A stretch of DNA of 64,000 nt, taken from NCBI GenBank assembly GCA_038207085.1, contig JBBRAE010000001.1:186536-250535 (forward strand). The letters are read 5' to 3'. The notes below the pieces were generated by a model. It saw only the letters and a program-made list of their open reading frames with translations, made no database searches and had not been told where the DNA came from. The stretch is from Armatimonadota bacterium (GTDB lineage Bacteria; Armatimonadota; UBA5829; DTLH01). Position 1 is the stretch's first letter. Each line of letters opens with the position of its first letter. Of this stretch, positions 1 through 64,000 are shown piece by piece. The translations under genes and the position numbers were made by a program.

Positions 1-1
1 C

Positions 2-241
2 GAAAGCTACGAGTTTCACAACTATGAGGGTGTTGCGCACGTCGAGACCAGAAGTGGCGACGAAAGCGGAGGTTGGCGGTTGTGCCTGAAATCAGGCGAA
101 CAACAGTCATTCATATTCGCCCGCGGTTCGAGGACTGAGGCGGGGATTTGGCGAGTCATCGTTGACAGCCCACAAAACGAAACCGGCCAGACACTCTTGC
201 GCGTCGCACAGTCGCTAACAGATGCCGCACGAGACAGATAG
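2..241 (+). CDS. C-terminal fragment of a gene running in from the left edge, possibly an alpha-D-phosphohexomutase C-terminal domain
   Basis: Open frame from base 2 to TAG at 239-241 (ESYEF...GWRLCLKSGEQQSFIFARGSRTEAGIWRVIVDS...). It resembles the R-x-S-x-TE-x-x-x-RV motif of phosphomannomutase domain 4. Confidence 0.4.
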   Translation, partial: ESYEFHNYEGVAHVETRSGDESGGWRLCLKSGEQQSFIFARGSRTEAGIWRVIVDSPQNETGQTLLRVAQSLTDAARDR

Positions 242-244
242 CGA

Positions 245-982
245 CTACTTCAGCGGCTTGGGTTCGACCATCTTCACCAGGACGATTGAGATCAAGTAAA
301 GCCCCGCGAGCGGAATCGCCATCGCAAGCATTGAGATCGCGTCACTTGAAGGCGTCGCAACTGCCGCTAGCACGGCGATAGCTACCATCGCGTGTCTCCA
401 CCCCATCCGCAGCATCTTGGCATCAACCACTCCAAGCTTTCCAAGGAATATCAAAACGATTGGCATCTCAAAGACAATACCGAACCCAAGAAGCATCTTG
501 ACGATGAACACGAGGTTTTCCGCGACTGCCGGTCTTAGTTCAGTGTTTTGTGCGGGCAAGTAGCCGACGAAGAACTTCATAGCCTGCGGAAGTATCAGAT
601 ATCCGATGGTGACGCCAAGCACGAATAGAAACACGCATAGAGGTGCAACCCACCGGACGGGACGCTTTTCGTCGGGTGTGAGCGCAGGAGAGACGAACCC
701 CCAGATCTGCATGGTGATCAGAGGCGCACTAATGATCGCACCGGCAATGACCGACACCTGGCACTTCAGGATAAAGGCCTCAGTGAGACGCGTCATCATC
801 ATCTGGTACACGAGATGTCGTTCGCGCATAGCAGACTCAATCGGCGCGGTCAGGGCGTTATATATCCAGGGATAGAGCACCCAGGCAATAGCCGTGCCGA
901 TGGCCAGGAAAACGATCGAACGAATCAGTCGTGTTCGCAGTTCCTGCAGGTGCTCAGCAAGTTCAGCGTCTCTATCAATCAC
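245..982 (-). CDS. tatC: Twin-arginine translocase subunit TatC
   Basis: HLQELRTRL, QIWGFVSPAL, GIVFEMP and ATPSSD motifs; about six TM segments. Confidence 0.95.
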   Translation of the reverse strand: MIDRDAELAEHLQELRTRLIRSIVFLAIGTAIAWVLYPWIYNALTAPIESAMRERHLVYQMMMTRLTEAFILKCQVSVIAGAIISAPLITMQIWGFVSPALTPDEKRPVRWVAPLCVFLFVLGVTIGYLILPQAMKFFVGYLPAQNTELRPAVAENLVFIVKMLLGFGIVFEMPIVLIFLGKLGVVDAKMLRMGWRHAMVAIAVLAAVATPSSDAISMLAMAIPLAGLYLISIVLVKMVEPKPLK

Positions 983-993
983 TCTTGGTGCTA

Positions 994-2292
994 CTACTTC
1001 CTGATGAGTTCCTGCACAACGGTCAGCCTAACCTTAACCGGAGTTCCCCCGGCTCCTGCGGACCCATCTGAGCTGTCCTGACTGTAGGTGGCGGCGGGCG
1101 CGGAACTGCCAGCCGCTGCACTGGAATCAGCAACAGCCGCTGGCACAGTGGACTGCAGCTTGGTGATAACGTCACTACCAACGTTGGTTGAGAACTCGAT
1201 AACAATGATCTGTTTGATCAGCTTCTTAACTTTGTAGGCGTAGAAAGAAGTGCCGGAAGCCTTCACTGGCACTGACCCAGGGGCAAAGCCAGGGAATGAC
1301 ATATTCCCGTTCCAGTTGGAGGCGATCTTAACGCACTCAATCCCGGACTCCCACTCAAGAGAATCGAAGTAGCTCTGGCCTGTGAGATCAGTGGGGCTCG
1401 ATATTCCTTCAAGCATGACGTGGAAAACGGTAGGCCAGGTCGCACCCTTCTTCACGGGTGAGCCGGGAAGCGCAAGCAGGCAATCAGAGACGTCGCCAAC
1501 GGTCCTTGTCGTAAAGACATTAGCCTCAAGAACCTTGCCTGTAGCGTCCAGAATCCTGTAGATCGAGCGGAAGCGCTGTGTCTGTCCGAGCATTGATACC
1601 GTGCCGAGAACCTGAGAATAAGGCAGGCGGTTCTTGTCCACTTTGTAGCGAATGAGCGCGGTACCGTCTCGGCGAGAGTCTTCGACCGATTGTCCGACGA
1701 CAAACTCACCCATAATGGGTGGTTGTCCACCACTAAGACTAAAGCCATATTTGTCAAACACCTCAGCCGTGGTCGTATACTTGAAATCGCTGACCTGACC
1801 GAGTATGTATTTGTAACTAAGGTTAATCGGCGGCGCGGGGTTCGCCTGATCTATCTGGTTTTTCAGGTTTACATTGACTTTTGAGCTGCCGACGATAGTA
1901 TCCCTGCCGCCAGTGCTGTGGGTCTCGACGGTGATTTCATACTTGCCGTCGTTGTAGCTTGTAGCCTCGCCCCGACCAGTCACACGGGTAGACTTGGTAT
2001 CCCAGAGGTAAACTATCTCAGACTTCGGGGAATCTTCATCAGAACCGCTGCCCGAGATGCCGATCGCGGAGCAGAACTGTCCGTTGATCTTGATCGCAAT
2101 GAAGCCGCTTGCGCTTACATCGCTTGAGAGTGAAGAACGGGGAATAATAATCGGCACCTTGCCCCGGACCGACTGGCCCTCCGTTGGAGAACTGATAGTC
2201 AGGCTCCAAGCTGGAACGCAGGCAGCCGTAAACAAAGCGGCGCACGCAGCCATCGCCGCAACAAAGGAACGCGTGAAGTAATCTAGACGCAT
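994..2292 (-). CDS. Hypothetical exported protein (signal peptide, Ig-like N-domain, beta-rich C-domain, Ala/Ser-rich tail)
   Basis: Long ORF. ATG at 2292 follows a GAGG SD. Hydrophobic N-terminus, then 'LTISSPTEGQSVRG...YLWDT...DGKYEITV', a Big-like pattern. Confidence 0.7.
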   Translation of the reverse strand: MRLDYFTRSFVAAMAACAALFTAACVPAWSLTISSPTEGQSVRGKVPIIIPRSSLSSDVSASGFIAIKINGQFCSAIGISGSGSDEDSPKSEIVYLWDTKSTRVTGRGEATSYNDGKYEITVETHSTGGRDTIVGSSKVNVNLKNQIDQANPAPPINLSYKYILGQVSDFKYTTTAEVFDKYGFSLSGGQPPIMGEFVVGQSVEDSRRDGTALIRYKVDKNRLPYSQVLGTVSMLGQTQRFRSIYRILDATGKVLEANVFTTRTVGDVSDCLLALPGSPVKKGATWPTVFHVMLEGISSPTDLTGQSYFDSLEWESGIECVKIASNWNGNMSFPGFAPGSVPVKASGTSFYAYKVKKLIKQIIVIEFSTNVGSDVITKLQSTVPAAVADSSAAAGSSAPAATYSQDSSDGSAGAGGTPVKVRLTVVQELIRK

Positions 2293-2367
2293 AGAGATCC
2301 TCTCTGACACCAAGTGAGCCGCCTGCACGGCCCTCAGGTAAATGCTACCACAGCAGAGCTATCGAGG

Positions 2368-2787
2368 TCAATTGCTGGGTTGGATATGACATACATCATT
2401 GACTGTTTCTATCACGACTCTGTTCCCGTGAAATACAAGAGAGTTTACCGCGCAGTGCTCCTGACGTATTATATGCACGCTGTCTTTGGGAATACCAAGC
2501 CAGTTCGCGATGAATATCTGAGTCGTCTTCTCATCAGCAACAAGCACAATAGTCCCGCATTGAAGACTCCCCACAAGCTCGGTTAGCCCCAAACACGTTG
2601 GATCACCGACGGTTTGAACAGGTAAGCCCATCAGACTTGCAACACGCCCTGCGAGAGTTAATGCGGCCTCGGTAGCGACAGTGTATACCCCGGATATTGT
2701 ATAAGTCTCCAGCAGCGAGGCCACCATCTTTTCTTTTTCAGGTTCATTCACGCCCAGCGCCGAAACGAGCAGCACTTTTATGCTCAT
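2368..2787 (-). CDS. Short histidine-phosphatase-fold (PGAM-like) protein lacking the RHG motif
   Basis: C-terminus 'IFIANWLGIP...IRQEHCAVNSLVF..NRVVIETVND' is typical of the PGAM family. Start moved to ATG 2787 to avoid overlap with the upstream gene. Confidence 0.5.
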   Translation of the reverse strand: MSIKVLLVSALGVNEPEKEKMVASLLETYTISGVYTVATEAALTLAGRVASLMGLPVQTVGDPTCLGLTELVGSLQCGTIVLVADEKTTQIFIANWLGIPKDSVHIIRQEHCAVNSLVFHGNRVVIETVNDVCHIQPSN

Positions 2788-2837
2788 CCCCTGTCCCGAG
2801 GCACTCCAGAAAGTCGCGGTTGTAGGCTTCGGCAATG

Positions 2838-3704
2838 CTATTTCCCCTCCCCTTTCGGCTGCGCGAGATCGGGGTTGATGGATCGGAGCATCTGCTGGAA
2901 CGCCCTCTTGCTCTCTGCTGCAGGTTTGCCGGAGGTGTCTATCAAGTTCGCCATCCAGATCTTTTTGCCTTCGAGAATAATGCACCGATGCACCACGCGC
3001 TTTGACGACTCAGCTCCGGCTGTCGTAAAGAACGCAGGTCGGCCACTGACGTCTATCCTCTGCCACGGCTGCACGTATGTCGCATATTTTGCAAACGACT
3101 CCTGAGTCTGATCGACCTCGGAGACTCTGTACCTCAGGTTGAAAACGAGGGAGGCCTTCGCAACGGGATCGGTCGAAAACACGAGCCAGTAGCCGTCTTT
3201 GAAGTCCTTTTCGAGGTTCTTAGACTGATCCTTGGCAGTCCAACTGGACGGAATCTCCATATCAAGGTCAAGCTGGTGGTTGGAATAGGGCACAAGCGAC
3301 TTCGACTGCCCGGGCTCAGTAGTCGCGGGAGTCTCTGCGGGTTTGCCGGTGAGAAGTGTCATCGAGCCGCGTCCGGTTTCTTTACCGTCTGAGTCAATCG
3401 CCTTCCACGCGACTATGTGTTCCGCAATCGGAAGCGACTGCGAGTCCCAGGCAAGGGAATACGGCCGCTCCTTCACATCACCCACAGGCTTATCGTCGAC
3501 AGTGAACGCGACTTTCGCGACGGGTTCGCCTGAGTACGCGGCGATGAGCTTCAGTTTGCCGGTGATGGTGAGCTTCACCGAAGACGCGCCAGGAACAATA
3601 ACCACACTGCGGACTCTTGGAGTTGTTACCGCGGTGTCGGCCATAAGACATCGTGGAACAATCGAGACAACCGCAGCAATTGCGAGTAGATGCTTGAGTG
3701 ACAT
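2838..3704 (-). CDS. Exported protein with an Ig-like (Big) domain and a PsbP-like C-terminal domain
   Basis: Signal peptide; 'VAKVAFTVDD...PYSLAWDS...H' Big-domain pattern; 'YSNHQLDLDMEIPSSW...FQQMLRSI' PsbP-like pattern; GGAGG SD before ATG 3704. Confidence 0.65.
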   Translation of the reverse strand: MSLKHLLAIAAVVSIVPRCLMADTAVTTPRVRSVVIVPGASSVKLTITGKLKLIAAYSGEPVAKVAFTVDDKPVGDVKERPYSLAWDSQSLPIAEHIVAWKAIDSDGKETGRGSMTLLTGKPAETPATTEPGQSKSLVPYSNHQLDLDMEIPSSWTAKDQSKNLEKDFKDGYWLVFSTDPVAKASLVFNLRYRVSEVDQTQESFAKYATYVQPWQRIDVSGRPAFFTTAGAESSKRVVHRCIILEGKKIWMANLIDTSGKPAAESKRAFQQMLRSINPDLAQPKGEGK

Positions 3705-3759
3705 GAGAGTTCCCTCCATTGGGAGTTACTGAGCAATAATTATATCAGACGATACGCAA

Positions 3760-3788
3760 TTGACACCATAGCCCAGTGCTGGTACACT
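3760..3788 (+). promoter_or_regulatory. Sigma70-type promoter of the tRNA-Leu gene
   Basis: TTGACA (3760-3765) - 17 bp - TACACT (3783-3788), 11 bp before the tRNA. Confidence 0.8.
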
Positions 3789-3799
3789 TTAGTGGTCGT

Positions 3800-3883
<84 letters not shown>

Positions 3884-3906
3884 CGTTTTGGAGGCCAGGG
3901 TTAGTT

Positions 3907-6702
3907 ATGAGATTTAAAGTAGTTGCTTGCGGGGTCTTTGAGCCTTATCTTAGACGACTTTCAGATGAAAGTTCACACGATATTGAGATCAAGACGCTGG
4001 ACGCTGGGCTGCATTCTCGCCCAAACGACCTCAGGCTCCTCGTTCAATCAGAAATCGACGAAGCATCTCGCTCGGGCGAGTTCGATGCGGTCATTCTTCT
4101 TTATGGCCTCTGCGGACGCGGTACGGCGGGCCTCGTTTCTCGGGACATTCCCGTTGTAATCCCTCGCGCGCACGATTGCATTACGCTCTTTCTTGGTTCA
4201 TCGGAGGCGTATCTTCGCCAGTTTCACGCAAACCCCGGCACGTTTTACCACACGCTTGGATGGATCGAGAAGAAGATCAACCCGAAGAACCGTGAAGCTT
4301 CAGAACTTTATCAGAACTATGAGCTCGATGGCTACGATCTTCACCCCGACTTCAAGGTCCTCGAACAGAAATACGGCGCGGAAAACGCTGAGCATATCGT
4401 CGCCTTTCTTGAGCGGTGGAAGCAGCACTATACGCGAGCGGCTTACATCGACATGGGCTTTGAAGACGAGGCTCGCTATGTAGAGTTTACCACCAGAATG
4501 GCCGAGATTCTTGGCTGGAAGCACGAGACGATAACCGGGGACTCCACACTTCTTCGAAGCCTGTTATCAGGCGACTGGAGCGATTCACGCATCTTTGTGC
4601 TGCCGCCCGACAGCAGGTCGACAACTAGTGGCGACGAGAAGATCTTTGCGGCATCATCGATTGACGGCGATGGTTCAGGGGCCGTGCTTTCTGACTCTGA
4701 GGTTATTATCGAGTCAGGAGCAAACGTATCAAGCTCGTCGGGAATCGGCCTTGGTATAGACGCCGGGGGCACCTATACTGACGCTGTCATCTACGATATC
4801 GGTGAGCGCAAACTTCTTGCCAAGGCGAAGTCGCTTACGACCTATCACGATCTCGTCGTCGGCATCCGCGGCGCACTGAAGCAGCTTCCATCTGAACTTC
4901 TCAGTGATGTGCAGGTGACATCACTTTCGACTACCCTCGCGACCAATTCCATCGTCGAAGGCCGAGGACACAAGGTTGGGCTGATCGTCCTTACACCGTT
5001 CAAATGGACGCACGAGCACGTAGGGCACAGGCCGATGCTCCAGGTGCCGGGCTCCGTTGCGATCACCGGAGAGATTATCGAGCCTCTTGATGAAGATGCC
5101 TGCCGCGCGGCGATCGAGAAGCTTGTTCTCTCGGAACACTGTGCGGCTATCGTCATCGCTGGCTATGCGCTTGTGCGAAACCCGGAGCAGGCAAACCGCG
5201 TTCGCGAGATCGCAGAGGAGATGTTCGACCTCCCCGTCATCTGCGCACACGAGGTGAGCAGGCGGCTGAACTCCATCCACGCGGCGCAGACCGCTGTAGC
5301 CAACGCAAAACTGCTCCCAGTTATTCGCAGGCTTATGGACTCGGTGCATAAGGCGCTATCGGACTTCCGAGTGCCGGGCAAGCTTATGGTCGTAAAGGGT
5401 GACGGGACCCCTGTCGACGAATCGATCGCTAGAGCAAGGCCCGTTGAAACTATTCTCTCAGGGCCTGCGGCAAGCGTGAGCGGGGCTCGAATACTGACCG
5501 GCCTTGACGACGCTCTCGTGCTCGATATTGGAGGGACAACTACAGACTGCGCCGTGTTCGAAAATGGTCGAGTAGCGGTTTCGGCGAAGGGTGCGAGGAT
5601 AGGCAACTCTGTAATGGGTGTCGACGCTGCGGACATAACAACCGTTGGGCTTGGTGGAGACAGTCGAATTGCGTTTGCTCCCGACAGACGGATACATATT
5701 GGGCCGACCCGAAATATCCCACTGTCGTGCCTTGCCTCGCAGTATAAGTCAGTAGAAGAATTCCTCGATAACTTTAACATAGCAAGATACAAAGATTCAA
5801 GCGAAGCGCTCGCATTGGACGTTCTGGTGATTGGAAGTCCGGGCAGGATCGAGTTCACCGAACCCGAGAAATCACTCCTTGATCTCCTGAAGGAGGGGCC
5901 AGCACCGGCTATTGTTGCTGCAGAAAAGCTCGGGCTCGCATCCCCCAGCCTACTGCCGATATCTCGCCTTGAATCTCGCGGCATAGTAAAGCGTTCGGCG
6001 TTAACTCCTACCGATTTGCTCCACGTGGACGGCAGGTTCTCAAAGTGGAACCAAAAATCTGCCAAGCGCGCCCTTGAGATATTCGCGGCAATGTATGGTC
6101 GCCCAGCCGAAGAGCTTCTTCACACACTTCTATTGCAGGTAACACGCAGGATATTTGAAGAGGTGGTCAGGCGCGAGGTGTCTTATGAGAACCCCAAGCT
6201 CCACGAGCTTCCGGAGGACTGGAAGTTCCTGCTCGATAAAGCGTTCTTGGACGACGGCAAAGGGCTAGGAGTCGCCTTTGAACTCAGGCGACCGGTGATC
6301 GCTATCGGTGCACCTGCGCAAGCCCTTGTCCCGGAGATCAGCAAACACCTCCGATCCGAAATCATCGTCCCTGAGCACGCTGACGTCGCAAACGCCATCG
6401 GCGCCATCGGAAGTGAGGTCGTAGTGCGGGAAGAGATCCTGATCAGACCGGGTGAGATGTCGAACTATGTGCTGCATGGCACGGAAGAGCGAGTCGAGTT
6501 CTCCGAGCTTGAACGTGCTACGGAAAGAGCTGTTGAAATCGCGCGTGCACGTGCAAGAAAACTTGCCGTCGAAGCCGGGGCAAGATCACCGGAAGTCACA
6601 GTCTCTCGAATTGACCATCTAGGCACGATTTCCGACGGCGGCAAGATATTCATTGAGCGGAGAATCACGGCAGTCGCTTCGGGTGGAGCATTTGGAGGGT
6701 AG
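3907..6702 (+). CDS. DUF1638 domain fused to a hydantoinase/oxoprolinase A (ASKHA-fold ATPase) domain
   Basis: N-terminal VVACGVF, GLH, LLYGLCG and AHDCITLFLGS (DUF1638-like). Then GIDAGGTYTDAV, STTLATN, ETILSGPAAS, DIGGTTTD, GLGGDS and ANAIGA (HyuA-like). Start at ATG 3907, because the tracked start lies inside the tRNA. Confidence 0.85.
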   Translation: MRFKVVACGVFEPYLRRLSDESSHDIEIKTLDAGLHSRPNDLRLLVQSEIDEASRSGEFDAVILLYGLCGRGTAGLVSRDIPVVIPRAHDCITLFLGSSEAYLRQFHANPGTFYHTLGWIEKKINPKNREASELYQNYELDGYDLHPDFKVLEQKYGAENAEHIVAFLERWKQHYTRAAYIDMGFEDEARYVEFTTRMAEILGWKHETITGDSTLLRSLLSGDWSDSRIFVLPPDSRSTTSGDEKIFAASSIDGDGSGAVLSDSEVIIESGANVSSSSGIGLGIDAGGTYTDAVIYDIGERKLLAKAKSLTTYHDLVVGIRGALKQLPSELLSDVQVTSLSTTLATNSIVEGRGHKVGLIVLTPFKWTHEHVGHRPMLQVPGSVAITGEIIEPLDEDACRAAIEKLVLSEHCAAIVIAGYALVRNPEQANRVREIAEEMFDLPVICAHEVSRRLNSIHAAQTAVANAKLLPVIRRLMDSVHKALSDFRVPGKLMVVKGDGTPVDESIARARPVETILSGPAASVSGARILTGLDDALVLDIGGTTTDCAVFENGRVAVSAKGARIGNSVMGVDAADITTVGLGGDSRIAFAPDRRIHIGPTRNIPLSCLASQYKSVEEFLDNFNIARYKDSSEALALDVLVIGSPGRIEFTEPEKSLLDLLKEGPAPAIVAAEKLGLASPSLLPISRLESRGIVKRSALTPTDLLHVDGRFSKWNQKSAKRALEIFAAMYGRPAEELLHTLLLQVTRRIFEEVVRREVSYENPKLHELPEDWKFLLDKAFLDDGKGLGVAFELRRPVIAIGAPAQALVPEISKHLRSEIIVPEHADVANAIGAIGSEVVVREEILIRPGEMSNYVLHGTEERVEFSELERATERAVEIARARARKLAVEAGARSPEVTVSRIDHLGTISDGGKIFIERRITAVASGGAFGG

Positions 6703-6705
6703 TTG

Positions 6706-6747
6706 ACAGCTGACCAGACACTCTATATCTGGTCAGCTGTTTTGTTT
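6706..6747 (+). terminator. Intrinsic terminator between convergent genes
   Basis: 13-bp perfect stem ACAGCTGACCAGA/TCTGGTCAGCTGT followed by TTTGTTT. Confidence 0.85.
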
Positions 6748-6760
6748 ACTATTCTTGATC

Positions 6761-8689
6761 TTACCAGGGGAATGCGTAGGTAGGTTCATTAACGAATCGC
6801 TCTGTAGCAGCATCAAGGGTAACAGTTGCGCCGGGGTCGAGCTTGACCACGAACGCCTTGCCGTTCACCTCGGAAGTCTGAAGGGAATCCTCACCATTCA
6901 CGCAGGCATTGAACTTCACTGTCGTGAAGCTGTGCTCCCCGAATGCGCCACCCTGAACCACGACCTCGCGGGTGTCGATCGGGCTCAGGTTCACCAATTC
7001 GATCACCGTTCGGTTGTCCTCAAGCTTCTTCACAAGTGCCGCAACGTCGGCGGGAAGCCCCGGACGCTTGCGCACGTTGTCGAAGTACCTCACGCGAGTC
7101 ATCAAGAGGCCGCCGTTGTAGACTGGAATCGGGCCGCCGAGGGTGAGCTGGATCAAGCCTTCGACGTTTACAGGGTTGCGACTCTGCAGATACGAGTCAC
7201 TGAATGTCATCGGGGCCTGGGTGTCCTCGCGCATAAATGTCATCCTGTCGTAGGCCTGCCTCAGGGAATCGTTTAGTTTCTCCACGGGATAGCTCTCATA
7301 TTCGCCCTGCAGATATGCGATCCACGGATACTCATGCCCGGACTGGTCTTTTTGCCGGACCTTGTAGAGCGAAAGATTGTTCCAGCCGTCCAGGTTCTCT
7401 CGACGAAGCTTTTTGATTCGCTCAAGATCATCAACGGCCATCGAGGCGCTCCAGAGGTGACCGCCGAAAGCCGGGTCCATGATCATATATTCGAACCAGC
7501 CGTCTTCCTGATACTGAGTCCCGTCCGCGTTCCGAAGCACGCTCAAGCGCTCCCAAGGGTCATAGTTGACGGTTTCAGGAGACCAATACTTGTGCGGAAC
7601 GTAAAGCGCGTTATCTCCATGCTTGCCGCGTTTCATAAGCTCATCTATCTGTGAGCGGAACAAGCCCAGGTAGCTCGTGTCGTGCCCGAGCAGAGTCATG
7701 TTCTCGCTGGCTATTGCAAGCGCTGCGCCGATCGTTTCAAAGCCGTGCGGCCAGACCCAGCCGTAGTTACCGCCGAACCAGCGGCCTTCGTTGTATTCGC
7801 CGATCTTGCCGGAGAGCCCGATGTTGTCGGGAATGATGCCGCCGTTTTCTTTGGTGCGCTCTTCCCAAGCGACGAAGTAGTCTTTGATCCACGACTTATA
7901 CTTCTGGTCGCCAGTGTAGAGAAAGGCGTTTGCCATCAAACTGGTAGATGCGAGGTTGACCGGGGTGTCGCCGAGCTTGTCGCGATCGTGTTTTGCCTTG
8001 CCGATTCGCTTCATCGCTTCGGGGTCGCTGTAGATCGCCGAGACACTCGTCGCACCATCGATGTCCCAAAAAGGCAGGCCGTAGCCTTCCTGGGTCCATG
8101 TGCCGTCGGTCGGGAAATGCTGCGGGCACGGGCCGGTGCTGCCGTTGTGAGGCGATTTGATAAGCTTTAGTTCGGTATCGAAGTTGTCGACTTCAGGGTC
8201 TTCGCCCATATAGAAACCGGCGTATCGCTTGGACCGCTCGATATTTTCCTGGTTGGTTGGGTCGGCGAGTCCGAGATGATAAAAGAAAGCGTATCCCTCG
8301 CCGTTGTGCATCCAGTCGTAGCCGGAGCAGAACTCCTTCTCGACCATCTTGTAGCCGTGGCCTGTCTCATAGTTCTCGAACTGCTTGGTGACGGCGTCAT
8401 ACTCTCGCAGCGAGAGGTCGAGCAGGTAGTCGTCGCCTCCGAGAATGTAGAACAGCGGCCAGTTGTGGAAGCTCTCGTATGCGTCGTCGAGGGCGTCAAT
8501 TCCCTCGTGGGGTTTCGGACCTGGCGGCGGCCATTTGATAGAACCATCCGGGTTGACGTATTTCTCCACGATTGCCGGGACGGACTGGTTCATCACGTCA
8601 ATCAGCTTTCTCTCCAGAATCGCCCACTGCGGTGCCTGGGCGAACGGAACGCTGGCGTGAATACATGGTAGACTATTTTCTCTGCTCAC
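6761..8689 (-). CDS. Conserved-looking hypothetical protein, possibly an (alpha/alpha)-barrel carbohydrate-active enzyme
   Basis: ~640-aa ORF rich in aromatic and acidic residues (DDAYESFHNWP, YDWMHNGEG, GIIPDNIG, GWVWPHG). AGGAG SD precedes GTG at 8689. Confidence 0.7.
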   Translation of the reverse strand: MSRENSLPCIHASVPFAQAPQWAILERKLIDVMNQSVPAIVEKYVNPDGSIKWPPPGPKPHEGIDALDDAYESFHNWPLFYILGGDDYLLDLSLREYDAVTKQFENYETGHGYKMVEKEFCSGYDWMHNGEGYAFFYHLGLADPTNQENIERSKRYAGFYMGEDPEVDNFDTELKLIKSPHNGSTGPCPQHFPTDGTWTQEGYGLPFWDIDGATSVSAIYSDPEAMKRIGKAKHDRDKLGDTPVNLASTSLMANAFLYTGDQKYKSWIKDYFVAWEERTKENGGIIPDNIGLSGKIGEYNEGRWFGGNYGWVWPHGFETIGAALAIASENMTLLGHDTSYLGLFRSQIDELMKRGKHGDNALYVPHKYWSPETVNYDPWERLSVLRNADGTQYQEDGWFEYMIMDPAFGGHLWSASMAVDDLERIKKLRRENLDGWNNLSLYKVRQKDQSGHEYPWIAYLQGEYESYPVEKLNDSLRQAYDRMTFMREDTQAPMTFSDSYLQSRNPVNVEGLIQLTLGGPIPVYNGGLLMTRVRYFDNVRKRPGLPADVAALVKKLEDNRTVIELVNLSPIDTREVVVQGGAFGEHSFTTVKFNACVNGEDSLQTSEVNGKAFVVKLDPGATVTLDAATERFVNEPTYAFPW

Positions 8690-8833
8690 AATGCAGCTCC
8701 TGATTCTTTGCGCCGGTAATGAGGCGCTTTTGGGGACCAGAATTGATCCGTCTACCTTCAGTGTTCTACCACAGAGGTCGAACATCCTCCGAAGATGAGG
8801 CTATTTTAGGAGATTTGTAGGAAATGGCAAGCG

Positions 8834-9769
8834 TCACTTTAGTGAGCCGGCGATTTTCTCAAGCTCCCGCTTGGCGATATCGCCGATGATAGTGTAAGTA
8901 ATCGAGCCACGGTCGAACCTGAGCACCGTCGCCCACTTGCCGAGACCAGGCGGCTTCTGGCCCGAATCGGAGCCCCGCTTGCGCTGGAATATGGATATTG
9001 TGTTCACTCCGTTGGTATACATCAGATGAGCCGCGTAGCCGGTCCCTATCTTGATCTTCCCCGTCTGCACGAGCACGTAGCCCTTTGGCACGTAACCAGG
9101 CTTCGTGACGGCAAAACCAAGGTCGCCTGAACTACCTGAACTTGATGAGAAAGCAGAAGCTTTCACCTCAAAGGCCGACGACGGGATGTCCAGGGGCTCT
9201 ATAGTGATCTGCTTGAACGCAGACACGCTGATGAGCGTGCCCGAGGAGTTGCGAAGCTCACTTCGGAGCGGCAAATAGCAGGACTTGTCGACCCAAACGG
9301 TCTCGCTCGGGTTCCCACGTTTCTTGGGGGTGAACTTGATGATGTAGGACGGTCTCCCGGCGATGACCGCACTGCCGACAGACTCCACGTTGTAGTTCTT
9401 CAGCACAAGAGATATGGGCTCCGGCGCCGGATTCCACCGCGTGTGCTGCCACTCCCCGGTCGACGGCAGATAACGCCAGCTATCTCCGCCGCGATCTACC
9501 GTGACGATCCCGGAAAGGTCTGCAGGCGAGTAATAGTCGGCCCGTGTGCGGTCGGGTTTCTGGTGAGTCACCTTAAACTCCGCGCGCACGGTCTTCTTGC
9601 CTACCGATATGTCAGCGTATTTGATACCCCGGTAGCTGACGCTTCCCTCAGCCGCTTGACTCTTTGTGACGACGCCAAGGGCGTCGAGTGCAAAGACGGG
9701 AGCAACTGAAGAGAATGCCGCAAGCTGGGCGAGTCCTGCGGTCAGCGCCAGTAATCTCAGGTTCATCAT
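8834..9769 (-). CDS. RseB/MucB-like periplasmic sigma-E regulator (LolA-like fold)
   Basis: Signal peptide; 'NYNVESVG...IAGR...WVDK..LPLRSE' and 'HLMYTNGVNTISIF' motifs; third gene after the ECF sigma and anti-sigma genes. Confidence 0.8.
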   Translation of the reverse strand: MMNLRLLALTAGLAQLAAFSSVAPVFALDALGVVTKSQAAEGSVSYRGIKYADISVGKKTVRAEFKVTHQKPDRTRADYYSPADLSGIVTVDRGGDSWRYLPSTGEWQHTRWNPAPEPISLVLKNYNVESVGSAVIAGRPSYIIKFTPKKRGNPSETVWVDKSCYLPLRSELRNSSGTLISVSAFKQITIEPLDIPSSAFEVKASAFSSSSGSSGDLGFAVTKPGYVPKGYVLVQTGKIKIGTGYAAHLMYTNGVNTISIFQRKRGSDSGQKPPGLGKWATVLRFDRGSITYTIIGDIAKRELEKIAGSLK

Positions 9770-9779
9770 ACGTTCCTAA

Positions 9780-10289
9780 TTAGGGAGCACCCTGGTTATT
9801 ATGTTGGAGTTGCGCTGCCGCGGCGATTGCAGCCGGGTCTGATAGCGCTTGCCTGCTGCGGAAACTGGAGTATGCCTGCATATAGGCTTTATACTCAGCA
9901 GTCGACTCGGCAATGGCATCGCGTTTTGCCTCGGGCGTGTGGTCTTTCCCTGGGTGGGCCAGCAACACAATTACCGACGCAGTCGCAACCGCGACGGGAA
10001 CCGCGATTATCCGCCGTGCCGCAAACGTCGCAAGCCGCTCCAAGAGCCCTCGTCTGCGATACTGCTCTGCGACGATTCTCTCGGATACCCCACTCCACAG
10101 GTCATACGGAGCCTGGTTCCCCGAGAATCCCCCCAGCTTTCCGACAAGCTTTCTAGTCTGCTCCACCTCTCTGCGGCAAGACTCACAGCCTGCCACATGA
10201 GATGCGACGAAGCTCTTATCGCGGTCGCCGAGGTTGTCGTCCACGTAGTCCGATATTAGTTTCCCTAGTCTCTCACAGTCTCTATTCAC
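9780..10289 (-). CDS. Zinc-binding anti-sigma factor (zf-HC2) with one TM helix
   Basis: C-x-x...ISDYVD...HVAGCESC (HxxxCxxC) motif, then a TM segment. Confidence 0.88.
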   Translation of the reverse strand: MNRDCERLGKLISDYVDDNLGDRDKSFVASHVAGCESCRREVEQTRKLVGKLGGFSGNQAPYDLWSGVSERIVAEQYRRRGLLERLATFAARRIIAVPVAVATASVIVLLAHPGKDHTPEAKRDAIAESTAEYKAYMQAYSSFRSRQALSDPAAIAAAAQLQHNNQGAP

Positions 10290-10300
10290 TTTAGATCATC

Positions 10301-10876
10301 TCACATTCGTTCCAAATACTCACCAAGCATTGCCCGGATCTCGCACCGGGCCCGAGACACTCTTGATTTTACCGTACCTACTGGACACTTAAGTACGGCT
10401 GCTATCTCTTCCTGCGAAAGCCCCTCGATATCATGCAGAATTATTGCAGAGCGCAGCTTTTCAGATAGCGACGAGATCGCTTCACCGAGGAGCCGCCTCT
10501 CTTCACTGTTCGCCAAGACGTGCACAGGGTCTGACGATCTTCCCGCCGATGGCTCAAAGCCGGCCTCGCGGTATCTGTCGTCATCCAAAGAATCCACGCG
10601 CACCGAAGGTTTCTTACGTAAGTGGTCAATCGCCGTGTTGACAGCTATGCGATACAACCACGTGTAAAACGCCGATTTACCATTGAACCTGGCGAGGCCG
10701 GAGTACGCTTTTACAAAGGTCTCCTGAGCGAGATCCGCCGCCTCGTCCACACTGTTCGTATAGTGAAGTATGGTGCTATAGATTCTGTCCTGATATTTCC
10801 GGACTAGTAGCCCGAATGCTTCGGCATTGCCTTGCTTAACCTGCTCGACAATCGCCTGGTCTGAACTGCCCGTCAT
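10301..10876 (-). CDS. ECF sigma factor (RpoE/SigW-like)
   Basis: DLAQETFVKAY, FYTWLYRIAVN and EIAAVLKCPVGTVKSRVSRAR motifs. Confidence 0.93.
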   Translation of the reverse strand: MTGSSDQAIVEQVKQGNAEAFGLLVRKYQDRIYSTILHYTNSVDEAADLAQETFVKAYSGLARFNGKSAFYTWLYRIAVNTAIDHLRKKPSVRVDSLDDDRYREAGFEPSAGRSSDPVHVLANSEERRLLGEAISSLSEKLRSAIILHDIEGLSQEEIAAVLKCPVGTVKSRVSRARCEIRAMLGEYLERM

Positions 10877-10994
10877 TCTGTACCATTTCGTTAAGTATTG
10901 AACCCTCCTGCGCCTTTTGCCAATCCATTGGTCGGGACGCGCATAGCAGAGCTATTAGTAATACGACAGTTCTTACCCAATTGCTTTCATGTTT

Positions 10995-11025
10995 TTTGAC
11001 GCAGACGGGTTCCCTTCGTTCCACA
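10995..11025 (-). promoter_or_regulatory. ECF-type (likely autoregulatory) promoter
   Basis: Minus strand reads TGTGGAAC-N16-CGTCAAA upstream of the ECF sigma gene. Confidence 0.65.
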
Positions 11026-11314
11026 CTGTTCCATTCAATAGAAATAAATGTGTACAGCCTTTCATTTCGTCATCCCTCGCAGGTGTATGTAACGATTGTT
11101 GGCAGCGTCCATGCTAAGTTTGGAGTGTGGCGTGCGAGCGCCGCTTTTCTCATTCGGTAACAACAAGGCGCGTAAGCGGCAAATCGGATGATTTGTGATA
11201 GCGGTGCTTGCACACCACACTCCACATAAAGGCCGCTTGTCGCCGATGATTCTTATGTGCATCCATTCGACGCAGGACGAACGCATCTTAGCTGTCGGGC
11301 AGTGCCGAACGCCC

Positions 11315-11459
11315 GTAGTGGCGGGTCGCCGCGCCCGCCATCAGCACCAAAGGTGCTGCGTCAACTGTGTATTGCGCTCCAAATGAGCAACTCTACGAAA
11401 TTCCATTGTTTGTTCGGCGCGTTCCGCGCCGATGGCCGCCGCGGCGGGACGGCCACTAC
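11315..11459. repeat. GTAG-family REP doublet (REPIN/MITE-like element), copy 1
   Basis: Begins GTAGTGGC and ends GCCACTAC. Each end has an imperfect palindrome plus a short triloop hairpin. Homologous to 29258-29379. Confidence 0.75.
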
Positions 11460-11528
11460 GTCGGTTGCCCGTCAAGATGCGTTAGCCCTGCCATTCCACG
11501 CTCGCGTGGTGCGTTCGCGGGAAATATC

Positions 11529-11537
11529 TGATATAAT
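11529..11537 (+). promoter_or_regulatory. Extended -10 promoter for glnA
   Basis: TG-A-TATAAT immediately upstream of the leader attenuator. Confidence 0.6.
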
Positions 11538-11575
11538 AGTGCTTGTTCAATAGCACACAGTCTTATTTACATTAG

Positions 11576-11621
11576 CGCAAGGGAGCGTCGAGGGTGATCG
11601 TATACTCGACGCTCTTTTTTG
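11576..11621 (+). promoter_or_regulatory. Leader terminator overlapped by an ANTAR-like hexaloop hairpin
   Basis: CGC-AAGGGA-GCG hairpin (11576-11587) overlaps the 5' arm of terminator GAGCGTCGAG...CTCGACGCTC-TTTTTTT. Confidence 0.7.
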
Positions 11622-11802
11622 TGGCCGCCAGCAAGCCCTGAACGTCGGGGATACGCATGATTAACCTAATGGAAACATTCTGGAAACAATCATGCACGAT
11701 AATAAGCGTGGCAAATTGAGACGTGCAGCGCCAATGACGACAGGTGCTAACCGATTGCGCTACGTGCGCCGTCGTATATGTATGATGAGAGGAGCGTCAA
11801 GC

Positions 11803-13899
11803 ATGATTGAAGTAAGAGAACCGATAACAAGTATTTTTGGTTCGAACGTGTTCAGCGAATCGGTGATGCGGGAGAGGCTGCCGAAGATTGTTTTCAAGGC
11901 ACTCAAGGCCACCATTGATGAGGGCCAGCCGCTCGACCCATCCATCGCTCATGTGATCGCAAACGCGATGAAGGATTGGGCCATCGAGAAGGGCGCGACG
12001 CACTTCTCTCACTGGTTCCAGCCGATGACCGGAATCACTGCCGAAAAGCACGATTCATTCATCTCCCCCACCGCCGACGGCCGCACCATTATGGAGTTCA
12101 GCGGCAAGGAACTGTTCCAGGGCGAGCCTGATGCTTCTTCCTTCCCGTCCGGTGGACTGCGCGCAACATTCGAGGCCCGCGGCTACACCGCATGGGACTG
12201 CACAAGCCCTGTGTTCATCAAGGCCGACGGCGACAACATTACGCTTTATATCCCGAGTGCGTTCTGCAGCTACACCAGCGAGGCGCTCGACAAGAAGACC
12301 CCGCTCCTTCGTTCTATGGACGCTCTGAACAAGCAGGCAATGCGCGTTCTCAGGGGCCTTGGCAATACCACGACCAAGCGCGTAACCGCAACACTTGGCG
12401 CTGAGCAGGAGTATTTCCTTGTAGACAGCAAGTTCGCAGAGGCCAGACTCGACCTGATCCTTGCCGGGCGCACCCTCTTTGGCGCCGCCCCTCCCAAGGG
12501 CCAGGAGATGGAGGACCACTACTTCGGAACTCTCCACGAGAGAGTCGCTTCCTACATGAACGAAGTCAACGTGGAACTCTGGAAGCTTGGCGTCTCAGCA
12601 AAGACTCAGCACAACGAGGTTTCACCGGCACAGTATGAGCTTGCACCGGTATTCGCAACGGTTAACGTCGCGACTGACCACAACCAGCTCACGATGGAGA
12701 CCCTGCAGAAAGTCGCTATCCGCCACGGGCTCGTCTGCCTGCTTCACGAGAAGCCGTTTGCAGGCGTCAACGGTTCCGGCAAGCACAACAACTTCAGCAT
12801 GGTCACCGATGACGGTATGAACCTGCTCGAACCCGGCAACACTCCGCACGACAACGAGCAGTTCCTTGTGATCCTGTGCTCGATCATCCGCGCGGTTGAT
12901 AAGTATTCGAAGCTGCTTAGAGCCACCGTCGCGACCGCTGGCAACGACCACAGACTCGGCGCTAACGAGGCTCCTCCTGCGATCGTATCAATCTTCCTCG
13001 GCGCTCAGCTCTCTGATATTATGGATCAGCTTGCAATCGGCGCTGCGAAGTCGAGCAAGAAGGGCGGCGACCTGAAGCTTGGAGTCAGCACCCTGCCTCC
13101 AATTCCTATGGATAGCACCGACCGCAACAGGACTTCCCCGTTTGCCTTTACCGGCAATAAGTTCGAGTTCCGAATGCTTGGCTCCAGCCAGTCGACATCA
13201 GGCCCCAACTTCGTCCTGAACTCGATCGTCGCTGACGTTCTTGCAGAGGTCGCCGATAAGCTTGAGAAGGCCAGTGATGTTCACAAGGCTGCTCAGGATA
13301 TCTGCTCCAAGATTGCAAAAGATCACAAGAACATTCTCTTCAACGGTGACAACTACTCTGATGAGTGGGTAAAGGAAGCTGAGAAGCGCGGACTGCCAAA
13401 CATCCGCAACGCCGTCGACAGCATCCACACGATGGTCGAACCGATGGTTGAGGAACTCTTCGAGAAGCACGCTGTGCTGAGCAAGGGTGAACTCCATGCC
13501 CGCCACGAGATTCTCCTTGAGAGATATGCCAAAGAGATCAACATCGAGGCACAGACCATGCTCCACATCGCAAAAAGGCAGATTCTGCCGGCTGCGATCG
13601 AGTATTCGGGCGTTATCGCAAATGCTGCGTCAGCAGTCAAGAGCGTCGGCGTGAACGCTGATGCCCAGGTCAGGGCGCTTGAAGATGTCTGCGGGCTGGT
13701 TTCCGACCTGCAGAAGAACATCGCCTCACTTCAGGCTGCCGTTACCAAGGCTCAGGAAACTGAGACCGCCGAGACATATCGCGACACGGTCATCCCCGCG
13801 ATGAGCACTGTTCGCGCGGCTGCTGATGGTCTTGAAGAGATCATGGACGCCGATCTTTGGCCGCTCCCAACCTATGCTGAGATGCTGTTCATCAAGTAA
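11803..13899 (+). CDS. glnA: Glutamine synthetase type III
   Basis: [73 protein letters not shown] and WPLPTY motifs. GAGGAG SD before ATG 11803. Confidence 0.96.
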
Positions 13900-13930
13900 G
13901 AATAGACCAGTATCCATCAATAGCCATTCC

Positions 13931-13965
13931 AGGGTGGGGCCGCGTAATGCAGCCCCGCCCTTTTT
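13931..13965 (+). terminator. Intrinsic terminator after glnA
   Basis: AGGGTGGGGC...GCCCCGCCCT stem followed by a T-run. Confidence 0.85.
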
Positions 13966-13999
13966 GCGTGTTTTTGGTGCTCTGGCTGAACGATTTCCG

Positions 14000-14028
14000 T
14001 TGACAATCCGCCCTTCACATGGTATAAA
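14000..14028 (+). promoter_or_regulatory. Sigma70-type promoter
   Basis: TTGACA - 17 bp - TATAAA, with TG upstream of the -10. Confidence 0.7.
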
Positions 14029-14192
14029 GCAATTGGTTGTACAATCGCATGTTTGCAGATACCATCAACAGCGCCATTGTTCTGGTTATGAAATCACCTG
14101 TCACACCGATTTAGAGCGGCCACAGACTGCTGAGGATGATAGTGTGCCAACGTCGGCTCTTTGGCTGTATGATGGAGATGAAGGGAGACAGA

Positions 14193-17100
14193 ATGTCCAG
14201 ACAACGCCTAATATTCTCACTTGTGGTCGTCGCAATGCTGCTTATCGCATCTCCGGTGCTCGCGGCTACGTTCAATCTTGCCACAGACTGGTCAAGCACG
14301 GCAAATCCCAACGGCCAATGGTCATACGGTTGGGTAGATGCTACTTCAGGTGCATTTTCTCCATACAACGTTCACCCATATCAGCAATACTGGTATCCCG
14401 GGCAGAGCTATTGGTGCGTCGGGCAGGACTTGTATGGCTACGGCAACGCGAATAAGAACCTTGCCACCGGGACAGTCGTATTCTATAACGGCGGATCCGC
14501 GCGCAGGACTACTGCTCGATGGGCCAGCAACGCAACTGCTAGCGTCTACATCTGGGCGACATTTACTGCTTCATCTAATGGCACCTACTACAACCCCATC
14601 AGATGCGCGGTCCGCCGAAATGGTATTGAGCAGTTCGCGACAACGTCGAGCTATAACAATACGCTGCGCATCGCGGGAAGCATTAGTGTGAACGCCGGCG
14701 ACTCCCTTGATATCTGCACGGGGGCCGTTCCTGGAGCGACTGGTCAGACGCAAAATTACGTAACGCTCAGCGCAATTATATCGACAGATCAACCCGGGAC
14801 TGTCTCTGGGACGGTATACTCCAACCTCACCGGGCATCCCACGGTTGGTCACGCTGTTATAAAGACGTCGGACGGAAAATACTCCACCACCTCCGACGCA
14901 AGCGGCGCTTACACTCTGGCGCTACCGCCCGGGTCGTACGCCCTTGTGGCCTCTGAGAATCGGTTTGCGTCTGATCAATCTGAGCAAATCAGCATCAGCC
15001 AGGGGGCTAACACCCCTCTCGACTTCGACCTTATCGCTGGAAGCTTGACGGGCACCGTAACCTCCGACACTGCTGGAAACCCGCCGATAGCGGGAGCGAT
15101 CGTCCGCACCGATGGTAGCCCAAGTTACTCGGCGAACACCGGCGCCGACGGTGCCTATACACTCTTTGCCCCACAGATTGCCTCCACAACACGCCTTCTT
15201 GTCGCTGCGCCGGGCCACGACCCGCAGCGAGACGCTCTCGCTCTTTCGGCAGGCCAGACGAAGAGCAAGAGCTTTGCACTTCGCCCGACAGGGGCCGGGA
15301 TGCTCATCAATCTTCCTGCACCGGGTGAGTGGGGTGAGCCAGGTATGGCCCCGACTGCTCCCGGAGATGCATTTGCTGTGAAGTTCTCGAACCCTACGGC
15401 GCTGCCGAGTCCCGGAGCGCCTGCTATCAGCGGTTGGAACGAGACTATCAAACCTGATGAAACGTTCACTATGACCGGAGTTCGCTTTACAGCCCGAACA
15501 GGCGTGGATACCGGAACCGATACGGTCGTCTGGCTCTATGCAGACACACCTTCGGGCGGCGTGCTTCGCCAGATTAAAGTGTGGCGGGTCACAGCGTCGA
15601 GCTTGACTGCGCTTATGCCTAGTGACATACCATTTGGGATGTATCTGGTCTGGATAGAAAACGAGGACGGAGTAAGCGCGCCGGTCACTGTCAACAGAAC
15701 TACATCACAGTGGATTGGCCCGCTTGGCGCATCCGGCGCGGCAGGGGCGACCAAGAGGGTTTTTGGTCGGAATGTGTCCTCCAACCACGGAACTACATCG
15801 AGTTACGTGTATATTCAGCCTGCTGAGGGTGGTGCGTTTACGCAGTGCGCCGTCACGCAGGTCGAGCCATACGCGGTCTGGTTTACCATCCCGTCGGGAA
15901 CGGCGAACGGCTACTACAAGGTCTACTTGCACAACGGACACGGAGGCAGGTACGGATGGAGCGACCCCGTCGATCTCTCAGTTGCTCCAGACTGGACCAG
16001 AGACCCGGCGCAGGTTGCGGTGACCCCGAACGGGACGAACGACTCAATTAACATCCAAAACGCGATCGACAGTCTGTCGCTCAACTCTAACGGCGGCACT
16101 GTAGTGCTTTCGGCGGGTGACTATATCTTGAAGGGTGGTCTGGACCTAAAGAACGGCGTCGAGATCAAGGGCGCTGGAATGAACAGCACCAGGTTGCTCG
16201 CACAGCTGACATCCGCGGTCGCCGTCGTTAAGATCACCGGTGTGAATACTGCGCTCACAGATCTCACGATTCGCTCAAAATCCGGGTTTACTAACCCTCA
16301 AGGCGAGATCACCAACGTTGCAGGTTCAAGCGACGCGAAGTTCTTGCGCATCAGGATTGAGTCCGATGCCGGTATCTACTCAGGAAGCTTCAGCACACCG
16401 CTTCGCAGCGAGGTTGTCGGCTGTGAATGCAACCGTGAACCTGACCCTGCCGGACGCGCCTGGATCCATAACTCGACCCTGTACGGTGACTTCCACTGGG
16501 CGACCGAGGCCGCGTTGAACCTTATGACTAACTACAATGTGGTAGAGTACAGCCACGTTGAGACAAAGAACTGGCCGGTTAGCCCTACCGGCAGCAAGAA
16601 CTACACTCAGTTTATGACGTGGGAAGAGTTCAAAGACATCGTGTGGTCGATGAGAATCGCGCTCACATACTGCTCTTACAACTACATCGCGCACCTGACG
16701 AGCAAAGATGTCGCCGTTCAGACGAACAAAGGTGAGATGATACTCTTCCACGGCCACGCCGCGTACTGGTATGGCAACGTGATCACGTGCGACGGCACCA
16801 GGCTGACATTGCGGACCGATGGTCTTGTTGACGGGCAGCCTTCTGTGATTAACAACTATAGCGACATACACCTTGCTGGCGGGCAGATGGTCCCGGATGG
16901 TCCGGGAAGCTGGTACGCGCTTGACGGCAAGTATATATCAATCCTGGCAGGCGCGGGGTTCGGCGAGTCGAGAAGAATCGTTTCGCATACCCCGACCACA
17001 ATCACAATAGACCGACCGTTCAGGGTGAACCCGGACGCAACATCAAAGGCGATGGTCCAGACCAGCTTTCAGGGAAACATCATATACAAGAACGATCTAA

Positions 17101-19781
17101 ATGCCTTCCCTGTGGGTTATGACCAGACTGAGGGTTCGGCCAGCGTCGCAGTAGACATAGACGGCAATGGCTGGTCCAACATGTTCGAAGGCAACGTGTC
17201 CCACAGAACCAGAAGTGGATGCGCAATACTCTCAGTTTCCGGTGGCCCCAGCTACTGGAACGAGGCGAGAGATCACGAAGCCTACGATGTAGAAAGCGGC
17301 GGGTTCCAGATGATACCACGCGATGACCAGGCGATCGGGCCTGACCTCGTAGGCAACAGATACGAAGGCGGCATCATCAATGTAACTGGCAGCGCTGGCG
17401 GCGCGATCCACGCTGATGGTGGAGACGGCAACGCCTGCGAAGGGATCACCGCAACATCCAAACGCGGCATCTTTATGACTCACGGTGGCTACGATTGGCA
17501 CCCAGCGACTCCCAACGGGCTCACGCTCTATCGCAATAACACCGTAACGACAGTCGATGCGCCTACTTCACCCTCATCCCCGCAGCCAGTATATGTCATG
17601 AACGCAGACAGCTTGCAGTGGTTGATGAACAACAAGTATACGAACTCTTCCCAGCCATATGTGCTTGCGTCTGGAGTCGGGATGTATTCGACCCCGGTCG
17701 CTATGCGCAAACTGGTGAAGATCACCGGCTATATGGGCTACCCGATTGATGAGGTCTTGCTCGAAGTTGCAAATGTGGGATTATCGGGGATGACCTGGAC
17801 TGCCGCGGCGAGCGCGCCGTGGATTGTGCCAACTGTGCTGAGTGGCAACCCCACCGGGCCGGAAAGCGACATGGGGCGGCTCCAGATCGCCGTCAATCCC
17901 ATTGGACTTGCTGCTGGAAGACACTGGGGGTATATCGACATTCTCGCCGGCGCAAAGATCGCACGAGTCGGTGTTTGCCTTGATCTTTCCTCCGGCGCAC
18001 CGCCATCGACTGCTCCTGTTGCGAGCTTTACAGCGACTCCTACGGTCGGCACAACGCCGCTTGCCGTATCGTTCGATGCCAGGTCTTCAGTAGCCCCAGG
18101 TGGCTTGATTACGAGCTACGTGTGGGAGTTCGGAGACGGGTCAACGGGCTTGGGCGATGTCGCCAGCCACGCGTATTTGGCTGGAAGCTACACTGCTACA
18201 CTAACCGTAACTGACTCCAACGGCATCAGTGATACTGACAGAAAGGTGTTTACAGTCTACCCTGCAGTCAGCTCCATCTCGATATCCGGGTCCCCTACCC
18301 CCTTGACCGATGTTGGAACCCAGGTTACCTTTACCGCGTCTGCCGTGGGGGGATATGGCACAAAATACAAGTTCCTGCTCAAGACTGGCAACGGTGGATG
18401 GGCCACCATGCAGGACTATTCAACTGCCGCAACGGCTTCATGGACTCCGACTGCTTCCGGGTTCTATGCCATCAAGTGCCACGCACGGGCAAGTGACTCC
18501 ACCCGGGTATACGACGCTACAAGCAAGGAACTCAGCTACCCTGTAGGCATTCTGCCAGCTAGCGGTATGGCGCTTTGGCTGAAAGCCGATGCAGGCACTA
18601 CCCTTGACGCTTCGGGGAAGATAAGTGACTGGGCAGACCAGACATCAGGTTCAACAAAGAAACTTACCCAGACGACCCCTAACTACAGGCCTGGTATAGT
18701 CCAAGGAGCGCTTAACGGCCAACCGGTTGTGCGATTTACGAGTGCCTCAACCTACCTTTCAACTACCGCTTCCGTGCTCTCGGGTGCGACACCCTTTACA
18801 GCATTCACCGTGGCACGAGTCAACAGCAACCCCGCCTATAACTACCAGCATTTCTGGTGGTGCGGCACGGACTCAATCTATGCCGGTTATGCCCAGTGGA
18901 TGACAACTTCAGGCAGACTTAGGGCAAGCTGGGGAAGCTCCGGCGCGCTGATATCCACATCAACGGCGGCAACACTCAGCAGTTGGTACACAATTGCGAG
19001 CCGCTATGCTCCCGGGCTCCACGAGATGTGGCTCAACAGCACGCCGGTGAACACCTCCATCAAGTCAGACTCGAACTTAGCTGCCGGGTTCACCGTCGGC
19101 AACTCTGTGTCCAATTGCCAAGGGCTCTACGGTGATATCGCTGAGCTCTTGATATTCTCAAGAAAGCTCACGGAGACCGAGCGCCAGGGCGTAGAGCAGT
19201 ATCTCAGTGTAAGGTGGAGCAACCCTGTACCTGTGGCCGTCGACCGACTGAAAGACGTCAAAGCACTCGGTGACGGTGTGCTCGTATCGATCTCAACGTC
19301 AAAAACTGCGATCACAGACTCAGGAGTCTACTCGGACGGCGGCGTCTACGTAAGCGAGGCTGACAGAACGTGTGGGCTCAAGATAACGATCGCGGACGTT
19401 GTACAGGCTTCGGAAAGACTGACTGTTACAGGAACCACGGACACGGATGTCCTGACCGGCGAGAAGGTGTTCAGGGTTACTTCATTCAGTAAAGACGTGG
19501 GGGAGAAGGTCAATCCTCTTGGAATGGCGAACAAGACCTTAGCTGCTTCCGGTCAGCTTCTGCGGGTGTGGGGACGTGTGAAAGAAAAGACCGCATCTTA
19601 CATCACTCTTGACGACGGCTCGGGAGTGCCTGCAAAGGTTCAGATCGACGGGCTTACGACACCTATAACGAGTCTGCCGGGAGTCGGTGACTACATAAGC
19701 GTGACCGGACCGGCAGGGGTGACGGCCGGAGGAGGAACCGCGATAAGGGTCCGATCCTCAGTCGACATCAAAGTCTATTAG
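14193..19781 (+). CDS. Large secreted multidomain protein: carboxypeptidase-regulatory-like x2, beta-helix (pectate-lyase-3-like), BACON, PKD, Y_Y_Y-like, LamG-like, C-terminal tandem OB-like module
   Basis: Signal peptide; GTVSGTV..SGAYTLALPPGSY repeats; DSINIQNAID..GGTVVLSAGDY..GAG beta-helix start; WTAAASAPWI; APVASFTATP..SYVWEFGDG; LWLKADAG..GDIAELLIFSRKL; VWGRV..LDDGSG. Confidence 0.85.
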   Translation: MSRQRLIFSLVVVAMLLIASPVLAATFNLATDWSSTANPNGQWSYGWVDATSGAFSPYNVHPYQQYWYPGQSYWCVGQDLYGYGNANKNLATGTVVFYNGGSARRTTARWASNATASVYIWATFTASSNGTYYNPIRCAVRRNGIEQFATTSSYNNTLRIAGSISVNAGDSLDICTGAVPGATGQTQNYVTLSAIISTDQPGTVSGTVYSNLTGHPTVGHAVIKTSDGKYSTTSDASGAYTLALPPGSYALVASENRFASDQSEQISISQGANTPLDFDLIAGSLTGTVTSDTAGNPPIAGAIVRTDGSPSYSANTGADGAYTLFAPQIASTTRLLVAAPGHDPQRDALALSAGQTKSKSFALRPTGAGMLINLPAPGEWGEPGMAPTAPGDAFAVKFSNPTALPSPGAPAISGWNETIKPDETFTMTGVRFTARTGVDTGTDTVVWLYADTPSGGVLRQIKVWRVTASSLTALMPSDIPFGMYLVWIENEDGVSAPVTVNRTTSQWIGPLGASGAAGATKRVFGRNVSSNHGTTSSYVYIQPAEGGAFTQCAVTQVEPYAVWFTIPSGTANGYYKVYLHNGHGGRYGWSDPVDLSVAPDWTRDPAQVAVTPNGTNDSINIQNAIDSLSLNSNGGTVVLSAGDYILKGGLDLKNGVEIKGAGMNSTRLLAQLTSAVAVVKITGVNTALTDLTIRSKSGFTNPQGEITNVAGSSDAKFLRIRIESDAGIYSGSFSTPLRSEVVGCECNREPDPAGRAWIHNSTLYGDFHWATEAALNLMTNYNVVEYSHVETKNWPVSPTGSKNYTQFMTWEEFKDIVWSMRIALTYCSYNYIAHLTSKDVAVQTNKGEMILFHGHAAYWYGNVITCDGTRLTLRTDGLVDGQPSVINNYSDIHLAGGQMVPDGPGSWYALDGKYISILAGAGFGESRRIVSHTPTTITIDRPFRVNPDATSKAMVQTSFQGNIIYKNDLNAFPVGYDQTEGSASVAVDIDGNGWSNMFEGNVSHRTRSGCAILSVSGGPSYWNEARDHEAYDVESGGFQMIPRDDQAIGPDLVGNRYEGGIINVTGSAGGAIHADGGDGNACEGITATSKRGIFMTHGGYDWHPATPNGLTLYRNNTVTTVDAPTSPSSPQPVYVMNADSLQWLMNNKYTNSSQPYVLASGVGMYSTPVAMRKLVKITGYMGYPIDEVLLEVANVGLSGMTWTAAASAPWIVPTVLSGNPTGPESDMGRLQIAVNPIGLAAGRHWGYIDILAGAKIARVGVCLDLSSGAPPSTAPVASFTATPTVGTTPLAVSFDARSSVAPGGLITSYVWEFGDGSTGLGDVASHAYLAGSYTATLTVTDSNGISDTDRKVFTVYPAVSSISISGSPTPLTDVGTQVTFTASAVGGYGTKYKFLLKTGNGGWATMQDYSTAATASWTPTASGFYAIKCHARASDSTRVYDATSKELSYPVGILPASGMALWLKADAGTTLDASGKISDWADQTSGSTKKLTQTTPNYRPGIVQGALNGQPVVRFTSASTYLSTTASVLSGATPFTAFTVARVNSNPAYNYQHFWWCGTDSIYAGYAQWMTTSGRLRASWGSSGALISTSTAATLSSWYTIASRYAPGLHEMWLNSTPVNTSIKSDSNLAAGFTVGNSVSNCQGLYGDIAELLIFSRKLTETERQGVEQYLSVRWSNPVPVAVDRLKDVKALGDGVLVSISTSKTAITDSGVYSDGGVYVSEADRTCGLKITIADVVQASERLTVTGTTDTDVLTGEKVFRVTSFSKDVGEKVNPLGMANKTLAASGQLLRVWGRVKEKTASYITLDDGSGVPAKVQIDGLTTPITSLPGVGDYISVTGPAGVTAGGGTAIRVRSSVDIKVY

Positions 19782-19791
19782 CCCGCCTATT

Positions 19792-19821
19792 CGGCCCGGG
19801 GTTCAAACACTCCGGGCCGTT
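19792..19821 (+). terminator. Hairpin/terminator after the large gene
   Basis: CGGCCCGGG...TCCGGGCCG stem; weak T tail. Confidence 0.55.
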
Positions 19822-19856
19822 CATCATAAGCTATAACAAATACATACGAGGAATAC

Positions 19857-21554
19857 ATGAATATAGACGTAAGTTACACTCCATTCAGCCGCTTCGGCTC
19901 GTACATCGCGTTTTCACAGATCGACGACAGCAGAGCTAAGCTGGCCAACATCACGCCAGGGCTTTGGATGCGCTGCGTCCACGGAGATGCAGCCAAGGAG
20001 GTCTTTCGCCTTGAGGTTCTGGTTGACGGCGTGCCCGCGCCTTACGAGATATCAGCCGAACCGGCCGTGCTGACACTTTCCACTGAGCGAGGCAGCGTAC
20101 GTGTGTGCATCTCAAGCACGGATCAAGTGCGCTTCCAGGGAAACGGCATTGGGCTGAGGCTAGTCGGGCGTGACGGCGCTAATAACTGCGCCATACCCCA
20201 ACCTGAGGGACGCTGGCTGATCACAATGGCCACGGCGTTTCGCAACTACGTAGCCGTGCCGCTCGCGGGTGAGCTGAAGGTAGATGCCCCCTGGGGAATC
20301 GCAAAGTGCAACTATGTTCACGTCGATCTTCTGCCGGACTCAACAGAATTCTTTGATATCGCGCTTGATCAGGTCGTCGGAGCTTGGACACCCGGCGTCT
20401 ATTCGAGCTCGTTTGATGATATCGCAGACGCGATTGACCATGAGTTCCGCCAGTTTGCCCAAGGGTGCGGCAGTGTGCCCACGGAGTTCGCGGAAACAGC
20501 AGAAGCGGCTGCCTATCTCAACTGGTCGACAGTCGTTCACCCCTGCGGGCTTTTAGGTCGTCCCGCTATGCTGATGAGTAAGAACTGGATGACCAACGTC
20601 TGGAGCTGGGACCATGCATTCAACGCGATGGCACTTGCCTACGGTCACCCGGAGCTTGCCTGGGATCAGATGATGACCATGTTCGACCACCAGCAGCCCG
20701 AGGGCCAGATTCCCGACTTTGTAAACGATGTCGTCATGCTCTACTGCTTCGTCAAACCGCCGATCCACGGTTGGATCCTCTCCAAGATGATGGACGCCAA
20801 CCCCTGGTTCAGAGACAAGTCACGCGTCGAGGAGATATACGAGCCGATGTGCAAGTTCACCGACTGGTGGTTTGCGCACCGCAACCCAGACGGCGACGGT
20901 CTGCCGCAGTACCACCACGGCAACGATTCTGGCTGGGATAACGGCACCGTGTTTGATATTGGTCTTCCAGTGAAAGGCTGCGATCTTGCAGCGTTCCTGG
21001 TGGTCCAGATGTCGGTCCTCGCTGATATGGCGACAATGCTTGGACGCGAAGAAGAGTCTAAGAAATGGTCGGCAAGGTCTGATGAGACGCTTCAGAAACT
21101 CCTAGCCAAACTCTGGAAAGGCGATTGCTTTGTTTGCCCATCAGCGATCGACGGAAGCGTCACAGAAGAATCTGACAGCATCTTCACCTGTCTGCCGATT
21201 ATTCTTGGAGATAAGCTTCCACTAGAGATTAGGCAGAAGCTTGCGTCTGACATCGAGCGCCATTTGACGGAATGGGGACCGGCAACCGAAAACGTGGGCT
21301 CTCCGCTCTACGAACGTGACGGCTACTGGCGCGGCCCCATCTGGGCACCGCCGACGATGATCATCGCGGACGGGCTTCGCCGCGCGGGCTTTGATGATCT
21401 GGCAAAGGACGTAGCAGGCCGATTCTGCAAACTCTGCAAGAAGAGCGAGTTTGCCGAGAACTTCGACGCTGTAACCGGCGAACCGCTCAGAGACCGCGCC
21501 TACACCTGGACTTCGAGCGTGTTCCTGGTGCTCGCGCACGAGTTCCTGTCCTAA
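19857..21554 (+). CDS. (alpha/alpha)6 glycoside hydrolase, GH63/MGH1/trehalase-like
   Basis: VWSWDHAF, KPPIHG, HGNDSGWDN, YWRGPIW, FAENFD and YTWTSS motifs. Confidence 0.85.
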   Translation: MNIDVSYTPFSRFGSYIAFSQIDDSRAKLANITPGLWMRCVHGDAAKEVFRLEVLVDGVPAPYEISAEPAVLTLSTERGSVRVCISSTDQVRFQGNGIGLRLVGRDGANNCAIPQPEGRWLITMATAFRNYVAVPLAGELKVDAPWGIAKCNYVHVDLLPDSTEFFDIALDQVVGAWTPGVYSSSFDDIADAIDHEFRQFAQGCGSVPTEFAETAEAAAYLNWSTVVHPCGLLGRPAMLMSKNWMTNVWSWDHAFNAMALAYGHPELAWDQMMTMFDHQQPEGQIPDFVNDVVMLYCFVKPPIHGWILSKMMDANPWFRDKSRVEEIYEPMCKFTDWWFAHRNPDGDGLPQYHHGNDSGWDNGTVFDIGLPVKGCDLAAFLVVQMSVLADMATMLGREEESKKWSARSDETLQKLLAKLWKGDCFVCPSAIDGSVTEESDSIFTCLPIILGDKLPLEIRQKLASDIERHLTEWGPATENVGSPLYERDGYWRGPIWAPPTMIIADGLRRAGFDDLAKDVAGRFCKLCKKSEFAENFDAVTGEPLRDRAYTWTSSVFLVLAHEFLS

Positions 21555-21563
21555 TAACGCACG

Positions 21564-21592
21564 TCCGGGAGTCACTCACACTGGCTCCCGGA
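21564..21592. terminator. Stem-loop after the glycoside hydrolase
   Basis: TCCGGGAGTCA/TGGCTCCCGGA inverted repeat, no T-run. Confidence 0.45.
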
Positions 21593-21708
21593 TATCTACC
21601 CCCAATCGCACAATTCCCCAAAATCCCTCCAAAAGAAGCAGGTAATCCCACGTTTTCTGGCGAACTCATCATTAGCAAACTGTTTGCAAACAGGAGATGA
21701 TCTTTACG

Positions 21709-22530
21709 ATGAGTTTGTTTTCATTGACCGGTAAGAACGCGGTTGTTCTCGGCGGCGCTGGCGTGCTCGGCTGTGATGTTGCCCGCGGGCTTGCTGCTAA
21801 CGGCGCAAGTGTAGCTGTCGCCGACCTCTCGCTTGAGAATGCTCAGGCGCTTGCATCCAGCCTGAACACGAACGGCGGCAAGTGCTCCGCCTATCGTGTT
21901 GATGCGATGCTCGCAGAGTCGCTTCAGGAAGTGTGCGACCAAGTTGTAGATGACTTTGGCCAGATCGACATATTGGTTAACGCAGTCGGCGGCAATTCCA
22001 AGGCTGCAACCATCTCAAACGAGGTCGATTTCTTCAATCTGCCCATCCCGGCCCTCCAGAACGTTGTCAACCTGAACCTCTTTGCTGGGGCGATTCTTCC
22101 TTCGCAGATATTCGGCAAGGTGATGACAGGAAACGCCGACGGCGGTTCGATCATCAACGTGAGCTCCATGAACGCATTTCGTCCGCTGACGAGAATTGCG
22201 GGCTACTCCGCCGCAAAGGCTGCCGTAAGCAACTTCACCCAGTGGCTCGCAGTGTATCTTGCTCAGGCAGGGTATCCGATGCTCAGAGTGAACGCGATTG
22301 CGCCAGGGTTTTTCCTCACGGAGCAGAACAGATTCCTCCTCACCGACGAGAAGTCCGGAGAGCTTACCGAGCGCGGGCAGAAGATTCTGGCTCACACTCC
22401 GATGAACCGTTTCGGCAACCCCGAGGACCTGATCGGCACACTCATCTGGCTCGCCTCCGACGCCTCGAAGTTCGTAACGGGGATCGTTGTCCCGGTTGAT
22501 GGCGGTTTCTCGGCTTATAGTGGAGTTTAG
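21709..22530 (+). CDS. SDR-family D-mannonate oxidoreductase (fructuronate reductase)-like
   Basis: GGAGVLG, NVSSMNAFRPLTRIAGYSAAKAAVSNFTQWLA, NAIAPGFFLTEQNR and HTPMNRFG motifs match the SDR mannonate oxidoreductase subfamily. Alternative start at 21697. Confidence 0.85.
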   Translation: MSLFSLTGKNAVVLGGAGVLGCDVARGLAANGASVAVADLSLENAQALASSLNTNGGKCSAYRVDAMLAESLQEVCDQVVDDFGQIDILVNAVGGNSKAATISNEVDFFNLPIPALQNVVNLNLFAGAILPSQIFGKVMTGNADGGSIINVSSMNAFRPLTRIAGYSAAKAAVSNFTQWLAVYLAQAGYPMLRVNAIAPGFFLTEQNRFLLTDEKSGELTERGQKILAHTPMNRFGNPEDLIGTLIWLASDASKFVTGIVVPVDGGFSAYSGV

Positions 22531-22534
22531 AGAC

Positions 22535-23830
22535 ATGGCAAATAGACCTCGAAATGTAGTCGTTGCGCAGTCCGGCGGGCCTTCGCCGGTCATCAACAAC
22601 TCGTTGCGCGGCGTAATTGAAACCTGCAAGTCTATGCCCGACGTGTTCGGAACGGTCTACGGCGGTTGGCACGGCGTTGAGGGCCTTCTAAGGGAAGAAC
22701 TACTCGACATCAGTAACCAGAGCCCTGAGGAGATTTCGCTTCTTCGGACGACCCCCGCTGCGGGATCGATCGGCACATGCCGCTACAAGCTGAAGAAAGA
22801 CCGGCAGGAAGACTTTGACAGGGTAATCGAGATATTCAAGGCCCACGATGTAGGATTCTTCTTCTATATCGGCGGCAACGACTCGATGGATACTGCCCAT
22901 AAGATCAGTGAGCTCGCCCATGAGAAGGGTCTTGACCTGATTGCCGTCGGCGTGCCGAAGACGATCGATAATGACGTAGGTGACTCAGAGTTCAAGCTTA
23001 TCGACCACACGCCGGGCTACGGAAGCGTCGCGAAGTATTGGGCGCACTATATCCAGTGCGCGAACGAGGAGAACCAGGGTTCGTCCCCCGCTGATCCCGT
23101 GCTCGTCATGCAGGTAATGGGCCGCAAGATCGGCTTTATACCCGCTGCCGCGCGTCTCGCCGACCCGGATCGCCGTATGCCGCTACAGATATATCTTGTG
23201 GAGTCAGGCCTTTCGCTTTCAGACCTCGCCGATGGGGTTAGCGATCAACTGAGGACCGACGGACGATGCCTGGTCGCCGTCAGCGAAGGGTTCAATGTCG
23301 GTGACATCGGCGAGATGAAGGATTCCTTCGGTCACACGACGTTCAGCTCAAGCCAGATCACAGTTGCTCAAGTTATCACCAATTACTTGAACAAGGTTGG
23401 ACTTCCGGTTGGCGGCGCAGCGCGGTGTCAGGTGCCGGGATGCGACCAGCGGGATGCCATCGCCTACGCGTCGACGGTCGACCTCGATGAAGCGTATCTC
23501 GTCGGCTGTAAAGCCGTCCAGGTCGCATTTCAGGACGGAAACGGCTATATGGCGACGATTCTCAGGAAGCCGGGCTCGATCTATAGCGTATACTACGACA
23601 AGGTCCCGCTTGAGAAGGTCGCAAACTCAGAGAGAACCTTCCCCAGGGAGTGGCTTTCCGAGTCCCGCACAGACGTGACAGACGAGTTCGTAGACTACGC
23701 GAGACCACTGATCGGAGAGGACTTGGTAAGCGTGCCGATGGTCAATGGCCTGATGCGTTTCGCGCGGTTTGAACCGAAGTTCGCAGACAAAAAGCTGCCG
23801 GACTATATGCCGGTTGGATATCGTAAATAG
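22535..23830 (+). CDS. PfkA-family kinase, PPi-dependent type; substrate uncertain
   Basis: AQSGGPSPVIN, GGNDSMD (Asp at the PPi/ATP discriminating site), PKTIDND, QVMGR. Confidence 0.88.
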   Translation: MANRPRNVVVAQSGGPSPVINNSLRGVIETCKSMPDVFGTVYGGWHGVEGLLREELLDISNQSPEEISLLRTTPAAGSIGTCRYKLKKDRQEDFDRVIEIFKAHDVGFFFYIGGNDSMDTAHKISELAHEKGLDLIAVGVPKTIDNDVGDSEFKLIDHTPGYGSVAKYWAHYIQCANEENQGSSPADPVLVMQVMGRKIGFIPAAARLADPDRRMPLQIYLVESGLSLSDLADGVSDQLRTDGRCLVAVSEGFNVGDIGEMKDSFGHTTFSSSQITVAQVITNYLNKVGLPVGGAARCQVPGCDQRDAIAYASTVDLDEAYLVGCKAVQVAFQDGNGYMATILRKPGSIYSVYYDKVPLEKVANSERTFPREWLSESRTDVTDEFVDYARPLIGEDLVSVPMVNGLMRFARFEPKFADKKLPDYMPVGYRK

Positions 23831-23866
23831 CAAGTTATTCAGAATATCTTGATGGAGGAAGTCAAT

Positions 23867-24754
23867 ATGTCAGATCCGGCACAGGCGCTGAAGGATCTTA
23901 AGAAAGAACACGAGTTTTTGGTCGGGATCGACTCCGACGGCTGCGCGTTCGATACGATGGAGATCAAACACAAGGAGTGCTTTATCCCCAATATCGTCAA
24001 ATACTGGGACCTGCAGGCTGTCTCAAAGTATGCCCGCGAGGCTGCAGAGTTCGTCAATCTGTACTCCAAGTGGCGCGGAATCAACAGGTTTCCGGCGCTT
24101 CTGATGGTCCTTGATCTGCTCGAAGAGCGTGATAACGTCAAGAAGCGCGGCGTAACCATCCCCCGAGCTGAGTCGCTTCGCAAGTGGGCGGAGACCGAGA
24201 CCAAGCTTGGTAACCCTGCCCTTATAAAGGCTGTCGAAGCCACCGGCGACCCCGTTCTCATCCAGACGCTTGAGTGGTCCAAGGCCGTCAACGCAAGCGT
24301 TGAGGACATTGTCCACGGCGTGCCGCCGTTCCCGTTTGTCAGGGAGAGCCTGGAGAAGGTGCTGCCGCTCGCCGATATGGTCGTCGTTTCGGCTACTCCC
24401 GGCGAGGCACTCGTTCGAGAGTGGGAAGAGCATGACATCGCCAAGTACACCAAGGTGATCGCGGGCCAGGAGATGGGTAACAAGAAAGAGCATCTGAAGT
24501 ACGCGATCGATGGTCGCTACCAGCCCGACCACGTGTTGATGATCGGCGATGCTCCCGGAGATATGAAGGCCGCAAAAGCCAACAACGCGCTCTTCTACCC
24601 GATTAACCCCGGCGACGAGGACACTTCCTGGCAGAGGTTCTACGAAGAAGCGTTCGACAAGTTCATCGCTGGCGAGTACGCCGGTGAGTACGAAGCAAAG
24701 TTGATCGCAGAGTTCGACAAGTACCTGCCGGACACACCTTTCTGGAAGAAGTAG
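23867..24754 (+). CDS. HAD-superfamily hydrolase/phosphatase
   Basis: Motif I DSDGC, motif II VVSAT, motif IV MIGDAPGD; GGAGG SD. Confidence 0.85.
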   Translation: MSDPAQALKDLKKEHEFLVGIDSDGCAFDTMEIKHKECFIPNIVKYWDLQAVSKYAREAAEFVNLYSKWRGINRFPALLMVLDLLEERDNVKKRGVTIPRAESLRKWAETETKLGNPALIKAVEATGDPVLIQTLEWSKAVNASVEDIVHGVPPFPFVRESLEKVLPLADMVVVSATPGEALVREWEEHDIAKYTKVIAGQEMGNKKEHLKYAIDGRYQPDHVLMIGDAPGDMKAAKANNALFYPINPGDEDTSWQRFYEEAFDKFIAGEYAGEYEAKLIAEFDKYLPDTPFWKK

Positions 24755-24756
24755 AT

Positions 24757-26001
24757 ATGATCGGAACAGGATACCAAGACCGCCAGCTCACCGAGAGCGA
24801 GGCGGTCAACCTAATTCGTATAGCTCTTGAAAGCGAGAGCTTCGACGGCAAGCGTGTTCTTATGCTGCTGCCGGACCACACGCGTTCGGCTCCGGTGCCG
24901 ATGATGTTCAAGGCGATCTACGAAGCACTGGCGCATCGAACAGCCGCGCTTGACGCTTTGATCGCTCTTGGAACGCATCCCCCAATGGCCGAAGAGCATA
25001 TACATCAGCTCGTAGGCATCACGGGCGACGAACACGAGACTAAGTACTCCAAGACTACGTTCTATAACCATATGTGGAAAGATCCCGACGCGCTCACGTG
25101 CGTTGGAACGATCCCCGAAGACCGAATCTTTGAGATCACCGAGGGAAAGTTCAGGATGCCGGTTGATGTGGAGGTCAACAAGCTTCTCCTCGATTACGAC
25201 CACATCATGATCGTCGGTCCGGTCTTCCCGCACGAAGTCGCGGGGTTCTCCGGTGGAAACAAGTATGTCTTCCCTGGAGTCGCAGGTCAGGGGATAATCG
25301 ACTTCTTCCACTGGCTTGGGGCACTAATCACAAACCCGGTCATCATCGGGACGAAATACACCCCGGTGCGCGGCGTGATCGACGAGGCTGTGAAGTATGT
25401 CCCCACGGAGCGGAGCGCCTTCTCAATGGTGATGCAGGGGCACGACCTGATGGGGATCTACTACGGTGACGTTGACGAATCGTGGTCAGCTGCCGCCGAT
25501 CAATCCGACAAGCTCAATATCATCTACAAAGACAAAAGCTTTCACACCGTGCTTTCCCGCGCTCCTGAGATGTATGACGACCTCTGGACCGGCGGCAAGT
25601 GCATGTATAAGCTCGAACCGGTTGTCGCCGACGGCGGCAAGCTCATCATCTACGCGCCGCACATCACCGAGATCAGCTATACTCACGGCAAGGTGCTCGA
25701 CGAGATCGGGTATCATACCCGGGACTACTTCACGGCCCAGTGGGACAAGTTCAAGGACTACCCCTGGGGCGTCGTAGCCCACTCCACCCACGTCCGAGGC
25801 ATTGGGATCTACGAAAACGGGGTAGAGAAGCCTCGCGTGGACGTGATACTCGCAACCGGCATCCCACAAGAGCGATGCCGACAGGTCAATCTCGGGTACA
25901 TCAACCCGAAGGACATCAACCCCAGCGACTATATGGACAGGGAAAATGAAGGCGTGCTCTATGTGCCAAGAGCCGGTGAGATGCTTTACAGACTGAAGTA
26001 A
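24757..26001 (+). CDS. LarA-family (nickel-pincer) racemase/epimerase, probable sugar-acid 2-epimerase
   Basis: PDHTRS, ALGTHPPM, PHEVAGFSGGNKY and FFHW carry the conserved His/Lys residues of the LarA family. Confidence 0.88.
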   Translation: MIGTGYQDRQLTESEAVNLIRIALESESFDGKRVLMLLPDHTRSAPVPMMFKAIYEALAHRTAALDALIALGTHPPMAEEHIHQLVGITGDEHETKYSKTTFYNHMWKDPDALTCVGTIPEDRIFEITEGKFRMPVDVEVNKLLLDYDHIMIVGPVFPHEVAGFSGGNKYVFPGVAGQGIIDFFHWLGALITNPVIIGTKYTPVRGVIDEAVKYVPTERSAFSMVMQGHDLMGIYYGDVDESWSAAADQSDKLNIIYKDKSFHTVLSRAPEMYDDLWTGGKCMYKLEPVVADGGKLIIYAPHITEISYTHGKVLDEIGYHTRDYFTAQWDKFKDYPWGVVAHSTHVRGIGIYENGVEKPRVDVILATGIPQERCRQVNLGYINPKDINPSDYMDRENEGVLYVPRAGEMLYRLK

Positions 26002-26038
26002 CATAGCGATTTGTACGACTTTCAGCAAAGGAGATTCT

Positions 26039-27451
26039 ATGTCTAAAGCAAATATGGGTATGGTCGGGCTCGGCGTAATGGGCCAGAACCTTGCCCTGAA
26101 TATGGAAAGCAAAGGCTTCAACGTCTGCGGCTACGACACCTCACGCGAGAAGGTCGATGCGTTCGTTAACGGCAAAGGCCAGGGCAAGAACGTCTGCGGC
26201 GCGTATTCGCTGCAGGAGCTGATCGACTGCCTGGAGAAACCTCGCAGAATTATGATGATGGTGCCGGCGGGCAAACCAGTTGATGAAGTTATCGACACTC
26301 TTGCACCGATGCTTGAGTCGGGCGATATTCTGATCGACGGAGGAAACTCTTACTTCCGAGACACTACCCTGCGCACAAAGGCACTTGAGAGCCAGGGTTT
26401 GCTCTTCATCGGCACAGGTGTCTCCGGCGGTGAAGAAGGCGCGCTCCGAGGCCCGAGCATTATGCCCGGCGGCTCGCCTGACGCATGGCCCGCAGTACAG
26501 CCGATCCTCCAGAAGATCGCCGCCAAGGTCCCTGATGGCACTCCGTGCTGCCAGTGGGTCGGACGCGACGGCGCGGGGCATTTCGTCAAGATGATCCACA
26601 ATGGCATCGAGTACGGCGATATGCAGCTCATCTCCGAAGCCTACTTCATCATGAAAGAGGCGCTCGGACTCTCAGCCGATGAGCTTCACGAAGTTTTTGC
26701 CGAATGGAACAAGGGCGAGCTTTCGAGTTATCTCATCGAGATTACCGCTGATATCTTTACCAAGAAAGACCCCGACACCGGGCTTCCGGTAGTCGATATC
26801 ATTCTGGACTCGGCAGGCCAGAAGGGCACAGGAAGCTGGACGAGCCAGATCGCCCTTGAGTTCGGAGTCGCCGCACCGACGATCGCCGAAGCGGTCTTTG
26901 CGCGCTGTATTTCAGCGATCAAGAGCGAGCGGGTTGCGGCCTCCAAAACGCTTTCCGGCCCAGACGCTAAGTTTGAAGGCGACAAGAAGCAGTTCATCGA
27001 AGATATTCGTCAGACGCTTTACGCATCCAAGATCTGCTCCTATGCTCAGGGTTTCGGCCTTATGCGCGAGGCTAACAAGGAGTATGATTGGGGTCTCAAG
27101 TTCGGCGATATCGCTCTGCTTTGGCGCGCAGGCTGCATCATCCGTGCCGCGTTCCTCGACCCGATCAAAGAGGCGTTTGACACCAACCCGGAACTCCCGA
27201 ACCTCCTGATGGCACCCTACTTCACTGATGCTGTCGATAAGGCGCAGAAGAGTTGGAGAAATGTTGTCGCCATTGCTGCTCGGCTTGGGATCCCAATCCC
27301 TGGATTCAGCTCGGCGCTCGCCTACTTCGACAGCTACAGACGCGACAGGCTCCCTGCGAACCTGATTCAGGCGCAGCGCGATTACTTCGGCGCGCACACC
27401 TACAAGAGAGTCGACAAAGAAGGCACATTCCACACCGAATGGATCGATTAG
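26039..27451 (+). CDS. gnd: 6-phosphogluconate dehydrogenase, decarboxylating
   Basis: GLGVMGQNLALN, GVSGGEEGA, HFVKMIHNGIEYGDMQ, QKGTG and QAQRDYFGAHTY motifs. Confidence 0.98.
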   Translation: MSKANMGMVGLGVMGQNLALNMESKGFNVCGYDTSREKVDAFVNGKGQGKNVCGAYSLQELIDCLEKPRRIMMMVPAGKPVDEVIDTLAPMLESGDILIDGGNSYFRDTTLRTKALESQGLLFIGTGVSGGEEGALRGPSIMPGGSPDAWPAVQPILQKIAAKVPDGTPCCQWVGRDGAGHFVKMIHNGIEYGDMQLISEAYFIMKEALGLSADELHEVFAEWNKGELSSYLIEITADIFTKKDPDTGLPVVDIILDSAGQKGTGSWTSQIALEFGVAAPTIAEAVFARCISAIKSERVAASKTLSGPDAKFEGDKKQFIEDIRQTLYASKICSYAQGFGLMREANKEYDWGLKFGDIALLWRAGCIIRAAFLDPIKEAFDTNPELPNLLMAPYFTDAVDKAQKSWRNVVAIAARLGIPIPGFSSALAYFDSYRRDRLPANLIQAQRDYFGAHTYKRVDKEGTFHTEWID

Positions 27452-27485
27452 ACTAGTGGGTCACTTGGCATGAAATCAGCCATTG

Positions 27486-27517
27486 TTGGGTGGCAATTTC
27501 CGAATCGCCACCCAAAA
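27486..27517. terminator. Stem-loop after gnd
   Basis: TTGGGTGGC/GCCACCCAA 9-bp inverted repeat. Confidence 0.55.
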
Positions 27518-27711
27518 GCTAAGACGAAATTTCCGAATCCCGAATGGCGTAATGCATGGCAATTGACCGACTAGTTGTTAACATAAAGCCCACTCAAGGT
27601 AACATAATACCTATTTACTGCAACCTATTTAAAATCCTAAAGCTCAGCACTTGACGAAGCCCTCCTGGTTGCCGACAATAATGATATAGAACCTGGCAAT
27701 ATTACGGAGGG

Positions 27712-27978
27712 TTGGAAGTGTTAATTACAACAAAGATGCGCTGTTTGTCTAGGACTGCCGTGCTGTTTGCGGTCGCCGGATTCTGTATGCCGATGCAACT
27801 GCATGCAGCAACAGACCCAACCGACATTATGATCAGGGCGCTAGTAAAGATAAGCTTTCCGGGTTGCAGTTCAACTACGAATGGCGTCGCAGACAGGGCA
27901 CGCAGCCTAGCTTCGACCAGTTTATTGCACAGATTCAGGCCAGGTTCTAAGGTTGTTGTTTACAAAAGTCCTCTGTAA
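27712..27978 (+). CDS. Small hypothetical protein or gene remnant with a signal-peptide-like start
   Basis: GGAGG upstream; hydrophobic stretch ending in LHA; lies in an AT-richer interval; no recognisable family. Confidence 0.3.
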   Translation: MEVLITTKMRCLSRTAVLFAVAGFCMPMQLHAATDPTDIMIRALVKISFPGCSSTTNGVADRARSLASTSLLHRFRPGSKVVVYKSPL

Positions 27979-28076
27979 AAGCTCACATTATTAGCCAATT
28001 CTGTGTATGAAATGACCGCTAGCGTGGTAGAATATTACTCGGTATCTCAACAATTATGATCGTATCGAAGTGAGCT

Positions 28077-29213
28077 ATGAGATTGTTAGCCAAAATCAAA
28101 CACAGCCATATCTTTCTATCCGCAGCTGCTCTTGCTCTTGCGACAGGCGCTGCCGTCTTTATGATAGACGGACAGCCCAGCAGTGGGAGTATGCACGGTT
28201 CCGGGACCGCTCGCTGCCAGGACTTGCTGCAGCCTGTTGAGCTTGCGTACCTACCGGAAGCCTTCTCTGCGCGACTCTTCCCGCTCAGCCCGTTTGCCCG
28301 ATCACCCCTTGCCAGCAGAGGCCTGTTTTCACTGCAGGGTTACGACGTGAGATCGTTCGCTGACGTGCTCGTAATCCACGAGATAGACCTACGCAGTGGC
28401 CCCGATGAGCTCACCAACGTCGAGCTTGCGAGCGAGGCGGTGGACGGTCACGTTATAGCGCCCTATGACACGTTTTCGTTCAACTCCGTCGTCGGAGAGC
28501 GTTCAGCCGATCGAGGATTCCGTCCGGGGCTGATGTTTTCTCGCGGAGAGGTCGTCACAGGAGTCGGTGGTGGCGTCTGCATAGTATCGACTGCGGTTTA
28601 CAATGCCGCAGTGCGTGCGGGTTATCAAGTTATAGAGCGATACCCACACTCGGGGTGCGTCCGCTACGCCGAACCGGGCCTGGACGCGGCGGTTGTTTAC
28701 GGATGCATGGATATGCGTTTCAAGAACAACACCGGCAACGCCGTCCTTTTGCGGAGCAAGATCGTCGACGATAAGCTCGTCGTCACGCTTCTGGGTAAGA
28801 AGCGGCCTGGACTCACCGTGGAAATAGCTCGCGAGGGGTTCAGAGAGCTTCCGTTCAAGATTGTCACGAAAGAGGATCCGACTGTCCCTGAAGGCACGGT
28901 GCAGGTCAAGACCCCTGCGAGAACAGGCTTCGAGGCGACGACGATACGTGTCATCAAGCTCGGTGGCAAGGTCATAAAGCGCGAAGTCCTAAGCGTCGAT
29001 CACGTCCCGGCCCGCGACAAGATCGTGCTCGTTCCTCCAAAGAATATCGATGAGATGGACAAGCCTGTCGACTTGAAAGCGACTGAAGACGCCACACGGG
29101 TCGAGGCCTCTCAGCCACTTACGGAGCCAGCCAAGGCATCCGACCCGCCGACTTGGACGATGCCGACTACTCAGATAGAGCCAGAACTCGACGTTAAACT
29201 TGGGACCAAATAA
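28077..29213 (+). CDS. VanW-family protein with a G5 domain
   Basis: FSFNSVVGERS, GGGVCIVSTAVYNA, ERYPHS, GLDAAV and DMRFKN motifs; G5-like 'EDPTVPEG...G'. Confidence 0.88.
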   Translation: MRLLAKIKHSHIFLSAAALALATGAAVFMIDGQPSSGSMHGSGTARCQDLLQPVELAYLPEAFSARLFPLSPFARSPLASRGLFSLQGYDVRSFADVLVIHEIDLRSGPDELTNVELASEAVDGHVIAPYDTFSFNSVVGERSADRGFRPGLMFSRGEVVTGVGGGVCIVSTAVYNAAVRAGYQVIERYPHSGCVRYAEPGLDAAVVYGCMDMRFKNNTGNAVLLRSKIVDDKLVVTLLGKKRPGLTVEIAREGFRELPFKIVTKEDPTVPEGTVQVKTPARTGFEATTIRVIKLGGKVIKREVLSVDHVPARDKIVLVPPKNIDEMDKPVDLKATEDATRVEASQPLTEPAKASDPPTWTMPTTQIEPELDVKLGTK

Positions 29214-29257
29214 CAAGACGACAAGTAGTCTGAGAGCGTATCTGAGAAATCCCGATT

Positions 29258-29420
29258 GTAGTGGCCGGTCGCCGTGCCGGCCAGCAGCGCCGAAGGCGCT
29301 GCCCTACTCAATTGACACGAAATTCCACCGTTCTCCGGCTCCTTCGGAGCCGATGCCCGCCACAGCGGACGGCCACTACACTTATCCAGATGGCTGTCAA
29401 AGCGGACGGCCACTACACTT
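29258..29420. repeat. GTAG-family REP doublet, copy 2, plus an extra partial REP
   Basis: GTAGTGGC...GCCACTAC at 29258-29379. AGCGGACGGCCACTACACTTAT is repeated again at 29401-29422. Confidence 0.75.
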
Positions 29421-29433
29421 ATTAGACACGCTC

Positions 29434-30192
29434 TTAGTCGATCGGCTCAATTTTCCCCATAACAGGCGACGGATGAAGGACGTACGCGTCAATCACGGCG
29501 CTTATACTCGCCGGATACTCACGAATCGGCGCGCGACTGTCTGAGGTCGCGGGAGCCGCAACTCCGTAAGCTTCGAGACCAACTGAGCGAGCAAGAAATA
29601 GCGCCCGAGGCAAATGATACCCCTGCGTTACGATAACGAGCTTGTCGAGCAAAAATATGTTCTTTGCGCGGTAGACTGAGTCGTAGGTTCTTCGCCCGGC
29701 ATAATCCATCACCACGTCAGACGAGGGCACACCCTGGGAGACCGCATAATCGGCCATTCTCTGAGGCTCGTTATAGTTCTGCACGCGGTTGTCGCCCGAC
29801 ATCAGTATCTTCTCGACCCGACCTGCGTTGTAGAGGTCAATTGCGGTGTTTACCCGGTGCCTGAGTGTCCAGCTAAGCGCGCCGTTTGGCTGCACACCGG
29901 CCCCCAGCACCAGCGCGACGTGGTAATTCGGCATCTCCGACATTGTTTTGTAGACCCTATTATTGGCGGCGGACTGCACTATCACCATACACAGGGCGAG
30001 TGCCAGAGAAGCGCCGATTGAGACCACCATAAACCAAGACCGCAGCCGTTTCCAAAGTTTGCGCACAGACGCTTTCGCAAACCAACCCGTTTGCCGACTC
30101 ACTCGGCGTCGCCGGGTTTTTCTAGTGGTCGAATAACTCCTGCTCGCGCTTGTGGTGCGCCGTCTCCTGTAGCTCGATCGCCTCTTGGCCAT
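29434..30192 (-). CDS. SanA/YdcF (ElyC, DUF218) family protein with an Arg-rich N-terminal extension
   Basis: ALVLGAG, ILMSGDN, YNEP, DYAGRRTYDS, VTQGYHLPRA and RE motifs. Confidence 0.9.
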   Translation of the reverse strand: MAKRRSSYRRRRTTSASRSYSTTRKTRRRRVSRQTGWFAKASVRKLWKRLRSWFMVVSIGASLALALCMVIVQSAANNRVYKTMSEMPNYHVALVLGAGVQPNGALSWTLRHRVNTAIDLYNAGRVEKILMSGDNRVQNYNEPQRMADYAVSQGVPSSDVVMDYAGRRTYDSVYRAKNIFLLDKLVIVTQGYHLPRALFLARSVGLEAYGVAAPATSDSRAPIREYPASISAVIDAYVLHPSPVMGKIEPID

Positions 30193-30303
30193 CTCTATTC
30201 TCCCAAGTCAGTGGATAATTACCTAGAAAGACTATCACTACGCGAGCGAAATGTCTATGCCTGATGTGTTAGTGACCCACAAATATGGGAGTCGTCGCAG
30301 AGT

Positions 30304-31275
30304 TTAGGCAAGTGGAGCAGTGGCAACACGAGGATCGGATATCGACGCGGCCAATATTTCGGCGTGAGTCTTGAACGAATCACGAGAGCCTGCGTTTGAC
30401 TTCGTCATTCCGAGTGCAAAGAGCTTGTTGTCGTAGGCTGCGGCAATTTTCGTGACGAGTTCCACGCGGTGCATAACATCACCCTGGCCGTCCCAAAGGC
30501 AGTTTACGGTCTCTACCGACAACTCCGGGAGTTTGCAGAACTCGCGGTACAGCCACTTGGATTCAGGCGCATATCTACGGTTCAGCAAGAAACCAAGACG
30601 CATCGCGGCCTCGGCGAACCTCCACCAGGCCATCTGAGCGGTGTAGTAGTCGTCGCGTGCAATCGCCCTGGGAAGCATATCCTGACCATAACGCCAGCAC
30701 TCATCGAGCGCATGCGACATTCGCCGCCGCCATGCGTCCTCCGGGTAATATCTAGCAAACCCCTGCCTGCGGTCCGTCAGCTCCCCTACGGGGTCATAAA
30801 AGACCTGACCGTGCGTCACCTCAAAGAGACACGACTCGGGGATTCTTAGCCAATCCAGGGCGGTTTCTGGCGAGTGTGCGAATCCGGCGAGGTCGCCGCA
30901 GCAGGTGTTTGACGCAAAAAACTCGTCGATAGCGAATACGGGGTTGTTGGTCCGACCTGTGCTTCTGCAGTGAGCGCCCTCATACTGGGTCGGCAGCTCA
31001 TTCAAAACACATTGGAGGTCGTGCCCGAGGGTTGCGAAGTCGGAACCTGTAAGAAATACCTGGAATCGCGGGCCCCAATCGAAATCCCGGGAGACTTCGT
31101 CATCGTTTCCCGAGCAGTCCGACCCGGCTGCAATAAGCCCTGCGGCTATGCGATCGACACTCTTTGGCAGCATGCTTTCAAGTGCCGGAAGCCCTACCTC
31201 CCAGAAATATCTGGAGGCTATCTCTATTCCTCTGGCCGATGCGGCGATGCCTTGGTTGGCATTCTGTCCGATCAT
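30304..31275 (-). CDS. DUF4037-domain protein (nucleotidyltransferase-like N-terminus)
   Basis: AAGLIAAGSDCSGNDDEVSRDFDWGP, GQVFYDPVG and LLNRRYAPESKW motifs. Confidence 0.75.
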   Translation of the reverse strand: MIGQNANQGIAASARGIEIASRYFWEVGLPALESMLPKSVDRIAAGLIAAGSDCSGNDDEVSRDFDWGPRFQVFLTGSDFATLGHDLQCVLNELPTQYEGAHCRSTGRTNNPVFAIDEFFASNTCCGDLAGFAHSPETALDWLRIPESCLFEVTHGQVFYDPVGELTDRRQGFARYYPEDAWRRRMSHALDECWRYGQDMLPRAIARDDYYTAQMAWWRFAEAAMRLGFLLNRRYAPESKWLYREFCKLPELSVETVNCLWDGQGDVMHRVELVTKIAAAYDNKLFALGMTKSNAGSRDSFKTHAEILAASISDPRVATAPLA

Positions 31276-31433
31276 TCTCACTTCCAAACCTCTAGCGTCG
31301 GATTAACCCGAACCTGGGAAATCCATATTTCTAGCTTCGAAGCTTCTGCACGCAAAACACCCGTCAGTGCGGGCTATATTGTTAAGTTAAGCGTACATAA
31401 GCGTCTATGTGTTGTGCTCATGTCAAGTTAATA

Positions 31434-31462
31434 GACGAACGAAACGTCCGGTTTGTTCCACA
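31434..31462 (-). promoter_or_regulatory. ECF-type promoter candidate for the DUF4037 gene
   Basis: Minus strand TGTGGAAC-N17-CGTC, the same motif as upstream of the ECF sigma gene. Confidence 0.5.
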
Positions 31463-31546
31463 ACTGCGGCCTCATGAATAGAATTCTACCCAAATGATTA
31501 CAATATAAGTGTAAGCACGATGACATATGTAAAGGGGGAAAGCTCG

Positions 31547-32068
31547 ATGAAGACCCGTTTTGCGGGAATTCTTATCGTAGTCGCGCTGGCAATTCTCACA
31601 TCAACCCTGGCTTGGGCCGATGCGGACACCCCTACGCGCTATTTTGGTCCGGGGCCCGGATATCCTGATAACCCCGGCTCGAAATATTTCTACCGGTACT
31701 ATCCGCCAGATCAATGGCAAAAGTATGGTTATGGTACCGGACACATGGGGGTCGGGTACGGCCCATATATTTACGGAGGACAACGACCCTCTCCGGGTGC
31801 TCGTGATGCGGCCATCTACGGCCCGTCGCTCATAATCCCGAAGTTCAAGATGGTTGGAAACAGTCAGGTAATGATCTCCGCTCCTGGCGTGGGAGTTACT
31901 GGCCTCACGGTAAATGTCCTCTCGTTCGGGGGAGCTGTGCTGCAAACTGGCTACGTGAACGCGTCGCCATTCGAGATTGTTGCAAATATTCCTGACGGTG
32001 CTACAGTGCTTCAGATTCGTGTCGACACCGTCTCAGGCTTCCGGGCAATGGGGTATTCACTCTACTGA
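31547..32068 (+). CDS. Hypothetical secreted protein with a Tyr/Gly/Pro-rich N-terminal half
   Basis: GGGGG SD, signal peptide ending AWA, low-complexity YGP region, beta-rich C-terminus. Confidence 0.7.
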   Translation: MKTRFAGILIVVALAILTSTLAWADADTPTRYFGPGPGYPDNPGSKYFYRYYPPDQWQKYGYGTGHMGVGYGPYIYGGQRPSPGARDAAIYGPSLIIPKFKMVGNSQVMISAPGVGVTGLTVNVLSFGGAVLQTGYVNASPFEIVANIPDGATVLQIRVDTVSGFRAMGYSLY

Positions 32069-32220
32069 CTGTAACAAGCGTAGGGCCGGTGAATAATCGT
32101 CGCCGGCCCTGTCGGTATTATGCGACTTCGGTTCTTGACATATCCTCGTCTATGGTGCAAAATGTCTTCGCGACTCTGACGGCGCAATTGCTTGGCACGC
32201 GGTCGGTCGCTGGAGGGACC

Positions 32221-32784
32221 ATGATGACTGGTTCGATTAGCATGTTGATTATATTTGGGGTTCTGGGGCTGGTTGTGTTCTGGGTAATCCTCACTTACAA
32301 CCGACTTGTGGTGCTCAAAAATGGAATTGAAAACGCGTGGTCGCAGATTGACGTTCAGCTTAGACGACGTTTCGACCTGATACCGAATCTCGTTGAGACC
32401 GTGAAGGGTTACGCTTCCCACGAAAAAGAGGTCTTTGAGAAGGTTACGCAGGCCCGTGCATCGATGGCAAACGCTCAAGGCGTTGCACAGCAGGCCGAAG
32501 CTCAGAACCTGATCACCGGAGCGCTGAAGAGCCTCTTTGCGGTAAGCGAGGCTTACCCCGAGCTAAAAGCAAACGAGAACTTCATGATGCTGCAGGAAGA
32601 GCTGTCGGGCACGGAATCGAAGATCGCCTACGCCAGACAGTTCTACAACGACTCTGTGATGTCGTTCAACACGATGATACAGTCGTTCCCTGCGAACCTG
32701 CTCGCTGGCGCATTCGGGTTTGCTGCTAAAGAATACTTCCCTATGGAAGACGTAGCCCGCGAGCCGGTGAAGGTTCAGTTCTAA
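32221..32784 (+). CDS. lemA: LemA family protein
   Basis: YNRLV, AWSQIDVQLRRRFDLIPNLVETVKGYA, EAYPELKAN and RQFYND motifs. Confidence 0.95.
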   Translation: MMTGSISMLIIFGVLGLVVFWVILTYNRLVVLKNGIENAWSQIDVQLRRRFDLIPNLVETVKGYASHEKEVFEKVTQARASMANAQGVAQQAEAQNLITGALKSLFAVSEAYPELKANENFMMLQEELSGTESKIAYARQFYNDSVMSFNTMIQSFPANLLAGAFGFAAKEYFPMEDVAREPVKVQF

Positions 32785-33965
32785 CGGACTATCCCAAGCT
32801 CTTTTCCGACCCGGCCAAGGGCATCGAGCGCCCGGTCGAGATGTTCACGCGTATGCTCTGAGGTCACAATGGTGCGCACGCGCGACTTCTCCTCCGGGAC
32901 AGTCGGGTAGCCGATCCCCTGGGCGAACACGCCCTGCTCGAAAAGCCTGTCAGAGAGTCTCATCACAAGCTCGCCTCGCCCGACGATGATCGGTGTGATC
33001 GGCGTCTCGCTCGATCCTGTGTTGAACCCAAGTGTAGCAAGTTCACTCTTGAAGTAACGGGTATTCTCCCAAAGCCGCGCTATTCTCTGGGGTTCAGAGA
33101 GAAGCACATCGATTGCGGCGATGCAGGTGGCTATGACAGACGGCGGATGCGACGTGCTGAAGAGTAGTGGTCGAGCGCGGTGGATCATGAGCTCGCGAAC
33201 CCGTTCGCCGCAGGCCACGTACCCGCCCATCGCCCCTATTGCTTTTGAAAGTGTCCCAACTTGTATGTCTACCCGCCCGTGGAGGCCGAAGTGGTCCACC
33301 GTCCCGCGGCCGTTTTGCCCCAGTACCCCGCTTGCGTGGGCATCGTCAACCATCAGGATCGCGCCAAACTCATCAGCAAGGTCAGCAAGAGCAGGAAGCG
33401 GGGCGATGTCGCCGTCCATGCTGAACACCCCGTCTGTTACGATCAGCTTCTTGCGATATTCGCCAGACTCACTCAAAATGGCTCTGAGGGCATCTGTATC
33501 GCGGTGCGGAAAGACCTTCCGGGTCGCTTTGGTGAGCCGCAACCCGTCGATGATGCTTGCGTGGTTGAGCTCGTCGCTGATCGCGAGGTCGCCTTCCTCC
33601 AGGATAGACCCAAGCACCGCAAGGTTCGCCACAAACCCGGACTGCAGAACGAGAGAGGTCTCCGTCTTCTTGAACTCGGCAAGTTTTTGTTCGAGTGTCT
33701 CGTGAATCGACATCGTTCCGGCGATTGTTCTGACCGAAGCCGTCCCCACCCCAAGTTCTTCTATCGCACGGATCGCAGCCTGTTTCAGCCGGGGGTGAGT
33801 GGTAAGCCCGAGGTAGTTGTTGGAAGACAGGTTGATGACCTCGCGGCCGTCGAACCTCGACACGGGCAACTGCTCACCGTCAAGCACCCGCAGACGGCGG
33901 TAAAGCCCCTTCTCTTTCAGAGAATCAAGAGTGGCGTCTACGAAATCGAGCGCACGAGCCGTCAC
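32781..33965 (-). CDS. kbl: Glycine C-acetyltransferase (2-amino-3-ketobutyrate CoA ligase)
   Basis: SSNNYLGL, SDELNHASIIDG, DGVFSMDGD, DDAH and GTLSKA motifs; coupled to tdh by a GTGA overlap. Confidence 0.88.
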   Translation of the reverse strand: MTARALDFVDATLDSLKEKGLYRRLRVLDGEQLPVSRFDGREVINLSSNNYLGLTTHPRLKQAAIRAIEELGVGTASVRTIAGTMSIHETLEQKLAEFKKTETSLVLQSGFVANLAVLGSILEEGDLAISDELNHASIIDGLRLTKATRKVFPHRDTDALRAILSESGEYRKKLIVTDGVFSMDGDIAPLPALADLADEFGAILMVDDAHASGVLGQNGRGTVDHFGLHGRVDIQVGTLSKAIGAMGGYVACGERVRELMIHRARPLLFSTSHPPSVIATCIAAIDVLLSEPQRIARLWENTRYFKSELATLGFNTGSSETPITPIIVGRGELVMRLSDRLFEQGVFAQGIGYPTVPEEKSRVRTIVTSEHTREHLDRALDALGRVGKELGIVR

Positions 33966-35005
33966 TTTGGCACCTCACCGTTGGGATATAGCAGCACCTT
34001 GCCGCACTGCCCAGAGGCCATTATCTCCATAGCGCGATCGATGTCTTCAAATCGCATCCGGTGGGTGATGATCGGGAAGAGGTCGACCCTGTGCGACTGT
34101 ATCAGCCTGGTTGCCTGGTACCACGTCTTGAACATACGCCGTCCGTGTATTCCCTGGACGATCAAACCCTTCAGAACAACATCGCTTCCGATATCGATTT
34201 CAACCGGCGACTTTGGAAGCCCAAGAAGCGACACCCTGCCTCCCGCGCGGGCCATTTTGAATGCAGATGTGATGGCGTCGGGGTCGCCTGACATCTCAAG
34301 CACTACGTCGAAACCGACGCCCTCGGTCAACTCCGTCGCTGCTTGAACTGCGCCATTCCCCCCGTTAACCACGGCGTCCGCTCCGAGTTTCCTGGCGAGC
34401 GCGAGTCGGAAGTCGGATATGTCAAACCCAACCACACGGGTTGCCCCAGCCGCCCGAGCGATCGGAATAGCGGCAAGACCGATCGGGCCACATCCGACGA
34501 CCGCCACAGTCGTCCCAGCGATCTCGCCCGAGAGCACAGTGTGGACTGCGTTGCCGATGGGGTCGAAAATCGCGCCAACTTCGGCGGGAATCTCCGGGGC
34601 GAGCTCCCAGACGTAATGCTCGGGCATCACGAGGTACTCGGCAAAGCTGCCGTTTCGGTCGATCCCGCAGACCTCGACGTGTGAACAGACATGTGCCTGG
34701 CCTGTTTTACATTGATAGCAGTGTCCACAGGTGATGTGACACTCGGCGGTGACCAAGTCCCCAACTCGAACGCGACGGACCTCCGACCCGACCTCAACCA
34801 CCTCTCCGCAGAACTCGTGCCCGAGGACCACGGGCAGTTTCAGACGTTTAGCCGACCATTCGTCCCACGAATAGACGTGCAGATCCGTGCCACAGATCCC
34901 GGCTATCTTGATCTTGATCAAGACGTCCCCGGGGCAGACGGTTGGCATTTCAACCTCCACTACGTCCAGGCCGGGTAGTGGAAACACCTTCGCGATCGCT
35001 TTCAT
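33962..35005 (-). CDS. tdh: L-threonine 3-dehydrogenase
   Basis: GICGTDLH, GHEFCG, structural Zn CxxCxxC, DPIGNAVHT and GIHGRRMFKTW motifs. Confidence 0.93.
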   Translation of the reverse strand: MKAIAKVFPLPGLDVVEVEMPTVCPGDVLIKIKIAGICGTDLHVYSWDEWSAKRLKLPVVLGHEFCGEVVEVGSEVRRVRVGDLVTAECHITCGHCYQCKTGQAHVCSHVEVCGIDRNGSFAEYLVMPEHYVWELAPEIPAEVGAIFDPIGNAVHTVLSGEIAGTTVAVVGCGPIGLAAIPIARAAGATRVVGFDISDFRLALARKLGADAVVNGGNGAVQAATELTEGVGFDVVLEMSGDPDAITSAFKMARAGGRVSLLGLPKSPVEIDIGSDVVLKGLIVQGIHGRRMFKTWYQATRLIQSHRVDLFPIITHRMRFEDIDRAMEIMASGQCGKVLLYPNGEVPK

Positions 35006-35133
35006 AATTCCCTCGACTCAAAGGCAAGCTGCTTTTGTGATACCCAGGGTAAATATTTCCCACACAAAGCAGTCGCCTGCTCGGTGTGAACAAACTGTAC
35101 GGGAGGGTATCATGACGGTGCAGGAGGACTACT

Positions 35134-35517
35134 ATGGACCTGAATACAACGTTCCCACGGGCAGGCGAGATGCTGCTCGGTGGTTATCCCTGGGTTGCTC
35201 GCATGTCAGACAAGGCGCGGGCTTACAACGAAGGCACTCTCGGTGACTTTATCTATCCATGCCCGATCGACAAGGAGATGCTTGCGGAGCTCAATCTAAC
35301 CGGAGAAGAGTTCGCGGAGATTGCCGAGCAGTGCCCGACCGATATCGACCTGCTTAACGAGCTTGGGTTACCCGAGGACAACAAAGACCACGATGTTCAT
35401 CGCTGGGCGATGGAGTTTCTGTCTAACCGGCACGATAGCCTGATGAGGCAAGCCGAGGAGGAAGGCCGTGTCTACCATCCTCCTGACAGCATTGAGATCA
35501 TAAGGCCATTTGCGTAG
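35134..35517 (+). CDS. DUF5069-like small protein
   Basis: 'MDL...PR...LGGYPWVARMSDKARA...GTLGDFIYPCPID' pattern. Confidence 0.7.
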   Translation: MDLNTTFPRAGEMLLGGYPWVARMSDKARAYNEGTLGDFIYPCPIDKEMLAELNLTGEEFAEIAEQCPTDIDLLNELGLPEDNKDHDVHRWAMEFLSNRHDSLMRQAEEEGRVYHPPDSIEIIRPFA

Positions 35518-35552
35518 ATTAGGACGAGTGGTGGGCGGTTAACCACTTCCCA

Positions 35553-36674
35553 TCACTCGTCGCTCACTTTCCCCCTGGCCCGTGCCTTGAGAGCGTTGGA
35601 AACCGCAGGCTTTGCCTTTACCCACAGCCAGTACCACAGAGGCGAGAGCACCATGTCGTACTCCCCGATATACTCAACGTAGCGGGGAGAAAAGCCTTCT
35701 TTAAAGCGATTAAGGCCCTGGAGGTGATCGTCGTCCTCGCTCGCACCACGCCTTGGCGAGACTCCGCGGAAATCGTACCACTTACACCCTGCCTCTTTGG
35801 CCCACTGGATGGCTACCCACTGCATCAGGTGGTTTGGCATCAGGTTGCGGTGCTCATTGCTCGATGCGCCGTAGACGTACCATGCGCGGTCACCGATGAT
35901 GAAGTTGAATGCGCCGGAGATGACCTGTCCTTCGTGATAAGTGAGGAAGAGCTTGACGAAGCCTGAGGGCTCAAGGATGTCCCACATCGTCTCAAAATAG
36001 CTAAAGCCACGCACCAAAAACTCGTCGCGCTTTGCTGTGACTTGCAGAACATCGTAAAACGCCCGCAGGTCTTCTCTCGTGCAGTCACTTTTGACGGTGA
36101 CTCCCTTCTTCTCGGCAAGCCGGATGTTGTAGCGCCATTTGGGCTTGAAGCTTGCGAGTAGGTCGTCTATGCTCTGGTCGAGATCGAGCTGCATCACGCA
36201 CTTTGGCTGAGTGCCGCCAAACCCTGTCGGGTCGGCGACAAGCTTGAAGCCCGCCTGCTCGATATTCAACGCGGAAACGCTGTCCTCAATGGGAACAGGT
36301 GGGTCGATTTTGAGAAGTATCGCGCCATGCTTCAGCGCGATCGCACGCAGGCCTGCTGTAAACTCTGAAACGAGTCGCGGGTCGATAGTGTCCATAACCG
36401 GGCCGCGCGACACGTAAGCGATGAACTTGCCGGTCCTTGGGATACTGCGAAGTAGCACGGAGGCAATGGCGACGATCCTTCCGGATTCGTCCTCACCGAC
36501 TACCCTCACGGGCCTCCAGCCACTCTTAGCTTTTACATCTCCCCATTCCCAGGACTGCATAAGGTCGCCGGTCGGGAAATTGGCGACAAAACCGTTAAAA
36601 CTGGCCTTTTCGGCCTCGGGTATCTCTCGAATATTCACGCGGAAAATTGTACCACCACCGGCGTATTCCGTCAA
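35553..36674 (-). CDS. FemABX-family peptidoglycan bridge aminoacyltransferase
   Basis: LMQSWEWG, SRGP, KWRYNIRLAEKKGV, YVYGASS, YDFRG and GLNRFKEGF motifs. The start may be GTG 36638. Confidence 0.9.
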   Translation of the reverse strand: MTEYAGGGTIFRVNIREIPEAEKASFNGFVANFPTGDLMQSWEWGDVKAKSGWRPVRVVGEDESGRIVAIASVLLRSIPRTGKFIAYVSRGPVMDTIDPRLVSEFTAGLRAIALKHGAILLKIDPPVPIEDSVSALNIEQAGFKLVADPTGFGGTQPKCVMQLDLDQSIDDLLASFKPKWRYNIRLAEKKGVTVKSDCTREDLRAFYDVLQVTAKRDEFLVRGFSYFETMWDILEPSGFVKLFLTYHEGQVISGAFNFIIGDRAWYVYGASSNEHRNLMPNHLMQWVAIQWAKEAGCKWYDFRGVSPRRGASEDDDHLQGLNRFKEGFSPRYVEYIGEYDMVLSPLWYWLWVKAKPAVSNALKARARGKVSDE

Positions 36675-36699
36675 TCAAAAGATATCGAGCACCCAGGGA

Positions 36700-37068
36700 T
36701 TAGCCCTGGTTCTGCCTGACTTTCAGTGCTGCAAGAGCCTCTTTGGCCTTCTGATAGAAAGGTTCGATGTCGAGCGCCTTCTCATACTCGTACTCCGCCT
36801 CGGCCAATATGCCGGTGGCTTCGTAGGCCTGAGCTATATTGTAGTGGGACTTGGCGACATCTGGTGCTACCTGCACGGCGAGCTTGAACGCGCCGATCGC
36901 CTTGTCCATACGTCCCTTGCTCGCGTAAGCCGCGCCGAGATAGTTGAACACGCGGTAGTCGGACTGACTGAGTCTGGTAGACTCCTCAAGTTCGGCTATC
37001 GCCGTATCCAAGTCGCCAGCCTTCATAGCCGTGAGACCAAGCTGAAAATGTATCTGTTCTTGCTCCAT
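36700..37068 (-). CDS. Small TPR-repeat protein
   Basis: Three TPR-like repeats (HFQLG, FNYLGAAY, HYNIAQAY); AGGAGG SD before ATG 37068. Confidence 0.85.
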   Translation of the reverse strand: MEQEQIHFQLGLTAMKAGDLDTAIAELEESTRLSQSDYRVFNYLGAAYASKGRMDKAIGAFKLAVQVAPDVAKSHYNIAQAYEATGILAEAEYEYEKALDIEPFYQKAKEALAALKVRQNQG

Positions 37069-37162
37069 ATCAAATATCCTCCTGTGCGTCCAGTATATAG
37101 CGCAAAGCACACATGTGTAAAGATCGGCTAAATGGTGTAAATTGTTCAGAGCCAGCTGATGA

Positions 37163-37550
37163 GCCCTGTTCCTAGGTTACTACTACTCGCAGACCACTGA
37201 CCGTTACGCTGACGCGACCAAAATCCCAAATCCGACAACTCACAGCGGCACGGTTAAGGTCTATGGGCTGACACCCGGACAGTATACGCTGGAGCGATGG
37301 AGCACCACAGACACCAACCCGGCCACCCAAGTTACGTCAACGTCTACGATCACCGTTGGATCAGACGGAATCGCGACTGTTTCGACTAGCAGCATAACCT
37401 GCGGCGTGGAGTTCAAAATCAAGCCAGCTGGCGCGCCAACCCCTCCTCCTCAGCCGACTCTCAAGCAGCACAGGAAGAGTCTCGTGGACGATATCGAGCG
37501 TTGCTTCTGGGGCATCTGGAACGGTCACCTTCCAGGTTAAAGTCAACTGA
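37163..37550 (+). pseudogene. Start-less, frameshifted remnant of a secreted protein ending in a DUF11-like strand
   Basis: Open frame without a start codon (...GTVKVYGLTPGQYTLERWSTT...EFKIKPAGAPTPPPQP). Another frame continues SSTGRVSWTISSVASGASGTVTFQVKVN-stop. Confidence 0.6.
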
Positions 37551-37555
37551 TTCCC

Positions 37556-39718
37556 CTACCCCAAATAGAGAATATTGACTACGGAGTTCATCGCCCGCTG
37601 GGTCCGCTCGGTCTCGGTGGCGATGAACTCGTCGCTTGTCTCCGTCCGAAACGCGCGGGATGCGATGTGGGCAAGGATGTCGTGCACCGCAGCGCTGTGG
37701 CCTATCTTCAGGAGCTCTCGGATGCGTGCGGCAAGCCCATCAAAGCCAGTCGTGCCCGCCTTTAGTTCATCCTCAAATACCTGCACGGCCTCAGAGACGA
37801 AACGCAGGCGTTCGATTGGGTTCGCCTCAAAGTCTACTGACCGTATCGGAAGACGTCGCACATCCTCAAGCTCGATCTGAGGCTGAACCATCTTGTACCC
37901 CGTAAAAGCGCGAAATACGTAGTCGCTCATCAAGCGTGAGTTCAGTATGGCAAGCAGATAGAGATAGTGATACTTGCCAGGCCCAAGCTTTATCCCGTAT
38001 ACGGACTGAGGCACGACAAAACCGTGGTCGTCGTAAGCGGCGACTACCCTCGCAGAGCTCTTCTGAAGGACGATCTTGGGGCCGCTGTACCAATCCAGAG
38101 GCTTCCGCACAGCCTCTCTGCTGATACCAAGGCCCTCCCAGGCGGTTCGCCCGCGGTGGATGCTCTCCCCGCCAAGGAGTATCGGCATATCTCCGGCAGA
38201 GGCCGCAATCTTTCGCTTGCCGATCTCTTCACCACGAAATACCCTATCGACAATATCTACTTCATTGAGAAAGACAAAGGGTGTTGCGACGTTCGTAAGT
38301 GATTTCTCTGGCCCGTGGATGCGCTCAAACACTCCCTCATAGGCCGAGTCGACCAGATACAACACTTCAGAGCGCGGCTGGGCAAGCGCGAACGATGGGC
38401 GAACCGTCCTTGCCTGTCGAAACGTCGCGAGCTTGGGGTCGAGTTCGAAAGCCTTCCTGTCCGGGGTAGTCTCCAGTCTAAGAACGGGAAATGCGCGACC
38501 ATCGGAAGGTGTGTTTGCGGCTACAAGAATAATGTTTGCCACGTGCGCCCCTGGAAACGCGCCAGCGACGTGAACGACGCTTCGAACGGTCCACTTTTTG
38601 AGAAGCTTCTCGCGAACAGCGGTTGCGTTGGTGCGCACAAGAAACGGGTCGGGGAGCACCATCGAAAGAGCCCCTCCGGGTTTGACGAGGTCTTTTGCGA
38701 TCACGCTTTCGAGAAACAGCAGATAGTAGTCGCTCTGCCCTTTCACACCGTGGACGGCTTGATAATCGGCCATAGCGGAGTTCTTCGCCGCAACATACGG
38801 CGGGTTGCCGATTACCGCGTCAAAGCCGGGGTACCCGGCAAATAGCCCAAAAGCATCGGGGAATCGATCGTTCCATGAGAGTTCGCCGTTGCCAGAAAGA
38901 GCGTCCGCGCAGACGAGGTGGCTTGCGATCATAGAAGCGTCAGCACGACCACCTGACTCGAGCCACAGGAGGAACCGGGCGATGTCTACGGCGATTGGGT
39001 CGATGTCACAGCCGTAGATGCACCAGGTTGCGATATATCCTGGGTCAGCGCTCTCCGAAAGCCTGTGAAGTGCCCCTACAAGGAAGTCGCCGGCGCCCAT
39101 CGCCGGGTCAAGCACACGCGCCATCACGGGGTCGCTGACGCGCCCGAGCGACTCATGAACTATGTAGTCGATGATATATCCAGGGGTGAAGAACGCGCCG
39201 TTACGTTTGCGACTGCTTGAGTCAGCGCGTAGACGCACGCCGGGTGGGTCAGGGACGATCTCGGGGCGGCGATCCAGAAGATATTCGTAGAGCAAGCTTA
39301 TCCAATTTGCCGGGATAGAGCCGAAGTAGACGCTGGATATTGCGGGGTCGCTTCCGGATCCCAGTAGCTGCCTCAGGATGACCCGGGCGTGCTTTGCGGG
39401 CACGGATTCACCATCGGTGGACTTCAGCAGGTCTACGCCTGTCGTCTCCCCACAGGAGATCAGACCGGCACAAGCCTTGCTCCAGCTCCCTCGACCAATC
39501 GCGACATCCCTCATGGAAGCACACGACTTTGCCACTCCGCCGATATCCCGAGAATCGAGAATAAACGCGCCGAGGATGCTGAAGACGAATCGAATGGCGG
39601 TCCTGTAGGAAGTCTGAGGATCGGAGGTATCGGAGACGAGCCCAGCCGTAGCTACAGCCACCGCTCCTGCGGCTCGTGAACAAAACTCAGTAAACTCTTT
39701 GCTCTGCCGGGTTATCAT
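37556..39718 (-). CDS. N6-adenine DNA methyltransferase (gamma class, Eco57I/TaqI-like) with a TaqI_C-like specificity domain
   Basis: GAFFTP, VLDPAMGAGDFL, YGCDID and FDAVIGNPPY motifs; 'YLLAILNS...LPI' target-recognition domain. Confidence 0.88.
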   Translation of the reverse strand: MITRQSKEFTEFCSRAAGAVAVATAGLVSDTSDPQTSYRTAIRFVFSILGAFILDSRDIGGVAKSCASMRDVAIGRGSWSKACAGLISCGETTGVDLLKSTDGESVPAKHARVILRQLLGSGSDPAISSVYFGSIPANWISLLYEYLLDRRPEIVPDPPGVRLRADSSSRKRNGAFFTPGYIIDYIVHESLGRVSDPVMARVLDPAMGAGDFLVGALHRLSESADPGYIATWCIYGCDIDPIAVDIARFLLWLESGGRADASMIASHLVCADALSGNGELSWNDRFPDAFGLFAGYPGFDAVIGNPPYVAAKNSAMADYQAVHGVKGQSDYYLLFLESVIAKDLVKPGGALSMVLPDPFLVRTNATAVREKLLKKWTVRSVVHVAGAFPGAHVANIILVAANTPSDGRAFPVLRLETTPDRKAFELDPKLATFRQARTVRPSFALAQPRSEVLYLVDSAYEGVFERIHGPEKSLTNVATPFVFLNEVDIVDRVFRGEEIGKRKIAASAGDMPILLGGESIHRGRTAWEGLGISREAVRKPLDWYSGPKIVLQKSSARVVAAYDDHGFVVPQSVYGIKLGPGKYHYLYLLAILNSRLMSDYVFRAFTGYKMVQPQIELEDVRRLPIRSVDFEANPIERLRFVSEAVQVFEDELKAGTTGFDGLAARIRELLKIGHSAAVHDILAHIASRAFRTETSDEFIATETERTQRAMNSVVNILYLG

Positions 39719-39767
39719 GCTCGCTCCCTATAAAGGGTTTGACAACGGCCCGGTAACTCCTCCTTGG

Positions 39768-40538
39768 TCAAGCAGCTTTTTGCAGTGGTTTTCTTGCCAA
39801 GATCATGAGAATAACGCCGAATACGACCACAGCAGCGATGCTCGCAACCTGTGCCTGGGTGAGCCCCCAAAACCAGACCTCCGCCGTTGCGCCTTTTCGA
39901 ATGAACTCGATTCCAAAGCGATACACAGAGTAGAGCACGAGGTAGCTGAAGAACACGAAGCCCCGCGGCCGCTTCAATCGCTCAATGCGAGTGAGCAGTG
40001 CGAATATTACCAGGCTGATGACAAAAGCGTAGAGCTGTGCGGGGTGACGAGGGTCGGTGAGCGCGCCGGAAGCATCGGTGAAGCGAACCCCCCAGGGTAG
40101 ATCGGTATGCACGCCGTAGCAGCAGCCATTCAGGAAGCACCCAATGCGGGCAAACGCATATCCGATCGCGGCCGATGGGGCGAGCAGATCGGCGAACTTC
40201 AAGAAGTCGAGTCGTTTAGCCCTGACATACACGGCAAGGCAGGCAATTGAGGTAACCAATCCACCGTGGAACGAAAGACCGCCCTGCCAGATTTTACCGG
40301 CTTCGGCAAATATACCCCATCCCGCGTGCGGCACTGCAAGCAGCAGGTAGAGCAGGCGACAGCCTATAATCCCCGAAATGAGCATTAGAACACACGCATC
40401 GACGACCTGCGACGACGGTATGCCACGCTTTTCGCAGACCTTTGTCGCTCTCCACAGACCGATCAGGAAGCCGAAAACGAGAAAAGTGCCGTAGGCATGA
40501 ACGGGTATAGGGCCAAGTTGAAAGAGAATAGGTCTCAT
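39768..40538 (-). CDS. lgt: Prolipoprotein diacylglyceryl transferase
   Basis: IWQGGLSFHGG, RIGCFLNGCCYG, HPAQLY and RFGIEFIR motifs. Confidence 0.95.
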   Translation of the reverse strand: MRPILFQLGPIPVHAYGTFLVFGFLIGLWRATKVCEKRGIPSSQVVDACVLMLISGIIGCRLLYLLLAVPHAGWGIFAEAGKIWQGGLSFHGGLVTSIACLAVYVRAKRLDFLKFADLLAPSAAIGYAFARIGCFLNGCCYGVHTDLPWGVRFTDASGALTDPRHPAQLYAFVISLVIFALLTRIERLKRPRGFVFFSYLVLYSVYRFGIEFIRKGATAEVWFWGLTQAQVASIAAVVVFGVILMILARKPLQKAA

Positions 40539-40572
40539 CAGTAATATCTACGTCCCGCAAGTGGAAAATGTC

Positions 40573-41085
40573 TCACGAATGATGGCTCTCAGCCGGAGCG
40601 CTAGCACTTTTCCCCCCGCGTTCTCTTTCGGCGATGATGGTGTGGCACATCAGCATAACCACACCGACGACGATCGCTATGTCGGCAACGTTGAATGTGG
40701 GCCACGTCACCATACGTCCGGCGATCGACACCCCGAAATCCAGAAAATCCGTGACGGGGCCGAAGACAATGCGGTCGATCAGGTTTCCAAGAGCCCCACC
40801 AAGAAGCAGGCCGAGGGCGACCGCCAATAGCTTGCTCTTGGCGCGCTCTTTTCGGAGCGCAAACACAGCGAGCACCGCAGCGAGGCCAATCAGTATCAGT
40901 AGTGGCGGCCAAGAGCCCATCAAGCCAAACGCCGCGCCGGGGTTCTCCACCAAACGGAGCGAGAAAAAGCCTGGAACGACCTCTACCTTATGGCCGAATT
41001 CGAGCACATGCCTCGCGGCGGCCTTCGATACCTGGTCCGCAACAAGCGCGCCAACCGCGGCTATATAGAACGCGGCCTTGCCTAT
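40573..41085 (-). CDS. lspA: Lipoprotein signal peptidase II
   Basis: DQVSK, NPGAAFG, GALGNLIDR, VTDFL and FNVAD motifs. Best start is ATA at 41085 (SD GAGGG; ATAG overlap with the upstream stop); TTG 41118 is the alternative. Confidence 0.93.
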   Translation of the reverse strand: MGKAAFYIAAVGALVADQVSKAAARHVLEFGHKVEVVPGFFSLRLVENPGAAFGLMGSWPPLLILIGLAAVLAVFALRKERAKSKLLAVALGLLLGGALGNLIDRIVFGPVTDFLDFGVSIAGRMVTWPTFNVADIAIVVGVVMLMCHTIIAERERGGKSASAPAESHHS

Positions 41086-41459
41086 CTTCCCTCTACTATA
41101 TCCTGACAATCTATGCAAAAAGTCGCGTAAGGCAAAGCTTTAAGCCTCTCTCGACTGATTTCCCTTTCGCAGCGGTCACAAATCCCATAAGTGCCAGCCT
41201 CGATCTTGCCGAGCGCACGGTCGATATTGGCGATCAGGTCATCGACGTTTCGATCAAGCGCAAGGTCCTTCTCCCTCTCAAAGGTCTCCGTGGCATAGTC
41301 AGCGGGATGATTGTCGTAGTCGGCAAGCTCGCTGACTTCGTCGGCCTGATTTTCTTCACTGTTACGACGAGCGATACGCTTGGACTCGCTGCACAACCGC
41401 TCACGGTCCCGAAGGAGCGCTTCCTTGAACTTCTCTATATCAAGTCGTCTGGTCGCCAT
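41082..41459 (-). CDS. DksA/TraR C4 zinc-finger protein (YteA-like)
   Basis: DNHPADYATETFEREKD and GTYGICDRC...ERLKALPYATFCIDC motifs. Confidence 0.9.
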   Translation of the reverse strand: MATRRLDIEKFKEALLRDRERLCSESKRIARRNSEENQADEVSELADYDNHPADYATETFEREKDLALDRNVDDLIANIDRALGKIEAGTYGICDRCEREISRERLKALPYATFCIDCQDIVEGR

Positions 41460-41530
41460 AAGGCAGTACCCCCGTAAAGTATTTTTCTAATCACTCTCGG
41501 CGGAACCGACCTCAGGCGACCGACCAACTA

Positions 41531-44311
41531 TTATGCATCATGCGGTTCAAGCGACGAAACTACGTCCGCACACCGGTCACACAGACCAGGGTGTTCGGCG
41601 TTCTCGCCAACCGTTTCCAGCACAAGCCAGCATCTCGCGCACTTGTCGCCCTCCGGCTTGCCGACCTCCACAGAGAGATCGGACCCCTCAGGCGCACGCA
41701 CGAGCACGACCTGCGAAACGATCAACACAGAAGGCAGCTCATTTGCATAAGACTGCAGAAGATCGTAAACAGTCGCCGGGGCTGAGATCACTACCCGCGA
41801 TTCGAGTGGCTTTCCTATTGTTCCCGCCTGCCGTGCCTGTTCAATCACTTTATATACTTCGTCGCGAACTTCAAATATCCTAGCCCACTTTTCAGCAAGG
41901 GCATCGTCGACATACTCGTCTCTAACAGTCGGATATTCGGCAAGGAAGACAGACTGCGCCTTCCCCTCGCCGGGGACAAACCGCCAAACTTCCTCGCACG
42001 TATGCGAAAGCACAGGCGCAAGCGCGCGAACCAGCGTTGAAAGCATCTCGAAGAGCGCGGTCTGAGCCGAACGCCTCTTCAAGTCTTTAGGACCAGACGA
42101 GTAAAGCCTGTCCTTGATGATATCAAGATAGAGTGCGCTCAGGTCAACAGCAGCAAAGCTGTGAGCGGTATGGAACGCCCGATAAAACTCGACCGATTCA
42201 TACCCCTCGGTCATCTCTGTGACGACCTTCTGGAGTCTGTGTAGCGCCCACCTGTCGATCTCAAGCATCTCATCGACGGGAACCCGGTCGGCCACTGGAT
42301 CGAAGCCGCTCAGGTTGCCAAGAAGGAACCGGAACGTGTTTCGCAGCCTTCGGTAGGTGTCCGTGACCCGCGTTATCATATCGGGGCCGATCTTGATGTC
42401 CTCGGACACGTCAACCGACGCCATAAACAGCCGAAGAACGTCTGCGCCGACTTCCTTGATGACCTGCTGCGGGGCAATCACGTTGCCGACCGACTTGCTC
42501 ATCTTTCGGCCCTGCGCATCGAGCACAAAACCGTGGCTCACAAGTTCCCTAAAGGGCGACGACCCCCTGGTCGCGGTTCCGACGACGAGCGATTTATTGA
42601 ACCAGCCCCTGTGCTGGTCCGATCCCTCACAGTACATATCCGACGGATAGGTATCCAGCCGTTTCTCGACAACCGCGCGGCAGCTTGAGCCGGAGTCAAA
42701 CCAGACGTCGAGCACGTCGTTCTCTTTTGTAAACTCATCACCGGCGCACTTCGGGCACTTGAAGTCCGGGCCGAGCAGATCCTTGGGGTCCTTCTCGAAC
42801 CACGAGTCGGAGCCGTTGGCAAGCGAGTCCTGATAGATCGCGTTGACAGATTCGCTCGTCATAATCGCTTCGCCACAGGATCTACAATAAAAGACGGGAA
42901 TTCCGACTCCCCACGACCGCTGCCTGGAAAGACACCAGTCAGGCGAGTTTTCGATCATAGCCCGCAGCCGGTTCGACGCCTCAGCCGGGTAGAAAATGAT
43001 TTTTTCGATCTCTTCGAGCATCTTCTCCCGGAGGTCGTTGTGATCGATAGACATGAACCACTGAACGGTGGTCCTGAAGACAACCGGCTTGTGGCACCTC
43101 CAGCAGTGCGGATAGCTGTGCGTGATTTCCATGCAACCAAGAAGCGCGCCGGCCTCGCGAAGCGCCGCAACGACGGCATCGTTACCTTGCTTGAGGACGT
43201 GCATGCCTTCGAACTGACCGGCATCTTTGGTGAAGACACCCTTCTCATCAACTGGGTTGAGCGGCGTCAAGCCATATCTCTGACCAGTGAGGAAGTCCTC
43301 ACGTCCGTGACCAGGCGCAGTGTGGACCACGCCGGTTCCGTCTTCCATAGTGACGTAGTCGGCGAACACCAGGATCGAGTCGCGATCATACAAGGGGTGC
43401 TTGAAGACCATTCCCTCAAGATCACTTCCCGGCACGGAATCCGTGACGACGAACTCGGCTATTCCCATAGCCTCCATCACCTGCCCGGCGAGCTTCTCAG
43501 CAATCAGGTAGCGGTCGTCACCGACATCGACGAACGAATATGTCTCCTCAGGGTGAACCGCGACTGCGAGGTTCGCGGGTATCGTCCAGGGGGTTGTCGT
43601 CCAGATTATCGTATAGTTGTTCTTCTTGGGTGTATTGACATCAAATAGCCCCTTGGGGTCTGTTACGAGCGGGAAACGAACATAGATCGACGGCGACGTA
43701 TGCGGGGCGTACTCTATTTCAGCCTCAGCAAGCGCCGTCTTGTCGTTGATGCACCAGTGGATCGGCTTGAGTCCCCTGTAGATATATCCCTGCTCCGCAA
43801 GCTCGCCGAATACTTTGACGATGGTTGCCTCGTACTCATAGTTCATCGTGAGATAGGGGTTGTCCCACTCGCCGATGACGCCGAGGCGCTTAAACTGCTC
43901 GCGCTGTTTGTCCACCCAACCGGCGGCGTAATCGCGGCAGGCCTTGCGCATTTCAAGTAGGCTCGGAGTCTCGTGCTTCTTGCGGAAACTCTCTGACACC
44001 CGCTGCTCGATCGGCAGACCGTGGTTGTCCCATCCGGGGATATAGGGCGACTGATACCCGTTCATTGTCTTGTAACGGGTAACAAAATCCTTCAGTAGCT
44101 TGTTCAGCACGTGTCCGATGTGAATATCACCGTTTGAGTACGGCGGTCCATCGTGCAGAATAAACCGCCCGCGAGGAGCGTCCTTCTCCAGCATGAGCTT
44201 GTAGAGGTCGATATCCTCCCAGAACTTCTGGATCTGCGGCTCCCGGTTGGCGAGGTCGGCCTTCATCGGGAAATCTGTCTTTGGTAGGTTGATTGTTTTA
44301 CTATAATCCAT
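41531..44311 (-). CDS. ileS: Isoleucine--tRNA ligase (type 1)
   Basis: LHDGPPY, HIGH, WTTTPWT, GTGVVH, WCLSRQR and KMSKS motifs; C-terminal CxxC..CxxC. Confidence 0.98.
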   Translation of the reverse strand: MDYSKTINLPKTDFPMKADLANREPQIQKFWEDIDLYKLMLEKDAPRGRFILHDGPPYSNGDIHIGHVLNKLLKDFVTRYKTMNGYQSPYIPGWDNHGLPIEQRVSESFRKKHETPSLLEMRKACRDYAAGWVDKQREQFKRLGVIGEWDNPYLTMNYEYEATIVKVFGELAEQGYIYRGLKPIHWCINDKTALAEAEIEYAPHTSPSIYVRFPLVTDPKGLFDVNTPKKNNYTIIWTTTPWTIPANLAVAVHPEETYSFVDVGDDRYLIAEKLAGQVMEAMGIAEFVVTDSVPGSDLEGMVFKHPLYDRDSILVFADYVTMEDGTGVVHTAPGHGREDFLTGQRYGLTPLNPVDEKGVFTKDAGQFEGMHVLKQGNDAVVAALREAGALLGCMEITHSYPHCWRCHKPVVFRTTVQWFMSIDHNDLREKMLEEIEKIIFYPAEASNRLRAMIENSPDWCLSRQRSWGVGIPVFYCRSCGEAIMTSESVNAIYQDSLANGSDSWFEKDPKDLLGPDFKCPKCAGDEFTKENDVLDVWFDSGSSCRAVVEKRLDTYPSDMYCEGSDQHRGWFNKSLVVGTATRGSSPFRELVSHGFVLDAQGRKMSKSVGNVIAPQQVIKEVGADVLRLFMASVDVSEDIKIGPDMITRVTDTYRRLRNTFRFLLGNLSGFDPVADRVPVDEMLEIDRWALHRLQKVVTEMTEGYESVEFYRAFHTAHSFAAVDLSALYLDIIKDRLYSSGPKDLKRRSAQTALFEMLSTLVRALAPVLSHTCEEVWRFVPGEGKAQSVFLAEYPTVRDEYVDDALAEKWARIFEVRDEVYKVIEQARQAGTIGKPLESRVVISAPATVYDLLQSYANELPSVLIVSQVVLVRAPEGSDLSVEVGKPEGDKCARCWLVLETVGENAEHPGLCDRCADVVSSLEPHDA

Positions 44312-44327
44312 AGGTGCCCTAATGATA

Positions 44328-44402
44328 GAAAACCCCTGTCTTGCAGGGGTTTTCGTAGATTTCGCTAATCAAAGTATACCGTTTTGAAAGCTCACTCGTC
44401 AA
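44328..44402 (-). promoter_or_regulatory. ileS promoter and 5'-leader hairpin
   Basis: TTGACG-N18-TATACT on the minus strand (44402-44373), then an 11-bp perfect stem GAAAACCCCTG/CAGGGGTTTTC (44328-44354). Confidence 0.55.
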
Positions 44403-44609
44403 GCTCAGCAGAACCGTGACCCCCTATCAATCACTGGGAACTGATCTGCGAGGAAGCTCTGAAAGAACAGGGACAACACATAGCAAAAGATGTATAATAT
44501 GAGGTAGTTCAACTAACCCGCATTATTCACGCTACTCGTGAATAATGCTCTGTTAGCGAAAGTTTTATTCGCTTCACGAATAAAGCGGGCTAAACGATTG
44601 GAAGAACCT

Positions 44610-45368
44610 ATGCTAACCTCGACATTTGTTCACGCGCAGGGAATTGGAGCTACTACAGAGCAGCGGATTTGGCAGGCGGGTATTACCGACTGGCAGGCGT
44701 TTCTGGATCGGCCACAGGATGGTCTGCTTTCGGAGCGCCAGTATTCGGCGCTTGCGCCTGTGGTCGAGGAGTCGCAGAAGAAGTTCGACGCCGGAGACTT
44801 TCTCTATTTTGCGAAGCAGGTGCCCAACTGTGAGCATTGGCGAGCGTACGGTGAGCTTGGGGCTCGCGCAGCGTATGTTGATATAGAAACGACAGGCATG
44901 GGCATGGACTCGGCGATCACTGTGATCGGCCTATATGATGGAGTCAACACCAAAAGCTACATCAAAGGGTTCAATATCGAGGAGTTCGCTGCCGATATCC
45001 TGGAGTTTCCACTGATCGTAACCTACGCCGGGGCAACCTTCGACCTGCCGCACCTCCGTCATGCGTTTCCCGGGACGCCACTCAACCAGCTTCACGTCGA
45101 CCTCTGCCCCACCCTCCGCAAGATCGGCTACAAAGGCGGACTGAAGTCTATCGAAGAACGGCTCGGACTGAACCGCGAGGACGGCATCAAAGGCCTCAGC
45201 GGCTGGGATGCAGTTCGGCTTTGGCACGAATGGGAGCGCGGACGCCAAAAGTCGCTAGACATACTCGTTGAGTATAACCGCGCCGACGTTGAAAACCTCA
45301 AATTCCTCGCAGAGTTCGCATACAAACAGCTCCGGACGCACATTTTGCCCGTCGGCCTCACTTTATAG
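44610..45368 (+). CDS. RNase H-like (DEDD, YprB-like) exonuclease
   Basis: YVDIETTG, TYAGATFDLP, GGLKSIEERLG and YNRADV motifs; N-terminal GIG HhH-like motif. Confidence 0.85.
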   Translation: MLTSTFVHAQGIGATTEQRIWQAGITDWQAFLDRPQDGLLSERQYSALAPVVEESQKKFDAGDFLYFAKQVPNCEHWRAYGELGARAAYVDIETTGMGMDSAITVIGLYDGVNTKSYIKGFNIEEFAADILEFPLIVTYAGATFDLPHLRHAFPGTPLNQLHVDLCPTLRKIGYKGGLKSIEERLGLNREDGIKGLSGWDAVRLWHEWERGRQKSLDILVEYNRADVENLKFLAEFAYKQLRTHILPVGLTL

Positions 45369-45479
45369 CCTCTTTCAATCCCCATCCTCCTACAGCATTA
45401 GGCCTGCTGGTTACCCGCCCCGCCGAAGGGGTATACTTAAAGTGGCCCGGCGTCATTGGTCACTACCGGTTGCTCTTAT

Positions 45480-45505
45480 GTTTTGGGTAATAGGGCAGTG
45501 GGTAA
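45480..45505 (+). promoter_or_regulatory. SigB-like promoter candidate
   Basis: GTTTTG-N14-GGGTAA about 50 bp upstream of the DUF948-like gene. Confidence 0.55.
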
Positions 45506-45555
45506 ACCAGCACACGACTGGGCGACGAACGTCTCTAACAAATGGAGGTGTCGAG

Positions 45556-45963
45556 ATGTCCGAGCAGTTGTCGCTTGCGATAACGGCGATCTGCATGCTG
45601 GTCATTACCCTGGCTATTATTACGGTCTCTATAGTAACCGTAATGCTGCTGCTTCGAGTCCGTAAGTCCGTATCCACGGTGACAAACCGAGCCCAGCCGC
45701 TTATAACACAGGCTACTGAGACGGTCAAAACCGCAAACGGCATAGCCCAGAACGTCAAGACCCACGCGGATCGCATCATGGACCGGGCGGAGGACACTGT
45801 CGATAATGTCACCCGCAAGGTCAAAACCACTACGAACGTTATCCAGGATTCTATCAATCCATCCGTAATAACTGTGGCCAGTGTACTAACCGGTGTCTCA
45901 CGAGGACTGGAAGTATGGAGCCAAGTGAGAAGAAGAGGAGGTAATGGTCATGCGAGGACTTAA
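45556..45963 (+). CDS. DUF948/YtxG-like membrane protein
   Basis: GGAGGTG SD; N-terminal TM plus an amphipathic helical region; directly upstream of the YtxH gene. Confidence 0.7.
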   Translation: MSEQLSLAITAICMLVITLAIITVSIVTVMLLLRVRKSVSTVTNRAQPLITQATETVKTANGIAQNVKTHADRIMDRAEDTVDNVTRKVKTTTNVIQDSINPSVITVASVLTGVSRGLEVWSQVRRRGGNGHART

Positions 45964-46237
45964 CTTTGTGGTCGGCCTCACCGTCGGCGTGGCTGTGGGC
46001 GCGTTAGTCTCTGTGATGTTCGCTCCGAAATCCGGTATAGAAACCAAACAGAGTCTCCGCGAGATAACCGAAGAAGCCCGTCGGCGTACAGAAGAGATAA
46101 AGAGCAGGGGTCGACGGTATGTAGAGACCGAACGAACACATATCCAGGAGGCCGTCGATGCCGGTCGGCAGGCGGCTGAAGAAAAGCGCAGACAACTCGA
46201 AACGCAACTACACGTCGAATCGCCCACTGTTGTGTAG
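45950..46237 (+). CDS. YtxH-domain protein
   Basis: FVVGLTVGVAVGALVSVMFAPKSGIETK signature. Confidence 0.88.
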   Translation: MRGLNFVVGLTVGVAVGALVSVMFAPKSGIETKQSLREITEEARRRTEEIKSRGRRYVETERTHIQEAVDAGRQAAEEKRRQLETQLHVESPTVV

Positions 46238-46251
46238 CTGAGGTAGTTCGA

Positions 46252-46278
46252 GTTTCTAGTCTGCTTGTATTGGGGTAA
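46252..46278 (+). promoter_or_regulatory. SigB-like promoter candidate
   Basis: GTTTCT-N15-GGGTAA upstream of the KGG-repeat gene. Confidence 0.5.
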
Positions 46279-46358
46279 CATAATGGTGACTGAAAAGGCA
46301 GCTAACCAGTGCGTGCCGATTCATTGTATATGGCGGAAATATGATAGGGGGTGACCTC

Positions 46359-46691
46359 ATGGCCGAAGATAAACCCGGACCGGAACCAGGATCCGAAGGT
46401 GCACGAAAAATAGCTGAAGCCCATAGGGGCTCTCATGAGCATGACCGCGAAGGTGGTTTCGCTGCAAACCCGGAACTGGCCAAGGAAGCTGGTCGCAAAG
46501 GCGGCGAAGCCGTCAAGAAGAAATATGGGCCGTCGTTCTACCGACAGATCGGTAAGAAGGGCGGAGAAACCGTCAAACAGGAGCGTGGATCTGAGTTCTA
46601 CGCTGAAATTGGCCGCCGGGGCGGAGAGATGCGGAGTTCCCGCATGAAGCAGCGCAAGGCGGAAGAAGAGAGTAAGGAAGGTCCGAAGTAG
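46359..46691 (+). CDS. KGG-repeat general stress protein (GsiB/Em-like hydrophilin)
   Basis: Repeats EAGRKGGEAV, FYRQIGKKGGETV and FYAEIGRRGGE. Confidence 0.9.
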   Translation: MAEDKPGPEPGSEGARKIAEAHRGSHEHDREGGFAANPELAKEAGRKGGEAVKKKYGPSFYRQIGKKGGETVKQERGSEFYAEIGRRGGEMRSSRMKQRKAEEESKEGPK

Positions 46692-46719
46692 TCACAAAAG
46701 TGGCTGGCTTCAACCTCAC

Positions 46720-46760
46720 AGGGCGCAGATTTCCAGAAATGGTTCTGCGCCCTTTAGTTT
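46720..46760. terminator. Terminator hairpin between convergent genes
   Basis: AGGGCGCAGA/TCTGCGCCCT stem followed by TTAGTTTT. Confidence 0.7.
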
Positions 46761-48010
46761 TGTCGCTCGTTTCGCATCCCGACAATCTGCATCATCATTC
46801 CAAGAAGCATTAACACCATCGTTATACCAAACAGGTAGCCGATATTCCAGTGGTTTGACGCAAACGTCTTCATCGCCCAAGCACCTGCAAACGGGGCCAG
46901 CGTCCCCCTAATCCCCAAGAGACACGAGAAGAGCGCCATGTAGGTGGAAATCCTACGCGGGTCGGCAAACCGCAGCACAGCGTTGAAGTAGGCAAGCTCA
47001 ATCCCAGCCGCCGATATTCCAAGCGCCGCAGCCGATGGAAACAGCGCAACAATAGTCGGGTGCCCCAATGAGCCTGCGATAATATAGTTCAGCGGGATCA
47101 TCATATTGATGAGGATGTTGATGATAATGATCTTCAATGGGTTTGAGGTATCTACACGTCGTCCCCAATAGAGATATGAAAACATCCAGAACACGTTAAA
47201 TACGAGCGTAAGCACTGATACGTCTTTGGGGCCGAAATTGAGCTTATCCACTTGGAAGATCGGGATAATCGGCTGGAGGAGGAGGTTCCCGCAGCCATAA
47301 GTAAACACCGAAAGCGCAAACCACAAAAAGAGCCTGTCCTGCCCGAGGATCTTGATCGCGTCTGCAAGAAACTCGTGGGTCTTCTTTTTGCCTTGGATCT
47401 CTTCTACCGTAGGTTTGGATACATTTATTGTTCTGAAAAACACTGTTGAGAGAATGCCAAACGCCGCAGCTATAGGAAACACAAACCGGTAGCCGTCGCC
47501 TGAGAGCATTCTTCCCGCGATCATCGCTGTAACGACGTTCGCAAGCGCGATCAGCACGCGCACGTACCCCATCATCCGGCCGCGCAGCTTGTCGGGGTAG
47601 ATGTCCTTCATAATCGAGGCGTAAGCAGGCGACGTAATCGTTACCAGGAACTGACTCGACGTGACGATAGCCGCGTACCAGATAGGCGTGTGCACAAAGA
47701 GCATCAGAAAGAATATCGCGCGACCGATGATGCACGGCCACACGACGAAAGGCATTTTGGAGCGGCCTTCCATCGCGTTTGCCCAGAAGAGCGCGAACAG
47801 GTTTCCGATAAACGGCGCAGCGACCATCAGCCCGATCAGGGCCTCGCTCATATGAAGCTGCTTGCGCGCCACGACCAGCACAAACGGCATTATCCCGCCG
47901 ATGTAAATGCCGCAGAAGAACCCCGCCCAAGCGTCCCTCGACCACGCGCCGCGAGTCTTCCCCGGCACTTCAAATGCCCGGTACACAGTCCTGCGAATAC
48001 CAAGCTTCAC
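46754..48010 (-). CDS. MFS transporter
   Basis: About 12 hydrophobic segments; 'KDIYPDKLRGRMMG' and 'WGRRVD' loop motifs. Start uncertain (GTG 48010 chosen). Confidence 0.82.
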   Translation of the reverse strand: MKLGIRRTVYRAFEVPGKTRGAWSRDAWAGFFCGIYIGGIMPFVLVVARKQLHMSEALIGLMVAAPFIGNLFALFWANAMEGRSKMPFVVWPCIIGRAIFFLMLFVHTPIWYAAIVTSSQFLVTITSPAYASIMKDIYPDKLRGRMMGYVRVLIALANVVTAMIAGRMLSGDGYRFVFPIAAAFGILSTVFFRTINVSKPTVEEIQGKKKTHEFLADAIKILGQDRLFLWFALSVFTYGCGNLLLQPIIPIFQVDKLNFGPKDVSVLTLVFNVFWMFSYLYWGRRVDTSNPLKIIIINILINMMIPLNYIIAGSLGHPTIVALFPSAAALGISAAGIELAYFNAVLRFADPRRISTYMALFSCLLGIRGTLAPFAGAWAMKTFASNHWNIGYLFGITMVLMLLGMMMQIVGMRNERQN

Positions 48011-48175
48011 GCCGGTCTGCAGTCCCCTTGCTGGGATTGATCGCTGATTATCCTGCTGGCTCACGGACAAAAAACCCACCAAAACAAGGGCCCGCTGGCG
48101 TTTGCCAGTGAGCCCCATGAACTTCACATATACTGAATGACGTGACCACATCACAAGATATAGCCAGTCAGCTCG

Positions 48176-49756
48176 TTAGAACTGTACTTGTTTTGCGCTC
48201 TCGATGCCTTCGACGCCAAGGAGTTCGCCCATAACGTCGTCGGGTATCGTGCTGTCAACGGAAAGCACCATAATCGCGCGGCTGCCCTGAGACTTTCGCC
48301 CCACGTGCATTCCGGCGATGTTGATGCCATTGTTGCCAAGGATCGTGCCGACTTTGCCGATGATACCGGGCTTGTCCGTGTGCGGAGCGACGAACAGATT
48401 GCCGTCCGGGACGACGTCTACGCGGTAGCCATCGATCTGAACGATGCGCACATCGTTCTTGCCAAGCACCGTGCCGCTCAGCTGCTTGTTGCCCTTATCG
48501 GTCTTTGCGTCAATGGAGAGAACCGATGTAAAGTCGCCGACACTGGCGCTCTTGCTCTCGGTCACTCGAATGCCGCGTGCTTCGGCGATCACAGGAGCGT
48601 TTACGAAGTTGACTGTTTCGCTCAAGATCGGCCGCAGGATCCCTGTAAGCACTGCACGGGTGATGGGGCCGGTCTCCTGGCCTGCAACTTCGCCGCAGTA
48701 GGTGATCTCGATAGACTCGATGCCACCTTCGCTCGTCTGAGTCAGAAGCGACCCGAGCCTCTCAGCAAGCGTGAGGTACGGGCTGATCTGCTTCAGCACT
48801 TCGCTAGAAACTGCCGGCATATTGACTGCGGAGCGAGCGGGCTTGCCGCTGAAATACTCTACCATCTGCTCGGCAACGTCGATCGCAACCTTGCTCTGGG
48901 CCTCTTCGGTCGAAGCGCCGAGGTGCGGAGTTGTGACGATATTGACGGCTCCCGGGAGCGGGTTATCGGCGGCAATCGGTTCGGCTGAGTAGACATCCAC
49001 AGCGGCTCCGGCGACCTTGCCGCTTGCAAGGGCCTGTGTGAGCGCCGCTTCACTGATGATACCGCCGCGCGCGACATTTATGATACGCACGCCGTCCTTC
49101 ATCATCGAGAACTCTTTTTCGCCGATCAACCCTTCGGTTTCCTTGTTTCTGGGAAGATGAAGGGTGATGTAGTCACTGCGCTTCAGGAGCGTGTCGAAAT
49201 CCACGGACTCGATTCCGAGCTTGTTTGCAACGTCGACCGAAAGGAACGGGTCGCAGGCAACAACTGACATCCCGAAAGCCTGCGCGCGCTTGGCGACCTC
49301 GCGTCCGATCTTGCCAAGACCGAGAATACCGAGGACCTTGTTATATACCTCAACCCCCACATACTTGTTTCGCTCCCACTCACCGTGCTTGACTGATGCG
49401 TCTGCTGCAGCGATGTTTCGGGACATCGCAAGAAGAAGCGCCATAGAAAGCTCAGCCGCGGCGATAGTGTTACCCTCGGGCGAGTTGACGACGACTATGC
49501 CTTTTTGTGTGGCCATAGGCACGTCGATGTTGTCTACCCCCACCCCCGCTCTGCCGATGATCTTGAGTTTGTCGGCAACAGCGATTACATCGGCCGTAAC
49601 CTTGGTCGCGCTTCGGACCACCAGTCCATCATACTCACCAATGCAGGCGATCAAGTCCTCTTTGGGCATACCAGTCTTGACGTCGACCTCGGCGACCTGT
49701 CTGAGGATATTTACACCCTCCTCCGAAATCTTGTCAGCTACCAAAACCTTAGGCAT
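48176..49756 (-). CDS. serA: D-3-phosphoglycerate dehydrogenase (type I, with ASB and ACT domains)
   Basis: RAGVGVDNID, GLGKIG, NVARGG, TPHLGASTEEAQ and DKPGIIG motifs. Confidence 0.97.
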   Translation of the reverse strand: MPKVLVADKISEEGVNILRQVAEVDVKTGMPKEDLIACIGEYDGLVVRSATKVTADVIAVADKLKIIGRAGVGVDNIDVPMATQKGIVVVNSPEGNTIAAAELSMALLLAMSRNIAAADASVKHGEWERNKYVGVEVYNKVLGILGLGKIGREVAKRAQAFGMSVVACDPFLSVDVANKLGIESVDFDTLLKRSDYITLHLPRNKETEGLIGEKEFSMMKDGVRIINVARGGIISEAALTQALASGKVAGAAVDVYSAEPIAADNPLPGAVNIVTTPHLGASTEEAQSKVAIDVAEQMVEYFSGKPARSAVNMPAVSSEVLKQISPYLTLAERLGSLLTQTSEGGIESIEITYCGEVAGQETGPITRAVLTGILRPILSETVNFVNAPVIAEARGIRVTESKSASVGDFTSVLSIDAKTDKGNKQLSGTVLGKNDVRIVQIDGYRVDVVPDGNLFVAPHTDKPGIIGKVGTILGNNGINIAGMHVGRKSQGSRAIMVLSVDSTIPDDVMGELLGVEGIESAKQVQF

Positions 49757-49949
49757 TATATCCGTCTCCTCTCCATAGCAACTTTAGCATACAAGGGAGT
49801 TAGACAATATACCTCTCAAAACCTCTGTAATTGGCTCGAAGTTTGCACTATTCATATTTGGTGACGTTCGCAGCTAATGACGAGTATGTTTTACACGATT
49901 GTTACATACTTGTTGTTACTGCGTTGTACATTACTGCTAATCTAGTAGT

Positions 49950-50310
49950 GGCGCGGTAGTTTGCTTTGATTTGCGTAGTGTCCAGAAGCGACTCCGACGT
50001 TACTTTTCAGTATCGAGGCAGCAATGGGGCTGCCCTGAGAACACTTGTGATAGCGTAACACAGTGATCTCAATAGACCTCTCACCGGAGTGCGAAGATCC
50101 GGCTTAATATGCGGTTAAAGATTCAACACCGCTCTTCGCAGAGATCGATCACCGGCGCGCCGAGCGCTGTTGATCTAAATAGATCGGCAAATCTTAAGAA
50201 TTTCCAAAAGACATGCAGGCATAGGATCGTTGGCTCTGTTACATGCAGCGATCCACCAATCCAAAGGAGATACGACGCACGGTGGCGGGCACGAAAGGCC
50301 GAGTCCACCG
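49950..50310 (+). ncRNA. Candidate structured RNA / long 5' leader of the sigma factor gene
   Basis: Nested pairing from 49953 to 50132 plus three further hairpins; TGC-TAATCT extended -10-like box at 49935-49943. Family not recognised. Confidence 0.4.
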
Positions 50311-50331
50311 GCAAGAAGGGAGGCAGGGTTG

Positions 50332-51246
50332 ATGAGCAGCAAAGCTATAAATTTGGCGGAACGCGATGAGATGATCGATTCCGAACCAGAAGCTGAGGAA
50401 ACTCACACTGAAGCAGCAGTAACCGATTCTATGGATCTTTACCTCAATAAGATCGGGAAACGGGCACTGCTTACACATCGCGAAGAGGTTGATCTCTCAC
50501 GGAGATCAAGGGCTGGGGATGCCCACGCCAAACAAAGACTGGTGGAGTGCAACCTAAAGCTCGTAGTCAGCATCGCAAAGATGTATTCGAGCTCAGGCAT
50601 TCCGCTTCCCGACCTGATCCAGGAAGGGAACATCGGACTTATCAAGGCAGTGGAAGCCTTCGACCCGGAACGCGGCTTCAGATTCAGCACCTACGCTGTT
50701 GCATGGATCAGACAGTCTATTACGCGGGCTATCGAGCGTCAGGGACGTACTATCAGAGTCCCGAGCTACGTGATCCAGACAATTCGCCGCCTCCACAGAT
50801 TGGAAACTGACTTTATGGGGGAGTGTGGTAGGGAAGCCACACTAGAAGAAATCTCACAGCGGGCGTCCATTTCGTGCGAGCAAGTCGTGCGCCTGCGGGG
50901 AGCATGTGAAGTCCTGGTGTCTCTGGACGACACAGTCAAGGATGATACCACAACAGCGCTTCTTGAGCGACTTACAGATACCACAGCCGAAGACCCCGAA
51001 ACTCGTGCCCTGCACAGGGAAAGCAACGAGATCATCGGCAAGCTGGTAGAAGGTCTGAGTCCTCAGGAGAAGCTAATTATCGAGAAGCGTTTTGGCCTGG
51101 GCGACGGTGCAACGTCTACGCTCCAGGAACTGGGTCAGCAACTCTGCATCACCCGTGAACGAGTGCGCCAGCTCGAAGCCCGAGCCATAAAGAAGCTGCG
51201 AATGGCCGCAGCGAGGAGTAGGCTGGACGGCTACTTCCTCATCTAG
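50332..51246 (+). CDS. Alternative RpoD/RpoS-like sigma-70 factor lacking region 1.1
   Basis: [52 protein letters not shown] and [10 protein letters not shown] motifs; GGGAGG SD. Confidence 0.92.
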
Positions 51247-51267
51247 CAGAAAGGGAGGCTGGGGAGT

Positions 51268-51519
51268 ATGGAGACTACACTGGAATCAGCGTTGATTTCT
51301 CTTCAAGACACAGACGTAGTCTCTCGCCTCACAGACAGAGAACGGGAAATTCTGCGCCTCATATTCGACGGGAAGTGTTCGAATGAGGTCGCGTCGGTCC
51401 TGTGTGTGAGCAAGAGGACGGTGGATTTCCACCTCGCGCGCGCTTATGTAAAACTAGGGGTGTCTAACCGGTTTCAAGCGTTCAAGCGTGCTATAGAACT
51501 AGGTATTATCGAGAGTTGA
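51268..51519 (+). CDS. Stand-alone LuxR/GerE-type HTH regulator
   Basis: LTDREREILRL..G..NEVA..L.VSKRTVDFHL...KLGVSNR. Confidence 0.9.
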   Translation: METTLESALISLQDTDVVSRLTDREREILRLIFDGKCSNEVASVLCVSKRTVDFHLARAYVKLGVSNRFQAFKRAIELGIIES

Positions 51520-51534
51520 GAGAATAAAGGGGAG

Positions 51535-51600
51535 TGTCTAAGGTGACGAGTGGTGAGCGAGGGGACTCACAGTGTCTCACTCGTCACCAAGTTCTTAGAC
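51535..51600. terminator. Long stem-loop between convergent genes
   Basis: GTCTAAG-GTGACGAGTG...CACTCGTCAC...CTTAGAC nested inverted repeats. Confidence 0.55.
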
Positions 51601-51689
51601 GTCCTCAATAACCTATGGCGCGGTCAAACACGTTCAGCATCGCGCCGTCGCTCTCAAACGCGTCAAGATTCACCATCTTAAGCCCCATA

Positions 51690-52574
51690 TCACCCTCCGT
51701 GGCTGTCGGCAACTCGAAGCGCTGCCTTTGCGGCGGCGACATCAGCCGGCATCACCACTATCAAGTCTTCCCCAGCGCTGACGCTCTTGCCGATCGATTC
51801 AACCCGCACGGGTTGCGGAGCAAGCTCTGGTTCTACGAATGAGATCCCGCCGTTGTCAGAAAGCCTGGCAGCGAGCTGCAGCAGTTCATCGTCGGGGGAT
51901 GGGCACACAAACACCAGGGGTTTGCTGACCGCCATGGCGGCGACCATCTCCACCGCTTCCACCTCTGCATCAGCCTCCCCCATCCTGCCGTCGTTTTCGA
52001 TCACTTCGTCAAGGTAGACAGTAAGTGAATCTGCGCCCTGCGAGATCGCAAGCTCAGCGTCATCAAGCGACGATACGACGGCTGAAACTGTGATCACCCT
52101 TCCGTCAGATGTGAAAGTCGGCAGGTCGTCTGCGTCAAAGGTTATAGGGGCGCGAGAATCGGTCTCTGAATTGTCCTGGTAATCGATCACGCTGTAGATA
52201 TCCGGGTCGATAATAACCCGCCCGGAGTCAGCGTCGACGATAACCATGCTTTCGGGGCCAACAGAGCTTACTAGACCAGCAACACCAGTCATACACGGGA
52301 CTGAAAGCGGCTGGAGCGGTTCGTCGTCAGACTCACAAGCAATACCGATGATCCGACTGCCCGGAATCATCACGTTCGACCCAATCGCGAGCACGTCACA
52401 GACTATGACCACCTCCTGCCACTCAGCCTCAGGGAGCCCGCTGCGCAGTGCCTTGATTCCGGTCATCATCACGTTTTCAGTAATGCCCGCAAACCCACGG
52501 TCAGAATCCACTACAACACCGACCGCCATCGCCACTCCCGCGTGCCTGCTAACGCCGCCAAGTTCGTGCATCAT
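51690..52574 (-). CDS. Degenerate PTS Enzyme I-like protein (PEP-utiliser mobile domain plus a truncated barrel), without the phospho-His
   Basis: 'VPCMTGV..L...VIVDADSGRVIIDPD' and 'TSDGRVITVSA.V....AELAISQGAD' align by eye with EI. The GGxTSH loop is absent. ATGA overlap with lptA. Confidence 0.6.
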   Translation of the reverse strand: MMHELGGVSRHAGVAMAVGVVVDSDRGFAGITENVMMTGIKALRSGLPEAEWQEVVIVCDVLAIGSNVMIPGSRIIGIACESDDEPLQPLSVPCMTGVAGLVSSVGPESMVIVDADSGRVIIDPDIYSVIDYQDNSETDSRAPITFDADDLPTFTSDGRVITVSAVVSSLDDAELAISQGADSLTVYLDEVIENDGRMGEADAEVEAVEMVAAMAVSKPLVFVCPSPDDELLQLAARLSDNGGISFVEPELAPQPVRVESIGKSVSAGEDLIVVMPADVAAAKAALRVADSHGG

Positions 52575-53428
52575 TGCTTAGTCTCAGCAGGCTTGTCCTG
52601 CCCTGGCTTTTTCTCAGCAGGCTTGTCCTGCCCGGCTTTCTTCTCTGCAGGCTTGTCCTGCCCGGCTTTCTGCTCTGTAGGCTTGTCCTGCCCCAATTCT
52701 TCATCTAAGTCGAAGTTGAGCGTTGCGCTGGCCGTGCCTGACTCGATCCACTCGCCACCCTCTTTCAGCGACACCTTGATCTCGCCGGGGCTAGAGAAGG
52801 CCTGACCCTTTTCGTCAGTAACGCGCACCCCGCCCGAAAGCGTGACGAACTGAAGGCCCACATCATATACTGCACGAGTACCGACAAGAGTTCGCCCTTT
52901 GGATGTGATTTTGAGGCCGCCTTCGGCCGTAGCAATTTTCTTCTTGTACAGATACTCAAGCTTGTCGCAGACAATGTTGACTGGGTCACGAAGCTTTGCC
53001 GCCACTGAGTCCGGGTTCTTGGTGCCAGCATCGGGCTTTGGGGAGCCCACAAGCTTCACGTTGCCTTCGACCACGTTCTTGCGATCGTTCAGGTAAGTTG
53101 TCGCCTTTTCACCCGTAATGACGTTCTGACCGTCGACGATCTTCAGGTGGCCGACAACAACAGCTGTCTTGCCCTTCTCGTCATAGTCGGCTTTGTCACC
53201 AGTAATAACGGTGTCGCCATGCTTGATAACGACGTTTCCAGTGATGCTGTATGAGCTCGTATCTCCGGCACTGCTCCACTTCCACTTGTCACCGTCAATG
53301 CTGACCGTCTCTTTGGCCTTCTTTGGCGGGGATGCTTTGGTTTCTGGAGCGCCCGTAGCCATCACGATCGCAATAGAAGCGAGTATCGCAGCCGACGCGG
53401 CTGTCAGTAGTTTGTTTGGTATCCTCAT
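52571..53428 (-). CDS. lptA: LptA/OstA-family beta-jellyroll protein with a C-terminal repeat tail
   Basis: Signal/anchor sequence; repeated 'GNVVI..GDTVITGDKA.YD' jellyroll units; follows the LptC-like gene. Confidence 0.7.
   Translation of the reverse strand: MRIPNKLLTAASAAILASIAIVMATGAPETKASPPKKAKETVSIDGDKWKWSSAGDTSSYSITGNVVIKHGDTVITGDKADYDEKGKTAVVVGHLKIVDGQNVITGEKATTYLNDRKNVVEGNVKLVGSPKPDAGTKNPDSVAAKLRDPVNIVCDKLEYLYKKKIATAEGGLKITSKGRTLVGTRAVYDVGLQFVTLSGGVRVTDEKGQAFSSPGEIKVSLKEGGEWIESGTASATLNFDLDEELGQDKPTEQKAGQDKPAEKKAGQDKPAEKKPGQDKPAETKQ
52583..52693. repeat. 30-bp coding tandem repeat (~3.7 copies; GQDKPAEKKA)
   Basis: AGGCTTGTCCTGCCC recurs at exact 30-bp spacing four times. Confidence 0.92.
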
Positions 53429-54042
53429 TGGACTTTACCTGAGTTCCCGGGAGTATCTTCCCCCAGCTTTTCGAGCACTGATACTTCAACGGCGAGCTTC
53501 CCATTGTCCAGTGTCACTTCACCGTTACGTACATCGGCGATGAGGTTGTTTCCAGCAAGACTGCCACCCTTGGAACGAAACACCACTTTACCCGGGCAAT
53601 ATAGGTGCTTGTTGAATCCGGTCCAGACGACTTTTTGAGCCTCAGCCTGGTACCCATCGACTGACTTGATCTTTACCCCGTCCGTAACCTCAACGTTGCC
53701 GTTTATCGAATTATACACAGCCTTGCCCGCAGCCACCGTGGCGACAGGTTTCCCACGGTCATAGAGCTTGCCAGCGCGGACATCGGTTAGAATAGTGCGC
53801 ACTCGGCCTCTTGAGACGTCCGCCCGCCTGGCATCGAAGCTCCAAGCGGGCTTGCCATCTTCTCGCCCGGCAATCTCAACATCACGAAGGCTCATCACCA
53901 CTTCAGGGTTCCCTATCAAATCGCGCCTGACGTGGTAGGGAGAATAGCCGCGAAAGTGCACCAGGCTTGCAACAAGAGCGGCAAGCACAACTGCAGCTAT
54001 CACAGGGAAAATAAACTTCCTAATTACGGTCGTAGTGTTCAT
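53425..54042 (-). CDS. lptC: LptC-like LPS export periplasmic protein
   Basis: N-terminal TM; 'GKPAWSFDARRA', 'AGKAVYN...NVEV..GV' and 'L..PGKV' patterns; ATGA overlap with lptA. Confidence 0.7.
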   Translation of the reverse strand: MNTTTVIRKFIFPVIAAVVLAALVASLVHFRGYSPYHVRRDLIGNPEVVMSLRDVEIAGREDGKPAWSFDARRADVSRGRVRTILTDVRAGKLYDRGKPVATVAAGKAVYNSINGNVEVTDGVKIKSVDGYQAEAQKVVWTGFNKHLYCPGKVVFRSKGGSLAGNNLIADVRNGEVTLDNGKLAVEVSVLEKLGEDTPGNSGKVQ

Positions 54043-54114
54043 AGCCAGATGCGAAAACTCCCCCCGGCACATGTGACACCCAGGGGGAGGCTCTCATTTC
54101 TTAGACGTTCCCGA

Positions 54115-54558
54115 TCAGAACGGGATAATGGGAGGAGGCGGAGCGTTTTCCTTATTGACAACGTATATGTTGCCAAGCGACCCACCACTGTTCAGCCCAG
54201 CAGGGTATGTGACGGATGCCGGATCCTGACTGGTTCCGTTTGCCCTGACCCACCATGTATACACAGCAGGGACGGAACTACTGAGATCAACGGAATAGGT
54301 GTTCACTCCAGGAGCGCCTGCCATACTGAAACTAATGTTCCCCTGATTGTTGCTTGTGCTAGTGTAGCTGCCGATGGTGACTCTGGCACCAGCCACACCG
54401 TTGCCGGAGTTAAGGTCGACAACTCGGCCTGAAAGACTGAAAGTCCCAGGAGGTACAGGAGGCGTGCCGCCTCCACCTCCACCACCACAACCCGATATAA
54501 CGGCAGCAGTGGCGATCACGCAGGTGATCATCGATATGATACGAAATTTGTTACGCAC
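54115..54558 (-). CDS. Lipoprotein with a carboxypeptidase-regulatory-like domain
   Basis: AAGGAG SD plus GTG; lipobox ISGC followed by poly-Gly; LSGRVVD...GVAGARV; C-terminal PPPP. Confidence 0.8.
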   Translation of the reverse strand: MRNKFRIISMITCVIATAAVISGCGGGGGGGTPPVPPGTFSLSGRVVDLNSGNGVAGARVTIGSYTSTSNNQGNISFSMAGAPGVNTYSVDLSSSVPAVYTWWVRANGTSQDPASVTYPAGLNSGGSLGNIYVVNKENAPPPPIIPF

Positions 54559-54670
54559 TCTAGTCTCCTTAGCCTGGGGCTCTATCACGGCCACCCCGGG
54601 CGGCGCCAGCCCGTTCTCTCCAGTTAGATTATAATGCAACAAGGCGAGCATAGCAAGCAGATTTGCCAGC

Positions 54671-55762
54671 TTAGCGTTTCATCAGTTCGCATACGAGGTC
54701 CACGTTGCGAAGTGCGGCATCTTTGAACTCATTGACGTGCTTCACTGCCTTCTGTGAAATGTCCTCGCGCCGCTCCCAAGCATCGAGAATGCGGGCAGAT
54801 ACCTCAGCGGCGGTCAAATTCTCGATGCTGATCGGCTCCTCACCGATTGCAGCGTTTGTAAAGGCGGCAACCTTCGGATCATAGGCCACACCTACAAACG
54901 GCACACCAAGAATTGCTGAGAAGATCAAAGCATGCAATCTCATACCCACAAGCATCGAGGTCTTGCCGATGACAGCCATCGTCTGCGCTGGTGAGAGCTG
55001 GTTTGCCACGACTGAGGTCGGAGTCTTCATCTGCGACGCTACATGCACGCTTATGCCAAGATCCTGGTCCTTTTGCATCGGGAGGAATATCGGGGTGGCG
55101 CCTATCTTGTTCGCAGCGTTTTCGATGCCCTGTGCAAGCTCAGGTAGCCAGTGGGCTTGAACCAGCCACGGACGGATCGCTACACCGAGCACTTTACCGC
55201 CCTCCGGCACACCCGCGGCCTTGAGGATCTCATCTGCCTCCTCTGCCGGTCCTGGCTCGACCGCAAAGGACGGGTCAGCGGTCACAACGATCTCCGGGAC
55301 TGTTACCCCAAGCTCCAATAGATAGTCCCGTGAGCCGGTGTCACGCACACTGATCAGATCGATCTTGTTCAGCACCGAACGCACAGCTCTTCTGGCCGAC
55401 GGTTTCGTGAGCGGGCCGATACCCTGTGCGTAGACCATCACTTTCTTGCCCAGTCGCTTTGCGACCCAGATAATCGACAGATAATACAACAGCGACCGAA
55501 TACTGGTGACATCCTGAAGGAGGCTGCCGCCACCGGAGAGCAACACGTCACATTCCCGAAGCGCAGAAATCACTTCGGTAGGGTTCATTCTATTGACGGC
55601 GCGTATCCCGTGCAGTTTGGTAGTCTCTGCCGGGTTGGAAGATAGCGCCGTTATGCCAGTATTCGGGCAACGCTCTGCAAATGAGCCGACTATGCCCGAG
55701 AGCACAGCCTCATCTCCTGCGTTGCCGTAACCATAATATCCCGAAACAACTACAGCGCCTAC
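54671..55762 (-). CDS. csaB: Polysaccharide pyruvyl transferase CsaB
   Basis: SGYYGYGNAGDEA (upstream of the tracked start), SGGGSLLQDVTS, AQGIGP, SVRD, GMRLHALI and YDPKV motifs. No ATG/GTG/TTG precedes the first motif; GTA 55762 is the inferred start. Confidence 0.92.
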   Translation of the reverse strand, partial: VGAVVVSGYYGYGNAGDEAVLSGIVGSFAERCPNTGITALSSNPAETTKLHGIRAVNRMNPTEVISALRECDVLLSGGGSLLQDVTSIRSLLYYLSIIWVAKRLGKKVMVYAQGIGPLTKPSARRAVRSVLNKIDLISVRDTGSRDYLLELGVTVPEIVVTADPSFAVEPGPAEEADEILKAAGVPEGGKVLGVAIRPWLVQAHWLPELAQGIENAANKIGATPIFLPMQKDQDLGISVHVASQMKTPTSVVANQLSPAQTMAVIGKTSMLVGMRLHALIFSAILGVPFVGVAYDPKVAAFTNAAIGEEPISIENLTAAEVSARILDAWERREDISQKAVKHVNEFKDAALRNVDLVCELMKR

Positions 55763-57660
55763 TTTGCCACCCCCACAATACTTCGCACGTTTCTAGTCTT
55801 TGTCTTGATCACGTTGCCGCGCTGGCGGAAGAACAAATGGACCAGAACGATCGCAAACAAAATGCCAACTATCGCGCCGATGATGCCCCGAGCAATCGAG
55901 ATCGCGACCGGCGTGTGAATATGGCACATCGTGTTAAGAAGCGAAATCTCACCGAACGCCCCAATGACAAGTAGCACCGACGCAAGGTTTCGTCTCCCGC
56001 CAAGCGCCGCCATAATGCCGAAAATAAGCGCGGGGTGACCGACAAGAAACTCCTTGGTGCGCGGACGAACAAAGAGGATCGCGTCAAGGAACGATCTGAA
56101 CTTCAGCTCAATCGACGATACCCCTACCCCTGGTTCGTTTCCTGAACGAAGAACCAAAACCGCCACCATAACAAGCAGCACAAACCCAAGCCCCGTCTGC
56201 CACATAAGCAGTGGCTGAGAGCCGATTGCCCGCGCCCGCTCGATGACTCGAGCTTTCTGAGCGTCCCAACTGTCAGGCCGCCATCCGATTCCAGCCGCGT
56301 AAGCAAATGCAAGGAACATCAGTGGTAAAACAGTCGCAAGCTTTACACCACCAAATTGGTCTATGTGGAGCATAAAGCTGAGTCTTGCAAGTAGCCCAGC
56401 AATGAACAACCCGCCGGTCATCGATATGGCGACGGCACCTGCAAAACGCACAACGGACGGCCACAGATAGACACCAAGTCGGCGCGCGGAAGACTCGTCC
56501 GGCGTCCATGCTCCGGCGTAAAGCACCGCAAGAGTCGGAAAAACGATCGCGCTTGCCAATGCGACCGCCTTCAGACCAATGGCGATACCCGGAGCCGCCA
56601 TAGCAGCAAACATAAGAACAGCAACAATCGTCCCAATACGAACAAGCCTCGCGGGAAGACTGACAACCGAAAGAATAAGCAACATAAGTCCGGCTGCGAC
56701 GCCCGCAGCCATCACGATTCGGGCGAACACGCCAACTCCAGGGTCCTTAAATGGATGCGCCTGATGAATGGAGAGCCCTTCTTTTTTGAGCCCGGCAGAT
56801 ATCTTGCTGACGTACTCGGAGTTGGCCGCCAATGGGTCGGGGCTGCTCATATCAAACATCCGTACGTAGATCAGGCGAATATTTCGCTCTCTCGCCGCTT
56901 TCACGAACCGTTCGATCGCGGTCGGCATATCGAGCGTCCCCATCTCAGCTGAAGTGATGCTGTGAACCCGAATCACGTTTGGCAGCATCTTGAGCGACAT
57001 TTTGGCATCGCCCTTCTGCTTGGAAAACTCAACTGAGCCAAACGCAATGGAGTTCTGAGTGAAGGATTTGGCTACAGGATCAATCGCGCCGCGGAAGCCG
57101 AGCACCTGATCCGATGCGAAGATAACCGTCTTAACACCAAGCTGCTGGAGTTTCTGGGCGGTAAGCTCCACGTCAGGCTCTTGCACACCGGGGTAGTTGA
57201 CGAGCCTTGCGACTATGGGCATATTGAGCTTCTTCGCCGCGTCGAACGCTGCGGCAGGCAGCCCGTAAGGCAGTGAAAGCGCGTAGTCCGGGGTTCCAGA
57301 CACGGGTGCGTAAATCGGGCGACTAAGAGGAACGATACTGCCGGGGATAGTCTCTTTGAACACCGTAGTCGGCCCCGGCTTCACGGAAACAGTGGCGAGG
57401 CCCAAGTTTACAAGGACTGCGCCGGTCATCTCCTGCACGGCAACAGTCGTAGCGCCGGATTCCTTGAGCCTGGACAGAACCTCGCGAACGGACTTATGAG
57501 TCGCCCCGGCAAGGTCGGTCACTTCGGAGTAGTCGACTGCGACCTCGACGGATCTGTTCGCCGTCTCAGCGTCGTACCTGGGAGCAAGCGCGCCGATTGC
57601 GGCGACAATTACCCCGATCACAAGAATCGCTGTCAAAAACCTGTATTGTCTAAAAACCAT
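55759..57660 (-). CDS. DUF5693-family membrane protein (csaB-associated)
   Basis: AARERNIRLIY, FGGVK, RSGN, VRPRTKEFLVGHP and NTMCHIHTP motifs; multi-TM C-terminal half. Confidence 0.85.
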   Translation of the reverse strand: MVFRQYRFLTAILVIGVIVAAIGALAPRYDAETANRSVEVAVDYSEVTDLAGATHKSVREVLSRLKESGATTVAVQEMTGAVLVNLGLATVSVKPGPTTVFKETIPGSIVPLSRPIYAPVSGTPDYALSLPYGLPAAAFDAAKKLNMPIVARLVNYPGVQEPDVELTAQKLQQLGVKTVIFASDQVLGFRGAIDPVAKSFTQNSIAFGSVEFSKQKGDAKMSLKMLPNVIRVHSITSAEMGTLDMPTAIERFVKAARERNIRLIYVRMFDMSSPDPLAANSEYVSKISAGLKKEGLSIHQAHPFKDPGVGVFARIVMAAGVAAGLMLLILSVVSLPARLVRIGTIVAVLMFAAMAAPGIAIGLKAVALASAIVFPTLAVLYAGAWTPDESSARRLGVYLWPSVVRFAGAVAISMTGGLFIAGLLARLSFMLHIDQFGGVKLATVLPLMFLAFAYAAGIGWRPDSWDAQKARVIERARAIGSQPLLMWQTGLGFVLLVMVAVLVLRSGNEPGVGVSSIELKFRSFLDAILFVRPRTKEFLVGHPALIFGIMAALGGRRNLASVLLVIGAFGEISLLNTMCHIHTPVAISIARGIIGAIVGILFAIVLVHLFFRQRGNVIKTKTRNVRSIVGVAK

Positions 57661-57695
57661 CAGTCCTCGTACCAGCTGTTATAGAATAAGCGCTA

Positions 57696-58442
57696 TTAGC
57701 GCCTGTCGCGAACAATTTTGCGACCACCGAGCAGCAATATGCCGAGCGCTCCGGCGGCGAACCCGCCGATATGCGCCCAGTAAGCGACGCCACCAGTGCC
57801 TTGCCCCGGACCTGCTGACATTGTCGTGCTGAACACTTGGATAAAGATCCAGTAACCCAGTAACACTACGGCAGGAATGGACACTGTCGTCACAAAGAAA
57901 CCGAGAAAGATGAGCGTAAGCACTCTCGCTTTTGGAAATAGCACCATGTATGCCCCAAGCACAGCCGCAATCGCCCCGCTTGCCCCAACCACTGGCACCT
58001 GCGAGCTTGGATCACTTAACACGTGCGCCGCTGCAGCCGCAAGCCCACCGATCAGATAAAACGAGAGAAACTTCCAGTGACCGAGAACATCCTCAACATT
58101 GTTTCCAAATATCCAAAGGTAGAGCATATTTCCGCCGATGTGCAATAGGTTGGCATGCAGAAACATCGACGTAAATATGGTAATCCACACCGGACTTGGG
58201 CTGGGGTGCGGGATAGATATAAACCCCTGCCCACGCGACAACAGTTGAGCCGGCAGGTTCGGATCGCCTACCGATATCTGTTTGGGAATCATAGTGAAAT
58301 CCCAAAGTGCCCCGACAGGGATACCGTGGTAGTTTCCACCGCCGGTAATGTCCACCAGATAAGCGACAATATTGAGCACAACAAGCGCGTACATAACATA
58401 CGGCGTAATGCGCGAAGGGTTATCATCTCTAAGCGGGATCAT
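57696..58442 (-). CDS. Rhomboid-family intramembrane serine protease
   Basis: MIPLRDDNP, TSMFLHANLLHIGGNM, GASGAI and AYWAHIGGF motifs. Confidence 0.95.
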   Translation of the reverse strand: MIPLRDDNPSRITPYVMYALVVLNIVAYLVDITGGGNYHGIPVGALWDFTMIPKQISVGDPNLPAQLLSRGQGFISIPHPSPSPVWITIFTSMFLHANLLHIGGNMLYLWIFGNNVEDVLGHWKFLSFYLIGGLAAAAAHVLSDPSSQVPVVGASGAIAAVLGAYMVLFPKARVLTLIFLGFFVTTVSIPAVVLLGYWIFIQVFSTTMSAGPGQGTGGVAYWAHIGGFAAGALGILLLGGRKIVRDRR

Positions 58443-58767
58443 AACTCCGCCTCCCTGCGTCCCATAGCACTAATACCGGATAGCCTAGCGCATAGCGCCG
58501 CCGATCCTGAATCCGTCGGCCTTCGCCACTCTCGCGTCGAAGCATCTGCACGCAAAACAATGACCACAGCAGTAAATAAGAACCAGATGAAGCGTGCAGT
58601 AGATTCTAACACAAAGCGTTCATGGTGTAAACGTAGCGGGCTGACGACCGTATGCAAACGTATACAATGGCGGGTGCAGCGCTTATGCCAACGATGTGCA
58701 TTGACGAGCGCCTGCTTTATTAGGTACAATCATATTGATGAATTAGATGGCGAATGCCGCCTTTCGA

Positions 58768-58813
58768 CGGCGCTATCCGCGCCGTCTCTTATTGGCTGGC
58801 GCGGATAGCGCCG
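58768..58813. repeat. Perfect 16-bp inverted repeat in a divergent intergenic region
   Basis: CGGCGCTATCCGCGCC-N14-GGCGCGGATAGCGCCG. Confidence 0.75.
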
Positions 58814-58841
58814 CCGGGAAAGTGAGAAAACACGAGTCGCA

Positions 58842-61559
58842 ATGTATGACTGTCGAGAAAATGAGCACCAGGAGTTATTTCACCTCGGTGTAAACCCAAA
58901 TAGTCCAGTTTCCATTCACATTCCCAGCCCGATTGGCACACTAGGGTACTACGTGTTCGTTTGTGTTCCCGCTGATGCCATTACGCGACTCACTGGGCTC
59001 AAGATGAAAATCGACATCGGCGGTACGCGCGAAGATCATCTTATGATCGATGTCTACCCGGAGCTTGTGGTCACCCAATCGAAAGATCCGGGACATGTCT
59101 GGGTGCAATTGGCAAGGCCTAATGTCTCGCGCGGAGATGGAACGATCGATTTTCAGGGCTGGCCTACAGACGTGACAAACGCCGACGTGCTGCTTTGCAC
59201 TTGGCCGAGGTTCGTCGAAAGCGGGATGGCAGACGACTGGATCGCTGCTCAGGCTGACCCGCTGTGGGCCGCGTCAGGAGTCCCGATGGGTGGCATCGGC
59301 TGCGGTCGAGTTGATATTTGCCGCGACGGCCGTTTCCGAAACTTCAGCATGAACAATAACCAGGACGCCCCGCTCGAAGACCCAAACGGCGTCGCTGGCG
59401 CATATCTCGCGGTTGCTATGGGCGACTCAGTGAAAGACATTGCCTCCCGCCCGATAGTTTCGGGACATGGCGAGGTTGACACACTTCGTTACGAAAGCAG
59501 ATTCCCGCAGGCGACTCTCTCGGCGACAGCTGTTTTTCCCGGGGTCGACGTGAGCGTTACTGTGTCGGGGCCGTTTGCTCCGCACAACATCAAGAGGTCC
59601 TCACTTCCGGGTTTGGTAATTAGATTTTCAATAAAGAACCGCGGCGACTCAGATGCGACGGTTCGCTGCCTGATGGGCTGGCCGAACCTGGTGGGCCTCG
59701 GCGGAGGAATCGCTTCAGTTGAGAGCGGAATCGGCTACGGTGACGGGTTCTACCGCTATTGGTCCGACCCCACCGGGCGCAAGGAAGAGCGCATCGAGCT
59801 TGACGGAGCCATCGCAGCTAAGCTTTCCGGCGCTCCCGGGGAAGACTACATCGCCTCCGCTGGGACTCACATACTTGCAGTTTCGACTTCGGGGTGCAAG
59901 GCAGGCGTTACCTGCGCAAACGGAGGCTCAGAGGCTGAAGGCGCTGTGACAGTCCCCGCTGGTGGCGAAGCGACGGTCACAATGGCACTCGCTGTTGAAA
60001 TGCCGAACTGGATCGACTCACTCGGAGTCAACTGCGGGCATATGTGGCAGAACTTCTACGCTGGCGCCGAAGAAATCGTCACGGAGATACTTGCAGAGGC
60101 CGATCAAATACTCTCCGAAGCCGGAGCGCTTGCAGAGCATCTGGACGACAGCACTCTGCCCGATTGGCTGCGCGCCAGACTCTCGAACTGCAACTATCCG
60201 CTGGTAACCAACAGCGTCCTCTATAAAGACGGTCGCTTCAGCATCAACGAAGGGCCGACCGAGATGGCGGGATGCTACGGGACGATAGACCAGCGCCTCG
60301 CCGCGCACCCATCCACCCAGATTTTCTTCCCTGAGCTGAACAAGACCGAACTCGGACTATTCAGCGCGATTCAGGGCCCGAACGGTGGAATATGCCATGA
60401 TCTTGGAAGTGGCCATCTAGAAAGACAACCCGGCGAGATTCCTTGGCCGGACCTGACGTGCTCCTATGTGATTCAGACAGCCAGACACACGTGGACCACG
60501 GGGGACACGGAACTCGAAAAGAGCGTGTGGCCGCGTGCCAAAGAGGCGATTATTCGTCATTCCAAATGGGCGCTTGAGGGCGGCGGTGTCGCACAGGTCG
60601 GAAACGGACTTGGCACGAGTTACGATGGATACCACTACGAAGGCACAACCGGATATATGGCGACACTCTGGATAGCCGCGCTTACCGTCGCAGAGAAGTG
60701 GGCACGCAAGAACGACGACCAGGAGTTTGTATCTGATATCGCCACATGGAAAGAGGCCGCTGTGGCGAAGCTTGACAAGGATCTTTGGAACGGTAGCCAT
60801 TACATCGCCTACGGAAACGGAAATGGCGTTCGGCGAGAGACCTGTCACGCAGGTCAGATCGCGGGACAGGCGTTTGCGCGCATGCTTTGCGGACAGAACG
60901 TCCTGGACGACTCCCGGCTGAAGCAGTGTGTGGACTCGATCATGGCGCTGAACGGCAACGAACGCTTCGCAGTGCCGCCGGACGAAGCCGCAAGCGACGG
61001 GACGGCAGCCACAGAGTTTGGATGGCTCCCATATATAGAAGGGTTTATGCTCTCAGCCATCGCATCGCTCGGGGATCAGCGACTGTGGCCCGTTTGGGAA
61101 CGCATGATGAAGGCGGTCGACCAGAACGGTGCAAGCCCGTGCGACACCAGGCTTATGTATCGCCCCGAAAGCGGCGCACCGAGCTGGGGCTGGTGCTACA
61201 TGACCGCTCCTGCGAGTTGGCTGGTCTACGATTCGGCGTTCGACTTCTTCTTCACTGCAACTGATGGTGTGCTTCGGATGCGTTCTACGATGCCCGGGCG
61301 CTTCCCGCTCGTTCATCCCCTGTTCTGGGGAACAGCCGATGTTGATGAGGACGGCGCAATCCGAATAAGCATCAAGAAGGTCTTCGCAGACTCGACGGTC
61401 AGAGTTCAGACTATCGAGGTCCCCACTTCTGTCTGCACTGTAACCGTCGGAGGTCAAACACTGGCCGCAGCCAACACCGAAGGCGATTACACCCACTACT
61501 CACTTCCCATACCCGTGGCGCTTGCGCCCGGCGCGGTTATCGAGTGGAAGGCAAGCTAG
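58842..61559 (+). CDS. GH116-family glycoside hydrolase with an N-terminal extension
   Basis: SGVPMGGIGCG, FPQATL, GRFSINEG, GTID, HDLG, TSYD and LWNGSHY motifs. Start uncertain. Confidence 0.85.
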   Translation: MYDCRENEHQELFHLGVNPNSPVSIHIPSPIGTLGYYVFVCVPADAITRLTGLKMKIDIGGTREDHLMIDVYPELVVTQSKDPGHVWVQLARPNVSRGDGTIDFQGWPTDVTNADVLLCTWPRFVESGMADDWIAAQADPLWAASGVPMGGIGCGRVDICRDGRFRNFSMNNNQDAPLEDPNGVAGAYLAVAMGDSVKDIASRPIVSGHGEVDTLRYESRFPQATLSATAVFPGVDVSVTVSGPFAPHNIKRSSLPGLVIRFSIKNRGDSDATVRCLMGWPNLVGLGGGIASVESGIGYGDGFYRYWSDPTGRKEERIELDGAIAAKLSGAPGEDYIASAGTHILAVSTSGCKAGVTCANGGSEAEGAVTVPAGGEATVTMALAVEMPNWIDSLGVNCGHMWQNFYAGAEEIVTEILAEADQILSEAGALAEHLDDSTLPDWLRARLSNCNYPLVTNSVLYKDGRFSINEGPTEMAGCYGTIDQRLAAHPSTQIFFPELNKTELGLFSAIQGPNGGICHDLGSGHLERQPGEIPWPDLTCSYVIQTARHTWTTGDTELEKSVWPRAKEAIIRHSKWALEGGGVAQVGNGLGTSYDGYHYEGTTGYMATLWIAALTVAEKWARKNDDQEFVSDIATWKEAAVAKLDKDLWNGSHYIAYGNGNGVRRETCHAGQIAGQAFARMLCGQNVLDDSRLKQCVDSIMALNGNERFAVPPDEAASDGTAATEFGWLPYIEGFMLSAIASLGDQRLWPVWERMMKAVDQNGASPCDTRLMYRPESGAPSWGWCYMTAPASWLVYDSAFDFFFTATDGVLRMRSTMPGRFPLVHPLFWGTADVDEDGAIRISIKKVFADSTVRVQTIEVPTSVCTVTVGGQTLAAANTEGDYTHYSLPIPVALAPGAVIEWKAS

Positions 61560-61593
61560 CAAACACGTCATAACTGCAATTTGTGACTATACC

Positions 61594-61624
61594 GGCCCTG
61601 GACAGCTTTTGTTCAGGGCCATTT
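61594..61624 (+). terminator. Intrinsic terminator
   Basis: GGCCCTGGACA/TGTTCAGGGCC stem followed by ATTT. Confidence 0.65.
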
Positions 61625-61751
61625 ATGTCTCTCGGGCACGTTCGGTGGCGCGTCTTCCGTAACTGTTAATGCAGAGGTTTATCATTGGGAGTAACTGTGG
61701 AACAAACTCTGCGTCTGATATAGTGTAACCAAACAACGAGAGGTACCTGAG

Positions 61752-63179
61752 ATAAAGACTCTGGCAATCATCATACTGATCGGCCTCGGCTGCGCGGCGT
61801 TCGCTGCTTCGCCGCGTTCTGAGTTCAGAGGAGCGTGGGTAACTGCGTGGAACTACGGGTTCCTAAGTCCCGCCGAAGCAGACGAAACCGTGCGACTCGC
61901 TAAAGAGGCGAACATCAACGCACTCTTTATCCAGGTGCGAAAGACCGGCGACGCCTATTACAAGTCCGCCTTTGAGGCTCGGGCGACCAATATTGCCGGT
62001 GACCCGGATTTTGACCCCCTTGCCTATATAATCCGTGCTGCGCACGCTCAGGGTATACAAGTCCACGCCTGGATGAACACATTCAGGATCTGGGGCAAGA
62101 CGACGCCTCCAGCCGACCCCAATCATATCGCAGTGCTCCATCCCGACTGGATAACGCGCACCGCCACAGGTGACACTGGCGCAGGCGAAGGACTGTTTCT
62201 CGACCCTGGAGTTGCCGAAGTGCGGGACTATACGTTTAATGTCTTTATGGACGTAGTGCGCAACTACGACATCGACGGCATTCACCTCGACTACGTTCGT
62301 TATCCCGGCGCAGAGTTTGGCTACGCTCCACCCGCCGTTCAGCATTTCAACCTTGAAAAAGGTCGCGAAGGCACGCCGGTAAATACAGACCCCGAGTGGA
62401 TGCAGTGGCGGCGCGATCAGGTGACGGCGCTTGTGTCCAAAATCTATAAAGATGCGACTGCGCTCAAACCCAACATCATGGTATCAGTCGCTGCAGTGCC
62501 TTGGGGGGATTGTCAGAACAATTTCTGCGATACTCTGCCATTTCGCAAGGTGTATCAGGACTGGCGCGGTTGGCTTGCGCAGGGGGTGATCGATGCCTGC
62601 ATCCCTATGAACTACCGCGACGAGAGTAATCCCAAGTCCGCCAAGCAATATAGAAACTGGCTTGATGGCTTCAACCAGTGGAAGTATGACCGCCAAATCT
62701 ATACAGGGTTGGACTTCAACAGAAGCCCTGAGATGGTTGTGCGTCAGATTGAAGCCGCAAGAAAGCGCGGAATCGCCGGAATGGTCGGCTTCTCGTTCAA
62801 CCAGACGCCGGAGCGGACCAAGCTTGTTCAGGTTCTCAAGCAAAAGATATACAGCGAGTCTGCCGATTTCCCTGAGATGACTTGGAAACTTGCCTGCATT
62901 CAAAGGCAGAGTCGCGACCTCTATCGGCGTGCAATCGACGCGGTCACTCTCGAAAACGATCTGGACAAGGGGTTGGACCTGCTAACTCAAGCGGTCGAGA
63001 TCGACCCCAAGTATATCGACGCGCACTTCAGGCTTGGCCGGATCTACTCAAAGAAGGAATTGTGGGCCGACGCGGTGAAGGAGTTCGATGAGGTCCTGCT
63101 GCTTAGTCCAAGTTATTTGGCTGCACGGACTGAACGAGACGCAGCCGCCAAACGCCTCGACACCGGCACTGCCAACTGA
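61752..63179 (+). CDS. GHL10 (DUF187) glycoside hydrolase-like protein with C-terminal TPRs
   Basis: Signal peptide and EFRGAWV lie upstream of the tracked start; FIQVR..GDA, DPL, VHAW, YDIDGIHLDYVRYP and PMNY motifs. Inferred ATA start at 61752 after GAGAGG. Confidence 0.88.
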   Translation: MKTLAIIILIGLGCAAFAASPRSEFRGAWVTAWNYGFLSPAEADETVRLAKEANINALFIQVRKTGDAYYKSAFEARATNIAGDPDFDPLAYIIRAAHAQGIQVHAWMNTFRIWGKTTPPADPNHIAVLHPDWITRTATGDTGAGEGLFLDPGVAEVRDYTFNVFMDVVRNYDIDGIHLDYVRYPGAEFGYAPPAVQHFNLEKGREGTPVNTDPEWMQWRRDQVTALVSKIYKDATALKPNIMVSVAAVPWGDCQNNFCDTLPFRKVYQDWRGWLAQGVIDACIPMNYRDESNPKSAKQYRNWLDGFNQWKYDRQIYTGLDFNRSPEMVVRQIEAARKRGIAGMVGFSFNQTPERTKLVQVLKQKIYSESADFPEMTWKLACIQRQSRDLYRRAIDAVTLENDLDKGLDLLTQAVEIDPKYIDAHFRLGRIYSKKELWADAVKEFDEVLLLSPSYLAARTERDAAAKRLDTGTAN

Positions 63180-63213
63180 GCCAGCAGCAAACGAATGGAA
63201 TCGGAGTGACACC

Positions 63214-64000
63214 GTGCTTAGAACACTGATCGCATGCATACTGCTATCCTCCTCCATCGCTTGTGCGAAAGCCGACACGCTGCGTATCGGCCTTATCTCG
63301 CAATTTCGAGGGATCGACTCCGTCTCCGTCAAGTCTTCCGCTGGTCTATGCGTAACCTATTCCGGCTCAAAGCTCGTTACGTGCATCGATCCCGGGCGCG
63401 AGCTCAAAATCAGCCGGACATCCGACACGCTTGAGTTTTCAGAGTCCGACGGCGGGACCAATCAGGCTGACTTACTACACATATCGTCGGACACCCCCGG
63501 TGCTGTTATCACCGTGTCCTCCGGCAAGACCAAAGACAGCTTCCGAGGCGCTATCGAGATCACTCCCTCAGCCAAAGGCCTTCTATTGGTCAACCAAGTC
63601 GATCTTGAGGAATATATGCTAGGTGTTGTGGCATGCGAGATGCCTTCTGAGTTCGATGTTGAGGCGCTGAAGGCGCAGGCAGTCGCAGCAAGAACCTACG
63701 CGTGGGCCAATAGAAACAAGCACCGCAAAGAAGGGTTCGACCTCTGCGATTCCACCCACTGCCAAATGTATAGCGGAGTAGACAGGGAGACCGAGCGCAC
63801 GACCAAAGCCGTTCGAGACACCAAGGATCTAGTCGCACTTCATCACGGCAAATTGATATGTGCACTCTACTCCGCGGACTGCGGCGGCATCACCGAATCG
63901 GGCGATAAGCCGTATCTCTGTTCTGTGTCTGACAAGCCCGACGACGACGGCCCGGACTACTGCGATCGCTCCGGCCACGCGTGGACGCTCACTTGGACAC
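63214..64000 (+). CDS. SpoIID/LytB-domain protein (runs off the right edge)
   Basis: GGAG SD plus GTG; signal peptide; FRGAIEI, VNQVDLEEYMLGVVACEMP, EALKAQAVAARTYA and DLCDSTHCQMYSG motifs. Confidence 0.92.
   Translation, partial: MLRTLIACILLSSSIACAKADTLRIGLISQFRGIDSVSVKSSAGLCVTYSGSKLVTCIDPGRELKISRTSDTLEFSESDGGTNQADLLHISSDTPGAVITVSSGKTKDSFRGAIEITPSAKGLLLVNQVDLEEYMLGVVACEMPSEFDVEALKAQAVAARTYAWANRNKHRKEGFDLCDSTHCQMYSGVDRETERTTKAVRDTKDLVALHHGKLICALYSADCGGITESGDKPYLCSVSDKPDDDGPDYCDRSGHAWTLTWT

Follow-up and report, generated by a model that had tools for sequence, protein, structure and literature searches.

We propose that a five-gene operon from an Armatimonadota bacterium represents a conserved catabolic cassette that would convert a six-carbon sugar acid to ribulose 5-phosphate of the pentose phosphate pathway, with a PfkA-family protein (the PFK homolog) and a HAD-superfamily partner as its kinase step. 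On the strength of gene families and neighborhoods, we give this reading a probability of about 0.58. The arrangement is far beyond chance; in many phyla these genes are found side by side again. The analyzed stretch (the window) comprises 64,000 nt of the forward strand of contig JBBRAE010000001.1 (positions 186,536–250,535; assembly GCA_038207085.1). The host (GTDB lineage Bacteria; Armatimonadota; UBA5829; DTLH01) has a genome assembled in 83 contigs, with a completeness of 100% by markers.

The initial annotation described five co-oriented genes separated by 2–37 bp. ORF calls confirmed this layout, with families assigned by profile search and gaps of 4, 21, 2, and 37 bp from the SDR gene to gnd (Table 1). 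An alternative ATG start of the SDR gene lies at 21709, the PFK homolog starts at the first ATG within an ORF opening at 22487, and the HAD ORF start is 23849/23852. Upstream, 154 bp separate the operon from the GH63-like gene, and the next downstream gene is 625 bp away. The GH63-like hydrolase is a possible substrate supplier; its place next to the cassette is not conserved, as a query with it found no match at the cassette loci of other genomes.

Table 1. Features of the operon and its upstream neighbor (window positions)
Feature	Position	Strand	Remark
GH63-like (MGH1-like) glycoside hydrolase	19857..21554	+	PF22422 185.8 bits
SDR oxidoreductase, D-mannonate/fructuronate reductase subfamily (UxuB/UxaD-like)	21697..22530	+	PRK08277
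PfkA-family kinase, PRK14072 subfamily, 431 aa	22535..23830	+	candidate pathway kinase
HAD-superfamily phosphotransferase or phosphatase, 300 aa, large C1 cap	23852..24754	+	predicted
LarA-superfamily GntE-type nickel-pincer-nucleotide 2-epimerase (hexonate or phosphohexonate), predicted	24757..26001	+	
Gnd, decarboxylating NADP-type 6-phosphogluconate dehydrogenase	26039..27451	+	TIGR00873, PRK09287

The SDR protein matched the NCBIfam model PRK08277 (D-mannonate oxidoreductase) at 353.1 bits (cut-off, 281), and its second-best model, gluconate 5-dehydrogenase, scored 179.6 bits, under the cut-off. Gnd exceeded the thresholds of both TIGR00873 (727.8 versus 426.7 bits) and PRK09287 (737 versus 413 bits). 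The LarA homolog matched Lar_N at 78.8 bits, and its best solved relative was 4NAR (E 6.6e-67, residues 30–414), in agreement with the GntE-type assignment made at the outset; its score for NPN_18_hexonate (172.7 bits) stays below the equivalog threshold of 500. The motifs THPP, PHE, GGNK, and FFHW align with LarA through their His, His, Lys, and His residues, which we take to be the two catalytic histidines, the NPN-tethering lysine, and the nickel-binding histidine. The proposed genome search for larBCE recovered all three genes in the host: larE (318 versus 150 bits; C1:262207-262983), an adjoining AIRC-domain larB-like gene, and larC (489 bits). According to passages of PMC7583248, 4NAR is GntE2 of Thermotoga maritima, the activity of which has been demonstrated, and the Km values of GntE for free mannonate are high (17 and 120 mM). 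Published passages also bear out the link of GntE with gluconate kinase and gnd in Thermotoga.

The PFK homolog scored 130.3 bits for PF00365 (cut-off, 30.9) and 375.4 bits for PRK14072 (cut-off, 273), and matched the structure 3K2Q with an E value of 1e-71. Asp104 and Lys124 (Escherichia coli numbering) are the signature of PPi-type PFKs. In an alignment with the host's own PfkA, the homolog has the PPi-type signature GGNDS and PKTIDND, as the initial annotation had supposed, so PPi is probably its phosphoryl donor. The same alignment showed that TIDND, MGR, SEG, and the Arg before QVPG..QR are kept, as are the equivalents of Glu222, Arg243, and Arg252. Since the residues with which ordinary PFKs bind sugar phosphate and catalyze the reaction are still in place, the protein may yet be an F6P/S7P kinase. 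It is not an ortholog of a biochemically characterized F6P/S7P PPi-PFK, being 36–37% identical to the Acetivibrio-type PPi-PFKs, a group that includes the characterized Clostridium thermocellum enzyme, and branching apart from them in the tree, in a clade with a long stem. Insertions peculiar to the clade adjoin the TIDND loop and precede the Arg243 equivalent, and Glu is replaced by Gln two residues ahead of the MGR motif. Judged by sequence, the homolog is a member of a highly conserved, cassette-dedicated clade; it and the HAD protein are unusually conserved across phyla (62–82% identity). We take THTE_2629 of Thermogutta to be a clade member solely from the proximity of its locus tag to that of the SDR THTE_2632. 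The Thermogutta paper reads THTE_2629, a PPi-PFK gene, as encoding an F6P/S7P kinase, from homology only (PMC5673643).

The HAD protein matched HAD_2 at 31 bits and contains the DxD motif. Across 14 sequences, no variation was seen in the motifs D27-S-D29, S180/T182, K211, and G232-D-A-x-G-D237. No sequence match was found in the PDB. The predicted structure (pLDDT 94) resembled generic subfamily IA folds with a C1 cap, its neighbors being ~15% identical; the VIA search aligned it with 2AH5 over 190 residues (Z 17.6, rmsd 2.8). An assignment as phosphoglycolate phosphatase (Gph/PGP) was rejected, as PRK13222 gave 21.2 bits (cut-off, 225). The protein looks like a member of an uncharacterized subfamily that is a near-obligate partner of the PFK homolog.

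The neighborhood survey suggested for this PFK subfamily separated close from distant relatives. PFK-centered loci were counted if each flank extended 4 kb or more. Relatives of at least 64% identity had Gnd adjacent in 27 of 28 cases and HAD in 23 of 28, whereas Gnd or HAD was nearby in only 1 of 8 relatives at 49–63% and 1 of 7 below 49% (2/15 overall). The linkage to gnd and HAD is specific to this clade. The 43 HAD-centered loci, with flanks of 4 kb or more, held a PFK of at least 55% identity in 27 cases and another PRK14072-type PFK in 4, together with Gnd (32), SDR (29), LarA (26), UxaE (22), and UxaC (9); SDR homologs were also present at 16 of 34 PFK-centered loci. These counts and those that follow come from loci baited with PFK or HAD, except for 25 Acidobacteriota loci baited with LarA, and from a sample with many incomplete MAGs and related, non-independent genomes. 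The smallest unit, also the best conserved, is Gnd–PFK–HAD, without SDR or LarA. Among the gene orders seen are SDR–HAD–LarA–Gnd–PFK and SDR–PFK–HAD–LarA–Gnd, and some cassettes carry transketolase, Zwf, or a PdxB equivalog (461 versus 434 bits), the last in several. Carriers of the pair include isolates of Bremerella, Alienimonas, and Singulisphaera.

The placement of the PFK homolog in the kinase slot, first proposed from the single locus, gained support from locus-level exclusion of GntK and PfkB-type kinases across genomes. Sixty non-redundant LarA loci comprised 35 with PFK, 6 with a PfkB-like kinase, 3 with P-loop GntK, and 16 with no kinase, and none had two kinase types. A GntK or PfkB-type kinase occurred in 0/35 PFK loci versus 9/25 PFK-free loci (Fisher p 1.4e-4), and the expected mutual exclusion with gntK held at all 60; at the genome level, the exclusion was not significant (p = 0.25). 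The GntK at these loci is genuine (TIGR01313, 153.8 versus 113.75 bits), and some Acidobacteriota cassettes have P-loop GntK or a PfkB-type kinase in the same slot. The best-supported reading is that the PFK homolog fills this slot as a candidate kinase.

HAD accompanied PFK at 32 of the 35 PFK-bearing LarA loci. Among 25 Acidobacteriota genomes found with the LarA bait, the PFK clade was present in three and HAD in exactly those three, adjoining PFK and gnd (3/3 versus 0/22, p = 4.3e-4), and the pair was absent from all 10 genomes with GntK or PfkB in the LarA cassette. The HAD protein is not a general companion of Gnd, since it is missing at all 25 Acidobacteriota LarA loci, including six with an adjacent Gnd match. 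It had been suggested to be a proofreading phosphatase or a phosphotransferase; its tight coupling to the PFK homolog makes it more than an accessory that could be dispensed with. Exceptions to the pairing exist. Fourteen genomes have HAD with no PFK nearby: one of them has a full-length clade member elsewhere, five have no PRK14072-type PFK with an E value of at most 1e-40, and the remainder have only 36–43% relatives. HAD is found with a PfkB-like kinase at three loci, and two full cassettes (L118 and L119) have HAD without any PRK14072 PFK. SDR–HAD pairs without gnd nearby also occur, and in-frame HAD–Gnd fusions of 803 aa make up 4 of the 14 members of one protein cluster.

The absence of uxuA, kdgK, eda, and FGGY or GntK kinases from the window was upheld. 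UxuA and KDPG aldolase (Eda) are absent from the whole host genome, the sole match to a KdgK-type query is 23% identical and on a different contig, and no P-loop GntK exceeds the cut-off (TIGR01313 top match, 24 bits). The PFK homolog was initially described as the only kinase present; genome-wide, four FGGY kinases are encoded outside the window, and a XylB-like one on contig 21 (XylB, 370.6 versus 380.25 bits) is perhaps a candidate gluconate kinase. The top host match to FGGY gntK scored 313 bits and the XylB-like kinase 283 bits against a cut-off of 648.55, which may miss divergent gluconate kinases. Among the 34 cassette genomes, P-loop GntK exceeded its cut-off in two and FGGY gntK in none. 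The initial annotation started the route from fructuronate, and this part calls for revision: fructuronate has no visible source in the host, because UxaC is absent and UxaE is represented only by a partial match of 27% identity. UxaE or UxaC is found in many related cassettes. The host also has ATP-PfkA, a long PPi-PFK, Zwf, and Tal. Because other PFK-family genes are present in 34/34 cassette genomes and a TAL_FSA-family (PF00923) gene in 25/34, the PFK clade is unlikely to serve as the housekeeping PFK or to stand in for transaldolase.

Here, we set out a possible route based on the observed gene identities, conserved linkage, locus-level kinase exclusion, and PFK–HAD coupling. The SDR would interconvert a 5-keto-hexonate (fructuronate) and D-mannonate, and the GntE-type enzyme would invert C2 with its nickel-pincer cofactor, taking the mannonate to the gluconate configuration. 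Phosphorylation would be carried out by the dedicated PFK-family enzyme with its HAD partner, in place of the FGGY gluconate kinase of Thermotoga, to yield presumably 6-phosphogluconate or 6-phosphomannonate, and Gnd would decarboxylate 6-phosphogluconate to ribulose 5-phosphate. The phosphoryl donor, the order of phosphorylation and epimerization, and the division of labor between PFK and HAD are what we infer. In the sub-model we prefer, the PFK homolog acts directly on the hexonate, phosphorylating its terminal CH2OH, and the HAD protein may clear a wrong or inhibitory phospho-acid. A more elaborate version, which we hold to be doubtful, makes the pair a two-protein PPi-driven hexonate kinase, in which PFK charges a bisphosphate carrier or acts on the acid sugar directly and HAD transfers the phosphate or edits the product.

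An unlikely alternative is a housekeeping module, in which PFK is an ordinary reversible PPi-PFK/S7P kinase acting on pentose phosphates made by Gnd, HAD guards Gnd, for example from 4-phosphoerythronate, and the gluconate kinase is encoded elsewhere, here perhaps by the XylB-like FGGY gene. The canonical residues of the PFK homolog fit such a role, as do the transketolase, Zwf, and PdxB genes of some cassettes, the HAD–Gnd fusions, and the 9 of 34 cassette genomes without detectable transaldolase. The PRK14072 family includes characterized F6P/S7P PPi-PFKs (passages of PMC7029132), among them that of Methylococcus capsulatus as cited in passages of PMC5673643, and passages of PMC6449344 describe inhibition of 6-phosphogluconate dehydrogenase by 4-phosphoerythronate and its detoxification by phosphatases. 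However, a separate kinase predicts an occasional GntK or PfkB beside PFK, contrary to the locus counts. The further PFKs and the TAL_FSA genes of the cassette genomes, the Acidobacteriota Gnd loci without HAD, and the SDR–HAD pairs without gnd also argue against it.

In another scheme, a phosphoryl relay, the HAD aspartyl-phosphate would be transferred to gluconate or mannonate, and PFK with PPi would regenerate the donor, a bisphosphate like fructose 1,6-bisphosphate, giving a two-protein PPi-dependent kinase. The PFK–HAD coupling, the cross-phylum conservation of both proteins, the F6P-type residues of the PFK site, the complete HAD catalytic set including Asp+2, the β-phosphoglucomutase-type folds among its structural neighbors, and gene orders that match the route order are consistent with a relay, as is the presence of HAD in full cassettes without PRK14072 PFK; yet those same cassettes would require another donor, and most of the structural neighbors are plain phosphatases. 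We consider the relay quite improbable. Very improbable in our judgment is phosphorylation at the start, with PFK acting on the C1-OH of D-fructuronate, an F6P-like molecule in our view with carboxylate replacing phosphate, and SDR and LarA then using phosphorylated intermediates, as in Lactobacillus suebicus. In its favor are the high Km of GntE for free mannonate and the presence of PdxB, which acts on a phospho-aldonate, in several cassettes. On the other hand, the minimal Gnd–PFK–HAD unit without SDR or LarA fits a kinase product that is already 6-phosphogluconate, and in Acidobacteriota cassettes a GntK-family gluconokinase fills this slot.

If the PFK/HAD kinase is real, the annotation "diphosphate--fructose-6-phosphate 1-phosphotransferase" would be wrong in hundreds of genomes, the PfkA fold would acquire a new substrate class, and metabolic reconstructions would shift for Planctomycetota, Bacteroidota, Chloroflexota, Acidobacteriota, and several candidate phyla. 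Current models of these phyla assign the PFK gene to glycolysis or to a bypass of transaldolase. Should the pair be PPi-driven, sugar acids would be phosphorylated without ATP, by a pair present in hundreds of species of more than 10 phyla.

The route by which a nickel-pincer epimerase links uronic and aldonic acids to pentose phosphate is already known in its main lines, and its kinase gene is unassigned in most carriers. Rodionova et al. 2012 reportedly proposed the T. maritima hexuronate branch gnd-uxaR-uxaE-uxaD-gntE-gntK, which likewise combines an SDR fructuronate/mannonate reductase, a GntE-type LarA protein, and Gnd in one operon and bypasses UxuA, KdgK, and Eda; in the present operon, PfkA-family and HAD proteins replace FGGY GntK, and the host lacks UxaC or a clear UxaE. 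The L. suebicus route also leads from mannonate through 6-phosphogluconate to Gnd with no KDG branch, but its activities of mannonate kinase and of 6-phosphomannonate 2-epimerase, found in extracts, are ATP-dependent, and neither PFK nor HAD genes have been linked to it (PMC6978723). The kinase and the epimerase of that route have no assigned genes. The PRK14072 PPi-PFKs (C. thermocellum Clo1313_1876 and M. capsulatus, with the PDB entries 3K2Q and 3HNO as relatives) share family, fold, catalytic motifs, and PPi signature with the PFK homolog, whereas the latter is set apart by its low identity, long-stem clade, and insertions near substrate-binding elements, always occurs with further PFKs, and is linked to gnd and HAD rather than to glycolysis genes. 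The HAD protein shares the subfamily IA core, C1 cap, DxD nucleophile, and acid–base pair with PGP/Pho13 and β-phosphoglucomutase, but its cap is far larger, its identity to them is ~15%, and it reaches no named family. Its Gnd link recalls the 4-phosphoerythronate detoxification of PGP/Pho13, although the coupling here is to the PFK homolog and not to Gnd generally.

The operon comprises five genes on one strand (see the table below), which the initial annotation had described as co-oriented with gaps of 2–37 bp; the measured gaps are 4, 21, 2, and 37 bp. The start of the PFK homologue is the first ATG within an open reading frame that opens at 22487. A promoter and terminator scan gave no signal exceeding the shuffled expectation, and no RNA evidence was found among the runs listed as containing the stretch, all of which are sediment-metagenome DNA. 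Upstream on the same strand lie genes for an 1881-aa protein and, directly before the operon, a GH63/MGH1-like hydrolase. Because the genome lacks UxaC (a hexuronate-entry enzyme), these two proteins could deliver the substrate of the operon. Two further window genes are included in the table as separate observations.

Features of the operon, its surroundings, and related loci of the same genome (window positions unless a contig is named)
Feature	Location	Strand	Evidence
962-aa fusion protein	3814-6702	+	DUF1638, hydantoinase/oxoprolinase N and A domains
Type III glutamine synthetase	11692-13899
1881-aa protein	14136-19781	+	CarboxypepD_reg, PKD, Y_Y_Y, weak pectate-lyase-like (RHGA/epimerase) domains
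GH63/MGH1-like hydrolase	19857-21554	+
SDR, D-mannonate oxidoreductase subfamily	21697/21709-22530	+	PRK08277, 353 bits (cut-off 281)
PfkA-family protein, "diphosphate--fructose-6-phosphate 1-phosphotransferase" subfamily	22535-23830	+	PRK14072, 375 bits (cut-off 273)
HAD protein	23849/23852-24754	+	Weak HAD_2 match only
LarA homologue	24757-26001	+	Lar_N profile
Gnd	26039-27451	+	TIGR00873, 727.8 bits (cut-off 426.7)
larE, larB-like (AIRC domain), larC	Contig 1, 262207-264910 (loci L010, L209), ~12 kb past window end
XylB-like FGGY kinase	Contig 21 (locus L182, 3621-8267)		370.6 bits, slightly under the XylB cut-off
Second LarA homologue	Contig 19 (locus L183, 7037-12970)

The operon homologue aligns with LarA at four functional residues: two histidines that act in catalysis, a lysine that binds the cofactor, and a histidine that binds nickel. 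The top NCBIfam model, putative hexonate epimerase group 18, scores 172.7 bits, far short of its cut-off of 500. Among solved structures, the closest relative is 4NAR (E 6.6e-67, residues 30–414), which according to PMC7583248 is GntE2 of T. maritima, an enzyme with demonstrated D-gluconate/D-mannonate 2-epimerase activity, and the operon protein is classed by sequence as GntE-type. A genome search for larBCE, suggested in the initial annotation, located a larE-larB-larC cluster that is predicted to cover every step of nickel-pincer cofactor synthesis and is preceded immediately by an SDR-like gene. The second LarA homologue lies among genes for a GntR/FCD regulator, an aldehyde dehydrogenase, and an alpha-L-rhamnosidase; it probably serves rhamnose/lactaldehyde metabolism as a lactate racemase.

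The genome consists of 83 contigs, the window being part of contig 1, and is scored 100% complete. A whole-genome search found no P-loop GntK, UxuA, KDPG aldolase, or UxaC, and the lack of uxuA and gntK that the initial annotation had noted in the window extends genome-wide. FGGY kinases number four in the genome: a xylulokinase, the XylB-like kinase, a rhamnulokinase, and a ribulokinase. The XylB-like gene has no sugar-acid context; its neighbors are CbiM/Q/O, Maf, and RapZ genes, and the CbiM/CbiQ/ABC transporter could import nickel or cobalt. Three PFK-family genes are present: besides the PFK homologue of the operon, the genome encodes a PfkA of the ATP type and a long PPi-PFK (TIGR02477, 781 bits). 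Zwf adjoins a TAL_FSA-family (PF00923, transaldolase/FSA) gene on contig 5.

The nearest relatives of the PFK homologue are in Armatimonadota and Abditibacteriota MAGs. Together with other close relatives within the PRK14072 family it forms a compact and well-separated group with a long stem (hereafter clade A), to which THTE_2629 of Thermogutta presumably also belongs. The sister group, at 36–37% identity, includes the Acetivibrio-type PPi-PFKs, which were retrieved with the primer for their characterized representative, the F6P/S7P kinase of C. thermocellum (PMC7029132). In an alignment of the clade with the genome's own PfkA, the GGxDS and TIDND loops and the MGR motif are kept. The equivalents of Glu222, Arg243, and Arg252 (E. 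coli numbering) are also kept, with Asp at 104 and Lys at 124. Asp104 and Lys124 are the signature of PPi-dependent PFKs. Features that are invariant in the clade, unlike in the sister groups, include a five-residue insertion directly after TIDND, in which an Asp and a Phe are conserved, a four-residue insertion immediately before the Arg243 equivalent, and a change from Glu to Gln two residues ahead of MGR. These changes lie beside the sugar-phosphate-binding elements of classical PFKs, and would fit a remodeled pocket in which a distal anion is still bound.

Pattern scans over one genome per species gave at least 598 stretches related to the PFK homologue and at least 595 related to the HAD protein, and the best 80 of each were analyzed as loci. 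Among the matches listed, relatives with 62–85% identity occur in Planctomycetota, Bacteroidota, Chloroflexota, Acidobacteriota, Ignavibacteriota, Hydrogenedentota, Spirochaetota, Bacillota, Nitrospirota, Elusimicrobiota, and others. The genomes are mostly MAGs, although isolates of Bremerella (L048), Alienimonas (L065), and Singulisphaera (L175) are among the carriers, and the loci were mainly baited with the genes under test. Locus content was determined by tblastn with the window's proteins, with flanks of at least 4 kb on both sides. Among the PFK-centered loci with at least 64% PFK identity, 27 of 28 contained Gnd and 23 contained HAD; at 49–63% identity each was found in one of eight loci, and below 49% each in one of seven. 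The neighborhood survey suggested in the initial annotation bears out linkage with gnd for close relatives of the PFK homologue (27/28 versus 2/15). The 43 HAD-centered loci contained a PFK of at least 55% identity in 27 cases and another PRK14072-type PFK in 4, along with Gnd (32), SDR (29), LarA of two subtypes (26), the hexuronate-entry enzymes UxaE (22) and UxaC (9), and a PdxB equivalog (6). Clustering and Pfam/NCBIfam searches added LacI regulators and transketolase as neighbors, with Zwf also present in Pirellulales; the smallest recurring unit is Gnd-PFK-HAD. The PdxB equivalog, a 4-phosphoerythronate dehydrogenase by its 461-bit match (cut-off 434), sits between the HAD and LarA genes in phyla other than Armatimonadota (L042, L107, L120, L123, L136, L153, L161, L166, and L177), and its insertion hints that phospho-aldonates may be handled in those cassettes.

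A LarA-baited sample served as the control. Matches at E 1e-30 or better were present in 25 of 301 Acidobacteriota genomes, and none of the 25 loci had a PFK or HAD gene nearby; HAD therefore does not accompany LarA or Gnd as a rule. In four of these loci a P-loop gluconokinase is part of the cassette, which runs UxaC-LarA-UxaE-GntK-SDR, and the assignment is genuine (TIGR01313, 153.8 bits against 113.75). In six others, a PfkB-family, KDG-kinase-like kinase lay by LarA and/or Gnd, and no KDPG aldolase gene was found in these six loci. The PFK clade occurred in 3 of the 25 genomes, and HAD in exactly those three, as an adjacent Gnd-PFK-HAD trio at a separate locus; their own LarA locus had no kinase. 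None of the ten genomes whose cassette has GntK or PfkB contained the PFK-HAD pair. A LarA search of 401 Bacillota-phylum genomes gave no match at E 1e-40, a threshold too strict for the phylum's type-2 LarA.

All non-redundant LarA loci flanked by 3 kb or more on both sides, 60 in total, were pooled. Clade A PFK genes were accompanied by HAD in 29 loci and occurred without it in 3; the corresponding numbers were 3 and 0 for other PRK14072-type PFKs, 1 and 5 for PfkB-like kinases, 0 and 3 for P-loop GntK, and 3 and 13 where no kinase was found. Fisher tests, which ignore shared ancestry and bait bias, gave p 1.4e-4 for PFK versus another kinase and p 2.3e-9 for HAD versus PFK. The mutual exclusion with gntK suggested in the initial annotation holds at the locus level, where none of the 60 loci had two kinase types, but the genome-level kinase exclusion test alone was not significant (p = 0.25). 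Among the 34 cassette genomes examined, P-loop GntK exceeded its cut-off in two and FGGY gntK in none; these counts cover canonical forms, as family cut-offs may miss divergent kinases. The PfkB-like kinase scores under all equivalog cut-offs and lies within the LarA-Gnd cassettes L192, L193, L195, L198, L201, L207, L119, L126, and L137, of which L119 has an Eda gene. It is a candidate for a second non-canonical hexonate kinase.

The HAD protein has all four HAD motifs, and these are invariant, as is the Asp+2 residue. Its confident AlphaFold model (pLDDT 94) has as structural neighbors generic subfamily IA enzymes at ~15% identity (Foldseek; VIA Z up to 17.6), namely phosphoglycolate phosphatases, the MtlD mannitol-1-phosphatase domain, YniC, beta-phosphoglucomutase, the BT2127 pyrophosphatase, and CbbY. 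Neither a PDB sequence match nor an ESM Atlas entry was found. The cap is unusually large, with many invariant Lys, Arg, and Asn residues, and may bind a polyhydroxy ligand with several anionic groups. The gene either accompanies the PFK homologue or directly follows the SDR. Of 14 genomes with HAD and no nearby PFK, one has a full-length clade member elsewhere, five have no PRK14072-type PFK at E 1e-40 or better, and the rest have only relatives of 36–43% identity. In three loci of genomes without PRK14072-type PFKs, HAD lies beside a PfkB-like kinase; the neighbors of stand-alone HAD loci gave no functional clue. In 4 of the 14 members of one cluster, HAD and Gnd are joined in frame into a single protein (803 aa), but near-identical relatives have two separate genes (313 and 490 aa), and the fusion counts as weak evidence. 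An apparent PFK-HAD fusion (P0144, the one inspected of P0144 and P0148) was read as a frameshifted read-through, with garbled Arg/Pro-rich stretches between the matching parts. About 18 clusters (P0125-P0142; ~570 aa) combine the HAD family (47–53% identity) with a second HAD domain of type IIB (Hydrolase_3/S6PP-like); in more distant relatives the fusion partner is a GH1, GH2, GH88, or sulfatase domain.

Here, we propose that the cassette is a hexonate-to-ribulose-5-phosphate route in which the PFK/HAD pair performs the phosphorylation step, with a probability of about 0.58. In the most economical version, the PFK homologue would use PPi to phosphorylate gluconate and/or mannonate at the terminal CH2OH, the hexonate carboxylate standing where F6P has its 6-phosphate, and the HAD protein would clear a wrong or inhibitory phospho-acid. 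Gluconate is favored as the substrate because the minimal trio is Gnd-PFK-HAD and a gluconokinase fills the same slot elsewhere. Alternatively, HAD may be the transferase in a phosphoryl relay, or fructuronate may be phosphorylated before its reduction and epimerization, as in the L. suebicus route (PMC6978723).

The conventional alternative is an F6P/S7P PPi-PFK accompanied by a phosphatase that guards Gnd. Thermogutta THTE_2629 is read in this way, by homology, in PMC5673643; Gnd is inhibited by 4-phosphoerythronate according to PMC6449344, and some cassettes contain the PdxB equivalog. Another PFK-family gene is present in all 34 cassette genomes examined, and a TAL_FSA-family gene (PF00923) in 25 of them, as well as in the genome studied here. 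The clade is therefore not the sole glycolytic PFK of these genomes, nor does it generally stand in for transaldolase; both readings were rejected, the latter as a general explanation.

In the literature searched, no description turned up of an aldonate kinase that is PPi-dependent or belongs to the PFK family; the L. suebicus paper was the only one found on this subject, mannonate kinase genes and fructuronate kinase included. The PFK/HAD pair appears undescribed in the article texts covered; Table S1 of PMC7583248 lists LarAH gene contexts, and the PMC5673643 transcriptome tables may show earlier tabulation of the linkage or a response of the Thermogutta genes to xanthan. The Thermotoga link between GntE and gluconate kinase, given in the initial annotation, is in print: according to PMC7583248 and PMC6978723, the Thermotoga proposal connects GntE with gluconate kinase and the pentose phosphate pathway. 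New here are the identity-dependent linkage of the PFK homologue (27/28 versus 2/15, from loci among the best 80 of at least 598), the LarA-baited control sample with its GntK and PfkB alternatives, the genome-level co-occurrence of PFK and HAD, and the paralogue and transaldolase counts.
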